A stretch of DNA of 64,000 bases from Christensenellaceae bacterium Phil7 (GCA_001940845.1 MSGV01000001.1:25975-89974); one strand, 5' to 3'; shown: positions 1-64,000, numbered from the stretch's first letter. Notes: generated by a model not told the origin, from the letters alone. Made by a program: numbers and translations.

Positions 1-3000
1 CAGAATCGCGTTTTAGGATCATATGGGTCAACAAATCATCTGAGCCGCAAAAAATAATTTTGATTTTGCTCGGTTTATTTTGCTCAGGGCTTGACAACAG
101 ATTGCAAATTTCGACAAATTCGCACCAAGATGGAGCATTCCAATGTTCAACAACCTGCTGGAATTCATCAAGTAGTAACCACAGTTCAAGATCAGCAGCC
201 TCTAATAACTCATTAAGCTCATAGTATTTTGACTCAATGCTTGTAACATCATCCTGTAAAACCCGCAACATATCGCGAATTAAGTTGCTGGATAATTTAA
301 CTTTCCCAGGCGAGCCAAGGCGACTTCTTTTGGTTAATCCGTAAATAAGAGTGTCAACCAGAAGGTATTGCGACATTCGATAAGGATCATCATATGGAAC
401 CACCTTTGTTCTATCTATAATTTGTTGCTTGTAATCAGAGTCTTTCCCCAGACCATTTTCGCCACCGATAAGAACAGATAGGACATTTCCTTTGTCAATA
501 GCATGCTTGTTTCTAATCCAGTTCATCAAAGATGTTTTTCCGATTCTGGATGGGCCATAGATAAGCGTGACTCCAGAAGGAATGCTTTTTGCTATCAGTT
601 CTTTTTTGTCATCCCGGCCAAACAGCAATTGATCCTCGGTCACGGCAGAGGAAACACTTTGTCTAGCAGCTGTCAATGCCTCTGCCGGAACATTAGGAGT
701 ATGCGGAGATTTGACATAGATTACTCCTTGTGTAGAACATACCACTTCTTTCGTACCGTTTTGTGCGGCATATGTTACCATTAGCTTCACAGAGATTTTC
801 TTTTCAGAAGATACTATGAGCCGGGCAACGCCTCCCGTGATAGAGCCACTTTGCAGTTCTACTATATGTTGAATGTTGATGAATACACTGGGCTGATTTT
901 CTTGCTGCAATACAACTGCCAATCCTTCACTTGAGAAAGAAACAGATCTATTTCCGACATTTTTTATCTGGAAATAAACGCAATTGTCAGTTGTTTCTAG
1001 ATTTTCAATTTCAATGGACAGCTGAATGCCGTTAGCGAGCCACTCAATCTCGTCTTTAAGCGCACGCATTACATTCATAGAATACGGAGAAATCAGTCCA
1101 GAGAACATATTCAACAGAGAAGTATATCCCTTGTGTTTTTCATCGTTGCTAATATCTGGAGACGCAAGCTCAGCACACTCATCCAATATCCGCTTTCTTA
1201 GATCAGCAAAATCTATGAGTGCGTTTGCTTCTCTTAGAAACTCTTCAATAATTGCGCTGTACTTTACCCAAAGAGCTAACGATAAGCCACTGTTAATTAT
1301 GGCAGAAAATTTTGACTTAAGGTTCTCTGTCTGGGCACTGTATTTTTTGCTAGAGAAAATTGAGCGATTGATATACAACTCAGCAATGATTGACAATCGG
1401 TTTTCAATCGTCAGTCCAACCTCAGGGCGCAGTAATACAAGCCCTATCTCTAGGGCTAAGTCATTGACCGGAGGAATGTTTACCTCTACATGTGTGTTTC
1501 GAGTGTTTACTCTCCACAGCAAGGTTTCCAGACCTAGTTTAGATTGCATCCATGGGTCATCTGCCTCAAGATAACCTGCATACGAATCATTTGCTGCTTG
1601 AACGGTAGTGGGAATGTTATCTTCACCAAAAACTGATTTGAGTAATCTATAAGGGAATACAAACTTTACATTCTTAACCGTATTTTCTCGACTGCCATCC
1701 GAATGTACCTTGTTGGGTTTAAATTTCTGGACAGTCCCGTTTGCAAACTCAACGATTCGATTTGCTTCATCGGTCCAATCATGTGGCACCAAAGAACAAA
1801 AGTCATTATCATCGATAATACTCTTTGCTAGTTCTGAGTTTTTCTTGATACAAGCGAGGAGTGCACACAAATGGATATAAATACCCTTGGATTTACCCTT
1901 ACATACAAGGTAATCTGAGATGTATTTGTATTTTTCACATATCAAGTTGTCCCTTTGTGTGATCACCAGCGATCTGAAGCGGTCACTAATTAAGAAATCA
2001 AACTGTCTAGAGCATAACAAAGGAATTAACCAGCGATGATGCTTGCTGATTTCGGCAACATCCATAGCTACAATACTGTTCAAAATCTGTGAGCCTTTAT
2101 CCATAAAGGCTAATTGTTCAAAAATAGAGACAGCAGAGGAATCAAACCTATCCTTAAGTGCCACCAACGCATCATGCGCATAATCAGAAATCGATTCAGC
2201 CAGAGGCAATGCTACAGAAAAATCACCAACACGAATGCCGTTCCACAAATGACTGTATAGGCTAGTATTGAAATACCTAAAGTCAAGCAACATGATCAGC
2301 TTACGACAAATCAACTTGTAGTGTGCAGGCATTTCACACAATATCTGTGCATAGCTGTCATACAAATCTTCTGCATGACCCACCATCACAGCAAACAAAA
2401 AGTGGTTTTTGAATTTTTGCTCAAGCCCATCCAGCTCTATAAATTGATTAACTGCTTCTACAAACGGTACATATGCATTTGCATAGACGTCATCATAATG
2501 ACCGTTCTTTTCCATCAGAGCCAGAATGTCAGCATCATTTATGCAGTTGGGACTTCTAAGAACAAGCAACAAATACAATTTCAGGTAACGCCACTTTTTA
2601 TAAAAGAAGGGGAAAGTCGAATTCTGTATAGATTGAGCTTTGTATGCGCACCATAGCAGTCGCAGGTATACCCTGTAGCTTTGAAGAACTGTAAAATCAG
2701 AGAACTTCTTATCTAATGACTCGTATATATCCTGATCATATAGTACCTCAAAAATATATGAATACACCAGCATTTTGTGCGACTCGTTGCTACACGCCTT
2801 ATCAAAAGTGAATAGACCTGTTTTTTCAGGATAGGTAGATAAAATTTCTATACAATCACGCTTAAAACGCCGTACATAGTATTCATCGTAAAAAAGGCCC
2901 TCTTTGTCCAGTAATAAAACATCATCATCACTGTAAACGATACGCAAGATACTCAGTAAGGCATACTCATTTTCTGTCATACTAGGCCAATCTTCCGAGA

Positions 3001-6000
3001 ACAATACTTCTGTGGTTTCTTGAATATTGCAATTGTTTAAATAATTGTGACAGATTACAGAAAAAAGTGCTTGTTTGCTGGTTGCAGATTGGGCCAGTGC
3101 TTTCAGCTCAAATATACTTAGCTCTGTTCCCAAAAGTGATAGAATCTCATGGAACGCCGAATGACCGCTTGTTCCATATGTATTCTGACAGTATCGTTTG
3201 AAGTCCTTAATATTTTCTTCGTAAGTATTTAGCCACACATTATCAGTAATAATGTGCTGATACAGAATCTTGTTGCTCAACGCATCGACGAGTCGTTGGC
3301 ACAGGGATACACTTTGACTATCTTTTATAACTTCAAACGCGTATATCAAAAAGTTCGGAGGATACAATGCGGTGTTGGTGCTATTCAATATATAATCCAA
3401 TGCACCCTGAGAATAATTGCTATCTTGGTAGTTCAATACTTTACGCAAGACAGTTTCACATACACATATATTACAGGCATTCCGTTCAAGACCATTTTTG
3501 ACCAAATGGTTCAAGAAAGAAACCCAGGCATCTTCGCTTGATGCATTAGCCATAATATTGTCATAATAGAAACTAAAAACATGGCCTTCCCTATGATCTT
3601 TATAATTTGGAATGGTAATCCTGCTAGCCCAATTCAGAAAATCAATTAAAACATCTGTTTTCAGCGTTTGAAATGCATATGCAATAACATGATGTTGACT
3701 CTTTAGTTTGTTGAAATCAACATATTTACCGAGTTGGCTGCGGATTTGACTATACAGTCGCACAAACCCCTTGTCCACTTTTGATCCAAAAATCGTGAAC
3801 AAGTATGCTGCGTGCATGTATTTTTTCTCATATACGTATAACGCTAGTAGCGAGTTGATTATTAAAGGCTGAGTCGGCTTAAATTCCGCTAGCAACATTT
3901 TGACTGCTTCATTACGCATTGATGCATCGCCGATACACGCAAAAGCTTTGGGAGAAAGCCCGTTCTCCCTGAAGTTTTCGCCAATTGCTTGTACCAACAA
4001 TGTGTTTCTTTCCGAAGCATCTAAACTTCGAGACGCCCATAAGAAAGAGATCGCATCGGTGTATCTGTGCAAATGAATAAGCGACTCAATATACTGACCT
4101 GCGTGCTTTCTTCTTGTTTCTTCCAGTTCAAACCGCGAATCTAAAGAATAATACTCTGCAAACGCAGAATATGCACCTTTGCGGTAGAGTTCCTCGAAAA
4201 CAGCATCGATGTTTTCAATAGAGAGATCAGTCGGTGGGTAGGTTCGAACGAACCATTCAGCGTAGTGTGTTTGTAACTTAAGATAATTCGGGAAATCCAT
4301 ACGGAATACTGCGAATAAATCCACAAACTGACTTTCAGTTTCTGGTGCAATGCAATTCAAATGCTGAGTTTTTCGGGTGTAAAAGCTATTCGAAAATTTA
4401 TTCCAACCGTCCAGCATTCCTGTTGAGTCTGTAGTTGCGTTGTTGGGGCTCATATTAGCATGAACGACGAAGATAATATACGATGCCAATACATACATAT
4501 TGTTACTGTCCACCGCACAACTACACACAGTTTCAAACGAATTAATCAACATATTCTGCTTATCAATTCGAGATAAACCCTTTCCAGACGAGTATCTAAG
4601 AACCTCATCAATTGAGGAATAATCATCATGTAATATTACCCAAGACAGAAGATTCAAATAGTTCTCATTAAGGATGTTGTCGCGATAAGCGTCTCTCCAC
4701 AGCAGCGCTAGGCATCGCTGTAATAATTGCCGATTCACGCCATCGTCAATCAATTGCCTAAATTTACGCTCGGTCCACTCGTCAAGGTTGAAATACAGAT
4801 CGACTAAACGCCATTCAGAAGAAGTTCTTTCTAAATCCCAAAGAGATATGATACTTTGCAATGCATGCATGTTATCGTATTCAACAAATACCGAAACAAT
4901 ATTTGTGCGAATATTTTGGGCAAGCTGTGAACAGCTGAGAATGTTATTGTGAATAATTCTCAGCACAGCCTCAAATGAACACATGCGGAGATCATCAGAC
5001 ATTCTGGGACCCGAGGTAGAATGCCTCATATCTTTCACGATTTGGCAATATTCACTAACAATTTTTTGTATTGATGCTTTGGAGTTTTGAACAAATGCTC
5101 GGATGATGTAAAAATGCGGAATAAGTACATTTTCACAGGCAACAAATCTTGCTGTAATACCAACATAGTTATTATTGAGTGTTTTTTCTGCACCAATCGC
5201 ATTAAGCAGTTTAACAACAAGAGCACTATGCTCAGGGTAATCGAAGTGTGCGATGGCGGTGTCTCCGCACTGAGCAACAATTTCCTCAGAGTAAACACCA
5301 TGGTTCTTCCATTTTTTGATAAACATTGCAGTTGTCGGGTTGCTGACTAACTCTTGCTGGAAAGCATTCAAGCTAATGCTTTCCGAGCTTTCGGGGTAAA
5401 TCAGTCTGTGTGCGCATGTTAATGCTTTTTCCAAATATTCGAGCGGCAATTCTTGCGGCTGCATATTTTTCAAAATATCAGATGCTAAAAAATCTACATA
5501 CCTGCCATTCTCGAAGATCTCATCAAGCACAGCGAAAGACATGTCAGGAATGATAACCTTTGTGGCGTTAATGGTAGAAATATCGGTCGTTTCGATGTCA
5601 ATAGGTGTCTCTCCTTTAAGAACAATTATACCGGGATACAGTTTTCCCTGAATGGCAATATTCTTTTTAAGTTCATATTCAGAGAGATACTTTCCCAAGA
5701 ACAATTCAACAGAGTCCGCATAATTTCTGAAATTAGGGAGTCCGCATTTTTTTGCAATGTTAGGAAAATATGCTGATAACACATAGTCATTCTTGCTAAG
5801 TTCATTACGCAAGAATACATCAATAGCTTCCACTGCCTGTTCAAAAGTTATTGTAGAATCTTGACTAGATTGTTCTGCCGATACTTTATGCCCCAACACC
5901 ACTTGTTCAGGAAGAATTCTTATATAAGCACACTGCTTTTGGTGCAATGTGCGAATGATTCTAATTGGTATTGAGTAATCTATCGCAGGATGATACAATC

Positions 6001-6559
6001 CAGTCTTTGTGTTCCTTGCTGTGCCAGAAACGGCATAGCACACAAGATAAAGGAAGTCTTTTGTATTGAACTTGGTGTTTTCGGGGATAGTACGAATGGT
6101 TGCAGGATTAAAGATGACAGAAAGCCCTTCGGTTGTAGGCTCACTTTTTCCGTACCATTGATTAATAAATGCTTTTTTAAAGGTGCAATAATTAATCACG
6201 CCTATTTTATAGGCAATTTCGTTTGATTCAATTCCTGCCTCAACAGACAGCATATCCCAACTCAACACTTCTTCTTCAATAGTAAAGTTAGACGGAGTCG
6301 AAGATTGCCCTATGGTAGGGTTTGCACTAGTTGAAAAAACTATAGTCTCCTTTCCGTAATTTCCATCAATCCGGAATTCAGGGAAGTTGGATTCTATCCA
6401 GCGCTTAGGTCCTTGATCGCCATATATGCTCCTGGTAATACCAAGTTGTTCTCCCTGTCGTTCAAGCAACGGAGTTAAGTTATTCATTCTTACGAAACCA
6501 TTTGAACTAATTTCGGAAGAGATGATTTCAACAATCTTTTTTCTTTGATGATCCGTCAT
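1..6559 (-). CDS. Giant multidomain protein, 3'-partial (>2,186 aa in window): wHTH-like N-terminus, ~1,700-aa all-alpha region, Ig-like beta domain, P-loop (AAA/STAND-like) NTPase
   Basis: Not in the ORF track because its stop codon lies left of nt 1. I hand-translated the minus strand from ATG 6559-6557 (SD GGAGG upstream) and checked every codon down to nt 2; none is TAA, TAG or TGA. N-terminus is MTDHQRKKIVEIISSEISSNGF. Near the left edge: LLFGRDDKKELIAKSIPSGVTLIYGPSRIGKTSLMNW (Walker A, nt 530-556), LELWLLLDEFQQ (Walker B, nt 158-178) and KIKIIFCGSDDLL. A beta-rich segment (ENLETTDNCVYFQIKNVGNRSVSF...KISVKLMVTYAA) lies at nt ~720-1020. Confidence 0.85.
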   Translation of the reverse strand, partial: MTDHQRKKIVEIISSEISSNGFVRMNNLTPLLERQGEQLGITRSIYGDQGPKRWIESNFPEFRIDGNYGKETIVFSTSANPTIGQSSTPSNFTIEEEVLSWDMLSVEAGIESNEIAYKIGVINYCTFKKAFINQWYGKSEPTTEGLSVIFNPATIRTIPENTKFNTKDFLYLVCYAVSGTARNTKTGLYHPAIDYSIPIRIIRTLHQKQCAYIRILPEQVVLGHKVSAEQSSQDSTITFEQAVEAIDVFLRNELSKNDYVLSAYFPNIAKKCGLPNFRNYADSVELFLGKYLSEYELKKNIAIQGKLYPGIIVLKGETPIDIETTDISTINATKVIIPDMSFAVLDEIFENGRYVDFLASDILKNMQPQELPLEYLEKALTCAHRLIYPESSESISLNAFQQELVSNPTTAMFIKKWKNHGVYSEEIVAQCGDTAIAHFDYPEHSALVVKLLNAIGAEKTLNNNYVGITARFVACENVLIPHFYIIRAFVQNSKASIQKIVSEYCQIVKDMRHSTSGPRMSDDLRMCSFEAVLRIIHNNILSCSQLAQNIRTNIVSVFVEYDNMHALQSIISLWDLERTSSEWRLVDLYFNLDEWTERKFRQLIDDGVNRQLLQRCLALLWRDAYRDNILNENYLNLLSWVILHDDYSSIDEVLRYSSGKGLSRIDKQNMLINSFETVCSCAVDSNNMYVLASYIIFVVHANMSPNNATTDSTGMLDGWNKFSNSFYTRKTQHLNCIAPETESQFVDLFAVFRMDFPNYLKLQTHYAEWFVRTYPPTDLSIENIDAVFEELYRKGAYSAFAEYYSLDSRFELEETRRKHAGQYIESLIHLHRYTDAISFLWASRSLDASERNTLLVQAIGENFRENGLSPKAFACIGDASMRNEAVKMLLAEFKPTQPLIINSLLALYVYEKKYMHAAYLFTIFGSKVDKGFVRLYSQIRSQLGKYVDFNKLKSQHHVIAYAFQTLKTDVLIDFLNWASRITIPNYKDHREGHVFSFYYDNIMANASSEDAWVSFLNHLVKNGLERNACNICVCETVLRKVLNYQDSNYSQGALDYILNSTNTALYPPNFLIYAFEVIKDSQSVSLCQRLVDALSNKILYQHIITDNVWLNTYEENIKDFKRYCQNTYGTSGHSAFHEILSLLGTELSIFELKALAQSATSKQALFSVICHNYLNNCNIQETTEVLFSEDWPSMTENEYALLSILRIVYSDDDVLLLDKEGLFYDEYYVRRFKRDCIEILSTYPEKTGLFTFDKACSNESHKMLVYSYIFEVLYDQDIYESLDKKFSDFTVLQSYRVYLRLLWCAYKAQSIQNSTFPFFYKKWRYLKLYLLLVLRSPNCINDADILALMEKNGHYDDVYANAYVPFVEAVNQFIELDGLEQKFKNHFLFAVMVGHAEDLYDSYAQILCEMPAHYKLICRKLIMLLDFRYFNTSLYSHLWNGIRVGDFSVALPLAESISDYAHDALVALKDRFDSSAVSIFEQLAFMDKGSQILNSIVAMDVAEISKHHRWLIPLLCSRQFDFLISDRFRSLVITQRDNLICEKYKYISDYLVCKGKSKGIYIHLCALLACIKKNSELAKSIIDDNDFCSLVPHDWTDEANRIVEFANGTVQKFKPNKVHSDGSRENTVKNVKFVFPYRLLKSVFGEDNIPTTVQAANDSYAGYLEADDPWMQSKLGLETLLWRVNTRNTHVEVNIPPVNDLALEIGLVLLRPEVGLTIENRLSIIAELYINRSIFSSKKYSAQTENLKSKFSAIINSGLSLALWVKYSAIIEEFLREANALIDFADLRKRILDECAELASPDISNDEKHKGYTSLLNMFSGLISPYSMNVMRALKDEIEWLANGIQLSIEIENLETTDNCVYFQIKNVGNRSVSFSSEGLAVVLQQENQPSVFINIQHIVELQSGSITGGVARLIVSSEKKISVKLMVTYAAQNGTKEVVCSTQGVIYVKSPHTPNVPAEALTAARQSVSSAVTEDQLLFGRDDKKELIAKSIPSGVTLIYGPSRIGKTSLMNWIRNKHAIDKGNVLSVLIGGENGLGKDSDYKQQIIDRTKVVPYDDPYRMSQYLLVDTLIYGLTKRSRLGSPGKVKLSSNLIRDMLRVLQDDVTSIESKYYELNELLEAADLELWLLLDEFQQVVEHWNAPSWCEFVEICNLLSSPEQNKPSKIKIIFCGSDDLLTHMILKRDS

Positions 6560-6620
6560 CTGGCTATAACCTCCTATGACATCAGCAGAATAGTACACTA
6601 ACCGGAAATTACAAATAACA

Positions 6621-7250
6621 TTACAGCAGAGCTTCGTTTAAGTATTCCCTTGCCCGCCGATCCAGTTCTTCAGCAGTGAATGCACAGGGCTGTAGACGCT
6701 CTGCCCAAGCACGGCCGGGATGCAGGCAGTCCCACAAAGGCATCTTTCCACTATGCCGACCTTTTCCAGGGTCGTGGTTTCCAAAACCATCAAGCACCCT
6801 GTTCCAGACGGGCTTGAACCGTTCAATGAGCAGCGATTCCGTGAGCGGAATCCAGATGTCATCTACCGACAAGAAACGGCAGCGGAAATCTGCCAGATCG
6901 AGGTTGGTTGCTGCATCAACGGATTTTGCGTGGTCGGTCAATCTCTTGAAGAGAGCGGTGCCGGGGTCGACATCATCACCCTGTCCGCCCTTTCTGGCTC
7001 CATCGGGTACAGCCTTGCCCACATAAATGGGGCAAAGAAACTGGTCATTTCGATTCACATCTGCAAGGGCTTCATAGGCCGGAAAGTCCCCTACATAATA
7101 CAACGCATAGACTCCGGCACCGATGAACGGCTCCGGCGGCAAAGGATAAATTTCAGACTCCAGAAGTGCGTTTGCAACGCTGGCACCCAGATGCCGCTTG
7201 TCCAGAGGGTTAAATGGTTCAAATACAGGATAATCTGCTTTCTTAGCCAT
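6621..7250 (-). CDS. Type II restriction endonuclease, GIY-YIG class, Eco29kI-like
   Basis: 209-aa ORF with GIY-YIG-like motifs GVYALYYVG and PIYVGKA. FNPLD, DIWIPL, WNRVLDGFGNHDPG and LHPGRAWA match my recollection of the Eco29kI family. Overlaps the upstream methylase gene by 8 nt. Confidence 0.7.
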   Translation of the reverse strand: MAKKADYPVFEPFNPLDKRHLGASVANALLESEIYPLPPEPFIGAGVYALYYVGDFPAYEALADVNRNDQFLCPIYVGKAVPDGARKGGQGDDVDPGTALFKRLTDHAKSVDAATNLDLADFRCRFLSVDDIWIPLTESLLIERFKPVWNRVLDGFGNHDPGKGRHSGKMPLWDCLHPGRAWAERLQPCAFTAEELDRRAREYLNEALL

Positions 7251-8421
7251 TGCCCACCATTCCTTTCATTTGTGTGATTACAGAGTCACCGACCGCCTTT
7301 GCCAGCTTAACAGGTACGGCATTGCCGATCTGGCGCATACTTTCTGTCCAAGATGCACTGAAGATATAATCATCGGGGAAAGTTTGGATTCTTGCACTTT
7401 CACGCACAGTATAATACCGAACGCTGCCATCATCCAGAACGACCATGTTCTCGCCACCGGGAACGCCGTGTGCACCAGCCTTAATGGTCTTGGATGGTTC
7501 GTCCAGCTTGCTGCCGGAGTGACCAGCATAAATCCTTGCCCCATCTCTAAAATCGTGGTTGTTATAGATCCTGGATTGACATAAGTCCGTGGGGTCTGGC
7601 AAATCTCCAATGGCATCTCTCACAGTCTGCCATCTGAGAAGCGGAGTATCCGTGTCCTCTACAGCACGGCGGATAGTGCGGAGTTGGGCAGCAGACAACG
7701 GCACTTCGGATGGTCTCTTCATGTCATGTTCTTCCCAATACTCGCCAGTTACCCATTTGGAATAGAGCAATGTCTCCTGGGAATGTGTGGCTGTTGGGAA
7801 TGTCCAGCTTGCGTTATAATCGCTTCTGAACCCTACGATGATAACACGATGACGAGACTGCGGAACTCCGTAGTCGGCAGCATTTAGTAAGCGGAACACC
7901 ACATTATAGGAAAGCCCCTCATCACGCCCGGAAGTATGGTGCCGCTCCAACAGTGCCAGGTGTTCCTCCCAGGTCATATTATCCTTTTTTATAACTTCCG
8001 GGTGCTGGAGTTGCAAAAGGATATAGTTGAAATAGGAACTGAAGGACTTTCTGAGGAGCCCTTTTACATTTTCAAAAATGAATGCCCGGGGCTGTGTTTC
8101 ACGGACGGCTCGTACCGCTTCGGGGAACATATCCCGCTTGTCATTATAAGCCTGGTGTTTACCGCCCAAAGAAAAGGGCTGACACGGAGGTCCTCCGGCA
8201 ACAAGCTGGATTTTTCCAGTATAGCCGTCATAGCTCACCGTGCGGACATCCGATTGGAATACCGTCCAGTCATTCACACCCGGATAACCGTTTGCAATGT
8301 TCCTTCTGATATTTTCGCAGGAGTCTTTGTCCCACTCAAAAAGAGCCTCGTGTTCAAAGCCTGCCTGTTGCAGTCCGAGTGCAAGACCACCCGTTCCGCT
8401 GAATAATTCTATCGATTTCAT
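7243..8421 (-). CDS. DNA (cytosine-5)-methyltransferase, the R-M partner
   Basis: C5-MTase motifs FSGTGG (I), GGPPCQPFS (IV), ENVKG (VI), QSRHRVIIVGF (VIII) and GNAVPV (X). ATG 8421 (MKSIELF, SD GAGGT) is preferred over the track's GTG at 8433. Confidence 0.92.
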   Translation of the reverse strand: MKSIELFSGTGGLALGLQQAGFEHEALFEWDKDSCENIRRNIANGYPGVNDWTVFQSDVRTVSYDGYTGKIQLVAGGPPCQPFSLGGKHQAYNDKRDMFPEAVRAVRETQPRAFIFENVKGLLRKSFSSYFNYILLQLQHPEVIKKDNMTWEEHLALLERHHTSGRDEGLSYNVVFRLLNAADYGVPQSRHRVIIVGFRSDYNASWTFPTATHSQETLLYSKWVTGEYWEEHDMKRPSEVPLSAAQLRTIRRAVEDTDTPLLRWQTVRDAIGDLPDPTDLCQSRIYNNHDFRDGARIYAGHSGSKLDEPSKTIKAGAHGVPGGENMVVLDDGSVRYYTVRESARIQTFPDDYIFSASWTESMRQIGNAVPVKLAKAVGDSVITQMKGMVGNG

Positions 8422-8429
8422 GTTGTACC

Positions 8430-8660
8430 TCACTTGCTATCAGAACAACTGGTCTTTTCCCCAGGCATTAATTCCATAATGTCGGTTATATCGCAGCTCA
8501 ATGCCGTACAAATCTTAAGTAACACATCGGTTGTGATATTATCTCCCTTGCCGAGTTTTGCAATCGACGCGGAACTTACACCGGCAGCAGCTTTTAATGC
8601 CTGCTTGTTCATATTTCGGTCTATCAGCAACTTCCACAGTTTGTTGTAACTGATATACAT
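8430..8660 (-). CDS. XRE/Cro-type HTH protein, candidate R-M controller (C) protein
   Basis: 76 aa with HTH segment NKQALKAAAGVSSASIAKLGKG. Its stop is 8 nt before the methylase ATG, the typical position for a C protein. Confidence 0.7.
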   Translation of the reverse strand: MYISYNKLWKLLIDRNMNKQALKAAAGVSSASIAKLGKGDNITTDVLLKICTALSCDITDIMELMPGEKTSCSDSK

Positions 8661-8687
8661 CTCATTTCCTCCTAAAGTCTTTGCTTA

Positions 8688-10493
8688 TTAATATACATCG
8701 TTAAGAAATCCGTATCTGCCTTCAAAGCGACCTTTGGTAAAGGTAATGACGGTCGCCCCGGAAGTAGTATAATCTAAATTGGGGATGTGATCGAGGTTTT
8801 CAACCACAATCATCTGCCCCTCGACCTGGTTATTCATGAAATACTTAAACAGAGCCGTTCTCATGCTTTCCGGCGCAGCATCATCTACGCCTTGGTCAAG
8901 ACCCAAGAGCGGAGTATCAATGATAAGCAGGCCAGGTTTGTACTTCGCATCCTTCGCCAGATACCGTCTGAACATGAGCGCCACAACCGTATTAAGAAAC
9001 GCACGGTATCCCTTTCCGTGGTTGGTAGATTTCTTTCCACCATTCACTTCGATATCAAAGTCGGTTAAATTGAATCGCGCAGAGGTCAGATTCTCGTAGT
9101 TGCACTCTTCGAGGATGCTCTTGGCATAACTGTCCATAGAAGCAAGAAAAGCATCATCAAAATACTCTTTGGGATGATACTTGAGCGTGTTATCGCCTTC
9201 CTCCGGGAGTTCTCTCAGATCCGTTGTCCAGCTATCAGAGAACGAGTCAATAACATCCATCTCGTGTTTTAGACGGATATACGCACGATAGTTTTTCAGC
9301 GTGTCCTGCAGGGCATCCGCTTTGGGACGAAGCTGTTCACTGATAAGCGTTTCTATGTCCGTCCGCTTGGCGCAAAGTGCTGTCAACTCTGCTTCAATGT
9401 CAGCTTGTTCTTTTTGCACATCCGTCTCTGTTTCGCTCAAGCCATTCAACTGTGCAATAATTCTGGTGAGTTCAGCACGGGAGGCTTCAATATAGGACTT
9501 TCGGTCATGCACAGGCATTTTACCATCGCAGAAAGGACATTTTGCACTGTGAGGGACACTCTGATATTCAACTTCTCCTTCAACGATAAATGTGAGCCGT
9601 CTGATATCCCCGGTGTACTGACTTTTCAGTGCCTTATAGCGTGACAGCAGCACAGCACACTCTGCGGCTTTTTCTTCAACGGCCATGATCTGACCGAGGA
9701 GTTCTTTACTGTCGTTCACAGCTTGCGTGATTGCTGCATCTGTCTCCTCGATATCAGCAATGATGCGCGCAATTTCACCCTCAACATCTACATCTGAGAA
9801 TACAGCTATCTGCTCGGCAAGCACTTTCTTGCGGTCAGCAATTCCGCTGAGCTGCTTATTAACATACTCTTCGACTGCTTTACGGCGCGCAATGCGAATC
9901 TCCTTCTTGGTTTGGGCATCCGTCTCGGCGAAGTCACGACCACTGATCAAATACAGTAAGGCAGATAAAAATGAGGTTTTCTCTGTGTACTGCTCCGGCA
10001 CGATGATGGATTCGGATTTACCAATATCATTCTCGTTAATATAGATCAGGTTCAAAAGGGTGCGCCAAGTCAGGTGCTTCTTTTCAAAATCACTGTTTTT
10101 GACGATCATCGGCTCACCGTAAATTCCCAGCAGTTTAAGCCAAACGGAATTGATCACTGGATTCTTCTGATTCTTTTTATATCCAATATCGTAAGAGCCA
10201 TTTTCAATATAGGGGATGTCGCTCTCAACCTGAATTTGATTCTTGCCAATGGAACGGTCCAAAGTCACCTCACCATCCGGGGTAACGATCCGCATGGTAA
10301 CACGGGAATAGCCCGTACTTTTGTCAAACGGTTTCTCCGAGCTGCCAAATATAAAATCAATACATTTTACAATACAGGTTTTACCCGTGTCCGAGTAGCC
10401 CTGGATAATGTTCAGCCCCTTACCAAAGGAAACGATAGCGTCACTTTTCCCGCTGCCGTGTGCGGTTATGCTTTGAATGTAAAAACCAGACAT
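8688..10493 (-). CDS. Coiled-coil ABC/SMC-like ATPase (ABC-3C-type ATPase component)
   Basis: Walker A GYSDTGKT near the N-terminus. A long heptad-rich insert carries CPFCDG (zinc-hook-like) near its middle. Walker B-like LLIIDTPLLGLD lies near the C-terminus. ATG 10493 (MSGFYIQ) sits 8 nt after GGAGG, whereas the track's GTG 10502 abuts the SD. Confidence 0.8.
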   Translation of the reverse strand: MSGFYIQSITAHGSGKSDAIVSFGKGLNIIQGYSDTGKTCIVKCIDFIFGSSEKPFDKSTGYSRVTMRIVTPDGEVTLDRSIGKNQIQVESDIPYIENGSYDIGYKKNQKNPVINSVWLKLLGIYGEPMIVKNSDFEKKHLTWRTLLNLIYINENDIGKSESIIVPEQYTEKTSFLSALLYLISGRDFAETDAQTKKEIRIARRKAVEEYVNKQLSGIADRKKVLAEQIAVFSDVDVEGEIARIIADIEETDAAITQAVNDSKELLGQIMAVEEKAAECAVLLSRYKALKSQYTGDIRRLTFIVEGEVEYQSVPHSAKCPFCDGKMPVHDRKSYIEASRAELTRIIAQLNGLSETETDVQKEQADIEAELTALCAKRTDIETLISEQLRPKADALQDTLKNYRAYIRLKHEMDVIDSFSDSWTTDLRELPEEGDNTLKYHPKEYFDDAFLASMDSYAKSILEECNYENLTSARFNLTDFDIEVNGGKKSTNHGKGYRAFLNTVVALMFRRYLAKDAKYKPGLLIIDTPLLGLDQGVDDAAPESMRTALFKYFMNNQVEGQMIVVENLDHIPNLDYTTSGATVITFTKGRFEGRYGFLNDVY

Positions 10494-10498
10494 TCGGG

Positions 10499-10945
10499 TC
10501 ACCTCCTTAATGCCTCTGCGGACTTTCTGCTGATTGCGGTCATAAGTTCCACTTCGGAAGCCTCTGCATATTTTTTATGTGTGGTCTTGACTAACTGCCG
10601 ATAAGTATTGGCATACTCCGTTTTCTGACCATGACAAAATCTATAGCCTGTTTCCGTAATTTTATAACAGAACCCCTCGCTTTGACGAGTCGCTTTCACA
10701 AGCCCATCCAGCACCAAAGTTTTCAACGCTTCCTGGAGAACTGCCCGGCGGGTAGACAGTTCACTGAACCCGTAATCGTTATCTCCGTGGAGATTGGAAT
10801 CTGCAATTCCAAAGTGTCTACCGTAAATTGCAATAAAATCGTAGGCAACAATGCGATCAAGGGTCATATTTTTGCCCTCTGTTACCGACAGTAACAGTAA
10901 AGCCCGCAGGGACACCTCAAATGAACTATTAAACAGTTTCATCAT
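10499..10945 (-). CDS. Small wHTH-like protein (ABC-3C middle-component-like)
   Basis: ~148 aa (MMKLFNSSFEVSLRALLLL...), or 158 aa if the 10975 start is used. It overlaps both neighbours. Size and position between the CTD protein and the ABC ATPase fit the three-component layout. Family assignment is from memory only. Confidence 0.55.
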   Translation of the reverse strand: MMKLFNSSFEVSLRALLLLSVTEGKNMTLDRIVAYDFIAIYGRHFGIADSNLHGDNDYGFSELSTRRAVLQEALKTLVLDGLVKATRQSEGFCYKITETGYRFCHGQKTEYANTYRQLVKTTHKKYAEASEVELMTAISRKSAEALRR

Positions 10946-11936
10946 CGAACACCCACGATTCAATCGTACCGTCATTCACAAGAATGTGACAGACGCCCTT
11001 TTTCTCAAGATTACTGATGAGTCCTCTGACTTTGGACAAATCGGACTTATCCAAGGTCGTATTTGTTATTTTCTCCAAAACCGCGATCAAACGGGCATAA
11101 CCGTGTTCATAGTCCTTCCAGTAAGTTGGCTTAATGCCCTCATAAGCATCGTCTTTTAGGTCTTGGAACAGAGATTCGCCGTTTTCAAACACTTCTCTTG
11201 CGGAACGATGCACATTGTCCGCACTGTAATATGCTTTTCGCTGATCGGCAAAATCAATGCGGTACCGTTTGGGGAGCTTATCCACTTCGCTACTAGAGAT
11301 GGAGTCCTTATTCAACGCATCCGCATAGGCTCGTAAAAGCTGTTCGATATACGGCAACTCATGCGGAGCGATATCTGTTGGCGGCTGCAACTGCTGCGGA
11401 AGTTCAATCGTGATACCGTCAATATGCACCTTCCCATCTTGGATGTATGCCGTAGCAACCGGCACACCGTTTATCTTTTCGCCTGCCTCTGTAACTTGCA
11501 TATCGGGAATTAACTTTACACTCGATACCCCGGCAGCCAAACTATGTAAAATCTGGCTGCAAATTTCGGCACAACGCTCATCTACAGTGTCCTCAGTGGT
11601 TACGATGCCCTTTTCTGCCAAAGAAGCGCAAAGCTGGCTTTGGGCATCAAAAGGCAGAGCGTGTAAGGCATCCACCAATTTAGTCGTTGAGAAATGATTG
11701 CAGATAATAGATGCGTTTCTCTGGCTGATGTTTCGATTCCCGTTATAAACCTTATTCAGCAAGTTCTGGCTCAGAGAAGCTAACGGGTTGTAGGTATCAT
11801 TTTCGCTGGAAGCGATATCCACTTCATCAGAAGGATCTTCCATGACCATGTCGATCAGGGACAGAACATATGCAGGGATTTCTTGACCCTTACCGATATG
11901 GGAATACAGCATTTTTGCAAAATCGCTGAAGTTCAT
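10929..11936 (-). CDS. First gene of the three-gene module; ABC-3C C-terminal-domain-like protein with no recognisable enzymatic effector domain
   Basis: 335 aa with SD AAGGAG 7 nt upstream. The C-terminal half (RYRIDFADQRKAYYSADNVHRSAREVFENG...) resembles my recollection of the ABC-3C CTD. The N-terminal half has no catalytic motif I can recognise. Confidence 0.5.
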   Translation of the reverse strand: MNFSDFAKMLYSHIGKGQEIPAYVLSLIDMVMEDPSDEVDIASSENDTYNPLASLSQNLLNKVYNGNRNISQRNASIICNHFSTTKLVDALHALPFDAQSQLCASLAEKGIVTTEDTVDERCAEICSQILHSLAAGVSSVKLIPDMQVTEAGEKINGVPVATAYIQDGKVHIDGITIELPQQLQPPTDIAPHELPYIEQLLRAYADALNKDSISSSEVDKLPKRYRIDFADQRKAYYSADNVHRSAREVFENGESLFQDLKDDAYEGIKPTYWKDYEHGYARLIAVLEKITNTTLDKSDLSKVRGLISNLEKKGVCHILVNDGTIESWVFDDETV

Positions 11937-11983
11937 AGAACGACTCCTTCCTCAAAAAATTGATTTGTACATTCATGTCCAAT

Positions 11984-12021
11984 GACGTCCTCCCATGTCA
12001 AATGGGTGGGCGTCTTTTTTT
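11984..12021 (+). terminator. Orphan Rho-independent terminator-like hairpin
   Basis: GACGTCCTCCCAT-gtcaa-ATGGGTGGGCGTC forms a 13-position stem with one mismatch and one G-U pair, followed by TTTTTTT. There is no plus-strand gene upstream. Confidence 0.45.
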
Positions 12022-12096
12022 ATACAATATAGGCGGAAACCACGAAACGCAATGGTTTTGCCAAATTGGGTGGGGACAAGTTTCTACTCGAAATTC

Positions 12097-12125
12097 ATTA
12101 TAGCACATATATGTGAACTTTTCTA
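12097..12125 (-). promoter_or_regulatory. Candidate extended -10 promoter for the minus-strand island operon
   Basis: The minus strand reads TGCTATAAT (nt 12105-12097), with a weak -35 TAGAAA 17 nt upstream. Confidence 0.35.
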
Positions 12126-12358
12126 CCACTTTTGCTGATAATGTGTTTGCGTTCACAGAAAATCCATCGCAAAAGCGAATTTAGCGTTTCCAATCCACCA
12201 TCCTCAGCATCACCTGATCACTGATGGCTCAACTGTGGGTGGCGAACAAGTAAATTGCACGGCTGCCTATTGAGCGGGTCAGCCGCAAGCCGAAACGGAG
12301 AATCTCCGTCAGGACTGCGGTTTTTTCACTGCGCCCATTTTTTGCAGCCGACCCGATT

Positions 12359-12388
12359 CCTCCGTTTCGAGAAATTCGAAATCGGAGG
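12359..12388 (+). promoter_or_regulatory. Hairpin sequestering the SD of the sigma-like gene
   Basis: CCTCCGTTTCGA-gaaat-TCGAAATCGGAGG gives about 12 bp with one bulge. Its 3' arm contains the GGAGG that lies 8 nt before ATG 12397. Confidence 0.4.
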
Positions 12389-12396
12389 AATTTTTT

Positions 12397-12786
12397 ATGA
12401 AAGTCAAGTACGAATTTGCAACTGAAACCGTGGAAATTGAGGTCAGCGATGATTGGGGCAATATCCTCATCGACCTTGACCGCCAGGATTACAACATCGA
12501 CCACAAGGAGACCCGGAGGCATTGCTCTCTGGAGGCTCTGGATGTGGACGGCAATCTGCTCCCCTCCGATGAGGATGTGCTGGCAGAGGTCATCAATGGG
12601 ACGGAGGCTGAGCGGCTACACCGTGCCATCGCCCAACTGGAACCGCAACAGCAAGAACTGGTCAAAGCCATCTACTTCGAGGGAGTCCCGGTTGGCGAGT
12701 ATGCCAAGCGGTGTGGTACCTCCCAACCCTCGATCTCCCGGCGCAAAGACCGCATTCTAAAATCTCTGAAAAAAATTCTGGGGTGA
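12397..12786 (+). CDS. Sigma-70 region-4-like DNA-binding regulator
   Basis: The C-terminus LEPQQQELVKAIYFEGVPVGEYAKRCGTSQPSISRRKDRILKSLKKIL has a region 4.2 HTH pattern. Confidence 0.7.
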   Translation: MKVKYEFATETVEIEVSDDWGNILIDLDRQDYNIDHKETRRHCSLEALDVDGNLLPSDEDVLAEVINGTEAERLHRAIAQLEPQQQELVKAIYFEGVPVGEYAKRCGTSQPSISRRKDRILKSLKKILG

Positions 12787-12862
12787 CCGTTATATTTTCC
12801 CGTTCCCGTGGCCTACCAGTGAAAGGCACAGACAACACCGCCTTTCAGAAAGGATGAACGCC
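12785..12862 (+). repeat. Conserved leader box, copy A (second copy at 53860-53931)
   Basis: GACCGTTATATTTTCCCGTTCCCGTGGCCTACC is followed by a stem-loop and TCAGAAAGG, then N8 and ATG. It is nearly identical to copy B. Confidence 0.7.
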
Positions 12863-13063
12863 ATGAAACACAATCTCAGAATCAGCGTTTCAAAGGAACC
12901 CCAGACAGGCGGCATTGTTTCGTGCAGGAATCTGACCGTGCGTGAAAAACTGCTCCGATTCCTTCTGGGCAAGCAGGAACGGGTGATGGTTCTGATCCCC
13001 GGCAATACCGTGGAGTCGCTGTCCATCACCGAAATCCCGGAGGGAGGTGCGATGGTTGAGTAA
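12863..13063 (+). CDS. Hypothetical phage protein
   Basis: ORF-track frame. ATG 12863 is 8 nt after AGAAAGG, the same geometry as copy B upstream of 53932. Confidence 0.5.
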   Translation: MKHNLRISVSKEPQTGGIVSCRNLTVREKLLRFLLGKQERVMVLIPGNTVESLSITEIPEGGAMVE

Positions 13064-13421
13064 GGTCAAACTGCTCCTTGATGTCATCGAGGATTTGCGC
13101 TCCCTGGCTGACAGCATCCAGGCGGTTGCCGATGCCATGTGCCAGAGTGATGCCCCTACCGAGGAGACGGCTCCCATTCCGCAGGCCGCCCTGGAGCCCA
13201 CGCAAACGCCGATCACGCTGGAGGAAGTTCGTTCCGTGCTGGCAGACAAAAGCCATGACGGTAAAACCGAAGCTGTCCGTGCATTGCTCCAGAAGTACGG
13301 CGCACCCAAGCTGTCCGGCATCGACCCCAAACACTATAAGGCCCTACTTGCGGATGCGGAGAAATTAGGGGACCCCAAAAAGTCTCCAAACTTTTTGGGG
13401 AGAGGAGGAGCAGCGGAATGA
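13047..13421 (+). CDS. Hypothetical phage protein
   Basis: 124-aa ORF in the operon. The exact start is uncertain (GTG 13047 or TTG 13056). Confidence 0.5.
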   Translation: MRWLSKVKLLLDVIEDLRSLADSIQAVADAMCQSDAPTEETAPIPQAALEPTQTPITLEEVRSVLADKSHDGKTEAVRALLQKYGAPKLSGIDPKHYKALLADAEKLGDPKKSPNFLGRGGAAE

Positions 13422-14617
13422 ACGAGTTTTCTCGTTTACGGGGAAACGAGCGATATGAAGCTTGCGACGACGAGATGCCACCTACCAAACACGCCATTCT
13501 CTCCGCATCCTCTTCCCACCGCTGGCTGGGGTGTACGCCCTCTGCTCGGCTGGAGCAGGAATTTGAGAATCGGGAAACCGCCGCTGCCGCAGAAGGCACA
13601 GCCGCTCATGCCCTGGCAGAGCATAAACTCCGCAAGGCACTGAAGATGCGCTCCAAAAAGCCCGTCAGTCAGTACGACTGTGACGAGATGGACGGGTATA
13701 CGGATGACTATGTGGCATTCGTTATGGAGCAGTTCGAGCAGGCGGGTCAGAACTGCCATGACCCCAAAATCCTCATCGAGCAGCGGCTGGATTTTTCCTG
13801 CTATGTGCCGGACGGATTTGGGACCGGCGACTGTCTCATCGTTTCGGACAGACTCCTGCACATCATCGACTTTAAGTACGGCACGGGAGTCCTGGTGGAA
13901 GCCGAAGAAAATCCCCAGATGATGCTGTATGCCCTCGGCGCGCTCCGGCTCTTCGATTCTCTGTACGACATCGAAGAGGTGTCTATGTCCATTTTCCAAC
14001 CTCGCCGTGAGAATGTGTCCACCTGGACGATCTCCGTTGCTGACCTGATGGAATGGGTAGAAACCACGCTGAAGCCCAGAGCCGAGCTTGCCTACAAGGG
14101 CGAAGGCGACTACATCCCCGGCGCATGGTGTACCTTCTGCAAGGCGGCGGTGAAATGCCGTGCCAGAGCGGAGGCAAAGCTCCAGCTTGCCAAGTACGAA
14201 TTTGCCATGCCGCCTCTGCTGACCGATGCCGAGATCGAGGACATCCTCTCCCGGCTGGACAATCTCACCAAGTGGTCGAATGAGATCATGGCCTATGCCC
14301 AGGATGCCGCCATCAACCACGGCAAACAGTGGCACGGGTTCAAGCTGGTGGAGAGCCGCACCAATCGGAAGTACGCCGATGAGGAGGCGGTCATCGAAGC
14401 TGCCAGAGCTGCCGGGTACACCGACATTTTCAAGAAGAGCCTGATTCCCATCACAGAGATGGAACGGCTCATGGGCAAGAAAACCTTCAAAGAAGTCCTC
14501 GGTGGCCTTGTTATCAAGCCCCAGGGCAAACCGACCCTTGTTCCCGCATCTGACAAGCGGCCGGCAATAATCATCGCAGATGTAAATCAAGATTTTACTG
14601 AATTTATGGAGGAATAA
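13418..14617 (+). CDS. PD-(D/E)XK-type nuclease, DUF2800-like (Cas4-like with C-terminal Cys cluster)
   Basis: Contains SASSSHRWLGCTPS, EGTAAHALAEH, DCLIVSD...IIDFKYG and CTFCKAAVKC. This family typically pairs with DUF2815 and PolA genes. Confidence 0.75.
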   Translation: MNEFSRLRGNERYEACDDEMPPTKHAILSASSSHRWLGCTPSARLEQEFENRETAAAAEGTAAHALAEHKLRKALKMRSKKPVSQYDCDEMDGYTDDYVAFVMEQFEQAGQNCHDPKILIEQRLDFSCYVPDGFGTGDCLIVSDRLLHIIDFKYGTGVLVEAEENPQMMLYALGALRLFDSLYDIEEVSMSIFQPRRENVSTWTISVADLMEWVETTLKPRAELAYKGEGDYIPGAWCTFCKAAVKCRARAEAKLQLAKYEFAMPPLLTDAEIEDILSRLDNLTKWSNEIMAYAQDAAINHGKQWHGFKLVESRTNRKYADEEAVIEAARAAGYTDIFKKSLIPITEMERLMGKKTFKEVLGGLVIKPQGKPTLVPASDKRPAIIIADVNQDFTEFMEE

Positions 14618-14621
14618 AACT

Positions 14622-15173
14622 ATGTCTACTACTCAGAAGAACACCACGAAGGTTGTTACCGGGATCGTCCGTCTGTCCTACGCCAATGTCTGGGAACCCG
14701 CTTCCATCAACGGCAGCGCACCCAAGTACAGCGTTTCCCTCATCATCCCCAAGAGCGACACCAAAACGCTGGATGCCATCAATGCGGCTGTGGAAACCGC
14801 TATCCGTGAGGGTGCTGCCAAGTTCGGCGGCAAGATCCCCAACAAGGCGGCTCTGAAGCTCCCCCTGCGTGACGGCGATCTGGAGCGTGACGATGAAGCC
14901 TACAAGGGTTCCTACTTCGTCAACGCCAACAGCACCACGGCTCCCCAGATCGTGGATCGCAGTGTGAACCCCATTCTGGATCGCAGCGAGGTCTACTCCG
15001 GCTGTTATGCCCGTGTATCCCTGAACTTCTACGCATTCAATTCCAGTGGCAATAAGGGGATCGCGTGTGGTCTGGGCAACATCCAGAAGGTCAAGGACGG
15101 AGAGCCTCTGGGTGGTCGCAGCTCTGCGGCTGACGATTTCGCAACCGATCTGGATGACGATTTCCTGTCCTGA
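14622..15173 (+). CDS. DUF2815-like phage ssDNA-binding protein
   Basis: GIVRLSYANVWEP...KYSVSLIIPKSD with an acidic tail DDFATDLDDDFLS, which is SSB-like. Confidence 0.7.
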   Translation: MSTTQKNTTKVVTGIVRLSYANVWEPASINGSAPKYSVSLIIPKSDTKTLDAINAAVETAIREGAAKFGGKIPNKAALKLPLRDGDLERDDEAYKGSYFVNANSTTAPQIVDRSVNPILDRSEVYSGCYARVSLNFYAFNSSGNKGIACGLGNIQKVKDGEPLGGRSSAADDFATDLDDDFLS

Positions 15174-15238
15174 TCCCCAAGCGGTGTGGGTGGTGGAGGG
15201 TAACCTCTGCCACCCCTGCGCCGCAGGAAGGAGTGCCT

Positions 15239-17179
15239 ATGAAGAATTTATCCATTGACGTCGAGACCTACTCCTCGGTGAACCTGGCGAAGAGTGGTGT
15301 CTATCGTTACTGCGACTGCCCGGATTTTGAAATCCTGCTCTTCGGTTATTCCGCAGACGGCGGTCCCGTCCAGGTGGTCGATCTGACAGCAGGAGAAAAA
15401 CTGCCTGATGCAGTCCGAACCGCGCTGACCGATGCCACTGTTACCAAGTGGGCATTCAATGCACAGTTCGAGCGTGTTTGTTTATCGAGGTTCCTCGCTC
15501 TGCCCGTTGGCACCTACCTCGACCCGGCATCCTGGCGATGCACGATGGTCTGGGCAGCGACCCTGGGCCTGCCGCTTTCGCTTGAAGGCGTTGGTGCGGT
15601 GCTGGGGCTGGAGAAGCAGAAGCTGAAGGAAGGCAAAGACCTCATCCGCTATTTCTGCACCCCCTCCAAGACCAAGAACGGCGATACGCTCCGGCACTAT
15701 CCGGCTGATGCCCCGGACAAATGGGCGACCTTCAAAGCCTATAACCTTCGGGATGTGGAAACCGAAATGGCGATCCAGGAGAGGCTCCGCAAGTTTCCCG
15801 TGCCGGACAGCGAGTGGGTCAATTACCACCTTGACCAGCAGATCAACGACCGGGGCATCATGCTTGACCGAAAACTGGTCGCCCAGGCGATCCGCTGTGA
15901 TGAGGAATTTAAGCGCACCCACATGGAGCAGGCTCGTTCTGTGACCGGGTTGGAGAACCCCAATTCCCCGGCGCAGCTCAAAGCATGGCTTGCCGAAAAA
16001 GGGGTCGAAGCCGAATCCCTCTCCAAAGCGGCTGTGATGCAGATGCTGGAGGAGGCAGATGGCGAGGTGGAACTTGCGTTGTCTCTGCGGCAAGAACTGG
16101 CGAAAAGCAGCGTGAAGAAATACACCGCAATGGAAACGGTGGTCGGCTCGGACGACCGTGCCAGAGGGCTGATCCAGTTTTATGGGGCGAACCGTACTGG
16201 CCGATACGCCGGGCGGCTCGTCCAGGTGCAGAATCTGCCGCAAAACCACCTGCCCGATCTGGAGCAGGTTCGGTCGCTGATCCGCAACGGAGATTTTTCT
16301 GCCGTGGAAATGCTCTACGATTCTGTGCCGCTGGTGTTATCTGAACTGATACGCACCGCCTTCATCCCCAAGCCGGGATGCCGATTCTTCGTTGCCGACT
16401 TTGCGGCTATCGAGGCAAGAGTGATCGCCTGGATCGCCGGGGAGTCCTGGCGGCAGGATGTATTTGCCCAGGGCGGCGACATTTACTGCGCCTCTGCAAG
16501 TCAAATGTTCCATGTCCCCGTGGAGAAACATGGGCAGAACGCCCACCTCCGGCAAAAGGGCAAGATCGCAGAACTGGCTCTGGGCTATGGCGGTTCGGTC
16601 GGTGCGCTGAAGGCAATGGGCGCACTGAACTATGGCCTGACCGAGCTGGAACTGAAACCGCTGGTGGATGCTTGGCGGCAATCCAATCCTCGCATCTGCC
16701 GCTTTTGGTGGGATGTAGACACAGCCGCAAAGACCTGCATCAAAGAACGCACCGCCACAGAGACCCACGGCATCCGCTTCTTCTATCAGAGCGGCATGAT
16801 GTTCATCGTCCTGCCCTCCGGCAGAAAGCTCACCTATGTAAAACCCAAGATGGGGACCAATCGTTTCGGCGGCGAGTCCGTCACCTATGAGGGTGTGGGT
16901 GAACAGAAAAAGTGGATACGGCTGGAAAGCTACGGTCCCAAATTTGTGGAGAACATCGTCCAGGCGACCGCCCGTGACATTCTTGCCGAGGCAATGCTCC
17001 GGCTGGATGCCGCCGGGTACAAGATCGTGATGCACGTCCATGACGAGGCAGTGATCGAAGCCCCTGCGGAAACCTCTCTGGAGGACATCTGCCGGGTCAT
17101 GGGACAAGCCCCGACCTGGGCAAACGGATTATTACTGCGAGCGGATGGCTACATCTGCGATTTCTATAAGAAAGACTGA
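15239..17179 (+). CDS. Family A DNA polymerase with 3'-5' exonuclease domain
   Basis: Exo I motif LSIDVETYS, and polymerase motifs DFAAIEARVIAW, RQKGKIAELALGYGG and VHDEAV. ATG 15239 follows AAGGAG. Confidence 0.9.
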   Translation: MKNLSIDVETYSSVNLAKSGVYRYCDCPDFEILLFGYSADGGPVQVVDLTAGEKLPDAVRTALTDATVTKWAFNAQFERVCLSRFLALPVGTYLDPASWRCTMVWAATLGLPLSLEGVGAVLGLEKQKLKEGKDLIRYFCTPSKTKNGDTLRHYPADAPDKWATFKAYNLRDVETEMAIQERLRKFPVPDSEWVNYHLDQQINDRGIMLDRKLVAQAIRCDEEFKRTHMEQARSVTGLENPNSPAQLKAWLAEKGVEAESLSKAAVMQMLEEADGEVELALSLRQELAKSSVKKYTAMETVVGSDDRARGLIQFYGANRTGRYAGRLVQVQNLPQNHLPDLEQVRSLIRNGDFSAVEMLYDSVPLVLSELIRTAFIPKPGCRFFVADFAAIEARVIAWIAGESWRQDVFAQGGDIYCASASQMFHVPVEKHGQNAHLRQKGKIAELALGYGGSVGALKAMGALNYGLTELELKPLVDAWRQSNPRICRFWWDVDTAAKTCIKERTATETHGIRFFYQSGMMFIVLPSGRKLTYVKPKMGTNRFGGESVTYEGVGEQKKWIRLESYGPKFVENIVQATARDILAEAMLRLDAAGYKIVMHVHDEAVIEAPAETSLEDICRVMGQAPTWANGLLLRADGYICDFYKKD

Positions 17180-17189
17180 GGTGACCCCG

Positions 17190-17615
17190 ATGGGTGTTAA
17201 TTTACGAAACAGCGAGGGCTATTACGATCCGACTGCGTATCTGGCCCTGACCAATATTGAGCAAGAGGCGAAAGCGGCTCGTGCCTTTCGGCCTGTGGTG
17301 TATATCTGCTCTCCGCTCTCTGGGGCGGTGGAGGATAACCAGGCAAAGGCCAGAGGATACTGCCGCTTTGCGGTGGACAGAGGGTACATCCCTCTGGCAC
17401 CCCACATTTACTTTACCCAATTCATGAACGATGCCAGTGCCAAAGACCGCAATTTGGCTCTGTTCATGGACATCGTCCTACTTTCCAAGTGCGCGGAACT
17501 GTGGGTGTTTGGAGAAACCATCTCCCAGGGCATGAGCATCGAGATCGAGAAGGCCAAGCGGAAGGGTCAGCTTATCCGCTACTTCACTGAGGATTGCAAG
17601 GAGGTACGCAGATGA
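17190..17615 (+). CDS. DUF4406 / nucleoside 2-deoxyribosyltransferase-like protein
   Basis: VYICSPLSG...PLAPHIYF...CAELWVFGETISQGMSIEIEKAKRKG. ATG 17190 follows GAGGTG. Confidence 0.55.
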   Translation: MGVNLRNSEGYYDPTAYLALTNIEQEAKAARAFRPVVYICSPLSGAVEDNQAKARGYCRFAVDRGYIPLAPHIYFTQFMNDASAKDRNLALFMDIVLLSKCAELWVFGETISQGMSIEIEKAKRKGQLIRYFTEDCKEVRR

Positions 17616-19978
17616 AGATCGCTATCGGCAACAGCCGAATGGACAAGAAGTGGAAAAACAAGGACATCTCCTGGGATGACCTCTGCGCCCGATGCGGCAG
17701 TACGATCCGCACCACCGAAACTGTGGAGGAATACCGCAAGCTGAAGAAAGGCTCCCAGGACTCCATCAAGGATGTGGGCGGTTTCGTTGGCGGCTTTCTC
17801 CGGGAAGGTCGCCGCAAAAATGGCACTGTGGCTTGCCGTTCCATGCTCACGCTGGATATGGACTATGGCAAACCGGGCATCTGGGATGAGGTCGACCTCC
17901 TCCATGACTTCAAGTGCTGTGTCTACTCCACCCATAAACATACCCCGGAGAATCCCCGGCTGCGGATGATCATTCCGCTGTCCCGTGAGGTCTCCGAGGA
18001 GGAATATCCGGCAGTCGCCAGGATGGTGGCAAAGGAAATCGGCATCGACCTTTTCGATGACACCACCTATGAAGCCTGCCGCCTGATGTACTGGCCTTCC
18101 ACCTCTGCCAACGGCGAATTTTTCTACCAGGTCAAGGACGGCGTGGAACTTGACCCCGATGCCTACCTTGCCAAATACGATGATTGGCACGATGTCTCCA
18201 CCTGGCCGGTGTCCAGCCGCCAGTCCGAGGCCGTGCGCCGGAGCATCTCCCAGCAGGCTGACCCTTTGACAAAACCCGGCGTGGTGGGTGCGTTCTGCCG
18301 TGCTTACACCATCGAAGATGCCATCGATTCGTTCCTCACTGATGTCTATGCGCCTTCCGCTATGAATGGACGATACGATTACATCCCTGCGGACAGCAGC
18401 GCAGGCGTTGTGGTCTATGATGGCAAGTTTGCCTACAGCCATCACGCCACCGACCCGGTCTGTGGTAAGTTGCTGAACGCTTTTGACCTGGTGCGCCTGC
18501 ATCGTTTCCGTGACCAGGACGAGAACTGCGCTCTGGACACTCCCGTGGGCAAGCTGCCCTCATTCAAGGCCATGACGGACTTCGCCCTCCAGGATGATCG
18601 GGTCAAGGCAGTATTTGCCGAGGAGCGGCAAGCCCAGGCCAGCCAGGAATTTGAGGATGAGGACTGGCAGAATGCGCTGGAATTGGACAAGGCCGGCAAT
18701 GTCAAAGACACGCTGACCAACATCTGCACCATCCTCCGCTGTGACCCAAATCTCAAAGGCATCGTATTTAATCAGTTCAAAAGTATGCTGGATGTGGTGG
18801 AGCGGCTGCCGTGGCCCCAAGTCAAACCGGGTTGGAGCGACACCGATGTGGCGTGTGCCAAGCTGTACTTTGAAAAGACCTACGGCATTTGGTCGCCCAC
18901 CAAATTCAAGGATGCGTTGCTGGCGGTGACTTCTTCCGAGCGGCTCTACCACCCGGTGAAGGAGTATCTGGCGGGGCTTCAATGGGACGGAACGCCCAGA
19001 CTGGACACCCTGCTTATCGACTATCTGGGTGCAGACGATACGCCCTATGTCCGGGCGGTCACTCGCAAAACGCTGGTCGCTGCCGTAGCCCGTATCTACC
19101 GCCCCGGCGTGAAGTTCGACTCCATCCTCGTTCTGAACGGTGAGCAAGGCATGGGCAAATCCACGCTGTTTGCCCTGCTGGGCAAGGAGTGGTTCTCCGA
19201 TTCGCTGTCCATCTCTGACATGAAGGACAAGACCGCCCCGGAAAAGTTGCAGGGCTATTGGCTCCTGGAACTGTCCGAGCTTAACGGGATCAAGAAGATG
19301 GATGTGGAAGTCGTGAAATCCTTTATTACACGAACGGACGATAAATACCGCCAAGCCTATGGCACTACCGTGGAGAGCCACCCCCGTTCCTGCATCATCG
19401 TTGGCACCACCAACAGTGAGGGTGGTTTCCTCCGGGACATCACTGGCAACCGCCGTTTCTGGCCTGTGAATGTGACGGGCTGCGGAAAGTACCACCCCTG
19501 GGAACTGACCGATGTAGACCAGGTCTGGGCCGAAGCCATCGAATATTTTAATCGTGGTGAAGAACTGTTCCTCAAAGGCGACATCGCCGCCGAAGCCTAC
19601 AGCCAGCAGCGTGAAGCTATGGAAACGGATGCCCGTGAAGGAATCGTGCTGGAGTACCTCGACCGTCTGCTGCCGGAGGGCTGGGACAAGATGGACTTGT
19701 TTGAACGCCGCACCTTTTTGGACGGCTCCGAATTTGGAGGTACACGCCCGGAGGGTACCATTCGCCGTACCCGTGTCTGCGCGATGGAGATTTGGTGCGA
19801 GTGTTTTGGCAAGACCAGGGAGAGTCTCAAAAAGGCCGATGCCTACGAGATCGAGGGCATCCTCTACAAGCTGGGCGGCTGGAAGAAATACAGCGGCAAT
19901 GCCCAGAGCAAACTCCGGCTACCCGGATATGGGGTACAAAAAACCTATGTCCGTGTTGCCGAGAATCCGCACCGTTAA
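17612..19978 (+). CDS. Primase/helicase, VirE / P4-D5 type
   Basis: The N-terminal primase-like region has LTLDMDYG. A central P-loop LVLNGEQGMGKSTLF is followed by Walker B YWLLELSEL. ATG 17612 follows AGGAGG. Confidence 0.85.
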   Translation: MKIAIGNSRMDKKWKNKDISWDDLCARCGSTIRTTETVEEYRKLKKGSQDSIKDVGGFVGGFLREGRRKNGTVACRSMLTLDMDYGKPGIWDEVDLLHDFKCCVYSTHKHTPENPRLRMIIPLSREVSEEEYPAVARMVAKEIGIDLFDDTTYEACRLMYWPSTSANGEFFYQVKDGVELDPDAYLAKYDDWHDVSTWPVSSRQSEAVRRSISQQADPLTKPGVVGAFCRAYTIEDAIDSFLTDVYAPSAMNGRYDYIPADSSAGVVVYDGKFAYSHHATDPVCGKLLNAFDLVRLHRFRDQDENCALDTPVGKLPSFKAMTDFALQDDRVKAVFAEERQAQASQEFEDEDWQNALELDKAGNVKDTLTNICTILRCDPNLKGIVFNQFKSMLDVVERLPWPQVKPGWSDTDVACAKLYFEKTYGIWSPTKFKDALLAVTSSERLYHPVKEYLAGLQWDGTPRLDTLLIDYLGADDTPYVRAVTRKTLVAAVARIYRPGVKFDSILVLNGEQGMGKSTLFALLGKEWFSDSLSISDMKDKTAPEKLQGYWLLELSELNGIKKMDVEVVKSFITRTDDKYRQAYGTTVESHPRSCIIVGTTNSEGGFLRDITGNRRFWPVNVTGCGKYHPWELTDVDQVWAEAIEYFNRGEELFLKGDIAAEAYSQQREAMETDAREGIVLEYLDRLLPEGWDKMDLFERRTFLDGSEFGGTRPEGTIRRTRVCAMEIWCECFGKTRESLKKADAYEIEGILYKLGGWKKYSGNAQSKLRLPGYGVQKTYVRVAENPHR

Positions 19979-19987
19979 CGCCACTGT

Positions 19988-20195
19988 GTTGCCGGAGGTT
20001 GCCGATAGGCTCTCTCCGTAACGCCACTATTAACACCACAAGCCCCCGCCGTTAGGCAACTTTTGTAGGGTGTTGCCAGTGTTGCCGATTGCCTTATTAA
20101 AGGTTATGGGTAAAGGAAAAAGGGGTTCATCGTAACGCATATACGCACACGCGGGAGAAAAGGTTGGGCATCCTTCGGCAACAGACATCGGCAAC
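19988..20195. repeat. Array of GTTGCC(GA)/(TC)GGCAAC motifs, a candidate origin or operator cluster
   Basis: Forward copies at 19988, 19998, 20072 and 20081. Inverted copies at 20055, 20175 and 20188. They flank an AT-richer core between the primase and VRR-NUC genes. Confidence 0.6.
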
Positions 20196-20206
20196 AAGGA
20201 GAATGC

Positions 20207-20488
20207 ATGAGAGAAAAAACCGTAGAAGCAAAGCTGGTCACCGCCGCAAGATCAATGGGCGGTCTGGCTCTGAAATTTACAAGCCCAGGGTTTGATGGAG
20301 TGCCGGACAGACTGGTTCTCCTCCCCAATGGGAAAATGGCCTTCATTGAACTAAAGGCACCGGGGAAAAAACTGCGCCCCCTCCAAGTACGGCGAAAAAG
20401 GCAGTTAGAAGCACTTGGCTTTTCAGTGTACTGCATTGACAGGCCAGAACAGATCGGAGGGATACTGAATGAAATACAAACCCCATGA
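20207..20488 (+). CDS. VRR-NUC domain nuclease
   Basis: 93 aa with GVPDRLVLLPNGKMAFIELKAPGKKLRPLQ. Confidence 0.85.
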   Translation: MREKTVEAKLVTAARSMGGLALKFTSPGFDGVPDRLVLLPNGKMAFIELKAPGKKLRPLQVRRKRQLEALGFSVYCIDRPEQIGGILNEIQTP

Positions 20489-21842
20489 TTACCAGGTCTA
20501 TGCCACCAACTTCATTCTGGAGCATCCCACAGCGGCGGTGTTCCTGGACATGGGTCTTGGCAAAAGCATCATTACGCTGTCGGCCATCTTTGACCTCTGC
20601 CTGGATTCCTTCCTGATTCGCAAGGTGCTGGTCATCGCTCCGCTGCGAGTTGCCAGAGACACCTGGCCGGCAGAGATCACCAAATGGGATCATCTGCATG
20701 GGCTGTCCTACTCGGTAGCGGTCGGCAGCGAAACCGAGCGCAAAGCCGCCCTCTGCCAAAGGGCATCCGTGTACATCATCAACCGGGAAAATGTCCAGTG
20801 GCTCATCGAGGAAAGCGGCATTCCCTTTGACTACGACATGGTGGTCATCGATGAACTGTCCTCCTTCAAGTCCTACCAGGCAAAGCGGTTCCGCAGTCTG
20901 CTCAAGGTTCGCCCCTCGGTAAAGCGGATCGTGGGTCTGACCGGGACCCCCTCCAGCAATGGGCTGATGGACTTGTGGGCAGAATTCCGCATCCTGGACA
21001 TGGGCAAACGCCTGGGTCGTTACATCACCCATTACCGAAATGCCTACTTCCAGCCGGACAAGCGAAACGGACAAGTGGTGTTCTCCTATAAGCCGCTCCC
21101 CGGCGCAGAGGATGCCATTTACGAAAAAATCTCCGACATCACCATTTCCATGAAAGCCGCTGACCACCTCCAAATGCCGGAGTGCATTTATAACGAGGTC
21201 AAGGTCGACCTTTCCGAGAAGGAACGCAGGGTCTACGACTCCATGAAGCGTGACCTGGTGGTTTCGCTTGGTGGTGAGGAAATCGATGCCGGGAATGCCG
21301 CCGCGCTGGGCAACAAGCTGTCCCAGATGGCAAACGGTGCTGTCTATGGCGAGGACAAGCGAGTGTTCTCCATCCACGACAAAAAGCTGGATGCTCTGGA
21401 GGACTTGATCGAAGCTGCCAACGGGAAACCCGTGCTGGTCGCCTACTGGTTCAAGCACGATCTGGAGCGGATCGGGCAACGGCTACGCAAGCTCCACATC
21501 CCGTTCTCCACGATGGACACATCCGAGAGCATCGCCAGATGGAATCGTGGTGAACTGCCTGTTGCCCTCATCCATCCGGCCTCTGCCGGACATGGGCTGA
21601 ACATTCAGTCCGGCGGTTCGACCCTTGTGTGGTTCGGGCTGACCTGGTCGCTGGAACTGTACCAGCAGACCAACGCCCGACTCTGGCGGCAAGGCCAGAC
21701 CGCAGAAACCGTGGTCATTCACCATATCATCGTGAAAAACACCATTGACGAGCGGATCATGGCCGCTCTGCACAGAAAAGACAAAACACAATCCGCTCTT
21801 ATCGAGGCGGTCAAGGCCAATTTGGAGGTGCCGAGAATATGA
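20469..21842 (+). CDS. SNF2-family helicase
   Basis: LDMGLGKS (motif I), VVIDELSSFK (motif II), LTGTP, and the C-terminal helicase motif QTNARLWRQGQ. Confidence 0.9.
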   Translation: MKYKPHDYQVYATNFILEHPTAAVFLDMGLGKSIITLSAIFDLCLDSFLIRKVLVIAPLRVARDTWPAEITKWDHLHGLSYSVAVGSETERKAALCQRASVYIINRENVQWLIEESGIPFDYDMVVIDELSSFKSYQAKRFRSLLKVRPSVKRIVGLTGTPSSNGLMDLWAEFRILDMGKRLGRYITHYRNAYFQPDKRNGQVVFSYKPLPGAEDAIYEKISDITISMKAADHLQMPECIYNEVKVDLSEKERRVYDSMKRDLVVSLGGEEIDAGNAAALGNKLSQMANGAVYGEDKRVFSIHDKKLDALEDLIEAANGKPVLVAYWFKHDLERIGQRLRKLHIPFSTMDTSESIARWNRGELPVALIHPASAGHGLNIQSGGSTLVWFGLTWSLELYQQTNARLWRQGQTAETVVIHHIIVKNTIDERIMAALHRKDKTQSALIEAVKANLEVPRI

Positions 21843-22057
21843 ACCCTTATGAAAATCTGGCAAATGCCATCATCGTGCTGGCGGTCAAGGATTACCGCAC
21901 GGCACTTCGCAGATGTGCGAAATTTCCCCATAGCCACGAATATGCCCAGGAGCGTGATTCCCTGGAACGCTTTTTTCGCTCCGGCTGGTTCGGGATTCTG
22001 ACCTCTCTGGACGGAGAGGTGCTTATGAGCAAGATCAAGCAGGAGGTGGCGGCATGA
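21839..22057 (+). CDS. Hypothetical phage protein
   Basis: 72-aa ORF, translationally coupled at both ends by ATGA overlaps. Confidence 0.5.
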   Translation: MNPYENLANAIIVLAVKDYRTALRRCAKFPHSHEYAQERDSLERFFRSGWFGILTSLDGEVLMSKIKQEVAA

Positions 22058-22470
22058 CGGCAAAGGACTACCTCTCCCAAGCATACCGCCTCGACCAGCG
22101 GATCGATGCGAAAATCGCCCAAGTCGCCTCCCTCAATGAACTGGCGACGAAGTGTACCGCCACTTTGACCGGGATGCCCAGAAACCCCAATCGGGGCGGT
22201 TCCTCTATGGCCGATGCCATCGCCAAGATCATCGACCTGCAGACCGAGATCAACCGGGACATCGACTGCCTGGTGGACTTGAAGCGTGAGATCGTCCAGG
22301 TCATCAAGGGCGTGGAGAACACCGAGTACCAGACACTCCTGGAAAAGCGGTATCTGTGTTTCCTCACCTGGGAGCAGATCGCCGTGGACATGGGCTACAA
22401 TGTCCGCCACCTCTACCGCCTCCATGACGAGGCTCTGGAAAAAGTGACAGTCCCTGCATCCTGTCACTGA
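22054..22470 (+). CDS. ArpU/DUF1492-like (sigma region-4-like) late-gene regulator
   Basis: YQTLLEKRYLCFLTWEQIAVDMGYNVRHLYRLHDEALEKV. It sits immediately upstream of the packaging genes. Confidence 0.65.
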   Translation: MTAKDYLSQAYRLDQRIDAKIAQVASLNELATKCTATLTGMPRNPNRGGSSMADAIAKIIDLQTEINRDIDCLVDLKREIVQVIKGVENTEYQTLLEKRYLCFLTWEQIAVDMGYNVRHLYRLHDEALEKVTVPASCH

Positions 22471-22512
22471 ATGTCACTACAAGTCACCCCATCCTTTATG
22501 GTATGATATAAT
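22463..22512 (+). promoter_or_regulatory. Three GTCAC(T) direct repeats at 10-nt spacing plus an extended -10 (TGATATAAT)
   Basis: GTCACT at 22463 and 22473, GTCACC at 22483, and TGATATAAT at 22504-22512. Confidence 0.45.
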
Positions 22513-22534
22513 CAGCGGAACAGAATAAAGGACA

Positions 22535-22569
22535 GCCTCATGGGAGCGATCCCGTGAGGCTTTTCTTTT
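22535..22569 (+). terminator. Strong Rho-independent terminator
   Basis: GCCTCATGGGA-gcga-TCCCGTGAGGC forms an 11-bp stem, followed by TTTTCTTTT. Confidence 0.8.
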
Positions 22570-22678
22570 GCCCGGAAAGGAGTGGTTCACATGGGCTACC
22601 GTAAGGTTGGCTACCTGGAACAGCTCTACTATGTTTTGAAATACAAGCTGGGTCGGCTATTCCGTAGGAGGTGAAGTG

Positions 22679-23032
22679 ATGCCGAAGAAACCCAAACGCC
22701 CCTGTTCTTATCCCGGATGCCCTCGGCTGACCGAAGGACGGTTCTGTGAGGAACACGCAAAGGTCGAAGCCAAGCGATACGAGAAGTACGACCGTGACCC
22801 GGCTGTACGCCGTAGGTACGGCAGAGCGTGGAAACGCATCCGTGACAGCTATGTCCAGCAGCACCCCGTGTGCGAACTGTGCCTGAGCAAGGGAATCCTC
22901 GTGCCAACTGAGGAAGTACACCACAAGGTACCCCTTTCGGAAGGCGGCACCCACAGCAGAGATAATTTGATCTCTCTGTGTAAATCCTGCCATGCCAGAA
23001 TCCATGCGGAACGAGGTGACCGCTGGGGATAA
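22679..23032 (+). CDS. HNH endonuclease (packaging-associated)
   Basis: CELC...EVHHKVPLSEGG...DNLISLCKSCHARIH. ATG 22679 follows AGGAGG. Confidence 0.9.
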   Translation: MPKKPKRPCSYPGCPRLTEGRFCEEHAKVEAKRYEKYDRDPAVRRRYGRAWKRIRDSYVQQHPVCELCLSKGILVPTEEVHHKVPLSEGGTHSRDNLISLCKSCHARIHAERGDRWG

Positions 23033-23037
23033 AAAAA

Positions 23038-23063
23038 ACTGCCGTCACATTTATGGCGGCAGT
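23038..23063. terminator. Bidirectional terminator between the convergent HNH and PIN genes
   Basis: ACTGCCG-N12-CGGCAGT, with an A-run upstream and a T-rich tract downstream. Confidence 0.55.
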
Positions 23064-23069
23064 ATCTGT

Positions 23070-23477
23070 TCATTTTTTCAAAAAGTCGGTAGGCGTGATG
23101 GCCTGCACGGATGACCCCGCAAAATCCTTTATATTCCGGGTTACGATGTAGCTGGCTCCGTTCCGTTCCGCTACAGCGTCCACGACTGCATCTTCAAAAT
23201 CAGGCATGGAGCGCATGAGCGCTGTATGGATATCCACGCCCTGCACATCGGCAAAGGTGATGAGTTGCGAGAGCTGTTCAATATGTCCTTTTGCTTTTTC
23301 GGACGATTGGAGCGCTTTCCGCAGCACATAAAAAATATCGGTGGCAGCAGTGGCAGAGATCAGGCAGTCCGATTCCGCTTCGATTGCTTTTCGCAATGCC
23401 TTGTAAGAGTCTGCGAAGAACGGCTCCCGCTTTTGAAGGATGTCCAGAATGACATTGGTGTCCAATACGATGGTCAT
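23070..23477 (-). CDS. PIN-domain toxin (VapC-like)
   Basis: MTIVLDTNVILD...ATDIFYV...FEDAVV...IVTRN, with acidic residues in the PIN pattern. Confidence 0.85.
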   Translation of the reverse strand: MTIVLDTNVILDILQKREPFFADSYKALRKAIEAESDCLISATAATDIFYVLRKALQSSEKAKGHIEQLSQLITFADVQGVDIHTALMRSMPDFEDAVVDAVAERNGASYIVTRNIKDFAGSSVQAITPTDFLKK

Positions 23478-23692
23478 TGTCTGCTCAGACGCTCCTCTCT
23501 TGCGGTTTTCTCATCGTCCGCGCTGGCAGGCACAACACCCACAAGTCCGTCCAGCAGCTCCAGTTTATTCACTTGGGGGCTGGTGACACGGGCGATGCTC
23601 TTTCCGTTTTTAGTGATGAAGATGTCCTGAATGGCGGCAAGTTCCAAGTACTTGCCCAAGTTGGTCTTAAATTCAGTTGCAGTAACGATCAT
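23474..23692 (-). CDS. Phd/YefM-type antitoxin
   Basis: MIVTATEFKTNLGKYLELAAIQDIFITKNGKSIARV. Overlaps the PIN gene by 4 nt. Confidence 0.8.
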   Translation of the reverse strand: MIVTATEFKTNLGKYLELAAIQDIFITKNGKSIARVTSPQVNKLELLDGLVGVVPASADDEKTAREERLSRQ

Positions 23693-23735
23693 GGCAATTC
23701 TCCTTTCTCAGATCAGTATGCTCCTCTTCACTTAT

Positions 23736-23792
23736 ATTATACGCAAATCGAACGAGTTTGTCAATAGTTTTCGTTCGATTTATATCGAACGA
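23736..23792 (-). promoter_or_regulatory. Consensus sigma-70 promoter of the TA operon with three ATCGAACGA operator repeats
   Basis: The minus strand reads TTGACA (23764-23759), a 17-nt spacer, then TATAAT (23741-23736). ATCGAACGA occurs at 23747 and 23784, with the inverted copy TCGTTCGAT at 23771. Confidence 0.7.
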
Positions 23793-23907
23793 TTTTATGG
23801 GGAGGGGCGGCGAAAATCTCTGTGCGAAATAAATCGGGCAACGGGCCTGGGGTCACGTGCGCGAAAATCAGAAATCAAAGGGGGTATTAACCCAGGAGGT
23901 GAATCAA

Positions 23908-24447
23908 ATGGCGAAGGACGGGACCGCACGAGGCGGTTCGAGGGTCGGAGCAGGCAGAAAACCGAAGGCTCTGGCCGATAAAATCACAGACGGCAAGCTG
24001 GGCGGTGCGATGGTGCTTCCGGCTCCGGCAGAGATCGCTGGCGCGGATGTCCCGCCCGTCAAAGATTTTCTCAAAGCCAAACAGAAAAACGGCAAAGACC
24101 TCTGTGCCGAGGAGGTCTACCATGACACCTACGCTTGGCTCAAGGCTCGCGGCTGCGAACAGTTAGTAAACAACCAGCTTATCGAGCAGTACGCCATGAG
24201 TGTTAGCCGATGGATTCAGTGCGAGGAGTGCATTTCTGAATATGGCTTCCTCGCAAAGCATCCAACCACAGGCAATGCCATCGCTTCTCCGTATGTGGCG
24301 ATGAGCCAGACCTACATGAAGCAGGTCAACCAGGTTTGGTATCAGATCTACCAAATCGTCAAGGAAAACTGTGCTGTGGAGTATGGCGGGTCCAGCCCAC
24401 AGGACGATCTCATGGAGCGGCTTCTCTCCGCTCGGAAAGGAAACTGA
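23908..24447 (+). CDS. terS: Terminase small subunit (P27 family-like)
   Basis: GGSRVGAGRKPK...YAMSVSRWIQCEE...ASPYVAM. ATG 23908 follows AGGAGG. Confidence 0.8.
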   Translation: MAKDGTARGGSRVGAGRKPKALADKITDGKLGGAMVLPAPAEIAGADVPPVKDFLKAKQKNGKDLCAEEVYHDTYAWLKARGCEQLVNNQLIEQYAMSVSRWIQCEECISEYGFLAKHPTTGNAIASPYVAMSQTYMKQVNQVWYQIYQIVKENCAVEYGGSSPQDDLMERLLSARKGN

Positions 24448-24448
24448 T

Positions 24449-25615
24449 ATGATGAAATACAAAACTGCCGAAAGTGTGTGCAAGGGTCACCCCGACAAGC
24501 TCTGCGACCTCATTGCGGATGCCATCCTGGATGCCTGCCTGGAAAAAGATCGTTCTTCCCGTGTCGCTTGTGAAGTAATGGCGACTAAGGGGAAGATTTT
24601 TGTTTGCGGCGAGATCACCTGCGCTGGCCGGGTCGACATCCGTGCGGTGGTTCGGGATACGCTCCGCAAGGTGGGCTATAACCCGCTGGGTTATCTGATC
24701 TTCGTGTATGTCCACCGCCAGAGTCCCGATATTGCTGGCGGCGTGGATCATGCGCTGGAAAGTCGCAACGGCGAGGTCGAGGACATTTTCGGCTCGGTCG
24801 GTGCTGGCGACCAGGGCACCGTGTACGGCTATGCCACCAGGGAGACCTGGATGCGCCAGCCGCTCCCCGTGGTCATCACCAATGAAATCTGCAAACGCCT
24901 GGACGATGCCATGCACGATGGCACGATCCGTGGTATCGGCCCCGATGGCAAGGCCCAGGTGACCGTTGCCTACAAGGACGGCAAGCCCGTGGCGGTGAAG
25001 AACATCATCGTTTCGGTTCAGCACAAGGCCGACAAGGATTTAGAGACTCTGCGCCGGGAGGTCATCACCGAAATCCTCTATCCGCTACTCGACCACCACA
25101 AGATGGGCAAGGATGTGGAAATCCTCATCAATCCCTCCGGGAGATTCGTCAAGGGTGGCCCTGCCGCTGATACGGGTCTGACCGGGCGTAAGCTGATGGT
25201 CGACACCTATGGTGGCCTCGCTGCCCACGGCGGCGGTGCGTTTTCGGGCAAAGACCCCAGCAAGGTTGACCGTAGCGGTGCGTACATGGCGAGGGCCGTT
25301 GCCCGAAACGTGGTCGGTGCTTATCTGGCCGAGGAGTGCCAGGTGGCGATCTCCTACGCCATTGGCAAAGCCGAGCCGACCGCCGTGGAGATCGAGACTT
25401 TCGGAACGGCGAGGGTGGATGAGGAGATCATCCGCAAGGCCGTCCTGGATGTGTTCGACCTCCGGCCTGCCGCCATTATCTCTCTGCTACACCTCCGCAC
25501 CCCCAACTACACCGAAACCACTGCCTATGGTCATTTCAACGGATACAAGGGTAGCTGGGAGAATCTGGACAAGCAGGACGAACTGAGAAAGGCGGTGGCA
25601 AAGTATGCTGATTGA
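24449..25615 (+). CDS. metK: S-adenosylmethionine synthetase (phage-encoded)
   Basis: Motifs KGHPDKLCD, GAGDQG, GGPAADTGLTGRK and GGGAFSGKDPSKVDRS. Confidence 0.92.
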   Translation: MMKYKTAESVCKGHPDKLCDLIADAILDACLEKDRSSRVACEVMATKGKIFVCGEITCAGRVDIRAVVRDTLRKVGYNPLGYLIFVYVHRQSPDIAGGVDHALESRNGEVEDIFGSVGAGDQGTVYGYATRETWMRQPLPVVITNEICKRLDDAMHDGTIRGIGPDGKAQVTVAYKDGKPVAVKNIIVSVQHKADKDLETLRREVITEILYPLLDHHKMGKDVEILINPSGRFVKGGPAADTGLTGRKLMVDTYGGLAAHGGGAFSGKDPSKVDRSGAYMARAVARNVVGAYLAEECQVAISYAIGKAEPTAVEIETFGTARVDEEIIRKAVLDVFDLRPAAIISLLHLRTPNYTETTAYGHFNGYKGSWENLDKQDELRKAVAKYAD

Positions 25616-26861
25616 GCGCAAGTCCGTCACTGACCTTCTACCGGCAGACTACAATCCCCGGAAAGACCTGAAACCCGGCGACGCCGAATATGAAAAACTG
25701 AAATGCTCTCTGGAGCAGTTCGGCTATGTGGAGCCCGTCATCTGGAACAAGGTCACCGGGCGCGTGGTCGGCGGTCACCAGCGGCTCAAGGTTCTCATCG
25801 ACATGGGGATCACCGAAGTGGAGTGCGTTGTGGTGGAGATGGATGAGGAGAAAGAAAAAGCCCTCAATATCGCCCTCAACAAAATCTCCGGCGATTGGGA
25901 CAAGGATAAGCTGGCCCTGCTGATCTCCGACCTGCAGGGTTCTGACTTTGATGTGTCGCTGACTGGTTTCGACCCGGCTGAGATCGATGACCTTTTCAAA
26001 GACACCCTCAAGGACGGGGTCAAAGATGACGATTTCAATGTCACGGAGGAGATGGGCAAACCCACCCTCACGCACCCCGGCGATGTCTGGACATTGGGCC
26101 GCCACCGCCTGGTTTGCGGCGACAGCACCAAGCCTGAGACCTTCGCTCTGCTGATGGGCGACCGCAAAGCAAACCTGGTCATCACCGACCCTCCCTACAA
26201 TGTGAACTATGAAGGTTCTGCCGGGAAGATCAAGAACGACAACATGGCAGACGATGCCTTCTACAATTTTCTGCTTGCCGCATTCCAGAATACCGAGGCG
26301 GCAATGGCAGACGATGCCAGCATTTATGTGTTCCACGCCGATACCGAGGGGCTGAACTTCCGCAGGGCGTTTGCCGATGCCGGGTTCTATCTCTCCGGCA
26401 CCTGCATCTGGAAAAAGCAATCCCTGGTGCTGGGGCGCAGTCCTTACCAGTGGCAGCACGAGCCTGTGCTGTACGGCTGGAAGAAGAAAGGCAAGCACCA
26501 ATGGTACACCGGGCGCAAGGAGTCCACGATTTGGGAATTCGACAAGCCCAAGAAAAACGGCGACCACCCGACCATGAAGCCGATCCCACTCCTGGCGTAC
26601 CCCATTATGAATTCTTCCATGAGCAACTGCATGGTGCTGGACCCCTTCGGCGGCTCCGGCTCGACCCTCATCGCCTGCGAACAGACTGACCGCATCTGCT
26701 GCACCATCGAACTGGACGAGAAGTTCTGCGATGTCATCGTCAAGCGGTACATTGAGCAGGTGGGCAGCTCGGCGGCAGTGTCCGTCCAGCGAGATGGACT
26801 GACTTACTCCTTTGCCGAGGTCGAAGCCCAGGCAGAGGATGAGCAGATTCCGCTGTTCTAA
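25605..26861 (+). CDS. ParB-like nuclease domain fused to a beta-class N6-adenine/N4-cytosine DNA methyltransferase
   Basis: N-terminal ParB/Srx-like VVGGHQRL, motif IV DPPYNVNY, and C-terminal motif I VLDPFGGSGSTLIA. Confidence 0.88.
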   Translation: MLIERKSVTDLLPADYNPRKDLKPGDAEYEKLKCSLEQFGYVEPVIWNKVTGRVVGGHQRLKVLIDMGITEVECVVVEMDEEKEKALNIALNKISGDWDKDKLALLISDLQGSDFDVSLTGFDPAEIDDLFKDTLKDGVKDDDFNVTEEMGKPTLTHPGDVWTLGRHRLVCGDSTKPETFALLMGDRKANLVITDPPYNVNYEGSAGKIKNDNMADDAFYNFLLAAFQNTEAAMADDASIYVFHADTEGLNFRRAFADAGFYLSGTCIWKKQSLVLGRSPYQWQHEPVLYGWKKKGKHQWYTGRKESTIWEFDKPKKNGDHPTMKPIPLLAYPIMNSSMSNCMVLDPFGGSGSTLIACEQTDRICCTIELDEKFCDVIVKRYIEQVGSSAAVSVQRDGLTYSFAEVEAQAEDEQIPLF

Positions 26862-26871
26862 GGAGGAACCC

Positions 26872-28911
26872 ATGCAAGACAACAATCCTTTGACCCTCGG
26901 CAGCCTGTTTGACGGCTCCGGGGGTTTTCCTTTGGGTGGCTTGATCTCCGGCATCCAGCCTGTCTGGGCATCTGAGATCGAGCCGTTTCCCATTCGGGTG
27001 ACCACAAAACGGCTACCCTTTATGAAACACTATGGCGACATCTCCCAGATGGATGGCGGGACGATCGAGCCAGTGGACATCATCACTTTTGGCTCTCCCT
27101 GCACCGATATGAGCGTGGCGGGCAAACGAGCCGGACTGGACGGACGGCAATCCGTTCTGTTCTACCAAGCCATCCGCATTATTACAGAAATGAGGTGTGC
27201 CACAGGTGGTAAATATCCAAGATGGATCTGCTGGGAAAATGTCCCCGGTGCTTTCTCATCCAACAAAGGCGAGGACTTCAAAGCAGTCCTCGAAGCGGTC
27301 ATCGGGGTCGCCCGGCCGGGAACCGAGGTGCCTATGCCTGAAAGGGCAAGATGGCCCTATGCAGACTGCTACATGGGAGACGGATGGAGCGTTGCGTACC
27401 GAACTCTCGATGCTCAATTCTGGGGAGTCCCCCAGCGCAGAAAACGCATCTACCTTGTCGCAGATTTTGCAGGCAGGAGTGCCTTCGACATACTTTTTAA
27501 GTCCGAAGGCTTGTCTGGGTATTCTGCGGAGGGCTTCCGCTCGTGGCAAAGAACTGCCGGAGATTCTGCGGTTGGCTCTGGAGCGGCAGGCTTTGATGGG
27601 TACAACGGCGATCTGACGGGAGAAGTCAGTTCCACGTTGGGTGTCAACTGCGGCATGAGTACCGGGCGTAACGGGATCGTCCTCAATGACCAGGGCGGTA
27701 ATCGCATGGATGTGTCGGACGAGGTATCCTGCACCCTTCGGGCTGAAGCCCACCATCCACCCTGCGTGATGGAGGCTACCGTCTTTGAAAATCACAGCCA
27801 GGACACCCGATACACTGAACTGGAAGGTGTCGCGCCAACGGTCGCCTCTACCTACGGCATGGGCGGTAACAACCAGCCATTCGTGGTGGAAACACCCAAG
27901 CTACTGAAAATCCGCTCCGGCTGTGAAGGCGGCGGCAAAGGCCCTCTCATCCAGGAGGACAAGTCCGCTACGCTGTCCTGCAACAACGACCAGGTGGCTT
28001 TTATTCCTTTCTGCAAAGGGACTCGCCCTCACTCAGCCGAGGAAGGTCAAGTATGGAAATCTGCCGAGGTAGCGAACACCCTGAACACCTTTGATGTGGG
28101 CGAGGGACGGTGCAACGAACTGGCGGTCCAAGCTTTTGGCATCTGCTCGAAGGACAGCAATTCTATGAAATCCGGCAATCCCCACAGTGGGATTTACCCA
28201 GCGGATACCTCCCGCACCCTGGACGGCAACGGAGGCAACCCCGGCTGCAACCAGGGCGGCATCGCCGTGGTGGGTTGCTATGCCCTGCAGGGTTCCATGA
28301 TCGGTCGGAAGGACGAGAACGGTCCCCAGGGCGATGGCATCAATGAGGATGTGAGCTTTACGCTGAACACCACCGATCGCCATGCCGTCTACACGATGAC
28401 CACGGGCAGTTTCACCCAGGTTGCCGAGGACATGGCACCGACTGTACTGGCGAGGGACTATAAAGACCCCACCGCTGTTTGCTATGGCATCGGCAGGGAT
28501 ACCTTCAACCAGGGAAAGAACGCCAAGTTCTCACCGACCTTTGAAGAGGAACTCCAGCCCACACTGGTGGCGAAAGGCCCCGGCGCTATTCAGAATGGAT
28601 ACACCGTCCGCAGGCTGACTCCTACCGAGTGCGCCAGGTTGCAGGGCTTTCCCGACTGGTGGTGTGACGGTCTGGAAACCCCAGAGCCAACGATGGAGGA
28701 TATCCGTTATTGGTACGATGTGTTCGAAACCCACCGCAAAATTATGGGTACATCCTCCAAACCGAAAACCCTCAAACAAATTGCAAAGTGGCTGCGCTCG
28801 CCACATTCGGATGCCGCTGAATATAAGATGTGGGGCAACGGAGTGGCTCTGCCGTGCGTTGTTTTTGTACTGTCCGGCATTGTGTGGTGTACACAAGATG
28901 GGGACAGATAA
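26872..28911 (+). CDS. Large (680-aa) DNA (cytosine-5)-methyltransferase with an expanded variable region
   Basis: LFDGSGGF (I), FGSPCTDMS (IV), ENVPG (VI), VPQRRKRIYLV (VIII), RRLTPTECARLQGFPDWW (IX) and GNGVALP (X). About 390 aa lie between motifs VIII and IX. ATG 26872 follows AGGAGG. Confidence 0.9.
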   Translation: MQDNNPLTLGSLFDGSGGFPLGGLISGIQPVWASEIEPFPIRVTTKRLPFMKHYGDISQMDGGTIEPVDIITFGSPCTDMSVAGKRAGLDGRQSVLFYQAIRIITEMRCATGGKYPRWICWENVPGAFSSNKGEDFKAVLEAVIGVARPGTEVPMPERARWPYADCYMGDGWSVAYRTLDAQFWGVPQRRKRIYLVADFAGRSAFDILFKSEGLSGYSAEGFRSWQRTAGDSAVGSGAAGFDGYNGDLTGEVSSTLGVNCGMSTGRNGIVLNDQGGNRMDVSDEVSCTLRAEAHHPPCVMEATVFENHSQDTRYTELEGVAPTVASTYGMGGNNQPFVVETPKLLKIRSGCEGGGKGPLIQEDKSATLSCNNDQVAFIPFCKGTRPHSAEEGQVWKSAEVANTLNTFDVGEGRCNELAVQAFGICSKDSNSMKSGNPHSGIYPADTSRTLDGNGGNPGCNQGGIAVVGCYALQGSMIGRKDENGPQGDGINEDVSFTLNTTDRHAVYTMTTGSFTQVAEDMAPTVLARDYKDPTAVCYGIGRDTFNQGKNAKFSPTFEEELQPTLVAKGPGAIQNGYTVRRLTPTECARLQGFPDWWCDGLETPEPTMEDIRYWYDVFETHRKIMGTSSKPKTLKQIAKWLRSPHSDAAEYKMWGNGVALPCVVFVLSGIVWCTQDGDR

Positions 28912-28938
28912 TTCTACAAAGTCAGGTCGCTATAGTAC

Positions 28939-28967
28939 TTGCTATTTTAGGGGTTTAGAGCGAATAT
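28939..28967 (+). promoter_or_regulatory. Promoter box family, divergent copy 1
   Basis: TTGCTA, 17-nt spacer, GAATAT, with the shared TTTAGAG.GAATATG core. Confidence 0.45.
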
Positions 28968-28997
28968 GTGACTACCAAATTAAAGGAGGTCACTAAA

Positions 28998-29807
28998 ATG
29001 ATCATGACAATCCACTTCAACGTCCCCGGCAAGAAACGCAAGGAACTTGCCCACACCATCGCAGACTGCATAGGTGTGAAAGCCCAATACATGGGGGCTC
29101 CGAATTTCACCTACGAGATGGATTACTTCACTCTCGACAAGGAAGGCACATTAGAGTATGACTCCGCAGTTGACCGTGAAAGCATCCTCGCTTTACTGAG
29201 CGACTTGACTGCACAGGGATTCGAGTATGACAACACAACAGATGACCGGGATTGCGAATCGCCCGAAGAGCAAAGCGAGACTACTGCTCCTGACAACGAT
29301 GCCGGACTGACAATTTCCGTTCCTCTGGACAAGGTTAAGGTCGGCAACCTCACCAACATTCTGGAAGCAAAGGCCGACCTGATCAAAAAAGCCCTGGGGG
29401 TTAAGAACATCCGCATTATGGTGGATGGGGACAAGGTCAGTTTCCCCTGGTTCGAGGAACTGCCGGATGCGGACACCACCGCAGCCTACAGTACCTCCAT
29501 TTGCAAGCTGTGTGAAATGAGTGTCAACCAGACCCGAATTTCCGCAAAGGCGAAGGACGTGGAAAACGAAAAGTACGCTTTCCGCTGTTTCCTCCTGCGC
29601 CTGGGATTCATTGGGGCCGAGTACAAAGAGGCTCGGAAAATCCTGCTCCGCAACCTTTCCGGCAGCTCCGCATTCAAGAGCGGCGCAAAAGCCTCCGCCG
29701 AACCGACCGAAGAGGTCAGCGATCCTTTCCCGGTCGAGGAAATGGTCGCTGATGCAATTCTCATCCAGGCGGTCAACCAGTCATTCGATGAGGAGGTGGC
29801 AGAATGA
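28998..29807 (+). CDS. Hypothetical cargo protein sharing a C-terminal module with the amidoligase
   Basis: N-terminus MIMTIHFNVPGKKRKELAHTIADCIG. The segment EKYAFRCFLLRLGFIGAEYKEARKILLRNLSGSSAFKSG parallels the amidoligase C-terminus. Confidence 0.6.
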   Translation: MIMTIHFNVPGKKRKELAHTIADCIGVKAQYMGAPNFTYEMDYFTLDKEGTLEYDSAVDRESILALLSDLTAQGFEYDNTTDDRDCESPEEQSETTAPDNDAGLTISVPLDKVKVGNLTNILEAKADLIKKALGVKNIRIMVDGDKVSFPWFEELPDADTTAAYSTSICKLCEMSVNQTRISAKAKDVENEKYAFRCFLLRLGFIGAEYKEARKILLRNLSGSSAFKSGAKASAEPTEEVSDPFPVEEMVADAILIQAVNQSFDEEVAE

Positions 29808-29995
29808 TCGTCTACATCACCAACCTCAAAGAAATCCCCAAAACCTGCATCGACTTTGACTTCGCCTGTAATATCCCTGCCAGTCTTCGCGACCCCGCAA
29901 AAATCCTCAAGCCTTACCTCAAAAAGCGGCATCCCTCATGCCCCCTTCGGGTAGTCAAGGACGAGTGCATCAAGGAGGTGGAGTCATGCAAGTGA
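29804..29995 (+). CDS. Hypothetical small protein
   Basis: 63-aa ORF with SD GAGGAGG, coupled to both neighbours. Confidence 0.45.
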   Translation: MIVYITNLKEIPKTCIDFDFACNIPASLRDPAKILKPYLKKRHPSCPLRVVKDECIKEVESCK

Positions 29996-30210
29996 TTTCC
30001 AGAGCCGCACTCCAGTCCCTCCGTGACCGCTTTCCCAGCGGCACACGGGTGGAGCTGGTACGGATGGACGATCCGCAAGCCCCTCCCATCGGCACAAAAG
30101 GAACCGTACTGGGTGTCGATGACATCGGCAGCATTATGGTTGCCTGGGACAATGGGTGTGGCTTGAATGTAGCTTACGGTGCGGACGAGTGCCGCAAAAT
30201 CAAGCGGTAA
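29986..30210 (+). CDS. DUF4314-like small protein
   Basis: RFPSGTRVELVRMDDPQAPPIGTKGTVLGVDDIGSIMVAWDNG. ATG 29986 follows AGGAGG. Confidence 0.6.
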   Translation: MQVISRAALQSLRDRFPSGTRVELVRMDDPQAPPIGTKGTVLGVDDIGSIMVAWDNGCGLNVAYGADECRKIKR

Positions 30211-30240
30211 ATCGTCATAATATGCACAGTTTGCGGGCAA

Positions 30241-30346
30241 CAAGATCGTGTACTTTATTATCGCAAAACCCCTGGATATAGTACGCTTTTAGAGGTAATA
30301 TGTGTCACGCCGAAAGGAAAACACCACTTTTTAGGAGGCACACACC
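30241..30346 (+). promoter_or_regulatory. Promoter/leader box family, copy 2
   Basis: TGGATA (30273), 17-nt spacer, TAATAT (30296). The whole ~105-nt element is nearly identical to 32084-32188. Confidence 0.55.
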
Positions 30347-31294
30347 ATGAACGAAAAGACCAGAACCCAGATTGAGGAAATGAAAAAGCAGACCATCGGC
30401 GTTGAGGTGGAGATGAACAACATCACGCGCCAGCGGGCTGCAAAGGTAGCCGCCGACTTTTTCGGAACCAACCGCCACCAAAACACCGCCGGACGAAACG
30501 GCTACAGCACTTGGTCGGCTTGGGATAGCCAGGGGCGGGAATGGAAATTCCAAAAGGATGTCAGCATTTCCGGGCCGGATGATGAAAAGTGCGAACTGGT
30601 CACCCCGATCCTCACCTATGCTGACATGAACACACTGCAGGAACTGATTCGCCAGCTTCGACACGCAGGGGCTAAGAGCGATGCCTCCAGAGGGTGCGGT
30701 GTTCACATTCACATCGGAGCGAACGGACATACCGCCCAGACTCTCCGCAACCTCGCCAACATCATGGCAAGCCACGAGCAGCTTTTGGCAGACGCCTTGA
30801 ACCTTGATTCCTACCGCATTAGCCGATACTGCCGCACGGTCGACCCCCGTTTCCTCGACCAGGTCAACCGCAAAAAGCCCACCAGCCTTTCGGCACTTGC
30901 CGATGTATGGTACGGTAGCCAGGGCGAAAACTGGAATCGCAGTGGTCACTACAACGACAGCCGCTACCATATGCTTAACCTCCACGCCACCTTCACCAAA
31001 GGTACAGTCGAGTTTCGACTCTTCCAGTTTGATGCCCCTGCCAACGGAAAGCAAAACGGACTCCATGCGGGACAACTCAAAAGTTACATCCAGCTTTGCC
31101 TCGCACTGAGTCAGATGGCAAAAAGTGTTCGCACCGCCAGCCCCAAGCCCCAGCAGACCGAAAACCCCAAATACGCCATGCGGACTTGGCTCCTTCGCCT
31201 GGGCTTCATTGGTGAGGAGTTCGAAACCGCCAGAGACCTTTTGACCCGCCGCCTTGTCGGAGATGCCGCCTTCAGAAACGGGCGCGCCGCTTGA
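30347..31294 (+). CDS. Amidoligase (GS-like, Amidoligase_2 family)
   Basis: IGVEVEMN...CELVTPIL...GCGVHIHIG...YHMLNLH...GTVEFRLFQ. This is the glutamine-synthetase-like amidoligase pattern as I recall it from PF12224. Confidence 0.75.
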   Translation: MNEKTRTQIEEMKKQTIGVEVEMNNITRQRAAKVAADFFGTNRHQNTAGRNGYSTWSAWDSQGREWKFQKDVSISGPDDEKCELVTPILTYADMNTLQELIRQLRHAGAKSDASRGCGVHIHIGANGHTAQTLRNLANIMASHEQLLADALNLDSYRISRYCRTVDPRFLDQVNRKKPTSLSALADVWYGSQGENWNRSGHYNDSRYHMLNLHATFTKGTVEFRLFQFDAPANGKQNGLHAGQLKSYIQLCLALSQMAKSVRTASPKPQQTENPKYAMRTWLLRLGFIGEEFETARDLLTRRLVGDAAFRNGRAA

Positions 31295-31380
31295 AGGACA
31301 TAGCCACAGGCCCCCTGAACCCGCCTCGGCGGGCTTAAGGTGGTAGAAGGGATACCCCTTCAGAAAGGACGGACAAGACT

Positions 31381-31863
31381 ATGCGTAAAAGATACTACCT
31401 CGCCTATGGGAGCAACCTCAACATCAGCCAAATGCGGTATCGTTGCCCCTCTGCCAGAGTTGTTGGCACGGCAGTCATTGAAAACTACCAGCTTCTTTTC
31501 AAAGGAAGCAAGACCGGCTCATACCTCACCATTGAGCCATGTGAGGGCGACAGCGTTCCCGTGGCGGCTTGGGAAGTCGCTGAGGATGATGAACGCCGCC
31601 TGGATCGGTACGAGGGATTCCCTCATTTTTACTACAAAAAGGAACTGCGCCTTCCGATCACGGGCATCAAGTCCGGCAAGGTGCGGATGCGGGACGCTTT
31701 CGTATACATCATGCACGAGGAACGATCCTGCGGAGTGCCCTCCATGTCGTATCTTCGCACCTGCGATATTGGCTATCTCAACTTTGGCTTCGACCCCTGC
31801 AAGTTGGCTAAGGCATTTGAAGTGAGTCTGAAATTAATGGGAGGATATGTCAATGAAAACTGA
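31381..31863 (+). CDS. Gamma-glutamylcyclotransferase / AIG2-like protein
   Basis: YLAYGSNLN...RCP (YGSNL motif) and LDRYEGFPHFY. Confidence 0.8.
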   Translation: MRKRYYLAYGSNLNISQMRYRCPSARVVGTAVIENYQLLFKGSKTGSYLTIEPCEGDSVPVAAWEVAEDDERRLDRYEGFPHFYYKKELRLPITGIKSGKVRMRDAFVYIMHEERSCGVPSMSYLRTCDIGYLNFGFDPCKLAKAFEVSLKLMGGYVNEN

Positions 31864-32056
31864 AAAACTGCGTATTCGTATTTGTCCCCGCTGTGGCAAA
31901 GCCTACGGCGACCGCCCTGCACTATCTCGGACAGACAATGTAACACTGATTTGCCCGGATTGCGGCACCAGGGAGGCATTGCAGAGCATTGGCGTGGATA
32001 CCGATGAACAGGATAGAATTCTCTCCGTTATCCACCGTAACACCGATAGGCATTAA
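31853..32056 (+). CDS. Zinc-ribbon small protein
   Basis: CPRCGKAY...CPDCGTRE. The start could be 31847 or 31853. Confidence 0.5.
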   Translation: MKTEKLRIRICPRCGKAYGDRPALSRTDNVTLICPDCGTREALQSIGVDTDEQDRILSVIHRNTDRH

Positions 32057-32083
32057 GCACTATTCCGCACAGAAATCCCTCCT

Positions 32084-32188
32084 CAAGATCGTGTACTATA
32101 TTATCGCCAAACCCCTGGATATTGTGTGCTTTTAGAGGTAATATGCTACTACCGAAAGGGGAATACACATTTTACGGAGGACAACACC
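32084..32188 (+). promoter_or_regulatory. Promoter/leader box family, copy 3
   Basis: TGGATA (32116), 17-nt spacer, TAATAT (32139). Near-identical to copy 2. Confidence 0.55.
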
Positions 32189-32551
32189 ATGAAGAAAATC
32201 GACTTTTTTGAAAGAGCCATCGCAGAGCAGGCTGGTAGCCTTTCCGACTACGGCATCAACAGCACCATGTTCTGGGCTTACCGCCGCAGCGTTGAAGCCA
32301 ACAACGACCTGATCGACTTTAACGAGGTCATTTGGGACGAGGATGTGGAGGCCATCGCCGCTTGCATGAAGGACAACGGCATCAGCGAATTTACCATCAG
32401 CAGCACCTTCTCCGGCTTGATTCCCACCCTCGCCGCTTTCGACAAGCTGGGCATAAAGGTTGCCGGGGTCACTGAGGTCAACGCCCCCTACAAGGATTGG
32501 CAGACAGGTACCTACGCCAGAATCCCTGCAGTCCGCCTGGTCATGGCTTGA
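32189..32551 (+). CDS. Hypothetical cargo protein
   Basis: 121 aa (MKKIDFFERAIAEQ...). ATG follows ACGGAGG. Confidence 0.5.
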   Translation: MKKIDFFERAIAEQAGSLSDYGINSTMFWAYRRSVEANNDLIDFNEVIWDEDVEAIAACMKDNGISEFTISSTFSGLIPTLAAFDKLGIKVAGVTEVNAPYKDWQTGTYARIPAVRLVMA

Positions 32552-32571
32552 TCTACCACCTCGCCGCCGAG

Positions 32572-32592
32572 AGAGCCACATGGCTCTTTTGG
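32572..32592 (+). terminator. Rho-independent terminator closing the cargo operon
   Basis: AGAGCC-acat-GGCTCT followed by TTTTGG. Confidence 0.55.
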
Positions 32593-32722
32593 TCGTATAT
32601 GCACACATTTCCTCCGGGTTATTTGTGTAGTATATGCCCTGGGATATACCTTCCTGAGTCGAGCTGCATTTAACATAAGAAAAGCACCTACCCTAAGATA
32701 GATGCTTAACTCAAAATTGTTT

Positions 32723-33052
32723 TTACTTTTGGTTCATATACTCAATATATTCTTTCCCAAAATCCTGAATGCTGGTGAGAACTGGTTCAAACTTCTCGCC
32801 GATAGGTGTTAATGCGTACTCTACTCTCAGCGGCATTTCACTATACGCAGTGCGGGAGATCAAGCCTTCTTCCTCTAATTGCTTTAGCTGACTGGAAAGA
32901 GTCGCGTGAGTCATTTTGGGCATTCTGCGTTGCAATTCATTGAAACGAATAGGCCCATTTGAAAGATGGTGCATAATTAGAATTGCCCATTTTCCCTGTA
33001 TCAATCGCTGTGTTGTTGCAAACGGACACAAGCCAAATAAATCTTTGTCCAC
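32723..33052 (-). CDS. HxlR-family transcriptional regulator
   Basis: CPFATTQRLIQGKWAILIMHHLSNGPIRFNELQRRMP...THATLSSQLKQLEEEGLI. Confidence 0.88.
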   Translation of the reverse strand: MDKDLFGLCPFATTQRLIQGKWAILIMHHLSNGPIRFNELQRRMPKMTHATLSSQLKQLEEEGLISRTAYSEMPLRVEYALTPIGEKFEPVLTSIQDFGKEYIEYMNQK

Positions 33053-33076
33053 TATAACCTCTTTTCTGAATTTATA

Positions 33077-33481
33077 TCAGACTTCAAAGGCTTCCTTTTG
33101 ACCCATCATTGTGCATATTTCTGCGTATCCGTTTTCAAGATGGAAAATGCCGAGTTTATAGCCTGTTCGCTCATTGTATATTTTCTGCATTTGAGGCATC
33201 TTTGCAAGCACTGCATTAGCAATATCATCGGTTTCTTCAAATACCGCCTCGCCGTCATAACGAAGAAACTCATCGCCACTAACAGCAAGAATTTCTACTT
33301 TATGATTTCTCTCTACCTGAGCAAATACTTTTTTGAATGTGCCTGTACCGAAATAAAGCTTATCACCCTGCAACAAATGGAAACGGAACGGCCTGCCTTT
33401 TGGTTGGTCGCCATCTGTGGTAAGAAAATACCACACACCTGCCTGATTTAGAAATTCGTTGATTTTCTCAAGATTTGTCAT
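33077..33481 (-). CDS. Pyridoxamine 5'-phosphate oxidase-family (FMN-binding split-barrel) protein
   Basis: WYFLTTDGDQPKGRPFRF...KLYFGTGTFKKVF. It has the same fold pattern as the host gene at 58157. Confidence 0.75.
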   Translation of the reverse strand: MTNLEKINEFLNQAGVWYFLTTDGDQPKGRPFRFHLLQGDKLYFGTGTFKKVFAQVERNHKVEILAVSGDEFLRYDGEAVFEETDDIANAVLAKMPQMQKIYNERTGYKLGIFHLENGYAEICTMMGQKEAFEV

Positions 33482-33573
33482 CGTCTTTGACTCCTTAATT
33501 ATAGTATATCATTGGTTCATTTTCAAGTGAAACGACAAAAATATATAGCGGTATAGTTTTTTGAACCAATATG

Positions 33574-33602
33574 ATGTTAGCACTATTTGATGTTACAGTC
33601 AA
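33574..33602 (-). promoter_or_regulatory. Candidate promoter of the PNPOx-HxlR moron
   Basis: The minus strand reads TTGACT, 17-nt spacer, TAACAT. The inverted repeat ATTGGTTCA (33511) / TGAACCAAT (33562) lies in the leader. Confidence 0.45.
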
Positions 33603-33877
33603 GTACGATCGTGAGAAATACCAAGTACCCCAAAAGATACCGCCGCGCTACAAAACCTAAATAGCGGGGTGGTAATTCTTAGCCGGTGATAAGGTTCAGG
33701 ACTTCCATTGTGAAAAAGAAAATTACACCGCCCGCAGGGTCAGCCAGGGACTGAGCCGAGAGGCTCTGTTCCTCGTTCACGAAGTCGCACCGATCTACGG
33801 TGGCGGCTGTTTTTATGCTCATTTTGAGGAGGTGACCGCATATCAGAAAGCTGAAGAAATACACGCCAACCCGGTTC

Positions 33878-35443
33878 ATGGCGATAGGCTCCCATTACGA
33901 CAAAGCCGCCGCTGACTATGCGGTGGGGTTTATCGAGTGCCTCTGCCACACCAAAGGCACCTGGGCGAGAAAGCCCTTTGAACTGATCGACTGGCAGGAG
34001 CAGATCATCCGTGATGTGTTCGGCACACTCAAGCCTAACGGGTATCGCCAGTTCAATACTGCGTACATTGAGATTCCCAAAAAACAGGGCAAGTCCGAAC
34101 TGGCGGCTGCTGTGGCTCTGCTCCTGACCTGCGGCGATGGCGAGGAGCGCGCCGAGGTCTATGGCTGCGCCGCAGACCGTCAGCAGGCATCCATCGTTTT
34201 CAATGTCGCAGCGGACATGGTGCGTATGTGTCCGGCTCTGGCAAAGCGGGTCAAGATACTGGATTCCCAGAAACGGCTCATTTATCAGCCAACGGGCAGT
34301 ATCTACCAGGTGCTTTCCGCTGATGTCGGTAACAAGCACGGTTTCAATACCCACGGGGTCGTTTTCGATGAGCTACACACCCAGCCCAACCGAAAACTGT
34401 TTGATGTCATGACCAAAGGCTCTGGCGATGCCCGTATGCAGCTGCTCTACTTCCTGATCACCACTGCTGGCAACGATACGAAATCCATCTGCTATGAAAT
34501 ACACCAAAAGGCAAAGGACATCATTGAGGGCCGGAAGATTGACCACACCTTTTACCCCGTTATCTATGGGGCTGATGAAAGTGATGATTGGACGGACCCC
34601 GCCACCTGGAAAAAGGCCAATCCCTCCCTGGGGATCACCGTGGGCATCGACAAGGTCAAGGATGCCTGTGAGTCTGCCAAGCAGAACCCCGGCGAAGAAA
34701 ACGCATTCCGTCAGCTTCGGCTCAACCAGTGGGTCAAGCAGGCTGTCCGCTGGATGCCGATGGAAAAATGGGACAAATGTGCCTTTGCCACTTCCGAGGA
34801 TGACCTGGAAGGTCGGGTCTGCTACGGCGGCCTTGACTTGTCATCCACAACGGATATAACAGCCTTCGTCCTGGTATTCCCGCCGGAGTATGAAGAGGAC
34901 AAGTACATCATCCTCCCGTATTTCTGGATTCCAGAGGACAACCTTGACCTGCGTGTCCGGCGCGACCATGTGCCATACGATGTCTGGGAGCGGCAAGGCT
35001 GTCTCCAGACCACGGAGGGCAATGTTGTCCACTATGGGTATATCGAGAAATTCATCGAACGCCTGGGAGAACGGTACAACATCCGGGAGATCGCATTTGA
35101 CCGCTGGGGTGCTGTCCAGATGGTGCAGAACCTTGAGGGCATGGGATTCACGGTCGTTCCCTTCGGACAGGGGTTCAAGGATATGAGTCCTCCCACAAAG
35201 GAACTGATGAAGCTGGTGCTGGAGGAGAAGATCGCCCACGGTGGGCATCCCGTCCTCCGCTGGATGATGGACAACATCTTCATCCGCACTGACCCGGCTG
35301 GCAATATCAAGCCGGACAAGGAAAAATCCACAGAGAAAATCGATGGTGCAGTCGCCACTATTATGGCTCTCGACCGTGCGATCCGCTGTGGCAATGATAC
35401 CAGTGCTTCGGTCTACGATGACCGGGGCATTTTGTTTATCTAA
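33878..35443 (+). CDS. terL: Terminase large subunit
   Basis: WQEQIIRDVFG, IEIPKKQGKSELAA (Walker A-like) and VVFDELH (Walker B), plus a C-terminal nuclease region. The start is questionable; see findings. Confidence 0.9.
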   Translation: MAIGSHYDKAAADYAVGFIECLCHTKGTWARKPFELIDWQEQIIRDVFGTLKPNGYRQFNTAYIEIPKKQGKSELAAAVALLLTCGDGEERAEVYGCAADRQQASIVFNVAADMVRMCPALAKRVKILDSQKRLIYQPTGSIYQVLSADVGNKHGFNTHGVVFDELHTQPNRKLFDVMTKGSGDARMQLLYFLITTAGNDTKSICYEIHQKAKDIIEGRKIDHTFYPVIYGADESDDWTDPATWKKANPSLGITVGIDKVKDACESAKQNPGEENAFRQLRLNQWVKQAVRWMPMEKWDKCAFATSEDDLEGRVCYGGLDLSSTTDITAFVLVFPPEYEEDKYIILPYFWIPEDNLDLRVRRDHVPYDVWERQGCLQTTEGNVVHYGYIEKFIERLGERYNIREIAFDRWGAVQMVQNLEGMGFTVVPFGQGFKDMSPPTKELMKLVLEEKIAHGGHPVLRWMMDNIFIRTDPAGNIKPDKEKSTEKIDGAVATIMALDRAIRCGNDTSASVYDDRGILFI

Positions 35444-35454
35444 AGGAGGCTTCA

Positions 35455-36234
35455 ATGGAAAAGCCAAAACTTCATGTAGTGTCCCTGTCTGGCGGTAAAG
35501 ATTCCACCGCCATGCTCCTTCGTATGCTGGAGGAGGAAATGCCTGTGGACATTATTTTATTCTGCGATACGGGTATGGAGTTTGAGGGGCTGTATCACCA
35601 TCTCGATAGGCTGGAGGCATACACCGGCAGACCGATCACCCGGCTTAAATCCCAGCAGTCCTTTGAATATCTGATGCTCCAGCATGAACCCAAACGGAGA
35701 AACCCGGAACTGTTCGGTCGGATCGGCTTCAGTTGGCCCTGCCCCAGAAACCGCTGGTGTACCGCAATGCTCAAGACTCGCATCATTGACCGCTATCTCC
35801 GGGATTTGGCAAAGGAATACACGGTCGAACAGTACATCGGGATCGCCGCAGACGAGCCACAGCGAATCCGTGAGTTCCACTACCCACTGGTGGATTGGGG
35901 CATGACCGAGGCTGACTGCCTGGCCTATTGCCGGGAGCGCGGTTTTGATTGGGATGGTCTATATGACATCTTCAGCCGGGTGTCCTGCTGGTGCTGCCCA
36001 CTCCAGTCCTACGATGAACTGCGAAAACTGAGAAAGCACTTCCCATACCTCTGGGAGCATTTGCGCTGGCTGGACAAACAGACCTGGCGCACCTATTTGA
36101 AACACTACTCCGTAGAGCAGCTCGAAACACGCTTTGCTTTTGAGGATGAACGAGTCCGTGAGGGCTTGCCCATCAAAGGCAAGGCGTTTTTTGATGCCCT
36201 GCGTGAGCGACTGAGGGAGGTAGAACAAACATGA
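35455..36234 (+). CDS. PAPS-reductase-family PP-loop protein
   Basis: VVSLSGGKDSTAML (PP-loop SGGKDS) and a C-terminal CWCCP cysteine motif. Confidence 0.8.
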   Translation: MEKPKLHVVSLSGGKDSTAMLLRMLEEEMPVDIILFCDTGMEFEGLYHHLDRLEAYTGRPITRLKSQQSFEYLMLQHEPKRRNPELFGRIGFSWPCPRNRWCTAMLKTRIIDRYLRDLAKEYTVEQYIGIAADEPQRIREFHYPLVDWGMTEADCLAYCRERGFDWDGLYDIFSRVSCWCCPLQSYDELRKLRKHFPYLWEHLRWLDKQTWRTYLKHYSVEQLETRFAFEDERVREGLPIKGKAFFDALRERLREVEQT

Positions 36235-37496
36235 GCATTTTGTCTGGATTATTCAAACCCAGGGACAAGCCCCAAAACAGAACAGCCGGAAGCACCTATT
36301 CCTTTTACATGGGTGGTACGACCTCCGGCAAAAATGTGACGGAACGATCTGCTATGCAGATGACTGCCGTCCATTCTTGTGTCCGAATTTTGGCCGAAGC
36401 GATTGCCTGCTTGCCACTGCACCTTTACCGCTATACCGAAAGCGGCGATAAAGTAAAAGCAATCGACCATCCTCTTTATCATTTGCTGCACGATGAGCCA
36501 AACCCGGAAATGACCTCGTTCAGCTTTCGGGAAACGCTGATGACCCATCTGCTCTTGTGGGGAAATGCCTACGCCCAGATCATCCGTAACGGAAAAGGCG
36601 AGGTCGTGGCACTGTATCCATTGATGCCCAACCGCATGGAGGTGGACAGAGACAGGCAAGGGCAAATCTACTACTCCTACACCATTGCATCCGAAGATGC
36701 GCCGACACTCAAAGGCTCAACGGTGTATTTGTCTCCGGCAGATGTGCTGCACATTCCGGGCTTGGGGTTCGATGGGCTGGTGGGTTACTCGCCCATTGCT
36801 ATGGCGAAGAATTCTATCGGCATGGCAATCGCCTGTGAGGAATACGGTGCCAAGTTCTTCGCCAATGGAGCCGCTCCCGGCGGTGTGCTGGAACATCCCG
36901 GTACGATCAAAGACCCCCAGCGAGTCCGGGAAAGCTGGCAGTCTACATTCGGCGGCAGCGGCAATGCCAATAAGATCGCCGTGCTGGAAGAGGGTATGAA
37001 ATACACGCCCATCGGTATTTCCCCAGAACAGGCGCAGTTTCTGGAAACCCGAAAATTCCAAATCAATGAAATCGCTCGAATTTTCCGTGTCCCACCCCAC
37101 ATGGTCGGTGACCTGGAAAAGTCGAGCTTTTCCAATATTGAGCAGCAATCCCTTGAATTTGTGAAATACACCCTCGACCCCTGGGTTATTCGGTGGGAGC
37201 AAAACCTCGCCAGGTCGCTTTTTTCTGCCGAAGAGAAGAAGGCATATTTTTTCAAATTCAATGTGGAGGGTCTGCTCCGAGGGGACTATGCCTCTCGGAT
37301 GAGTGGTTATGCAACCGCCCGCCAAAACGGCTGGATGTCTGCAAACGATATTCGTTCCCTTGAGAACCTTGACAAAATTCCCACAGAGGAAGGCGGCGAC
37401 CTCTACCTCATCAACGGCAATATGACAAAGCTGAAGGATGCAGGAATCTTCGCCGTAACACCTACAACCGAACAGGAGGAAACAACCAGTGAATAA
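36231..37496 (+). CDS. Portal protein (HK97 type)
   Basis: 421 aa in the terL-portal-protease-capsid order, with LLWGNAY and RVPPHMVG motifs. Confidence 0.88.
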   Translation: MSILSGLFKPRDKPQNRTAGSTYSFYMGGTTSGKNVTERSAMQMTAVHSCVRILAEAIACLPLHLYRYTESGDKVKAIDHPLYHLLHDEPNPEMTSFSFRETLMTHLLLWGNAYAQIIRNGKGEVVALYPLMPNRMEVDRDRQGQIYYSYTIASEDAPTLKGSTVYLSPADVLHIPGLGFDGLVGYSPIAMAKNSIGMAIACEEYGAKFFANGAAPGGVLEHPGTIKDPQRVRESWQSTFGGSGNANKIAVLEEGMKYTPIGISPEQAQFLETRKFQINEIARIFRVPPHMVGDLEKSSFSNIEQQSLEFVKYTLDPWVIRWEQNLARSLFSAEEKKAYFFKFNVEGLLRGDYASRMSGYATARQNGWMSANDIRSLENLDKIPTEEGGDLYLINGNMTKLKDAGIFAVTPTTEQEETTSE

Positions 37497-38193
37497 GTTC
37501 TGGAACTTTACCGAGGGCGATGACGGCTCGCGCACTCTTTTTCTGTGCGGCTCCATCGCTGACGAGAGTTGGTTCGATGACGATGTCACACCGAAGGCAT
37601 TTAGGGCTGACCTTTTTGCCGGGAATGGTGATGTGGTCGTTTGGATCAACTCACCGGGAGGCGACTGTGTGGCCGCAGCCCAAATCTACAATATGCTGAT
37701 GGACTACCCCGGAAATGTGACGGTCAAAATCGATGGCATTGCTGCCTCGGCTGCCTCCGTCATCGCTATGGCCGGCACGAAGGTGCTGATGTCGCCCACG
37801 GCGCTCATGATGATCCACAACCCGCTCACCGTGGCCATTGGTGACACCGCTGAGATGCAGAAAGCCATCGATATGCTCTCGGAGGTTAAGGAAAGCATCA
37901 TCAACGCCTACGAAATCAAGACTGGACTGTCCCGCGCCAAGCTGTCCCATCTTATGGATGCGGAAACCTGGATGAATGCGAATAAGGCAATCGAACTGGG
38001 CTTTGCAGACGATCTGCTATTCCAAAGCACCGAGGGATCGGCTGTTGCTGAGAACAGCTTTACTTTTAGCCGCCGTGCTGTGACCAATTCGCTACTGTCC
38101 AAAGTGAGAGGCCACCGCAACACCACCAAGCCTGAAATCACAGGCACACCCATAACTGATCTCGACAAGAGATTGGAACTCATTAAACCTTAA
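37489..38193 (+). CDS. ClpP-like head maturation protease
   Basis: INSPGGDCVAAAQIY...AASAASVIAMAG...MIHNP, the Ser-His pattern of the S14 family. Confidence 0.88.
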   Translation: MNKFWNFTEGDDGSRTLFLCGSIADESWFDDDVTPKAFRADLFAGNGDVVVWINSPGGDCVAAAQIYNMLMDYPGNVTVKIDGIAASAASVIAMAGTKVLMSPTALMMIHNPLTVAIGDTAEMQKAIDMLSEVKESIINAYEIKTGLSRAKLSHLMDAETWMNANKAIELGFADDLLFQSTEGSAVAENSFTFSRRAVTNSLLSKVRGHRNTTKPEITGTPITDLDKRLELIKP

Positions 38194-38206
38194 GGAGGAT
38201 TTTATT

Positions 38207-39418
38207 ATGAACAAAATCAACGAACTGCGTACCCAGCGGGCAAAGGCGTGGGAGGACGCAAAGGCATTCCTGGATTCCCATCGCAAAAACGGCATCCTCT
38301 GTGCAGAGGACACTGCCACCTACGAAAAAATGGAAAAGGTCATCGTTGACCTGGGCCACGAGATCGAGCGCCAGCAGCGCATGGATGCTCTGGAGCGTGA
38401 AATGAATGCGCCTGTCAGCGCCCCCATCACCGCCAAGCCTGATGTCCCCAAGACGGACACTAAGAAAGGCCGTGCAAGTGATGCCTACAAGAGTTTTTTC
38501 TGGAAGCAGATGCGCAATCAGAGCAGTGTGGAAGTCCGCAATGCTCTGAGCGAGGGCATTGACACCGAAGGCGGCTACCTGGTTCCCGACACCTTTGAGC
38601 GCAATTTGGTTCAGGCGGTCAATGACGAGATGGTCATTCGTCGGCTGGCTCATGTGATTACCACCGCCTCCGGCAGTCACAAAATCCCTGTGGTAGCTAC
38701 TCATGGCACCGCTAACTGGGTCGAAGAAGGCGGCGAGATTCCCGAAACTACGGAAACCTTTGGTCAGAAGTTCCTGGGTGCCCACAAGCTGACTGCGCTC
38801 ATCAAGGTTTCCGAAGAGCTGCTGAACGATTCTGCTTTCGATCTGGAGGACTACTTCCGTCAGGAGTTTGCCCGCCGCATCTCCACTGCCGAGGAGCTGG
38901 CATTTATCACTGGAGATGGCAATGGCAAGCCCACCGGTCTGTTTAGTGCCACCGAAGGTGGTCAGGTGGGGGTAACTGCCGCTTCTGCGACTGCCATCAC
39001 CGCAGATGAACTGATGAACCTTTACTACAGCCTTCGCTCTCCCTATCGCAAGAAGGCTGTGTGGCTGATGAACGATGCCACTGTCAACTCCATTCGCCAG
39101 CTCAAGGACAAGAACGGCCAGTATCTGTGGCAGCCCTCTCTGAAGGAAGGTGCGCCCGATATGCTGCTGGGCCGTCCTGTTTATACCTCTATCGCCGTAC
39201 CGACCATTGCGGACGGCGGCAGCGTTATGGCTTTCGGTGACCTGTCCTATTACTGGATCGGTGACCGTGAGGGCATCTCTTTCCGTCGCCTGAATGAACT
39301 GTACGCAAACAAGGGTCAGGTTGGTTTCCTGGCTACCAAGCGTGTGGATGCCAAGCTGATGTTGCCGGAGGCCATTAAGCTCCTCCAGATGAAGGGGACT
39401 ACTACCTCTGGCACTTAA
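38207..39418 (+). CDS. Major capsid protein (HK97 fold)
   Basis: 403 aa with an N-terminal coiled scaffold-like delta region followed by GGYLVP...; position follows the protease. Confidence 0.88.
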   Translation: MNKINELRTQRAKAWEDAKAFLDSHRKNGILCAEDTATYEKMEKVIVDLGHEIERQQRMDALEREMNAPVSAPITAKPDVPKTDTKKGRASDAYKSFFWKQMRNQSSVEVRNALSEGIDTEGGYLVPDTFERNLVQAVNDEMVIRRLAHVITTASGSHKIPVVATHGTANWVEEGGEIPETTETFGQKFLGAHKLTALIKVSEELLNDSAFDLEDYFRQEFARRISTAEELAFITGDGNGKPTGLFSATEGGQVGVTAASATAITADELMNLYYSLRSPYRKKAVWLMNDATVNSIRQLKDKNGQYLWQPSLKEGAPDMLLGRPVYTSIAVPTIADGGSVMAFGDLSYYWIGDREGISFRRLNELYANKGQVGFLATKRVDAKLMLPEAIKLLQMKGTTTSGT

Positions 39419-39435
39419 GGAAGGAGGCGGCGGTG

Positions 39436-39747
39436 ATGGACGAACTGCTCCAGAAGGTCAAGCAAAATCTGATCCTCGACCATGCGGCGGATGATGCTCT
39501 GCTGAAGAGTTACATCACCGCCGCGATCTCCTATGCCGAAAGCTACCAGCACATCCCGGCTGGTAGCTATGTGAATAATCCGATGCCCCCAACGACCGAG
39601 CAAGCCGTCATCATGCTGTCGTCCCACTTCTACGAGTCCAGGGACGGCAGCACGGGCGGCTTTTTTGCGGATAATGTTGCGGCATCCGGGCAAGTCTGGA
39701 CAACCGTTAACCTGCTCCTACGGCTCGACCGGGAATGGAAGGTGTGA
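39436..39747 (+). CDS. Head-tail connector (gp6-like)
   Basis: ~103 aa immediately after the capsid gene, with DDALLKSYITAAISYAE. Confidence 0.7.
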   Translation: MDELLQKVKQNLILDHAADDALLKSYITAAISYAESYQHIPAGSYVNNPMPPTTEQAVIMLSSHFYESRDGSTGGFFADNVAASGQVWTTVNLLLRLDREWKV

Positions 39748-39750
39748 CCT

Positions 39751-40095
39751 ATGAGCTTTGGAAAAATGAACACCTTTATCGATCTTCTGCGAACTGAGCA
39801 GGTCACTGACCCAGAGGGGTTCCGTACTGAGCGCGAGGTCATCCTTGCCTCAGTACGGGCTTACCGGGAAGGTCGGCACGGGAGTGAACGTTGGGCAAAC
39901 CGGGCGGCATTTACCGATGACACCGACCTTTTCCGTTTCCGTGCCATTCCCGGTCTACCGATCACCACGGATATAGTCATCGCTTGTCCGTCTGGCCGAT
40001 TCGGTATCACCTCCGTTGAGGATGTGAAAGGCCGTGGGATGTATGTTGAGGTGCTGGCAAAGGAGGTGAAGCCCAGTGGCAAAAGCAACCGTTAA
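39751..40095 (+). CDS. Head closure / head-tail adaptor protein
   Basis: 114 aa. Called on position and size, with FRFR...ITSVEDV. Confidence 0.65.
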   Translation: MSFGKMNTFIDLLRTEQVTDPEGFRTEREVILASVRAYREGRHGSERWANRAAFTDDTDLFRFRAIPGLPITTDIVIACPSGRFGITSVEDVKGRGMYVEVLAKEVKPSGKSNR

Positions 40096-40507
40096 AATGC
40101 CGGAGGATTTTCTCCTGCGTTTATCTCGCCTGGGTGACCAAACCGATGCCATCGCAGGCAAGGCTCTGGAGGCTGGCGGTGAGGTGGTGCTTTCCAAAGT
40201 GAGAGCGAACCTATCTGCCAGCGTAGGAAAAGGCACAAAATACAAGTCCCGGTCTACTGGCGAACTGGAAGGTGCGCTGGGCCTTTCGCCTGTTAAGGTG
40301 GACAAAGACGGCAACCACAACATCAAGGTCGGTTTTGCAGAACCTCGAAAGGATGGCATCAGCAATGCAAAACTGGCGACCATCCTCGAATACGGCAAGC
40401 ACGGCCAACCTCCGAAACCGTTTCTGGCTCCTGCAAAGACCGCCACCCGGTCTGCCTGCATCCAGGCAATCCAGGAGACTTTTGAGGAAGAGGTGAAGAA
40501 GTTGTGA
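40076..40507 (+). CDS. HK97 gp10-like neck protein
   Basis: ILEYGKHGQPPKPFLAPA is typical of the gp10 family. Confidence 0.7.
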   Translation: MAKATVKMPEDFLLRLSRLGDQTDAIAGKALEAGGEVVLSKVRANLSASVGKGTKYKSRSTGELEGALGLSPVKVDKDGNHNIKVGFAEPRKDGISNAKLATILEYGKHGQPPKPFLAPAKTATRSACIQAIQETFEEEVKKL

Positions 40508-40845
40508 GTCTACTATCCGAGATCACCACACTGGCAAAAAGCTGTGGGCTGACGGTCGAGACTGGTGTATTCTCTGGGGTCGCCCCTGATGAGTACCTGG
40601 TCATCACGCCGCTCTCTGACAGCTTTGACCTCCATGCCGATAATGCGCCTTTGAACGAAGTGCAATCCGCTCGGCTGTCCCTCTTCACCAAAGGCAACTA
40701 CACCAAACTGTCTGGCAAACTGACACGGTCACTTTTGGCTGGGGAGTTTGCCATCACAGACAGACGGTACATCGGTCACGAGGACGATACGGGATACCAC
40801 CACTACGCCATTGATGTGGCGAAGAACTATGAATGGGAGGAATAA
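40504..40845 (+). CDS. Tail completion / neck protein (hypothetical)
   Basis: Called on position only. Confidence 0.45.
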   Translation: MSLLSEITTLAKSCGLTVETGVFSGVAPDEYLVITPLSDSFDLHADNAPLNEVQSARLSLFTKGNYTKLSGKLTRSLLAGEFAITDRRYIGHEDDTGYHHYAIDVAKNYEWEE

Positions 40846-40847
40846 TT

Positions 40848-41447
40848 ATGGCTACGATTGGCCTTGATAAACTGTTCTATGCAAAAATCACGGAGGATGA
40901 GTCCGGCAATGAGACCTACGCCGCTCCCTCCCAACTGGCAAAGGCGATCTCTGCTGACCTTTCTGTGGAGCTGGCCGAAGCCACCCTATACGCCGATGAC
41001 GGGGCATCCGAGATCGTCAAGGAGTTCAAGTCTGGCACTCTGTCTTTGGGCGTGGATGACATCGGTCCCACTGTTGCCTCTGACCTCACCGGGTCCGAGA
41101 TCGATGCGAACGGCGTTGTGATCTCCACCAGCGAGGACGGCGGTGAGCCTGTTGCCATCGGTTTCCGTGCCAAGAAGTCCAATGGCAAGTACAAATACTT
41201 CTGGCTGTATAAGGTCAAATTCGGCATCCCCGCCACGGCTCTGGCAACGAAGGGTGACTCCATCACCTTCAATACCCCCACCATCGAGGGTACGATCCTG
41301 CGCCGCAATAAGGAGGATGCCAAAGGCAATCACCCCTGGAAGGCAGAGGCTACCGAGGGTGACCCCAAAGTGACCGCCGCCACCATTGACGGCTGGTACA
41401 AAGAAGTTTATGAACCCAGCTATGCGGCTACTGAGCCTGCGGAATAA
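40848..41447 (+). CDS. Major tail protein
   Basis: MATIGLDKLFYAKITEDESG (phi13/TP901-like N-terminus). Sits before the chaperone genes. Confidence 0.75.
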   Translation: MATIGLDKLFYAKITEDESGNETYAAPSQLAKAISADLSVELAEATLYADDGASEIVKEFKSGTLSLGVDDIGPTVASDLTGSEIDANGVVISTSEDGGEPVAIGFRAKKSNGKYKYFWLYKVKFGIPATALATKGDSITFNTPTIEGTILRRNKEDAKGNHPWKAEATEGDPKVTAATIDGWYKEVYEPSYAATEPAE

Positions 41448-41460
41448 GGAGGGCTGACAC

Positions 41461-41844
41461 ATGGATAAAGAACAAAGCGCAAACATCAAGGTGGGCGGCG
41501 AGGAATACACGCTCCTGCTCACCACCAAAGCCACTCGTGAGATCGCCGGCCGATACGGCGGTCTGGAGAACCTGGGCGACAAGCTCATGAAAAGTGAGAA
41601 CTTCGAGATGGCAATCGGTGAGATCGTGTGGCTTATCACGCTCCTCGCCAACCAGTCCATCCTCATCCACAATCTGAAACACAAGGATGCACCCAGAGAC
41701 CTGCTGACCGAGGAAATGGTGGAACTGCTCACTACACCCCTGGATCTGGCCGGCTACAAAGCCGCCATCACCGAGGCTCTCTACAAGGGTACCAAGCGCA
41801 ACATTGAAAGTGAGGCAGACCCAAAAAACGCGGCGGTCGAGTAA
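41461..41844 (+). CDS. Tail assembly chaperone (G)
   Basis: Lies between the major tail and tape measure genes. The slippery A_AAA_AAC is at 41823-41829. Confidence 0.75.
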   Translation: MDKEQSANIKVGGEEYTLLLTTKATREIAGRYGGLENLGDKLMKSENFEMAIGEIVWLITLLANQSILIHNLKHKDAPRDLLTEEMVELLTTPLDLAGYKAAITEALYKGTKRNIESEADPKNAAVE

Positions 41845-42032
41845 GTGACGAGGAGTTATTTACTCGACTTCTTTATTACGGCATTGCCCACCTCCATCTG
41901 AGCATGGATGAGGTGTGGCTGATGCCGTTTGGTCTGTTGCTCGACCTCTGGGAATGCCACAAGCAGTGGAATGGTCAGGCGAAACCCAAGCGTGAACACT
42001 ACATCGATGACATTCTCCCGGATGGGATTTAA
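41461..42032 (+). CDS. Tail assembly chaperone G-T fusion via -1 frameshift
   Basis: The -1 frame is open from the slip site to TAA 42030-42032 and encodes ...RVSDEELFTRLLYYGIAHLHLSMDEVWLMPFGLLLDLWECHKQWNG.... It has no start codon or SD of its own. Confidence 0.65.
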
Positions 42033-42046
42033 GGAGGTGAAACGGC

Positions 42047-43096
42047 ATGGCTGATAATTTTGGCCTGAAATTGGGGATTGAGGGTGAAAAGGAATTCAAG
42101 AAGGCCCTGGGGGACATCAACCAGTCCTTTAAGGTCTTAGGCTCCGAAATGAAGCTGGTAGCCTCTCAGTTTGACAAAAACGACCAGTCTGCCCAGGCTC
42201 TCACTGCCCGGAATACGGTGCTGACCAAAGAGATCGATGCCCAAAAGCAGAAGATCGAAATGCTCCGTGCCGCTCTTCAAAACGCCTCTGAGTCCTTCGG
42301 TGAGAATGATCGGCGTACCCAATCATGGCAGGTACAGCTAAATAATGCCGAGGCCGCTCTGAATGACATGGAGCGAGAGCTTCAACAGAACAACGATGCC
42401 TTGGATAAAGCCTCCGATGAATTTGATGATGCCGAAAAACAGGCAGATGATTTCGGAGATGAGGTTGAGGATGCGGGAAAGCAGAGCGAGGATGCCGGAA
42501 GTAAATTTGAAAAGCTGGGCGGCATCTGTAAAGCGGTTGGCGTTGCCATTGCCGCATCGTTCGCCGCTGTTTCCGCTGCCGCTGTCGCCGCAGGAAAAGC
42601 CCTGGTGGATATGGCAGTGGAAGGTGCGGCCTATGCCGACACTGTTCTAACGGAATCCACAGTCACGGGTATTGCTACGGATAAGCTCCAGGAGTATATG
42701 TATGCCGCAGAGTTGGTGGATGTTTCTACGGAAACTCTCACCAAATCTATGGCGAAGCAAATCAAATCCATGAAATCGGTGCAGGATGGCTCCAAAACAA
42801 TGGTAGCTACCTATGATGCGCTGGGGGTATCTGTTACCGATGCAAATGGTAATCTGCGCGACAGCGACACCGTGTACTGGGAACTGATCGATGCTCTGGG
42901 CAGCGTAGAAAACGAAACCGAGCGAGATGCGCTTGCCATGCAGGTGCTTGGCAAATCTGCCCAAGAACTGAACCCTCTGATCGAGGCTGGCGCTGGCCGT
43001 ATGAAAGAATTGGGCGACCAGGCACGAGAAGCTGGTTATGTAGTTTCCGATGAGATGCTTGCCGCCTATGGCGCACTGGACGATAATCTCCAATAA
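42047..43096 (+). CDS. Tape measure protein, N-terminal part (ends at in-frame TAA)
   Basis: Coiled-coil N-terminus, a hydrophobic segment and TMP-like motifs. The stop at 43094-43096 is in frame with the next ORF. Confidence 0.8.
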   Translation: MADNFGLKLGIEGEKEFKKALGDINQSFKVLGSEMKLVASQFDKNDQSAQALTARNTVLTKEIDAQKQKIEMLRAALQNASESFGENDRRTQSWQVQLNNAEAALNDMERELQQNNDALDKASDEFDDAEKQADDFGDEVEDAGKQSEDAGSKFEKLGGICKAVGVAIAASFAAVSAAAVAAGKALVDMAVEGAAYADTVLTESTVTGIATDKLQEYMYAAELVDVSTETLTKSMAKQIKSMKSVQDGSKTMVATYDALGVSVTDANGNLRDSDTVYWELIDALGSVENETERDALAMQVLGKSAQELNPLIEAGAGRMKELGDQAREAGYVVSDEMLAAYGALDDNLQ

Positions 43097-43141
43097 CTCA
43101 AAGTCAATGCCCAGGGCGCAAAAAATGCCCTGGGTACAGTT

Positions 43142-44656
43142 TTGTTGCCTGTACTGACGGAACTGTCCGGCACAGGCGTGGAACTGCTTGCTGAATTTAC
43201 AAAGGGTATTCAGGATGCCAACGGTGATATTGGCAAGATGTCCGATGTGATTTCTGAGGTTCTTCCCAAAGCACTGGATGCCGTTATGGAATATGTGCCG
43301 GAACTGCTGGAGGTTATCGGCTCCATCATTGGGGCGATTGGGAGTGCCATTGTAGAGAATCTGCCAATCATCGTTGAGTCTGTTAGCCAGATCATCGTCA
43401 CCATACTGGAGGGACTGATTTCTGCGCTACCGCAAATCACAGAGGGTTCCCTACAATTGATGCTCGCCCTGGTAGGAGGCATTCTGGAAAATCTGCCGAT
43501 GCTGATTGAAACCGCAGCGCAGGTCATTGTTACCCTGGTGACCGGGATCGCCCAGGCACTTCCCATGCTGGTTCCCACCCTGGTCGAAGTGGTCATGCAG
43601 ATGTGTCAGACTCTCGTGGACAATCTGCCCCTTATTTTAGAGGCGGCTCTTCAGCTTATCCTGGGACTTGCCCAGGGCCTTTTGGATGCCATTCCTGTGC
43701 TGGTCGCTGCACTGCCTGAAATCATTGAAAGCATCATTACCTTTCTACTGGACTCCATCCCTCAAATCATTGAGGCGGGCATTCAGCTACTGACCTCTCT
43801 GGTGGAGGCACTGCCGGAAATCATCTCTTCCATTGTGGAGGCGATCCCCCAAATTATCGAAAGCATCATCACTGCGGTGCTGGGGGCTATCCCGCAAATA
43901 ATCCAGGCAGGTATTGACCTGCTGATTTCGCTCATCAAGGCGTTGCCCCAGATCATCACCACCATCGTGGCTGCAATTCCACAGATTATCTCCGGCATCG
44001 TCAATGCAGTGATTGGGAACATCGATAAAATTATCATGGCAGGCGTGGAGTTGTTCGTTGCCCTGATTGAGAATCTGCCTACCATTATAGTTGAAATTGT
44101 AAAGGCTGTACCCCAGATCATTGCCGGAATCGTAAAAGCGTTCGGTTCTCTCACTGGAAAGATGGCTGAGATTGGCGGCAACATTGTAAAAGGACTGTGG
44201 CAAGGCATTCAGCAACTTGCCTCTTGGCTTTGGGACAAGGTATCCGGCTGGATTTCATCTATCTGGGACGGCATCTGTGACTTCTTCGGTATCCACTCGC
44301 CCTCTCGTGAGATGGCGTGGGTGGGCGAAATGCTGGTCAAGGGTCTGTCCGGCTCCATCGAGGACAACGGCGATGAAGCAGTCCGAGCCGCAGAGGATAT
44401 GGCCGAGGACATCAACGGGGTCATGGGCGATCTTGCCCAGGATATGCAGACGGCCCTGCCCACGGATTTCGATGTCACCGGGAATTTGCGCTCCGCTACC
44501 AGTGGGGTCACTTCCGGGGCGTTCTCCGGGTTCAGCATCTCACTGAACATCACGAATTTCAATAACTACTCGTCTGAGGACATTCGTCAGCTCACCACCG
44601 AGGTCATGGAGACGGCGAATCAATTTGCTATGCGGAAGGGGGCGGTGTTCGCATGA
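43142..44656 (+). CDS. Tape measure protein, C-terminal part
   Basis: Same frame as 42047-43096, and the 15 codons in between are open (LKVNAQGAKNALGTV). Contains long (A/I)(L/I)PQII-type internal repeats. Confidence 0.8.
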   Translation: MLPVLTELSGTGVELLAEFTKGIQDANGDIGKMSDVISEVLPKALDAVMEYVPELLEVIGSIIGAIGSAIVENLPIIVESVSQIIVTILEGLISALPQITEGSLQLMLALVGGILENLPMLIETAAQVIVTLVTGIAQALPMLVPTLVEVVMQMCQTLVDNLPLILEAALQLILGLAQGLLDAIPVLVAALPEIIESIITFLLDSIPQIIEAGIQLLTSLVEALPEIISSIVEAIPQIIESIITAVLGAIPQIIQAGIDLLISLIKALPQIITTIVAAIPQIISGIVNAVIGNIDKIIMAGVELFVALIENLPTIIVEIVKAVPQIIAGIVKAFGSLTGKMAEIGGNIVKGLWQGIQQLASWLWDKVSGWISSIWDGICDFFGIHSPSREMAWVGEMLVKGLSGSIEDNGDEAVRAAEDMAEDINGVMGDLAQDMQTALPTDFDVTGNLRSATSGVTSGAFSGFSISLNITNFNNYSSEDIRQLTTEVMETANQFAMRKGAVFA

Positions 44657-45384
44657 CCTATTTTATCTATAACGGTCGCAGTTCCGAGGAGTTTGGTCTG
44701 CACATTGAGCGCAAGGATGTGTTCACCGCACCCACTTTCGATGCGAACTTCACCTCAATCCCCGGCCGGAGCGGCGACCTCATCGTGTCCAACAAACGCT
44801 TCTCCAATGTGAAGGTCACCTATACCGTTTTCCTGGCACGGCGCACGGTGGACAGCCTTTCGGAAGTGCTACGGTCTATCAAGGGCTGGCTGTTCACCGA
44901 GCCGGATCGGTATCACGAGATCACCGACTCCTATAACCGGGGCTTTCTGCGGTATGGGGTGATCTCTGAGGGACTGGACATTGAAGAACAACTGAACAAG
45001 GTCGGTTCTTTTCGTGTGACCTTTTCCTGCAAGCCCTTCCTTTACAGTGAGGATGGGCGGCAGGCCATAGAGGTCACGGAGTCCGGCTTTGCCATCACCA
45101 ATCCGTATTCGTTCCCCAGCAATCCGTATCTGCGGATAGAAGGCAACGGCGATGCGACCATCACCATCCAGTCCGGCAGTCACAACGACACCTGGCAGAT
45201 GAAGGGCATCTCGACTTATATGGAATGCGACTCCGAGCAGATGAACTTCTACAAAGGCACTGAATTACAGAACCTCAAGGTCAGCGGTGACGGATTCCCT
45301 GTGCTGTACCCTGGGGAGAATTTTGTTATATTCAGCGGCAATATAACAAAAATCACGCTGGTGCCGAGGTGGTGCTGTCTATGA
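44653..45384 (+). CDS. Distal tail protein (Dit)
   Basis: MTYFIYNGRSSEEFGL...IPGRSGD. Position follows the TMP. Confidence 0.75.
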   Translation: MTYFIYNGRSSEEFGLHIERKDVFTAPTFDANFTSIPGRSGDLIVSNKRFSNVKVTYTVFLARRTVDSLSEVLRSIKGWLFTEPDRYHEITDSYNRGFLRYGVISEGLDIEEQLNKVGSFRVTFSCKPFLYSEDGRQAIEVTESGFAITNPYSFPSNPYLRIEGNGDATITIQSGSHNDTWQMKGISTYMECDSEQMNFYKGTELQNLKVSGDGFPVLYPGENFVIFSGNITKITLVPRWCCL

Positions 45385-47198
45385 TCCCGGTATTGTTTCC
45401 CGCCAGCACCACAGACTTTTCCACCTTCGGGATCGGTGCCCTGACCGATACCATCTCCTGCGAGGTGACCGAAGAGCGAAACGGCATCTTCGAGTGCATC
45501 CTGAAATACCCGATCACCGGGCAGCACTATGGTGCCATCGCCAAAGAAAGCATCATCAAGGCAAAACCCAACGATACGGCTACGCCCCAGGCGTTTCGGG
45601 TGTACCGCATCACGAGACCCCTCAAGGGCGTGGTGAGCGTGTATGCCCAGCATATCAGCTATGACCTGGCGAATGTCCCGGTGATGCCGTTTGCCACGGA
45701 CAGCCGCTCCCCGGCACTGATCCTGAACCAGCTTCTTGCCGGAGACACACGCTTTACCGGGTGGACGGACTATGCGGATGCAAAACCCTTCGAGGTCGTG
45801 AAGCCCCAGAGTGTTCGTGCCTGTCTGGGTGGCACAGATGGCTCCATGCTCTCCAAATGGCATGGCGAATTTGAGTGGGATAACTTCACCGTGAAGCTCC
45901 ACAGCCACCGAGGGCAGAAAACTGGTGTGGTCATCGAGTACGGGAAAAACCTCACTGAACTGGAGCAGGACGAGGACAACAGCGGCGTGTATACCAAGTT
46001 GCTGCCCTATGCCGTCTATACTCCAGAGGATTCAGAGGATGCAGTCGTTGTCACGCTGCCGGAGGAGACCCTCCCGATCATCTCCGCTGAGATGGCTCGG
46101 AACAAGACACTCATCAAGGACTTCACTGACCGTTTTGAAAATGGTACGGTCATCACCGAGGAGATGCTCCGGGCGGTGGCTAACAGCTATCTCAAGGATA
46201 ATCCTCTGGGTGATACCATTCCTTCTGTGAAAGTGTCCTTTGAACCGCTCTGGAAACAGCCAGAATACTCGGCTCTGCTGGAGCGGGTCAATCTCTGCGA
46301 TACCGTCTCCATCCGGCACTCGGCATTGGGAGTCAGTGTGACAGCGTTGGTCATCCAAACTGTCTATGACACCCTTGCCGAGCGGTATGTGAGCATCACT
46401 TTGGGAAGTGCCAAGTCCAGCATGGTCACCACCATCGCCCAGGTGCAGTCCTCGGTAGAAAAGGTGGAGTCCACGGTTGGGCATTTCCCCAAACTGCTCC
46501 AAAGTGCCATCAACAGTGCCACATCGCTTATCACCGGCCAGACCGGGGGCTATGTGGTGTTGCACGGCAATGAAAAGGGACAGCCATACGAACTGCTGGT
46601 GCTGGATGCCCCAAACATCGACCAAGCCGTGAATGTGTGGCGGTGGAATGTGAATGGCCTGGGGTTCAGTAAGAACGGATACAACGGTCCCTACGAAACT
46701 GCCATCACCGCAGATGGGCAGATCGTGGCAGATTTCATCACCTCTGGCTCGTTGGTCGCCAACATCATCAAGGCTGGCGTGATCCAATCCCAGGATGGTT
46801 CAAGCTGGTGGGATTTGGAGTCCGGCGAGGTGCATCTGCGCGCCTACGCAACGACCTCGTCCGTTGAGAAGGTCAGCGACCGGGTTTCGGAGATCGAGGA
46901 CAAGAAGATGTACCGGGTGGTGGTATCCTCCAGCAACGGCTCCATCTTCAAAAACGGGAACATTTCCACAGTGCTTTCTGCCACGGTTTATTCCTGGGAT
47001 GAGGATGTGACGGACAGCCTCGACCCCAATCAATTTATCTGGACTCGTGTATCGGAGGATGCCGAATCCGACAAGCTCTGGAATGCCGCCCACTATGGCG
47101 GCACGAAGGAGATCATCATCACCACAGAGGATGTGACGGTCCGGGCGACCTTCTTCTGTGAACTCATCGATACAGCCACCCGGAACAGCTTACTTTAA
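45381..47198 (+). CDS. Tail-associated protein (Tal / prophage tail endopeptidase-type N-terminus)
   Basis: MIPVLFPASTTDFSTFGIGAL...ISCEVTEERNG. ATGA overlap with the Dit gene. Confidence 0.75.
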   Translation: MIPVLFPASTTDFSTFGIGALTDTISCEVTEERNGIFECILKYPITGQHYGAIAKESIIKAKPNDTATPQAFRVYRITRPLKGVVSVYAQHISYDLANVPVMPFATDSRSPALILNQLLAGDTRFTGWTDYADAKPFEVVKPQSVRACLGGTDGSMLSKWHGEFEWDNFTVKLHSHRGQKTGVVIEYGKNLTELEQDEDNSGVYTKLLPYAVYTPEDSEDAVVVTLPEETLPIISAEMARNKTLIKDFTDRFENGTVITEEMLRAVANSYLKDNPLGDTIPSVKVSFEPLWKQPEYSALLERVNLCDTVSIRHSALGVSVTALVIQTVYDTLAERYVSITLGSAKSSMVTTIAQVQSSVEKVESTVGHFPKLLQSAINSATSLITGQTGGYVVLHGNEKGQPYELLVLDAPNIDQAVNVWRWNVNGLGFSKNGYNGPYETAITADGQIVADFITSGSLVANIIKAGVIQSQDGSSWWDLESGEVHLRAYATTSSVEKVSDRVSEIEDKKMYRVVVSSSNGSIFKNGNISTVLSATVYSWDEDVTDSLDPNQFIWTRVSEDAESDKLWNAAHYGGTKEIIITTEDVTVRATFFCELIDTATRNSLL

Positions 47199-47210
47199 GG
47201 AGGATTTTCT

Positions 47211-48290
47211 ATGAGCAAGGCACAAGGCCAGTTCACCATTGTGGACTACAACGATGCGCTTACCCTCACCGGGTACATCGGTTCCAATCTGGCAAAGACC
47301 CAGATGCAAAGCCCCGATAACAACACCTTCAATCCCGACTGGTCGAAAACCAACCTGGTTTTGACCCCCAGCCTCTACATCATCGGTACTACCACGGACA
47401 AGATCACTTCTGCGGAAGTCACCGCAGTCAAGTGGTACATTGGCAGTTCTTCTACCGCCATCACCACGGGCGGTGCATATTCGTTGTCCGGCACGAAGAG
47501 CCACATTCTCACGGTCAAGAGCAATGTAATGGATGGTCTGCCCGGTATCGACTACCGCTGCGTGATTACCTACAAAGACCCATCCACCGGGCTGTCCATC
47601 GACCATCCGCTGACCATTTCTTTCTCCCGTGTTGTAAACGGCGGCGGTATCGTGGATCTGCTGGTCATTACCCCCAACGGCAATGTGTTCAAAAACAGCG
47701 AGGTATCAACACTAACCGCAAAAGCGGAGTTGTGGCGCGGCTCTACGGTGGATACCACCAATGTCAGCTACAAGTGGGCGGTCATGGATGCCGCAGTCAC
47801 CTCCAGTTCTTCTACTGGTTACGATGCTGACTTCGGAACCGGCTGGCGCAAGCTGACGGACACCGCCGGAAAATACACTGGTACATCCACCAATACGCTG
47901 ACCATTTACGCTGCCGCAGTGGAAAGCTACGCAGTCCTTCGCTGCTGCGCCCAGGACACCGATACCAATTCTTCCACGGCGAACAGCAAGTTCTACGATG
48001 TGGCGACCTTTATCGACAACTCCGACCCTCTGCAGGTCATCGTTACTTCCACGGGCGGCGATGTGTTCAAAAATGGACAAGGCTCCACCACGCTGACGGC
48101 AGTTTGCTATCAGGCTGGTGTGGAGGTAGATGCCGCTGGAAAGGGTACCTACACCTGGACGAAGTACGACAAGGATGGTGCGATCGATACCGCCTGGGGG
48201 ACGAACGGCTCCAAAACGGGCAAGACCCTCTCCGTTGGCACAGCGGATGTAGACACCAAAGCGACCTTCATGGTTGTCGTGAGCATTTAA
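47211..48290 (+). CDS. Tail fibre/baseplate protein with Ig-like repeats
   Basis: Repeated ...GNVFKNS.VSTLTA... / ...GDVFKNGQGSTTLTA... modules. Confidence 0.6.
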   Translation: MSKAQGQFTIVDYNDALTLTGYIGSNLAKTQMQSPDNNTFNPDWSKTNLVLTPSLYIIGTTTDKITSAEVTAVKWYIGSSSTAITTGGAYSLSGTKSHILTVKSNVMDGLPGIDYRCVITYKDPSTGLSIDHPLTISFSRVVNGGGIVDLLVITPNGNVFKNSEVSTLTAKAELWRGSTVDTTNVSYKWAVMDAAVTSSSSTGYDADFGTGWRKLTDTAGKYTGTSTNTLTIYAAAVESYAVLRCCAQDTDTNSSTANSKFYDVATFIDNSDPLQVIVTSTGGDVFKNGQGSTTLTAVCYQAGVEVDAAGKGTYTWTKYDKDGAIDTAWGTNGSKTGKTLSVGTADVDTKATFMVVVSI

Positions 48291-48300
48291 GGAGGTCATC

Positions 48301-49383
48301 ATGCGGGCTATTGGACAATTCACCATTACAAACATCTGCGATGTAGTGACCGGGGATACGCCGCCCGCTGAACCTTATGTAGGACAGCTTTGGGTGGACA
48401 CCACTACGGTGCCGCCCCAGACGATGGTGTGGGACGGAGAATCCTGGGTGCCAGAAAACAATCTGGAGACTCTGCGAACCACCGTCTCCACCAACACCCA
48501 GCGCATTGCAGACTTTCAGAACACAGCAGATGGTCTGAACAGCTATGTTTCCATGCTTACCGAAACGGTGGAAACACTATCGGATGACCAGGGCGTTGTT
48601 GAGGAGCGAGTGCTGGAGGCACAGCGGCAGCTCTCAGAACTGGAGCATACCGTACAGGGGTTAAGCCTGACCATGTCCGAGCAGTTTATCGGCGGCATGA
48701 ACTATGTACAGAATTCTGCTGGATTGAATGGACTCACCGATGACTGGTCCCACACAGGGACAGTGCGGGTGGATACCTCCACGGACACCCAGAACAATAC
48801 CACAGCGGATTCCTGCTTTGTGCTGGGAGAAAGTTCTTCCCTCAGTCAGTACATCCGCAGTGTTCTGCCCGGCACTTATACCGTTTCCGTCCGGGCGAAG
48901 AAAACCTCCACCATGTCTGCCTACATCTATGTGGCCTACAACGGCAACAAGCAGAAATACCTTTTTAGCAAGACCACCGCTTTTGGCTGGACGGATTTCA
49001 CGGCGACCATCACCGATGTGACTGACCCCACGCTACGGCTCTATTGCTACAACCGGGATGGGGAGCTTTCGGTATCCGACATCATGCTCACGGAGGGGTC
49101 GCTGCCCAGGAAGTGGACTCCGGCTCCCAACGAGATTTACACCTCTGAGGTCAAGATCGACCGTCGGGGCATCGAGGTCTCCAACAACGCATCCAGCCAG
49201 CGGACGGTCATCACCAACACGGAGTTTGCGGGTTATTACAACGATGAAGTCATCTTCACGCTGAACAAGGATGAAACGGTGACCAAGAAAACCACGGTGG
49301 ACGGTGAATTGACCGTGGGCAGAACCAAGTTTGTCCCGATGCCGACCGCATCCCAGGGGCTTAACATTGTTATTTTGGATTAA
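48301..49383 (+). CDS. Tail fibre / receptor-binding protein candidate (coiled coil plus beta-sandwich)
   Basis: N-terminal GQLWVDTT motif, a coiled segment, then a CBM-like C-terminal region. Confidence 0.55.
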   Translation: MRAIGQFTITNICDVVTGDTPPAEPYVGQLWVDTTTVPPQTMVWDGESWVPENNLETLRTTVSTNTQRIADFQNTADGLNSYVSMLTETVETLSDDQGVVEERVLEAQRQLSELEHTVQGLSLTMSEQFIGGMNYVQNSAGLNGLTDDWSHTGTVRVDTSTDTQNNTTADSCFVLGESSSLSQYIRSVLPGTYTVSVRAKKTSTMSAYIYVAYNGNKQKYLFSKTTAFGWTDFTATITDVTDPTLRLYCYNRDGELSVSDIMLTEGSLPRKWTPAPNEIYTSEVKIDRRGIEVSNNASSQRTVITNTEFAGYYNDEVIFTLNKDETVTKKTTVDGELTVGRTKFVPMPTASQGLNIVILD

Positions 49384-49394
49384 GGAGGGGTTGC

Positions 49395-51953
49395 ATGGCA
49401 ACATGGACAAGTAATTCATACGATGGACGGTATCTCCAGCTTACGATCACGGAATCCACAAACATGGCCGAGAACACCTCCACGCTGCACTGGACTCTGA
49501 CCTCCACGGGTGGCACGGCTGGCTATTACACCATTGACACCACGACCGTCACGATCAACGGCGTGGAGGTCTACTATAAGGAGCGTACCAAATGGGATGA
49601 CCGTGTGTTCCCCGCGGCAAAAGGCTCAGTCAGCGGTTCCATCACGATCTACCATGACAGCGATGGTCGGAAAACCGTAACTGTTGGGTTCTCCACTCGT
49701 GTCTACATTTACGGCCCGGAGGAATACGGCGGCGGTATGGTTCTGACCAACCTCGACCGAACTGCCCCCACCATCTCTCTGAGCGTTTCCTCCGTAACGG
49801 CAAGCAGTCTGTATATCAGTTCCTCGGCAACCGCATCCTGCGATCTCTGGCAGTACAGTCTGAATGGTGGCTCGACCTGGTACACGCTGTCCACGATCAC
49901 TTCCTCGTCTGCATATATCACGGTCAATGGGCTGTCCCCAAACACCAATTATTCCGTGCGAGTGCGTGGCCGGAAACTGGTCAACCAGGTCTATGGTTAT
50001 TCCTCCACGGTATCAGTCACGACCCTCGGCGGTGCGATCATCAACAAGGTAAACGATGTGACCGCAGATGCGGCTACAGTGAGCATCGTCCTGAACACCA
50101 CGGTGTACGAGGCCAGTTATACCAATACCCTGGCTATCAAGAACGGAAGCACCACCTATCTGACGATCTCCGGGTTGTCCTGGGCGAAAGGGACTGCGAA
50201 TCGAACCATTACCCTGACATCTGCCCAGCGAACGACCCTGCTCAATGCGATGGCATCGGTAAAATCCGTTAATGCCACCTTTTCTGTTTCTACCTACAGC
50301 GGCTCGACCCAGATCGGCGGCAGTTCCACTTATACCGCAAAGGTCACGACCACCTCCGCAAATTCTGGACCCACGATGGGGAGCTTCACTTTTGAGGACA
50401 GCTACGCAACCACGACCACCATCACCGGGAACAACCAGTTATTCATCCAGGGGCATTCTACCCTCAAGGTGACACCCGGAACTGCTACCGCAAAAAACGG
50501 TGCTACGATCACGAACTACACCGCGACTTGTAATGGCGTATCTGCATCCAATACCACGGGAGCGGCTATCTCTGTGGGGAAGGTAACCAAGTCCGGCACG
50601 GTGACTGTACTGGTGACTGCCACAGACAGCCGTGGTTACACGGTCAGCCAGAGCCAGACCATTACCGTCATCCCATACGCCAAGCCCAAACTGAGTGAGG
50701 TCTCCATCCACCGAACCAATGACATCGAGGACGAAATGCGGCTATCCTTTAGTGGGTACATCTCAGCGATCTCCGTGGGTGGGGTGCAGAAGAACAGTCT
50801 GATGTACGCCCGATACCAGTACAAGCTGACCAGTGCATCCAGCTACGGCAGCTTTGTGGACATCCTGCCCACCGTCACGGCAACTGGCACCAGCTTTTCC
50901 TTCTCCAACCCGGAACTGTGCAATCTGGACTCCAACGCATCCTTCGATTTTCATTTGCAGATTCGGGACAAGCTGAACAGCCTATCGTCCACAGATTTGT
51001 ATTTTGTGATCCCCCAGGGTACGCCTTTGGTAGCCCTGCGAAAATCGAAGGTGGGTATCAATACCCCCACCCCAGATGCGGCACTCCATGTGGTCGGTTC
51101 TACCCATCTGGAAGGCGGTACCACCATCAATGGCAACACCCGGATCGTGGGAACGCTTACCCCGGATAACATCAACTACGCTTTCGAGAAGCCATACTTC
51201 GGTACTTGCGACACTCCAACCGATACCGCAGACAAAGTGGTCGCCTGCCCGGAGTTTAAGGCTTTGAAGCAAGGCACACTTATATCCGTCCAATTTGTAG
51301 AAGGAAATACCGCCAGTTCCCCCAGCATGAATGTCAACGGAACGGGGGCCAGAGCGATTTGCGGTCTGAAGGGTTACTACATCAATACCGAAATGTGGGT
51401 GGCAAATCAGATCGTGCTGTTTGTTTTCAATGGCACCTGGTGGATCGCACTCGGATGCTTGCCGGCCACTTCCACTCGATACGGTTTGGTGAAGCTGTCC
51501 AGCAGCGTTACCTCCACCAGCACTGGATTGGCGGCAACCGCCTCTGCGGTCAAGCAGGCATACGACCGTAATTCCTGGCCGTCCATAACCCTTACCAATC
51601 CGTTGACGGTGGCAAACGGCGGCACGGGTTCCACCTATGCGGCTGGAGCCAGAGCCAATCTGGGGATCACCTGCACCTCGCTCTACAATGGCACTCTGAC
51701 CACGGGCAGCACTACATTCAACTATGGGAGCTATAAGGCTTACATCATCATTGGTCAGCCCACGGCTTCGTCTGCCCGATGTAGCCTCTTCGTCCCAAAA
51801 GATCAAATCACCACCACGGCTGTGAACTACCAGGTCGCTGACGAATCCAACTATTATACCTTCAATCTGTCCTACTCTGGCTCTACGGTCACGCTGGCCT
51901 TCAAGGGAAGGAGCAGTACCGGCCAGATTCTCCGGGTATTCGGGGTCAACTAA
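49395..51953 (+). CDS. Large tail fibre protein with FN3-like repeats
   Basis: TAPTISLSVSSVTASSLYIS...YSVRVRG (FN3-like) and ATSTRYGLVKLSSSV...ATASAVKQAYD (fibre motif). Confidence 0.7.
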   Translation: MATWTSNSYDGRYLQLTITESTNMAENTSTLHWTLTSTGGTAGYYTIDTTTVTINGVEVYYKERTKWDDRVFPAAKGSVSGSITIYHDSDGRKTVTVGFSTRVYIYGPEEYGGGMVLTNLDRTAPTISLSVSSVTASSLYISSSATASCDLWQYSLNGGSTWYTLSTITSSSAYITVNGLSPNTNYSVRVRGRKLVNQVYGYSSTVSVTTLGGAIINKVNDVTADAATVSIVLNTTVYEASYTNTLAIKNGSTTYLTISGLSWAKGTANRTITLTSAQRTTLLNAMASVKSVNATFSVSTYSGSTQIGGSSTYTAKVTTTSANSGPTMGSFTFEDSYATTTTITGNNQLFIQGHSTLKVTPGTATAKNGATITNYTATCNGVSASNTTGAAISVGKVTKSGTVTVLVTATDSRGYTVSQSQTITVIPYAKPKLSEVSIHRTNDIEDEMRLSFSGYISAISVGGVQKNSLMYARYQYKLTSASSYGSFVDILPTVTATGTSFSFSNPELCNLDSNASFDFHLQIRDKLNSLSSTDLYFVIPQGTPLVALRKSKVGINTPTPDAALHVVGSTHLEGGTTINGNTRIVGTLTPDNINYAFEKPYFGTCDTPTDTADKVVACPEFKALKQGTLISVQFVEGNTASSPSMNVNGTGARAICGLKGYYINTEMWVANQIVLFVFNGTWWIALGCLPATSTRYGLVKLSSSVTSTSTGLAATASAVKQAYDRNSWPSITLTNPLTVANGGTGSTYAAGARANLGITCTSLYNGTLTTGSTTFNYGSYKAYIIIGQPTASSARCSLFVPKDQITTTAVNYQVADESNYYTFNLSYSGSTVTLAFKGRSSTGQILRVFGVN

Positions 51954-51964
51954 AGGAGGCGCAC

Positions 51965-52333
51965 ATGAAAGTAATATTTGACGAGCAGGGCTATGTCGCC
52001 AGCTTTGCCATCGAGGGCGACCTGGTGGGCAGCGTGGAGGTCAGTGACCCTGCCGACCTCGACCATTTTTGCCAGCACTTCACCGCTTACCGGGTACGGG
52101 ACGGCGACCTCATCTTTGATGATACGCAAGACCAGGCACTCGCCACTTTGGAGCAGACCAGGGAATACCGTCTGCGCCGGGAGGCTGAGTGCTTTTCTGT
52201 TATCAACCGAGGGCAACTTTGGTACGACACCCTCACCGATGCCCAGCGGGATGAACTGCGGCAATGGTACCGCTCCTGGCTGGATGGTACCTCGACACTT
52301 GCTGTGCCGGAGCGGCCGGCATGGCTCAAATAA
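51965..52333 (+). CDS. Hypothetical tail-module protein
   Basis: 122 aa following the fibre genes. Confidence 0.45.
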   Translation: MKVIFDEQGYVASFAIEGDLVGSVEVSDPADLDHFCQHFTAYRVRDGDLIFDDTQDQALATLEQTREYRLRREAECFSVINRGQLWYDTLTDAQRDELRQWYRSWLDGTSTLAVPERPAWLK

Positions 52334-52337
52334 GGAT

Positions 52338-52366
52338 AAAAGGCACTCTTCGGAGTGTCTTTTTTC
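52338..52366 (+). terminator. Terminator between the tail and lysis modules
   Basis: GGCACTC-ttcg-GAGTGTC followed by TTTTTT. Confidence 0.55.
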
Positions 52367-52393
52367 ATAACAAAATTCAAGGAGGATACGAAA

Positions 52394-52807
52394 ATGAAAC
52401 AGATTTGGAATGGAGTCCAGCTTGCCTTCACCGCACTCGGTGGTTTCCTGGGCTGGTTTTTGGGCGGAGCGGATGGCTTCATGTACGCACTCATCGCCTT
52501 TGTTGTGATCGACTACATCACCGGGGTCATGTGCGCGATTGCTGACCACAACCTCTCCAGCGCGGTGGGATTTAAGGGCATCTGCCGCAAGGTGCTGATC
52601 TTTACCCTGGTGGGGATCGGAAACATCCTGGATGTGTATGTCCTGCAGGACGGTCATGCGTTGCGTATGGCTGTGATCTTCTTCTACCTGTCCAATGAGG
52701 GCGTGAGCCTGCTGGAGAATACCGTCCACCTGGGTCTGCCCGTGCCGGAAAAACTGAAGGATGTCCTGGCACAGCTCCACGGCCGTGGGGAAAGCGAGGA
52801 CGAATGA
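52394..52807 (+). CDS. Holin (TcdE/phage_holin_4-like)
   Basis: GGFLGWFLGGADGFMYALIAFVVIDYITGVMCAI...LSSAVGFKGICRKVLIF. ATG 52394 follows AGGAGG. Confidence 0.88.
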   Translation: MKQIWNGVQLAFTALGGFLGWFLGGADGFMYALIAFVVIDYITGVMCAIADHNLSSAVGFKGICRKVLIFTLVGIGNILDVYVLQDGHALRMAVIFFYLSNEGVSLLENTVHLGLPVPEKLKDVLAQLHGRGESEDE

Positions 52808-52808
52808 T

Positions 52809-53792
52809 ATGAAACTGATCCAGTCCTTCCTCACGAAAAACCCCTGCTACAAAGCGGGGCGCAAGATCGCAGTCAAAGGGCTGATGCTTCACTCCGTGGG
52901 GTGCAATCAGCCCAGCGCAAGGGTGTTCGTTCGCAACTGGAACAGCGAAAGCTACGACCGTGCCTGTGTCCACGGGTTTATTGACGGCAACGATGGGACC
53001 GTCTATCAGACCTTGCCCTGGGATCACCGGGGCTGGCACGGCGGTGGTGCATCCAACAACACCCACATTGGCGTGGAGATGTGCGAACCCGGCTGCATCA
53101 AATACACGGGCGGTGCGACTTTCACTTGCAGTGACAAGCCTGCCGCCCAGGCAGTCGCCAAGCGCACCTACGAGGCGGCGGTGGAACTGTTCGCTATGCT
53201 CTGCAAGCAGTACGACCTTGATCCCCTGGCCGATGGTGTGATTGTCAGCCATCGTGAGGGCTACAAGCGTGGCATCGCCAGCAACCACGGCGACCCGGAG
53301 CATCTGTGGTCGCAGCTTGGCATGGGGTACACGATGGACACCTTCCGCAAAGCAGTCAAAGCGGCGATGGGCGGTACTTCTGTGGAAAAGCCCTCTCAGC
53401 CGGACACCAAACCGACTGCTCCCGTGTCCGGCATCAAGGCTGGCGACTTGGTGCAGATCATCGGCACCAAGTATTACGGCGGCAAGACCATCCCGGCTTG
53501 GGTCAAGGCAAAGAAGTGGTATGTCCTGTCTGTCAGCGGCGACCGTGCCGTGATCCATAAAAGCGAAGATGGCAAAAACGCCATTCAGTCCCCGGTCAAA
53601 GTGTCCGACCTCAAGGCGATCACCAGTCAGCCGACCTACCAGGTGCATACCGTGGTCAAAGGCGACTCCCTTTGGGCTATTGCCCAGAAGCACCTGGGCA
53701 ACGGTGGCCGTTACCCGGAGATCAAGAAACTGAACAGCCTGACCTCGGATGTCATTTACAGTGGCATGAAACTGAAAATCCCCAATAAGTAA
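52809..53792 (+). CDS. Endolysin: N-acetylmuramoyl-L-alanine amidase with C-terminal SH3/LysM-type binding domains
   Basis: GLMLHSVG...HGFID...GWHGGG...THIGVEMCEP, and C-terminal YQVHTVVKGDSLWAIAQKHLG...IYSGMKLKIP (LysM). Confidence 0.88.
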   Translation: MKLIQSFLTKNPCYKAGRKIAVKGLMLHSVGCNQPSARVFVRNWNSESYDRACVHGFIDGNDGTVYQTLPWDHRGWHGGGASNNTHIGVEMCEPGCIKYTGGATFTCSDKPAAQAVAKRTYEAAVELFAMLCKQYDLDPLADGVIVSHREGYKRGIASNHGDPEHLWSQLGMGYTMDTFRKAVKAAMGGTSVEKPSQPDTKPTAPVSGIKAGDLVQIIGTKYYGGKTIPAWVKAKKWYVLSVSGDRAVIHKSEDGKNAIQSPVKVSDLKAITSQPTYQVHTVVKGDSLWAIAQKHLGNGGRYPEIKKLNSLTSDVIYSGMKLKIPNK

Positions 53793-53798
53793 CCGAAA

Positions 53799-53852
53799 GC
53801 ACCTCACCCTCAGAGTTTTATCCTCTGGCGGTGGGGTGCTTTTTTGTTTTTT
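53799..53852 (+). terminator. Rho-independent terminator after the lysis cassette
   Basis: GCACCTCACC...GGTGGGGTGC stem followed by TTTTTGTTTTTT. Confidence 0.75.
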
Positions 53853-53859
53853 CTGAACC

Positions 53860-53931
53860 GACCGTTATATTTTTCCTCTGCCGTGGCCTACCTTTGAGGG
53901 GGACTCGAACCTCTCAGAAAGGGGTGTGCCC
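53860..53931 (+). repeat. Conserved leader box, copy B
   Basis: GACCGTTATATTTTTCCTCTGCCGTGGCCTACC followed by a stem-loop, TCAGAAAGG, N8 and ATG. Compare with 12785-12862. Confidence 0.7.
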
Positions 53932-54336
53932 ATGACAGACCAAGAAAGAAATCAAATCATTCTGCTTCAACAGCAGGGGCTTGGGTATAAGCGGATCGCT
54001 ACGCAACTGAATCTACCCGTCAATGGGGTCAAAAGTTTCTGCCGCCGTCACCCGATGGAGGTAGCCCCTCCGCAGGCTCAGATGCGTGTGTGCCAGCAAT
54101 GCGGTGCGCCGCTGAAGCAACAGCCGAGCCGGAAGGTCAAGAAATTCTGCTCGGACAAATGCCGAATGGCGTGGTGGAACAGCCACCAAGACCAGGTGAA
54201 CCGTCAAGCCTTCTACCAGCTTACTTGTCCGCAGTGTGGATGCCAGTTTGAGGTTTATGGGAAAAAGCATCGTGTGTACTGCTCACGCACCTGCTATGCC
54301 CAGGCTCGGCGCAAGGAGGTGGACGGTGATGGATGA
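53932..54336 (+). CDS. Sigma-70 region-4-like HTH plus zinc-ribbon protein (recombinase-associated)
   Basis: RNQIILLQQQGLGYKRIATQLNLPVNGVKSFCRR, then CQQCG...CSDKC...CPQCG...CSRTC. Confidence 0.65.
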   Translation: MTDQERNQIILLQQQGLGYKRIATQLNLPVNGVKSFCRRHPMEVAPPQAQMRVCQQCGAPLKQQPSRKVKKFCSDKCRMAWWNSHQDQVNRQAFYQLTCPQCGCQFEVYGKKHRVYCSRTCYAQARRKEVDGDG

Positions 54337-54487
54337 GTTTCGCCAGCGGGTCATCGCCTATCAGATCGCCATGACTCTTGCTCGGAGTATGCTCTCGCAG
54401 GGCATCATCACCGAGGAAGAGTACCGTAAAATTGATACCATAATGGCCGAAAAATACAGCTTATCTTCGGGTAGTATTTTCCGATAA
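54329..54487 (+). CDS. Small conserved recombinase-associated protein
   Basis: 52 aa, MDEFRQRVIAYQIAMTLARSMLSQGIITEEEYRKIDTIMAEKY. Overlaps the upstream stop codon. Confidence 0.45.
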   Translation: MDEFRQRVIAYQIAMTLARSMLSQGIITEEEYRKIDTIMAEKYSLSSGSIFR

Positions 54488-54556
54488 TTATCGCAGAAAT
54501 CCCTGGATAATAAGCACTTTCAGAGGTAATATGGGACACTACAAGGAGGTGATCTG
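54486..54556 (+). promoter_or_regulatory. Promoter box family, copy 4, upstream of the recombinases
   Basis: TGGATA (54504), 17-nt spacer, TAATAT (54527). Shares TATCGC.GAAATCCCTGGATA and CAGAGGTAATATG with copies 2 and 3. Confidence 0.5.
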
Positions 54557-55867
54557 ATGGAAAGAACCATTCGACAAATCGAGATGACCGTGCCAGTTCA
54601 GCCCCGTTTGAAACGGGTCGCTGCCTACGCCAGAGTGTCGAGCGGCAAGGATGCCATGCTCCACTCGCTATCGTCACAGGTCAGTCTTTACAGCCAGCTC
54701 ATTCAAAACCATGAGGGCTGGCAATACTGCGGAGTCTACTCCGATGAAGCCTTCACAGGCACAAAAGAAAACAGGCAAGGGTTTCAGAGCCTCTTGACCG
54801 AATGCCGCGCCGGGAACATCGACCTCATTATCACAAAATCTATTTCCCGGTTTGCGAGGAACACGGTCACGCTTTTGCAGACCGTCCGGGAACTGAAACT
54901 GCTGGGAGTGGATGTATATTTTGAGGAACAGAACATCCACACCCAAAGCGCAGACGGTGAGCTGATGATGACCATTTTGGCATCCTACGCCCAGGAGGAA
55001 AGCCTTTCTGCCAGTGAAAATCAAAAGTGGCGTATTCGAAAGAATTTTGAAGAGGGCAAGCCCTGGAACGGCACTGTTCTGGGATACCGTATCGAAAACG
55101 GACAGTATGTGGTCGTGCCGGAGGAGGCGGCTATTGTGCGCCGCATTTTTGAGGAATACCTTGATGGGTTCGGTTTTAATGCCATCGCCCAGCATCTCAA
55201 CGCAGACGGCTTGACCACACGCTACGGAAACCCCTGGCACCACAGCGGTGTTCAGAAGCTCATCCGAAATTACTGCTACACGGGGAACCTACTCCTTCAG
55301 CGGACTTTTCGGGAGAACCATATCACAAAAAAGACCTTGCCCAATCAAGGCGAACTGCCCATGTACCATGCCACAGAAACGCATGAGCCGATCGTCAGCA
55401 TGACCTTGTTTGAGGCGGTGCAGCGTGAAGCCGATGCCAGAGCCGAGCATTACAACCACACGAAGGTTAAAGTGACATACCCATTCACAGGAAAACTGGA
55501 ATGCCTGGGTTGTGGCAAGAACTACCGCAGAAAAGTGACTACGGCACGTGTGGTATGGATCTGCGCCACCTTTAACAGCAAGGGCAAAGCCGCCTGCGCC
55601 TCAAAGCAGATTCCAGAGGAAACCCTTATGGCGGTGACCGCCCAGGTGCTTGGGACACCCAAGTTCGATGAACACCTCTTCGCCGCAGCCATTGAGAAAA
55701 TCCAGGTGGGCAAAAACAATGCGCTCCATTACATTTTTCGGGACGGGCGATGCGTGGACACCACCTGGGCAGACCGCTCCAGAGCCGAAAGCTGGAGTCC
55801 CGAAATGAAGGAAGCGGCTCGGCAACGACAAATGCAAAGGAGGAAAGATGAATGGCTCGATCAGTGA
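54557..55867 (+). CDS. Large serine recombinase 1
   Basis: AAYARVSSGKD (catalytic Ser region), IITKSISRFARN, ASYAQEES, and zinc ribbon CLGCG...CATF...C. Confidence 0.9.
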   Translation: MERTIRQIEMTVPVQPRLKRVAAYARVSSGKDAMLHSLSSQVSLYSQLIQNHEGWQYCGVYSDEAFTGTKENRQGFQSLLTECRAGNIDLIITKSISRFARNTVTLLQTVRELKLLGVDVYFEEQNIHTQSADGELMMTILASYAQEESLSASENQKWRIRKNFEEGKPWNGTVLGYRIENGQYVVVPEEAAIVRRIFEEYLDGFGFNAIAQHLNADGLTTRYGNPWHHSGVQKLIRNYCYTGNLLLQRTFRENHITKKTLPNQGELPMYHATETHEPIVSMTLFEAVQREADARAEHYNHTKVKVTYPFTGKLECLGCGKNYRRKVTTARVVWICATFNSKGKAACASKQIPEETLMAVTAQVLGTPKFDEHLFAAAIEKIQVGKNNALHYIFRDGRCVDTTWADRSRAESWSPEMKEAARQRQMQRRKDEWLDQ

Positions 55868-57429
55868 CCGTTATCCCTTCCACCATTAACCCGGTGACAA
55901 GGATGCCCAGCACCACGGTGCAGAAACGCCGGGTGGCCGGCTACGCCCGTGTATCAACGGACAGCGATGAGCAGTTCACCAGCTACGAGGCACAAATCGA
56001 CTACTACACGAACTTCATCCAACGCCATGCCGATTGGCAGTTCGTGAAGGTCTACACGGACGAGGGCATTTCCGGCACTAACATGAAACGCCGGGACGGT
56101 TTCAATCAAATGATCGCAGATGCGCTGGCGGGCAAGATCGACCTCATTGTTACGAAGTCCGTCAGCCGCTTTGCCAGGAATACGGTGGACAGCCTGGTGA
56201 CCGTCCGCAAGCTAAAGGAAAAAGGTGTGGAGGTCTACTTTGAAAAGGGGAACATTTACACCTTCGACAGCAAGGGCGAGTTGCTCATCACCATCATGTC
56301 CAGCCTCGCCCAAGAGGAAAGCCGCTCCATTTCTGAAAATGTAACATGGGGTCAGCGGAAACGGTTTGCAGACGGAAAGGTCAGCCTGCCGTACAATCAG
56401 TTCCTCGGTTACCGCAAAGGCCCAGACGGGCTGCCGGAGATCGTGCCGGAGCAGGCAGAGGTTGTCCACAGGATTTACAGTCTTTTCATTGAGGGAAAGA
56501 CCACCTGCGGTATTGCCAAAATCCTCACCGCAGAGGGCATCCCAACGCCATCCGGCAAGCAGAACTGGCAGGCCAGCACAGTCGAGAGCATCCTCACCAA
56601 CGAAAAGTACAAAGGGGACGCGCTCCTCCAGAAAGCCTTTACTGTGGATTTCCTTTCCAAGAAAATGAAACGCAATGAAGGCGAGGTTCCCCAATACTAT
56701 GTGGAGAACAGCCACCCAGCTATCATCCCTCCCGACGAGTGGCAGATCGTCCAGCGTGAATTTGCGCGCCGGAAAGCCCTGGGGAGAAAGTACAGCGGCG
56801 GCAGCGTTTTCTCCACCCGGCTGGTGTGCGGCGACTGCGGAGCGTTTTTCGGCAGCAAGGTCTGGCATTCCAATCGCCCCTGCCGGAAAACCGTCTGGCG
56901 GTGCAACGGAAAGTATGAGGGCGACCACAGATGCGGCACTCCCAACCTGGACGAAGAGGTCATTAAGGAGCGATTCCTTGCGGCGGTCAACATTCTGTTT
57001 TCCATCAAGGATACCGTCCTGGACGATTGCCGCATCATGCAGACCGCCCTCACGGACTGCTCGGCCATTGATAGTGAACTGGAAAGCCTGGTCGGAGAGC
57101 TGGAGATCGTTGCGGAACTGACCAAACGGTGCATCGAGGAGAATTCCCGGAACGCCCAAGACCAGGCTGAATACGCTGCCCGGTACAATGGGCTGGTGGA
57201 GCGGTACGAAAAGGCAAAGGAACGGATGGACACCCTCCAGACCCAACGAGCCGAACGGCAGGATGAGGCAGATGCCATCGGAGCATTCATGTTCACCCTC
57301 TGCGAGATGGAGACTGCCGCCCAGGAATTTGACCCCAAGCTGTGGCTTGTATCGGTCGACCGAGCCATGGTTCACAGCGATGGCACGATGACCTTCCGCT
57401 TTACCAGCGGGGTTGAGATCATTGCCTGA
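55852..57429 (+). CDS. Large serine recombinase 2
   Basis: AGYARVSTDSDEQ, VTKSVSRFARN, SSLAQEESRSISEN, CGDCG...CNGKYEGDHRC, and a C-terminal coiled coil. Confidence 0.9.
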   Translation: MARSVTVIPSTINPVTRMPSTTVQKRRVAGYARVSTDSDEQFTSYEAQIDYYTNFIQRHADWQFVKVYTDEGISGTNMKRRDGFNQMIADALAGKIDLIVTKSVSRFARNTVDSLVTVRKLKEKGVEVYFEKGNIYTFDSKGELLITIMSSLAQEESRSISENVTWGQRKRFADGKVSLPYNQFLGYRKGPDGLPEIVPEQAEVVHRIYSLFIEGKTTCGIAKILTAEGIPTPSGKQNWQASTVESILTNEKYKGDALLQKAFTVDFLSKKMKRNEGEVPQYYVENSHPAIIPPDEWQIVQREFARRKALGRKYSGGSVFSTRLVCGDCGAFFGSKVWHSNRPCRKTVWRCNGKYEGDHRCGTPNLDEEVIKERFLAAVNILFSIKDTVLDDCRIMQTALTDCSAIDSELESLVGELEIVAELTKRCIEENSRNAQDQAEYAARYNGLVERYEKAKERMDTLQTQRAERQDEADAIGAFMFTLCEMETAAQEFDPKLWLVSVDRAMVHSDGTMTFRFTSGVEIIA

Positions 57430-57476
57430 ACATACAGAAACACCCATCAAGCCACCCGGAATATTCGCTGTAACTA

Positions 57477-57505
57477 TTGACATTACATCGAAGGTGCGCT
57501 ATACT
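57477..57505 (+). promoter_or_regulatory. Promoter of the Rrf2 gene
   Basis: TTGACA, 17-nt spacer, TATACT. 25 of 32 positions are shared with the promoter at 58068. Confidence 0.6.
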
Positions 57506-57533
57506 ATACCTGTCGCACAGGAGGTGTAAACAG

Positions 57534-57977
57534 ATGCAGATTTCCAGCCGATTTACCATCGCTATCCACATATTTGCCTGCGTGGATACATTCAAAGACC
57601 AATTTAAGCTGACCAGCGATTTTATTGCCGGGTCTGTCAATGTTAATCCCGTAATCATCCGAAAAATCCTGCAGCAGCTAAAGGCGGCTGGGCTCGTCAC
57701 GGTGGCCAGAGGCACCGGGGGTGTAGAAGCTGCCCGACCGCTGGAGACGATTACGCTACTGGATGTGTTCCGGGCCGTGGACAGCATTGAGGACGGACAG
57801 CTCTTCCATTTCCACGAAAACCCCAACTCGGCCTGCCCCGTGGGTCGAAACATCCATTACGGGCTGGACGACAAGCTCCAATCGATCCAGCTTGCTATGG
57901 AAAATTCCATGCAGGGTATTACCCTTGCGGATGTGGTGCGGGATACGCAGCGGCGTATTGCAAATGAAGAAGCATAG
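57534..57977 (+). CDS. Rrf2-family transcriptional regulator
   Basis: MQISSRFTIAIHIFACV...SDFIAGSVNVNPVIIRKILQQLKAAGLV. ATG 57534 follows AGGAGG. Confidence 0.85.
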   Translation: MQISSRFTIAIHIFACVDTFKDQFKLTSDFIAGSVNVNPVIIRKILQQLKAAGLVTVARGTGGVEAARPLETITLLDVFRAVDSIEDGQLFHFHENPNSACPVGRNIHYGLDDKLQSIQLAMENSMQGITLADVVRDTQRRIANEEA

Positions 57978-58067
57978 TTATGAACCGTCTCGCAAGAGGC
58001 GGTTTTTGCTTTTCTTTTGAGCATGAGCGCTCCCTCAAAAATTTTTCGAGAATTTTCGTTGTACCTA

Positions 58068-58096
58068 TTGACATTACAACAAAGTGGTGCTACAAT
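58068..58096 (+). promoter_or_regulatory. Promoter of the PNPOx-like gene, sharing an operator-like box with 57477
   Basis: CTATTGACATTACA..., 17-nt spacer, TACAAT. Downstream inverted repeat TTGTAA-N9-TTACAA. Confidence 0.6.
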
Positions 58097-58156
58097 CTTT
58101 ATTGTAATCAACAAGGTTACAACGAGTAACCCGGATATTTATTGGAGGTATTTATC

Positions 58157-58552
58157 ATGAAGAAAGTTATCGAATTCCTGAACGCCAATCCTGTGCAGTA
58201 CTTAGCCACCGTAGGCCGGGATGGCAAGGCCAAGTGCCGCCCCTTTATGTTCGCCGGAGAGCTGGAAGGCAAGCTCTGGTTCTGCACCAACAACCAGAAG
58301 GATGTCTACGCCGATATGCAGGCGAACCCGGAGATCGAGATCTCCGTCTCCAGCCCGGAGTACGCCTGGCTTCGCCTCCACGGCACCGCTGTGTTTGAAA
58401 ACAACATGGCCGCCAAGGAAATGTGCATCCAGAATCCCATCGTGAAGGGTCAGTACGGCGAGGCAACGAATCCCATTTTTGAGGTGTTCTATCTGGCAGA
58501 TCCCCACGGCCTTATTGCCGACTTCTCCGGCAACCCGCCCTACGAATTCTAA
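58157..58552 (+). CDS. Pyridoxamine 5'-phosphate oxidase-family protein
   Basis: YLATVGRDGKAKCRPFMF...KLWFCTNNQKDVY. Confidence 0.75.
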   Translation: MKKVIEFLNANPVQYLATVGRDGKAKCRPFMFAGELEGKLWFCTNNQKDVYADMQANPEIEISVSSPEYAWLRLHGTAVFENNMAAKEMCIQNPIVKGQYGEATNPIFEVFYLADPHGLIADFSGNPPYEF

Positions 58553-58565
58553 CCCCCTCGCACAA

Positions 58566-58735
58566 CCTAAAATCTTCAGGGCAAGGTGTGATTCCTGACC
58601 GGCAGTAAAGTCTGCGACCCGCATAGCGGCTGAAACGGTTTGATTCCGTTACCGACGGTATAGTCCGGATGATAGAAGATATGACCGGAACAGCCCTGTA
58701 GGTATGATACCTATGGGGCTGCTTCTGAATCCACA
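58566..58735 (+). promoter_or_regulatory. FMN riboswitch (RFN element)
   Basis: AATCTTCAGGGCAAGGTGTGATTCCTGACCGGCAGTAAAGTCTGCGACC...GGTTTGATTCCGTTACCGACGGTATAGTCCGGATGATAGAAGAT matches the RFN consensus core. A hairpin expression platform follows. Confidence 0.9.
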
Positions 58736-58756
58736 GCATATCTCAACAGGAGAATT

Positions 58757-59362
58757 ATGAATTACGCAGTTTCCACACGAACCCGCTCGATGAAAGTCAG
58801 GACTGTCACGATGACGGCTATGCTTTCGGCCATTTCCTTTCTCATGGCTTTTATTGAATTTCCAGTCCCACTCTCTCCCTCATTCGCAAGAATGGATCTG
58901 TCCGATCTTCCTGCGCTGATCGGTGCATTTGCTTTTGGCCCGTTCTGCGGCGTAATGATCGAGCTGGTTAAAAACGCTTTACAGCTTCTCTCCACGTCCA
59001 CTGGCGGCGTGGGGGAGCTGGCAAATTTCCTTATGGGCGGAGCGTATGCGCTGACTGCTGGACTGCTCTATCAAGCCCACAAAACGAAGAAGATGGCGGC
59101 ATTTGCCTGTGTGATCGCAAGTGTGGTCATGGGGATCGTGGCAGCACTCGCCAACTATTTCATCCTGCTGCCCTTGTTTGAATCCTTTCTGCCGCTGGAA
59201 CAGTTGATCGCATCCTTTGGGGAGCTTATTCCATTCATCCACACAAAACTGGATATTGTTCTTTGGAACGCCTTTCCCTTTAACCTGCTGAAAGGACTGG
59301 TGATCGGCGGCGTTACCATGCTGACCTATAAACGCCTGACACCAGTACTGAGGGGGAAATGA
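58757..59362 (+). CDS. ribU: ECF-transporter S component for riboflavin (RibU-like)
   Basis: Multi-TM protein (AMLSAISFLMAFIEFPVP...DLSDLPALIGAFAFGP) directly downstream of the FMN riboswitch. Confidence 0.8.
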   Translation: MNYAVSTRTRSMKVRTVTMTAMLSAISFLMAFIEFPVPLSPSFARMDLSDLPALIGAFAFGPFCGVMIELVKNALQLLSTSTGGVGELANFLMGGAYALTAGLLYQAHKTKKMAAFACVIASVVMGIVAALANYFILLPLFESFLPLEQLIASFGELIPFIHTKLDIVLWNAFPFNLLKGLVIGGVTMLTYKRLTPVLRGK

Positions 59363-59363
59363 T

Positions 59364-59972
59364 ATGGACTCCAAAAACTACTTGAAACTGCTGGTGGAGG
59401 AATTTCATTCCACCACCGTTGCCACCATTGGTGCGGACGGCCATCCGCAAACCCGTGTCATTGACATGATGCTGTGGGACAAAAAAGGGGTGTATTTCCT
59501 TACCGCAAAGGGCAAGGAGTTTTACCGCCAGCTTATGGAGCAGGGCTATATCGCTCTGTCCGCCGTGAAAGACAAGCGCTCCATTTCCCTCCGGGGCAAA
59601 ATAAAAAATATCGGGCGTAAAAAGCTGGATGAGATTTTTGAAAAGAATCCCTATATGCAGGGTATCTATCCCGGAGACACCCGCTCCGCTTTGGAGGTGT
59701 TCTGCCTCTATGAAGCCCAAGGGGAATACTTTGACATCAGTGAGCCTACCCATGTGACCAGGGACAGCATCACCATTGGCGGATGCGACACAGTGGTAAG
59801 CGGATACTTTGTGGGAAAGAATTGCATCGGCTGTAAGCTGTGCTACTCGGTCTGTCCTCAGAAGTGCATTGACATTTCAGGAAAACCTGTGGTGATCGAC
59901 CAGCACCGCTGTCTGCACTGCGGCCGCTGCGCCGAAATCTGCCCCAAGCAAACCATCCAAAAGAGAGGCTAA
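59364..59972 (+). CDS. PNPOx-like FMN-binding domain fused to a 2x[4Fe-4S] ferredoxin domain
   Basis: ATIGADGHPQTRVIDMM..., then CIGCKLCYSVCP and CLHCGRCAEICP. Confidence 0.8.
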   Translation: MDSKNYLKLLVEEFHSTTVATIGADGHPQTRVIDMMLWDKKGVYFLTAKGKEFYRQLMEQGYIALSAVKDKRSISLRGKIKNIGRKKLDEIFEKNPYMQGIYPGDTRSALEVFCLYEAQGEYFDISEPTHVTRDSITIGGCDTVVSGYFVGKNCIGCKLCYSVCPQKCIDISGKPVVIDQHRCLHCGRCAEICPKQTIQKRG

Positions 59973-59974
59973 CC

Positions 59975-60754
59975 ATGACACAACGAGAACGAAGAATCTA
60001 TCTGATCCGGGCGCTTTTGCGGGAAGATCCTGAGTTTCGCCGCTTCTCCATCCCGGAAAGCGATGGAGAACAGAGAAAACTTCTCCGGGCGCTGTTCAAT
60101 GTGCGTCTGCCGGGGGATGCCACGGATGAATTTCTGGAAATTCAAGACGAATACCTTCGGGCAGAAACGGAGACCAAGGGCGTTGTGGATTACAAAGCCC
60201 TTACCCCCATTCAGAACGGTCTCTACCTCTGGCAAGGGGACATCACCCGCCTCCGCTGCGATGCCATCGTCAACGCCGCCAACAGTCAGATGCTGGGTTG
60301 CTTTCATCCGAACCACACCTGCATCGACAACTGCATCCACACCTATGCGGGCATCCAGCTCCGCCGGGACTGCGCTCAGATCATGGAGCGGCAGGGCCAT
60401 GATGAGGAAACAGGCCAGGCGAAAATCACCCCGGCCTACAATCTCCCGGCTCACTATGTCATTCATACCGTTGGGCCCATCGTGACGGGGCGGCTGACCC
60501 AAGAACACGAACGGCTGCTTGCCTCCTGCTACCGCTCCTGCATGGAACTGGCAGAGGAAAACGGCGTTTCGTCCATTGCCTTTTGCTGCATCTCCACAGG
60601 GGTGTTTTGCTTCCCCAACCGCCGGGCAGCCGAAATCGCCGTTCAGACGGTGCAGGGCTACCGGCAGACGCACAACAGCACCATCGAGGTGATATTCAAT
60701 GTTTTTCAGGACACCGACTATGAAATCTACCACGAACTACTCAGCAGCCGTTGA
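59975..60754 (+). CDS. Macrodomain protein (ADP-ribose hydrolase type)
   Basis: LWQGDITRLRCDAIVNAANSQMLGC...IHTVGPIV...IAFCCISTGVFCFP. Confidence 0.85.
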   Translation: MTQRERRIYLIRALLREDPEFRRFSIPESDGEQRKLLRALFNVRLPGDATDEFLEIQDEYLRAETETKGVVDYKALTPIQNGLYLWQGDITRLRCDAIVNAANSQMLGCFHPNHTCIDNCIHTYAGIQLRRDCAQIMERQGHDEETGQAKITPAYNLPAHYVIHTVGPIVTGRLTQEHERLLASCYRSCMELAEENGVSSIAFCCISTGVFCFPNRRAAEIAVQTVQGYRQTHNSTIEVIFNVFQDTDYEIYHELLSSR

Positions 60755-61583
60755 CTGCCTGCGTATCGAGCTGGAAACCGCCGCCGCCATCCTCATCGGT
60801 GCGGGAGCCGGAATGTCCGCTTCCGCTGGGATGGACTACAGCGGGAAGCGGTTCGAGGAAAATTTCTCTGACTTTCGCCAGAAATACGGCATTACGGATA
60901 TGTATTCCGGCGGTTTCTATCCCTTTGACACATTGGAGGAATACTGGGCATGGTGGTCACGGCACATCCTGCTGAACCGCTACGAGGCCGGGGTGGGAAA
61001 GCCCTATGCCGACCTGCTGGATTTGGTGCGGGACAAGGATTATTTCGTCCTAACCACCAATGTGGACCATCAATTCCAGCTTGCGGGCTTTGAGAAGGCA
61101 CGTCTCTTTTACACCCAGGGGGACTACGGCCTGTGGCAGTGTGCCAAAGCCTGCCATCCCAAGACCTACGATAACGAGGAAGCAGTACGCCGCATGGTAT
61201 CTGCTCAGGCGGATATGCGCATCCCCACCGACTTGATTCCCCGCTGTCCCATCTGCGGTGCGCCCATGACTATGAATCTGCGCTGTGACGATACCTTTGT
61301 CCAGGACGCGGGCTGGTATGCGGCGGCAGGGCGGTATGAAGCCTTTCTCCGGGAACATCGGGGTAAGCATATTCTTCTCCTGGAGCTGGGCGTGGGAGCC
61401 AATACCCCCGGTATCATCAAGTACCCCTTCTGGCGTATGGCGGCACAGAATCCCAAAGCTGTCTATGCCTGCGTGAACCGCGGGCAGGCATACGTCCCAG
61501 CAGAACTGGAGCAGCAGACCATTTGCATCGACCGGGACATTGCTGACGGACTGAATGCTTTGAGCCTTAAACACCCTGTGTAA
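60720..61583 (+). CDS. SIR2-family protein (SirTM-like, macrodomain-linked)
   Basis: ILIGAGAGMSASAGMDYSG, VLTTNVDHQF, and CPICGAPM...LRCDD (zinc module). Overlaps the macrodomain gene. Confidence 0.8.
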   Translation: MKSTTNYSAAVDCLRIELETAAAILIGAGAGMSASAGMDYSGKRFEENFSDFRQKYGITDMYSGGFYPFDTLEEYWAWWSRHILLNRYEAGVGKPYADLLDLVRDKDYFVLTTNVDHQFQLAGFEKARLFYTQGDYGLWQCAKACHPKTYDNEEAVRRMVSAQADMRIPTDLIPRCPICGAPMTMNLRCDDTFVQDAGWYAAAGRYEAFLREHRGKHILLLELGVGANTPGIIKYPFWRMAAQNPKAVYACVNRGQAYVPAELEQQTICIDRDIADGLNALSLKHPV

Positions 61584-61586
61584 AAG

Positions 61587-61657
61587 TGAACCCCTACGCA
61601 AAATTGAACCCCTTTGCCTCCAATGATGAACCCCCTTTATGAGCGAATTTGAACCCC
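61587..61657 (+). repeat. Four direct TGAACCCC repeats
   Basis: Copies at 61587, 61605, 61627 and 61650 (spacing 18, 22 and 23 nt), at the transition to AT-rich DNA. Confidence 0.75.
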
Positions 61658-61857
61658 CTGCGAGGACGCATCATAATTAGGGTCATTTGCCAAACCAATA
61701 TAATCCGAACTAAATCTTCCTTATTGGAGATGGGTTCGGATTATTTGTTTTCTTTGATAAATTTGAAGATACCCATTTCTGCAACGGTGTTATCAAAAGG
61801 CCAGAATCTGAGCCAAGAGGCCCAAGAAAGAAAAAACAAATTTAGGAGGATATAGTT

Positions 61858-62106
61858 ATGGAAAAAGTTGTTTCTTGCGAGTTTAATATGGATACCGCTT
61901 CCGTCGAGGTCAAGTACACAGATGGTAGCATGCTCTCCATCTACTGCCCCAAGGTCGAGGACGAGTTTGCAGAGAATATGTATGAACGGTCAGAGTTGAC
62001 TTAGCTGGTATATAATACTCCGGCGGACTACGTGAATCTGCTGCTCCATGGGAATATGCGTGAGTATTTGAACTATGCAACTGACTATCACCCGTTGGAT
62101 ATCTAA
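61858..62106 (+). pseudogene. Small ORF interrupted by an in-frame TAG
   Basis: AGGAGG, 8 nt, then ATG. Encodes MEKVVSCEFNMDTASVEVKYTDGSMLSIYCPKVEDEFAENMYERSELT, TAG at 62002-62004, then LVYNTPADYVNLLLHGNMREYLNYATDYHPLDI and TAA. Confidence 0.5.
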
Positions 62107-62116
62107 TCTATGAAAA

Positions 62117-62156
62117 ACGAGGTGTCACCGATCTGGTGTCACCTCGTCATTTTATT
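62117..62156. terminator. Strong, probably bidirectional terminator
   Basis: ACGAGGTGTCACC-gatct-GGTGTCACCTCGT forms a 13-bp perfect stem, flanked by AAAAA upstream and TTTTATT downstream. Confidence 0.8.
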
Positions 62157-63021
62157 ATGCTACTTCTTGCGTTTCCGATTGTCCTTTCTTAGCAAGCCAT
62201 TCCCGGAACTCTTGCTAACCTTACTCACTTTCATAGTGGCAGGAGGCAGCGGGCCATCGTCTCAATAGCGTGCTGTGGAATGTCCGAATTGTTGATAGGC
62301 TTCTTTCTGCGACCCAAGTTTTCTTTCCCTTCCGGTTCAATGGAATTTTGAGAGCAACAAAAGAGGTTTCGGATTTGGTTTGCAGATATCCCTTCTCTGT
62401 GAAAACGAAATGCAGATACACGAGGTAATGCCTTCTCTGTGTCTGCATCATAGTTTAATTGATTGAATTATAGCAGCGTGCGATAGCTGTGTCAAGCGAA
62501 CTGAGCGGAGGGATTCACGCATTTTGAAAGCCGTTTTAGATGCCCTGAGGGATAATACGGGAGCCTTCAGAATGAGGGTAAAAAGGCACATTTCGTGGCA
62601 ATAACTTATTCCTCTCTAAACGCGTGACTCGGCGTACACAGGTGTAATCATTTCGATCATCATTATCTGCATTCAGGAAGATAATCCTCAGCTATTTGCA
62701 AGGCTTTTCAGGCTTGGATATTGCGCTTATATTCGGATGCTTAAAATGGGGTTCTAAATGCGGAGGATAAAAATGCGCGTTTACAACAAACCCAGGCAAA
62801 AATATCGGCCATAAAATGCTGTATTTGTAGGTAGAATCTTGCGATTCATCTGACTGAGTACATAAGCGATTTGATCGCGTAGCCGAAGAATTTACCCTGC
62901 GTTTTTCTGGGATTGAGGCAACGCCTCAACAAGTGGAAACCCTCCAAGCCGTCGAGGTAAATTTGGCGGGCTTTGTACGTGTGTATATACGCACGCATTG
63001 CTTGCCAATAGTGAATTAAGG

Positions 63022-64000
63022 TTAAACGCCAAAGTGATCCTCTGCAATTTTATCGAGCTGCGCTTTAATTCCCGAAAATGGCAAATTCAAATCCAATGTC
63101 TTTACGCTGATTCGATTTCTACCCATAGAAAATACACAGTCCGGCGTAATACTCTCCTGGGTTTTCGCATAAAGCAGCATACCGGATACGTTACCCGTAT
63201 TTTCACTGTCATGGTTTTTTACATAGGTGAAAATCTGATAGAGATTATTGGAGTGCAAGGTATAGCTATCGTATTGCTTATGTAAGGTTTTACTATAATA
63301 CTTTGTGTCGATAATTAACGTCTTTTTCTTATACCGCAAGAAAATGTCAGTCTGCATGATTGGAAGGAATCGAATCATTGCGTCATCTACGTTACCATCC
63401 AGATCCCATTTCACTTGAGCAGACTTGGCATCATCCAGATATGTATGATGCTGTCTATAATACTCCAGGACAAAGCGTTCATACAGCCATGCCATATGTT
63501 CATCCGAAAACGCAGCCATTTTGTAACTTCCTTGCTGTGTTGTTTGCAGCATTCCATCCAAAACAAAGTAGCAGATATTGATTAGCATTTCGTAATTTCG
63601 ATTACTCCGCTGATAGTGCAATGTGTTCCAGTGGATCGATGAAGGGTCGAGCGTGTTCACCTCTGAAAAGAAAAGCATATTTTGACGCAATGCTGCCGTA
63701 TGCTCTTTTTTTACGGACGGTTCTTTTATTAGAACCATCGCCGTGGTTTTCAGAATCTGGTTGAAAATATTATTGACTGACAGCTCATCAAATTCGCACG
63801 CCAAGAGCCGCTTGTGCTGAATCTGATTTTGAATTGTGTGACCAATATCCAGCTTACCGCGAAGCAAAGAAAGGTTTTCATTCTTCGTGACATACTCCCG
63901 GTGCAAGCCCTGTTTAATCTGCTGAGAAATACCCTTGGAAATAATTGCCGCAAACAGATCCTGCACTTGCTCAAACTCTTCAGAAGCGATTTCTTCATAG
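63022..64000 (-). CDS. mcrC: McrC-like subunit of a McrBC-type methyl-dependent restriction system, 5'-partial
   Basis: ...LYERFVLEYYRQH...PIMQTDIFL...KTLIIDTKYY..., a PD-(D/E)xK-like D...DTK motif. The frame stays open upstream of the track's GTG 63966 to the window edge. Confidence 0.75.
   Translation of the reverse strand, partial: YEEIASEEFEQVQDLFAAIISKGISQQIKQGLHREYVTKNENLSLLRGKLDIGHTIQNQIQHKRLLACEFDELSVNNIFNQILKTTAMVLIKEPSVKKEHTAALRQNMLFFSEVNTLDPSSIHWNTLHYQRSNRNYEMLINICYFVLDGMLQTTQQGSYKMAAFSDEHMAWLYERFVLEYYRQHHTYLDDAKSAQVKWDLDGNVDDAMIRFLPIMQTDIFLRYKKKTLIIDTKYYSKTLHKQYDSYTLHSNNLYQIFTYVKNHDSENTGNVSGMLLYAKTQESITPDCVFSMGRNRISVKTLDLNLPFSGIKAQLDKIAEDHFGV

Follow-up and report, generated by a model that had tools for sequence, protein, structure and literature searches.

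Organization of the locus

Six intact genes lie in line on the minus strand of the 64-kb stretch of DNA that we analysed (the window). The ORFs of the first three, lmuA, lmuC and lmuB, coincide in strand and coordinates with a three-gene module that a first-pass annotation of the sequence had reported at 8688-11936, and the module is borne on a prophage. The features are listed here in the direction of the genes.

12097..12125, minus strand: candidate sigma-70-type operon promoter (TAGAAA, 17 nt, TATAAT with an upstream TG)
11984..12021, plus strand: conserved hairpin in the lmuA 5' leader (RNA fold -21.2 kcal/mol)
10929..11936, minus strand: lmuA, 335 aa, effector component; GGAGG 5' of the ATG; full-length match to PADLOC LmuA PDLC03857 (E 1.2e-103)
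11517..11936, minus strand: LmuA N-terminal domain (NTD), residues 1-140, acidic and predicted all-alpha with 8 helices, without enzymatic signature
11367..11516, minus strand: LmuA linker, residues 141-190, a low-confidence stretch (pLDDT 37-69) with a small predicted beta-hairpin, YIQDGKVHIDGITIELP
10929..11366, minus strand: LmuA C-terminal domain CTD6, residues 191-335 (Pfam PF20282, E 1.5e-36)
10499..10945, minus strand: lmuC, about 148 aa, middle component MC2; start placed from profile matches and the gene calls of relatives
8688..10493, minus strand: lmuB, 601 aa, ABC ATPase resembling Rad50/SbcC, with a single Zn hook and of the 'short' Lamassu kind
8430..8660, minus strand: small XRE/HTH_26 protein, VanU-like, 76 aa (Pfam HTH_26, E 6.2e-18)
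7243..8421, minus strand: C5 cytosine DNA methyltransferase, 392 aa from the ATG (Pfam DNA_methylase, E 1e-61; PADLOC MTase_II, E 5.9e-139)
6621..7250, minus strand: Eco29kI-family type II restriction endonuclease, 209 aa (Pfam RE_Eco29kI, E 5.1e-69; PADLOC REase_II, E 3.5e-73)

The Lamassu module heads one tightly packed gene string, the distal part of which is a swappable cassette based on DNA modification. The gap between lmuB and the HTH gene is 27 nt and that between the HTH and methyltransferase genes 9 nt, the methyltransferase and endonuclease genes overlap by 8 nt, and no terminators were found between lmuB, the HTH gene and the restriction-modification (R-M) genes. The module had been described as lying head-to-tail with an R-M operon, and the HTH, methyltransferase and Eco29kI-family endonuclease genes do follow it in line. 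The first gene of the variable cassette is that of the C5 methyltransferase, which together with the Eco29kI-type endonuclease makes up an Eco29kI-family type II R-M pair.

The site at 12097..12125 is the best promoter-like sequence in 6400-12500, with a match at 10 of 12 positions. The number of promoter-like sites in this region equals the shuffle expectation, and the candidate is therefore only suggestive. Its -35 and -10 boxes are kept in close relatives, where the -35 box reads TTGAAA. The spacer contains a 12-bp palindrome, CACATATATGTG, that is conserved only in part, and inspection of the lmuA promoter revealed no conserved operator. The leader hairpin folds far better than chance (z = -4.5; none of 200 shuffles folded equally well) and is nearly invariant in three related loci (L064, L066 and L074). 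On the plus strand it reads as a stem-loop with T7 behind it, which is the shape of an intrinsic terminator and faces the phage early genes.

The module belongs to the short Lamassu/ABC-3C family

The lmuB ORF opens at a GTG at 10502 (604 aa), and an AGGAGG located 8 nt 5' of the ATG at 10493 gives a protein of 601 aa. LmuB matches the PADLOC LmuB model PDLC03867 over its full length (E 3.9e-248). It has the attributes of a Lamassu/ABC-3C ATPase, namely a Walker A motif (GYSDTGKT, residues 32-39), a variant Walker B motif (LLIIDT) and a coiled-coil insert (residues 215-429) that matches Rad50 and ASRP models of NCBIfam. A CxxC hook is also present: the CPFCDG noted in the first-pass annotation occupies residues 319-324 (nt 9539-9522), and the CPFC zinc hook within it, residues 319-322 (nt 9539-9528), occurs as a single copy. 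The hook is a variable character among short Lamassu systems.

Other ATPase families that had been named as possible homes for the protein were rejected. The best matches were 4e-4 for GajA and 0.0098 for JetC (PADLOC), and 0.0059 for RecN (NCBIfam), all far weaker than the 3.9e-248 of the LmuB model. The GajA and JetC matches were confined to the N-terminal P-loop or the coiled coil.

The longest ORF of lmuC, 10975..10499, would encode 158 aa. Pfam and PADLOC matches start at its residues 11-14 and the gene is called as 148 aa in near-identical contigs, so the likely start is the ATG at 10945, which makes the gene overlap the 3' end of lmuA by 17 nt. The product, encoded between lmuA and lmuB, matches the middle component MC2 of Pfam (E 6.6e-46) and the LmuC model of PADLOC (E 3.9e-54), is basic (pI 9.1), and weakly matches winged-helix proteins of the ArsR type and F-93. 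In LmuA, the C-terminal half that had been called CTD-like is an ABC-3C C-terminal domain of the CTD6 family, matched at residues 193-328. The CTD and middle-component profiles that the first-pass annotation had proposed to search with thus both gave clear matches, and with the SMC-like, Zn hook-bearing ATPase they bear out its view of an ABC-3C-like module.

Gene order was the same in nearly all of the 63 genome loci and 48 viral contigs that had enough sequence. This A-C-B arrangement recurs in more than 50 other genomes, and the concern that the three genes might not co-occur elsewhere does not hold. The search returned 195 LmuA homologues.

Taken together, the profile matches place the module among the short (type II) Lamassu/ABC-3C systems, with the order lmuA-lmuC-lmuB, in a CTD6/MC2 clade. 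ABC-3C and Lamassu/DdmABC have been stated outright to be one family (bioRxiv 10.1101/2025.03.14.643221; bioRxiv 10.1101/2025.06.23.660979; PMC11707656). Clustering with LmuB, which had been expected to speak against ABC-3C, therefore confirms it. The description of ABC-3C as essentially uncharacterised is likewise out of date, since phage-defence assays of Lamassu have been reported since 2022 (bioRxiv 10.1101/2022.05.11.491447) and cryo-EM structures (2025) and a mechanism have been published (PMC12663957). The present LmuA type itself is already catalogued, PADLOC including a full-length model of it.

The system shares much with the short type II Lamassu/DdmABC systems (V. cholerae Vc-Cap4, Salmonella LmuACB and E. 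coli Ec-Lipase): the gene order, carriage on a prophage, a LmuB of about 600 aa with Walker A, a Walker B of the hhhhD[QSTE] type (LLIIDT here) and a coiled-coil insert, a small winged-helix-like LmuC, and a LmuA built from an N-terminal output domain and a family-specific C-terminal domain. The Ec-Lipase clade also has the Zn hook in LmuB. It differs in having CTD6 and MC2, whereas DdmA and DdmB carry CTD7 and MC3 (PMC11707656), in the extra HTH gene after lmuB, and in its NTD, which is not a nuclease, lipase, Sir2, protease, Mrr, HNH, FMO or SMEK domain. No sequence similarity was detected between LmuA, LmuC or LmuB and the chains of solved Lamassu structures, and the core mechanism is therefore carried over by family analogy. 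A solved LmuA was the top fold match of the present LmuA, at a non-significant E of 0.28.

LmuA carries a predicted helical N-terminal domain without a recognised enzymatic signature

The first-pass annotation had treated the N-terminal ~190 aa of LmuA as one region devoid of known motifs. The lack of motifs stands; the region itself divides into a 140-aa domain, for which AF2 confidently predicted an eight-helix fold (pLDDT 91.3, pTM 0.83), and a linker of about 50 aa with predicted strands at 164-178. The linker sequence resembles, by eye, the paired VNQYGD..VH.DHVENL motif of split LmuA variants.

As had been suspected, no enzymatic domain could be recognised. The NTD matched no enzymatic family in Pfam, NCBIfam or PADLOC, no Pfam family at all at E<=10, no PDB fold at E<=0.001, and none of the recognised Lamassu effector classes (Cap4, Mrr, PD-(D/E)xK, Sir2, protease, hydrolase, lipase, FMO, HNH, SMEK). 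Its alignment contained no conserved polar or catalytic residues: invariance is limited to M1, G66 and A75, and across the family the near-invariant positions are P51, G66 and A75. The domain is acidic (pI 4.5; family median pI 4.8, median net charge -8) and has no transmembrane segment (maximum 19-residue Kyte-Doolittle value 1.33). Compared with the relative L064, dN/dS was 0.14 for LmuA, 0.26 for the NTD and 0.09 for CTD6, the best-conserved part of the protein. Judging from the structural model and the sequence comparison, the NTD is a real, selected domain.

A similar situation has been described for 'Clade O' short Lamassu, a group of more than 100 sequences from more than 40 species whose LmuA 'seemingly lost the effector domain' (PMC12663957). 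The present system is like that clade, by its description, in having full-length LmuB and LmuC and no recognisable LmuA effector. In contrast, its N-terminal region is not missing but is a folded, conserved and mobile domain.

The N-terminal position is modular, and in close relatives another N-domain takes its place, sometimes fused and sometimes encoded by an ORF of its own. A profile search with the NTD gave 865 protein clusters at E<=1e-3, and of the 150 best matches, 149 began at residue 44 or earlier. Among 82 scanned proteins, the partner was CTD11 in 19 and CTD6 in 16, at least six joined the NTD to NB-ARC, NACHT or nSTAND6 with TPR or WD40 repeats, and one, on a contig of just 1.6 kb, joined it to TIR and VWA. 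An NTD-NB-ARC-TPR protein, in which the NTD is the only N-terminal module, is single-gene cargo on a conjugative element. No second copy of the NTD was found in the 64-kb window, within +/-8 kb of the 63 related loci, or beside the NTD-STAND gene. The scaffolds that bear the NTD, LmuA tails and STAND NTPases, all act by oligomerising.

The NTD is small, non-enzymatic, mostly alpha-helical and terminal on a core component. In these respects it is like the EADs and bacterial Death-like domains, which are found at the termini of core components in NTPase conflict systems including STAND (PMC7159879, PMC8195603). However, it matches none of the described EAD or bDLD families (Pfam, E<=10), and the second copy on a neighbouring effector gene, which defines EADs, is absent here.

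The HTH gene is inherited with Lamassu and precedes a swappable cassette

The 76-aa HTH gene lies 13-56 nt after lmuB in 33-36 of 49 loci and has a dN/dS of 0.08. Its pairwise identity tracks that of LmuB (r = 0.87), whereas 'same downstream cassette' has a coefficient of -0.015. The gene thus shares its inheritance with Lamassu rather than with R-M, contrary to its implicit placement in the R-M operon by the first-pass annotation. The slot that follows it holds a type I, II or IIG R-M system or BREX. R-M or BREX genes stand directly 3' of the HTH gene in 26 of 34 HTH-containing loci and follow in 1 of 13 HTH-less ones (Fisher p = 2.5e-5, for loci that are not phylogenetically independent).

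Like R-M controller (C) proteins, this is a small XRE-type HTH protein encoded directly 5' of a methyltransferase-endonuclease pair. Unlike them, it is co-inherited with lmuB, it also precedes type I R-M, type IIG R-M and BREX cassettes, and the 27-nt gap, in which no promoter-like site was found, probably leaves no space for its own promoter or a C-box. Its profile had a single PDB match, the VanU-like 3tyr (E 1e-27), and none to solved C proteins in the PDB at E<=0.01; the NCBIfam VanU model scored 86 bits, under its cut-off of 150. It is thus neither R-M-specific in inheritance nor similar to characterised C proteins.

Proposed mechanism and alternative explanations

In distant members of the family, the only ones for which these properties are known, Lamassu acts against phages or plasmids, and its core is known to sense DNA ends, to have A1B2C1 stoichiometry, and to release LmuA, which then tetramerises (PMC12663957; bioRxiv 10.1101/2025.03.14.643221; mechanism also in bioRxiv 10.1101/2025.06.23.660979). 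By analogy with the solved systems, a LmuB dimer and LmuC would hold one LmuA by the C-terminal domain and free it when phage DNA ends or replication intermediates are bound, and the freed LmuA would oligomerise through the same domain. We infer in this way that CTD6 docks on LmuB/LmuC and drives oligomerisation (PMC12663957; bioRxiv 10.1101/2025.03.14.643221). The acidic helical 140-aa NTD would be the output module, non-catalytic and acting by induced proximity; clustered NTDs may capture and inactivate a protein of the host or the phage, or they may seed an assembly as Death-fold or EAD-like adaptors do. An output role is suggested because the NTD fills the N-terminal effector/adaptor position of two LmuA tail families and of NB-ARC/NACHT STAND NTPases. 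We hold it somewhat probable that the system is a prophage-borne CTD6/MC2 short Lamassu with such a non-catalytic, proximity-acting NTD. To our knowledge, no Lamassu system has been demonstrated to use a non-catalytic effector. If the present clade is the one that 'seemingly lost the effector domain' (PMC12663957), its authors saw no effector in it, and we count this against the effector reading.

An inert NTD could instead serve as a homotypic adaptor of the EAD type, recruiting a protein encoded elsewhere in the genome that has the same domain fused to an enzymatic effector. The NTD fits the general EAD description (PMC7159879), and NTD-TIR-VWA has the architecture expected of such an 'adaptor-effector' partner. 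That protein, however, sits on a 1.6-kb contig, no described EAD Pfam family matches the NTD, and a second NTD was found neither in the window, nor around the 63 loci, nor beside the NTD-STAND gene; we consider this reading unlikely. The first-pass annotation had raised the possibility that the R-M system supplies the effector in trans. An effectorless core would then work through or with the co-transcribed restriction or BREX cassette; restriction cuts could feed DNA ends to LmuB, for example, or LmuA could activate the nuclease. The operon-like spacing without detected terminators, the association of cassette and HTH gene (26/34 versus 1/13 loci, p = 2.5e-5, the loci not being phylogenetically independent) and the sensing of DNA ends by solved Lamassu systems (PMC12663957) agree with it. 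Nevertheless, the cassettes (type I, II and IIG R-M; BREX) are mechanistically unrelated, and a specific protein-protein hand-off is therefore unlikely; we know of no DNA cutting by BREX. In defence islands, R-M systems are in any case the most frequent neighbours. NTD-type Lamassu also occurs without an HTH gene or R-M, and at L037, L039, L041 and L045 it is followed by housekeeping or phage genes. The NTD is conserved under purifying selection, which is unexpected if it is dispensable, and it is the sole N-terminal module of a single-gene STAND protein. With a swappable cassette, this proposal finds no support in our data, and we regard it as quite improbable.

Still less likely is a membrane-targeting cell-death domain, activated by oligomerisation and analogous to the Bell/HeLo helical execution domains at NLR N-termini. 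The NTD occupies the architectural position of the Bell/HeLo-type domains of bacterial NLRs, and residues M1 and F3 at its very N-terminus are conserved. Among the related loci, 11 encode the N-domain as a protein of its own that ends in VNQYGDHPVHIDHVENLKL; the adjacent CTD protein opens with a similar motif, and this split layout resembles the Bab/Agp amyloid-signalling pair (bioRxiv 10.1101/2024.11.07.622273). Yet the domain is acidic and lacks a hydrophobic helix (pI 4.5; maximum Kyte-Doolittle 1.33), no HeLo, MLKL or Bab-like structure appeared among its PDB fold matches, and no HeLo-type Pfam family matched. If the NTD were a divergent HTH, DNA binder or regulator, its output would be DNA-binding or transcriptional. 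By eye, the motif YNGxRxISxxxAxxI resembles XRE proteins, EspR, lambda cI and Stl are weak fold matches (E about 5), the ArgR winged helix is a weak match (E 0.21), and the NTD+TPR and NTD+NB-ARC+TPR proteins resemble HTH-STAND regulators. The family-wide acidity, a profile-profile probability of 0.3% with the XRE HTH of the same operon and the absence of any HTH Pfam match even at E<=10 make this reading very improbable. Hardly credible, finally, is decay, in which the effector domain has disappeared and a remnant without function is left at the N-terminus. We disfavour it given the confident structure prediction, the NTD dN/dS of 0.26 and the six intact genes, full-length LmuC and LmuB, and the occurrence of the NTD in 865 clusters and several architectures.

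Returning to the NTD as a proximity-acting output module, we propose a wider scheme tentatively and regard it as doubtful. In this scheme the NTD would be an undescribed class of non-catalytic output common to SMC-based (CTD6, CTD11) and NLR-like (NB-ARC/NACHT) sensors, killing or arresting by induced proximity alone; Lamassu and the HTH gene would form a fixed 'head' repeatedly docked with restriction or BREX, and DNA ends made by restriction could trigger Lamassu. If so, one output module would serve both SMC-based and NLR-like bacterial immune sensors. In the Avs/bNACHT-type STAND (NLR-like) anti-phage proteins, the same NTD is found at the N-terminal effector position (NB-ARC+TPR, NACHT+WD40). 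The oligomerising scaffold of the present system, in contrast, would not be a STAND NTPase but the LmuA C-terminal domain freed from an SMC-like sensor.

A short Lamassu system of a distant clade

The three genes are tightly packed on the minus strand at 8688-11936:

lmuA: 11936..10929, minus strand, 335 aa
lmuC: ORF from 10975, likely start ATG 10945, minus strand, 148 aa
lmuB: start ATG 10493, minus strand, 601 aa, with AGGAGG 8 nt upstream

The lmuC start, chosen from the starts of profile matches and from the gene calls of near-identical contigs, gives a 17-nt overlap with the 3' end of lmuA. In Pfam, LmuA residues 193-328 matched the ABC-3C domain CTD6 (E 1.5e-36) and LmuC matched Middle Component 2 (MC2; E 6.6e-46). 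PADLOC models covered each of the three proteins over its full length (LmuA 1.2e-103, LmuC 3.9e-54, LmuB 3.9e-248). LmuB has the Walker A motif GYSDTGKT, a Walker B motif (LLIIDT) of the short-Lamassu type, and a single CPFC hook within a region matching Rad50 coiled coils; its length assigns the system to the 'short' Lamassu. The gene order described in the first-pass annotation (a 335-aa protein, one of ~150 aa, and a 601-aa ATPase with a hook) and its placement of the module in ABC-3C were borne out by the ORFs and by these matches, and the order lmuA-lmuC-lmuB is kept elsewhere wherever the sequence suffices.

The same annotation took ABC-3C systems to be essentially uncharacterised, which is outdated. 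ABC-3C, Lamassu and DdmABC are explicitly one family (bioRxiv 10.1101/2025.03.14.643221, bioRxiv 10.1101/2025.06.23.660979, PMC11707656), DdmA and DdmB having CTD7 and MC3 (PMC11707656), and Lamassu is present in ~15% of prokaryotic genomes (PMC12663957). Defence assays were published in 2022 (bioRxiv 10.1101/2022.05.11.491447), and three structural studies of 2025 (PMC12663957, bioRxiv 10.1101/2025.03.14.643221, bioRxiv 10.1101/2025.06.23.660979) showed that an LmuB dimer and LmuC hold one LmuA, which is released when DNA ends are sensed and forms an active tetramer. In the first of the bioRxiv studies (10.1101/2025.03.14.643221), N-LmuA was also joined to a dimerising or tetramerising coiled coil. 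Because ABC-3C and Lamassu are one family, the match of the ATPase to LmuB, which had been named as grounds for refutation, instead confirms the assignment. GajA and JetC, offered there as alternative ATPase families, reached only 4e-4 and 0.01 in PADLOC, covering the P-loop or the coiled coil alone. Sequence and profile searches of the PDB with LmuA, LmuB, LmuC and the LmuA N-terminal domain (NTD, residues 1-140) found no relatives, and this lack of detectable similarity to the solved Lamassu chains points to a distant clade. The full-length PADLOC model already covers LmuA of this type, and the locus is thus one more example of it; no public name for the homologues is on record.

The LmuA N-terminal domain appears to be non-enzymatic

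To our knowledge, the mechanism of Lamassu has been solved for nuclease effectors only. The full LmuA model (AlphaFold2 on a 61-sequence alignment) consists of a helical NTD and a helical CTD6, joined by a disordered linker (residues 141-190) that contains a small beta-hairpin. When residues 1-140 were modelled alone, a confident domain of eight helices was obtained (pLDDT 91, pTM 0.83). M1, G66 and A75 are its only invariant residues, and P51, G66 and A75 are near-invariant across the wider NTD family; these positions are structural rather than catalytic. The domain is acidic (pI 4.5 in the window, family median 4.8) and contains no hydrophobic segment. No Pfam family matched it even at E<=10, and a search of PDB folds with the NTD alone gave nothing at E<=0.001. 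The top PDB fold for the full-length LmuA model was the solved LmuA 9ny1_C, at a non-significant E of 0.28. In BFVD, the NTD fold recurs in three uncharacterised phage proteins (TM 0.71-0.78). A motif seen by eye had suggested an XRE-like helix-turn-helix (HTH), but hhalign against the HTH protein of the same operon gave a probability of 0.3%, and the NTD is acidic.

The few, structural invariant residues, the acidity, and the lack of Pfam and PDB matches argue that the NTD is not an enzyme, and the first-pass view that the LmuA N-terminus has no enzymatic domain therefore stands. One short-Lamassu clade has been described as having 'seemingly lost the effector domain' (PMC12663957). The NTD is a conserved portable domain, not a remnant, and a sizeable Lamassu clade appears to lack an enzymatic warhead, which prompts one to ask how abortive infection could proceed with no enzyme.

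The NTD is carried by other immune scaffolds

A profile of the NTD matched 865 clusters (50% identity) at E<=1e-3, and 448 at E<=1e-10, in proteins of 111 to ~1500 aa; in 149 of the 150 best matches the domain starts within the first 44 residues. The architectures of 82 longer members were scanned. Two separate families of LmuA tails were found behind the NTD, CTD11 in 19 and CTD6 in 16 of the 82. At least six others carry NB-ARC, NACHT or nSTAND6 NTPases with TPR or WD40 repeats, and one has an NTD-TIR-VWA architecture. One NTD-NB-ARC-TPR gene is stand-alone cargo of a conjugative element, with no NTD-bearing neighbour.

The NTD thus occupies the effector or adaptor position on oligomerisation-driven scaffolds. 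On this position rests our main inference, that the NTD is a non-catalytic output module activated by proximity. Its occurrence on NLR-like STAND proteins as well makes it one compact experimental target bearing on two immune families. The general description of effector-associated domains (EADs; PMC7159879) fits the NTD, but their defining second copy is absent: no second NTD was found in the window or at any of the 63 loci encoding a CTD6-type LmuA. In a separate 1713-aa protein (P0265), NTD profile positions 57-113 matched eight repeats of Ins_allergen_rp (the Pfam insect allergen family) at E ~1e-21; the match may reflect composition alone or a remote similarity between helical repeats.

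The N-terminal position of LmuA is modular

The nearest LmuB relatives, at loci L036 and L026 (75-78% identity), differ in how LmuA is arranged. L036 encodes the same NTD as a separate ORF upstream of a CTD-only ORF. In L026 the domain fused to CTD6 is unrelated to the NTD and has no Pfam match, and in L027 to L035 this second N-domain is an ORF of its own. Examples are as follows.

L036, 7091-7783 and 7797-8495: split LmuA, N-domain ORF and adjacent CTD6 ORF
L026, 1843-3339: second N-domain
L030, 6796-7824: second N-domain
L034, 6209-7759: second N-domain

The second N-domain is 240-500 aa long, has the motifs PHLCGG and CPDCESG, and matched nothing in Pfam or PADLOC. At 11 loci (L027-L032, L034-L036, L098, L099) the upstream N-domain ORF ends in VNQYGDHPVHIDHVENL-KL-stop, and at these loci a motif similar to VNQYGDHPVHIDHVENL lies in the CTD6 ORF, 17-35 residues from its start. 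The paired motif, VNQYGD..VH.DHVENL, probably tethers the two halves of LmuA. The layout looks like that of amyloid-signalling pairs, Bab/Agp among them (bioRxiv 10.1101/2024.11.07.622273), and also like that of split-protein docking pairs.

A co-inherited HTH gene precedes a variable defence cassette

In 33 to 36 of the 49 loci where lmuB is complete and enough sequence follows it, the next gene, 13-56 nt on, encodes a 76-aa HTH_26 protein. Its pairwise identity follows that of LmuB (Pearson 0.87, compared with 0.93 for LmuC and 0.90 for CTD6) and does not depend on the type of system downstream (regression coefficient -0.015). Its only PDB relative is VanU; no classical C protein matched in the PDB, and a role as controller of the adjacent restriction-modification (R-M) genes was rejected on these grounds. 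The HTH gene is thus the fourth member of this Lamassu clade's gene set and is inherited with it.

What lies beyond the HTH gene varies: Eco29kI-type or other C5-methyltransferase type II systems at some loci, and elsewhere type I HsdM, HsdS and HsdR, BREX BrxA and BrxB, a type IIG enzyme, or an ICEA-like nuclease. A cassette is present at 26 of 34 loci with the HTH gene and at 1 of 13 without it (Fisher p = 2.5e-5, the loci being phylogenetically non-independent). In the window a giant ORF (2-6559, minus strand, >2186 aa) starts ~60 nt downstream of the restriction endonuclease and runs off the window; its GC is 39% against 45-50% in the Lamassu and R-M genes, and of all families only a P-loop ATPase (AAA_22 / ATPase_2) matched, over residues 1989-2180. 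PADLOC, run on this ORF and on several cassette genes of no known function, returned nothing except type I HsdR in L026.

The first-pass annotation, noting the adjacent R-M operon, had suggested that the effector function may be supplied in trans. The cassettes are mechanistically unrelated to one another, the Bacilli and Mollicutes hold Lamassu systems that share this NTD but have neither the HTH gene nor a restriction neighbour, and the NTD is itself conserved and mobile; R-M is therefore probably not the missing effector. A looser link, for example restriction products serving as DNA-end triggers, is possible. The HTH gene with its swappable slot offers a concrete setting in which the physical, and perhaps functional, coupling of abortive infection to restriction can be put to the test.

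Transcription and the lmuA promoter region

The HTH gene lies 27 nt after lmuB and 9 nt before the methyltransferase gene, which overlaps the endonuclease gene by 8 nt. No promoter-like or terminator-like site was found on the minus strand between the six genes (lmuA to the endonuclease), and the best candidate promoter, conserved in relatives, is ~160 nt upstream of lmuA; the six genes are likely, on this layout, to share a single transcript. Among sequencing runs searched for RNA-seq of the transcript, only DNA-type runs contain the sequence. A perfect 12-bp palindrome, CACATATATGTG (12101-12112, minus strand), lies in the spacer of the candidate promoter, is only partly conserved in close relatives, and might serve the HTH protein as an operator. 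When the lmuA promoter was searched, no operator shared among relatives emerged, this palindrome included.

A hairpin in the lmuA 5' leader (11984-12021) is strongly conserved (-21.2 kcal/mol, z = -4.5). Its plus-strand sequence, a stem-loop and then T7, has the shape of a terminator directed towards the phage early operon, and is not preceded by any plus-strand gene. The phage early genes are separated from the lmuA promoter region by a DUF2800 RNA motif (12195-12354, plus strand, Rfam RF02960, 132.6 bits), which is followed by a sigma-like ORF (12397-12786) and a DUF2800 / PD-(D/E)xK gene (13418-14617).

The module is prophage cargo under purifying selection

In a scan of one genome per species, CTD6-type LmuA was encoded at 63 loci, mainly in gut and rumen Clostridia and at times in Bifidobacterium, Coriobacteriia, Negativicutes, Bacilli and Mollicutes; relatives occur on 48 IMG/VR viral contigs. 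At one related locus, L074, the lmuA match is fragmented. Contigs with a 94%-identical LmuA carry this six-gene string next to the same phage replication module (sigma-like, DUF2800, ssDNA-binding, PolA and D5-primase genes), and the other flank differs. The phage-like region of the window begins at ~12.4 kb and extends to a pair of large serine recombinases (54.6-57.4 kb). The extent of this region, together with the shared replication module and the differing flank, indicates that the Lamassu module is accessory cargo at one end of a prophage. A comparison with the 94% relative shows purifying selection on all six genes, at a dN/dS of 0.03-0.14 per gene; the NTD by itself gave 0.26.

Several features were noted around the prophage end opposite Lamassu:

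52761-53792: amidase-LysM lysin
54557-57429, plus strand: two adjacent large serine recombinases, 436 and 525 aa
58568-58684, plus strand: FMN riboswitch (RF00050, 108 bits)
58757-59362, plus strand: ECF-type riboflavin transporter S component, downstream of the riboswitch
59975-60754, plus strand: Macro-domain protein
63022-63966, minus strand: McrC homologue

To the right of the prophage, the host genes probably begin with the riboswitch and the riboflavin transporter. The Macro-domain protein and the McrC homologue, in the right-hand flank of lower GC, may be further defence genes.
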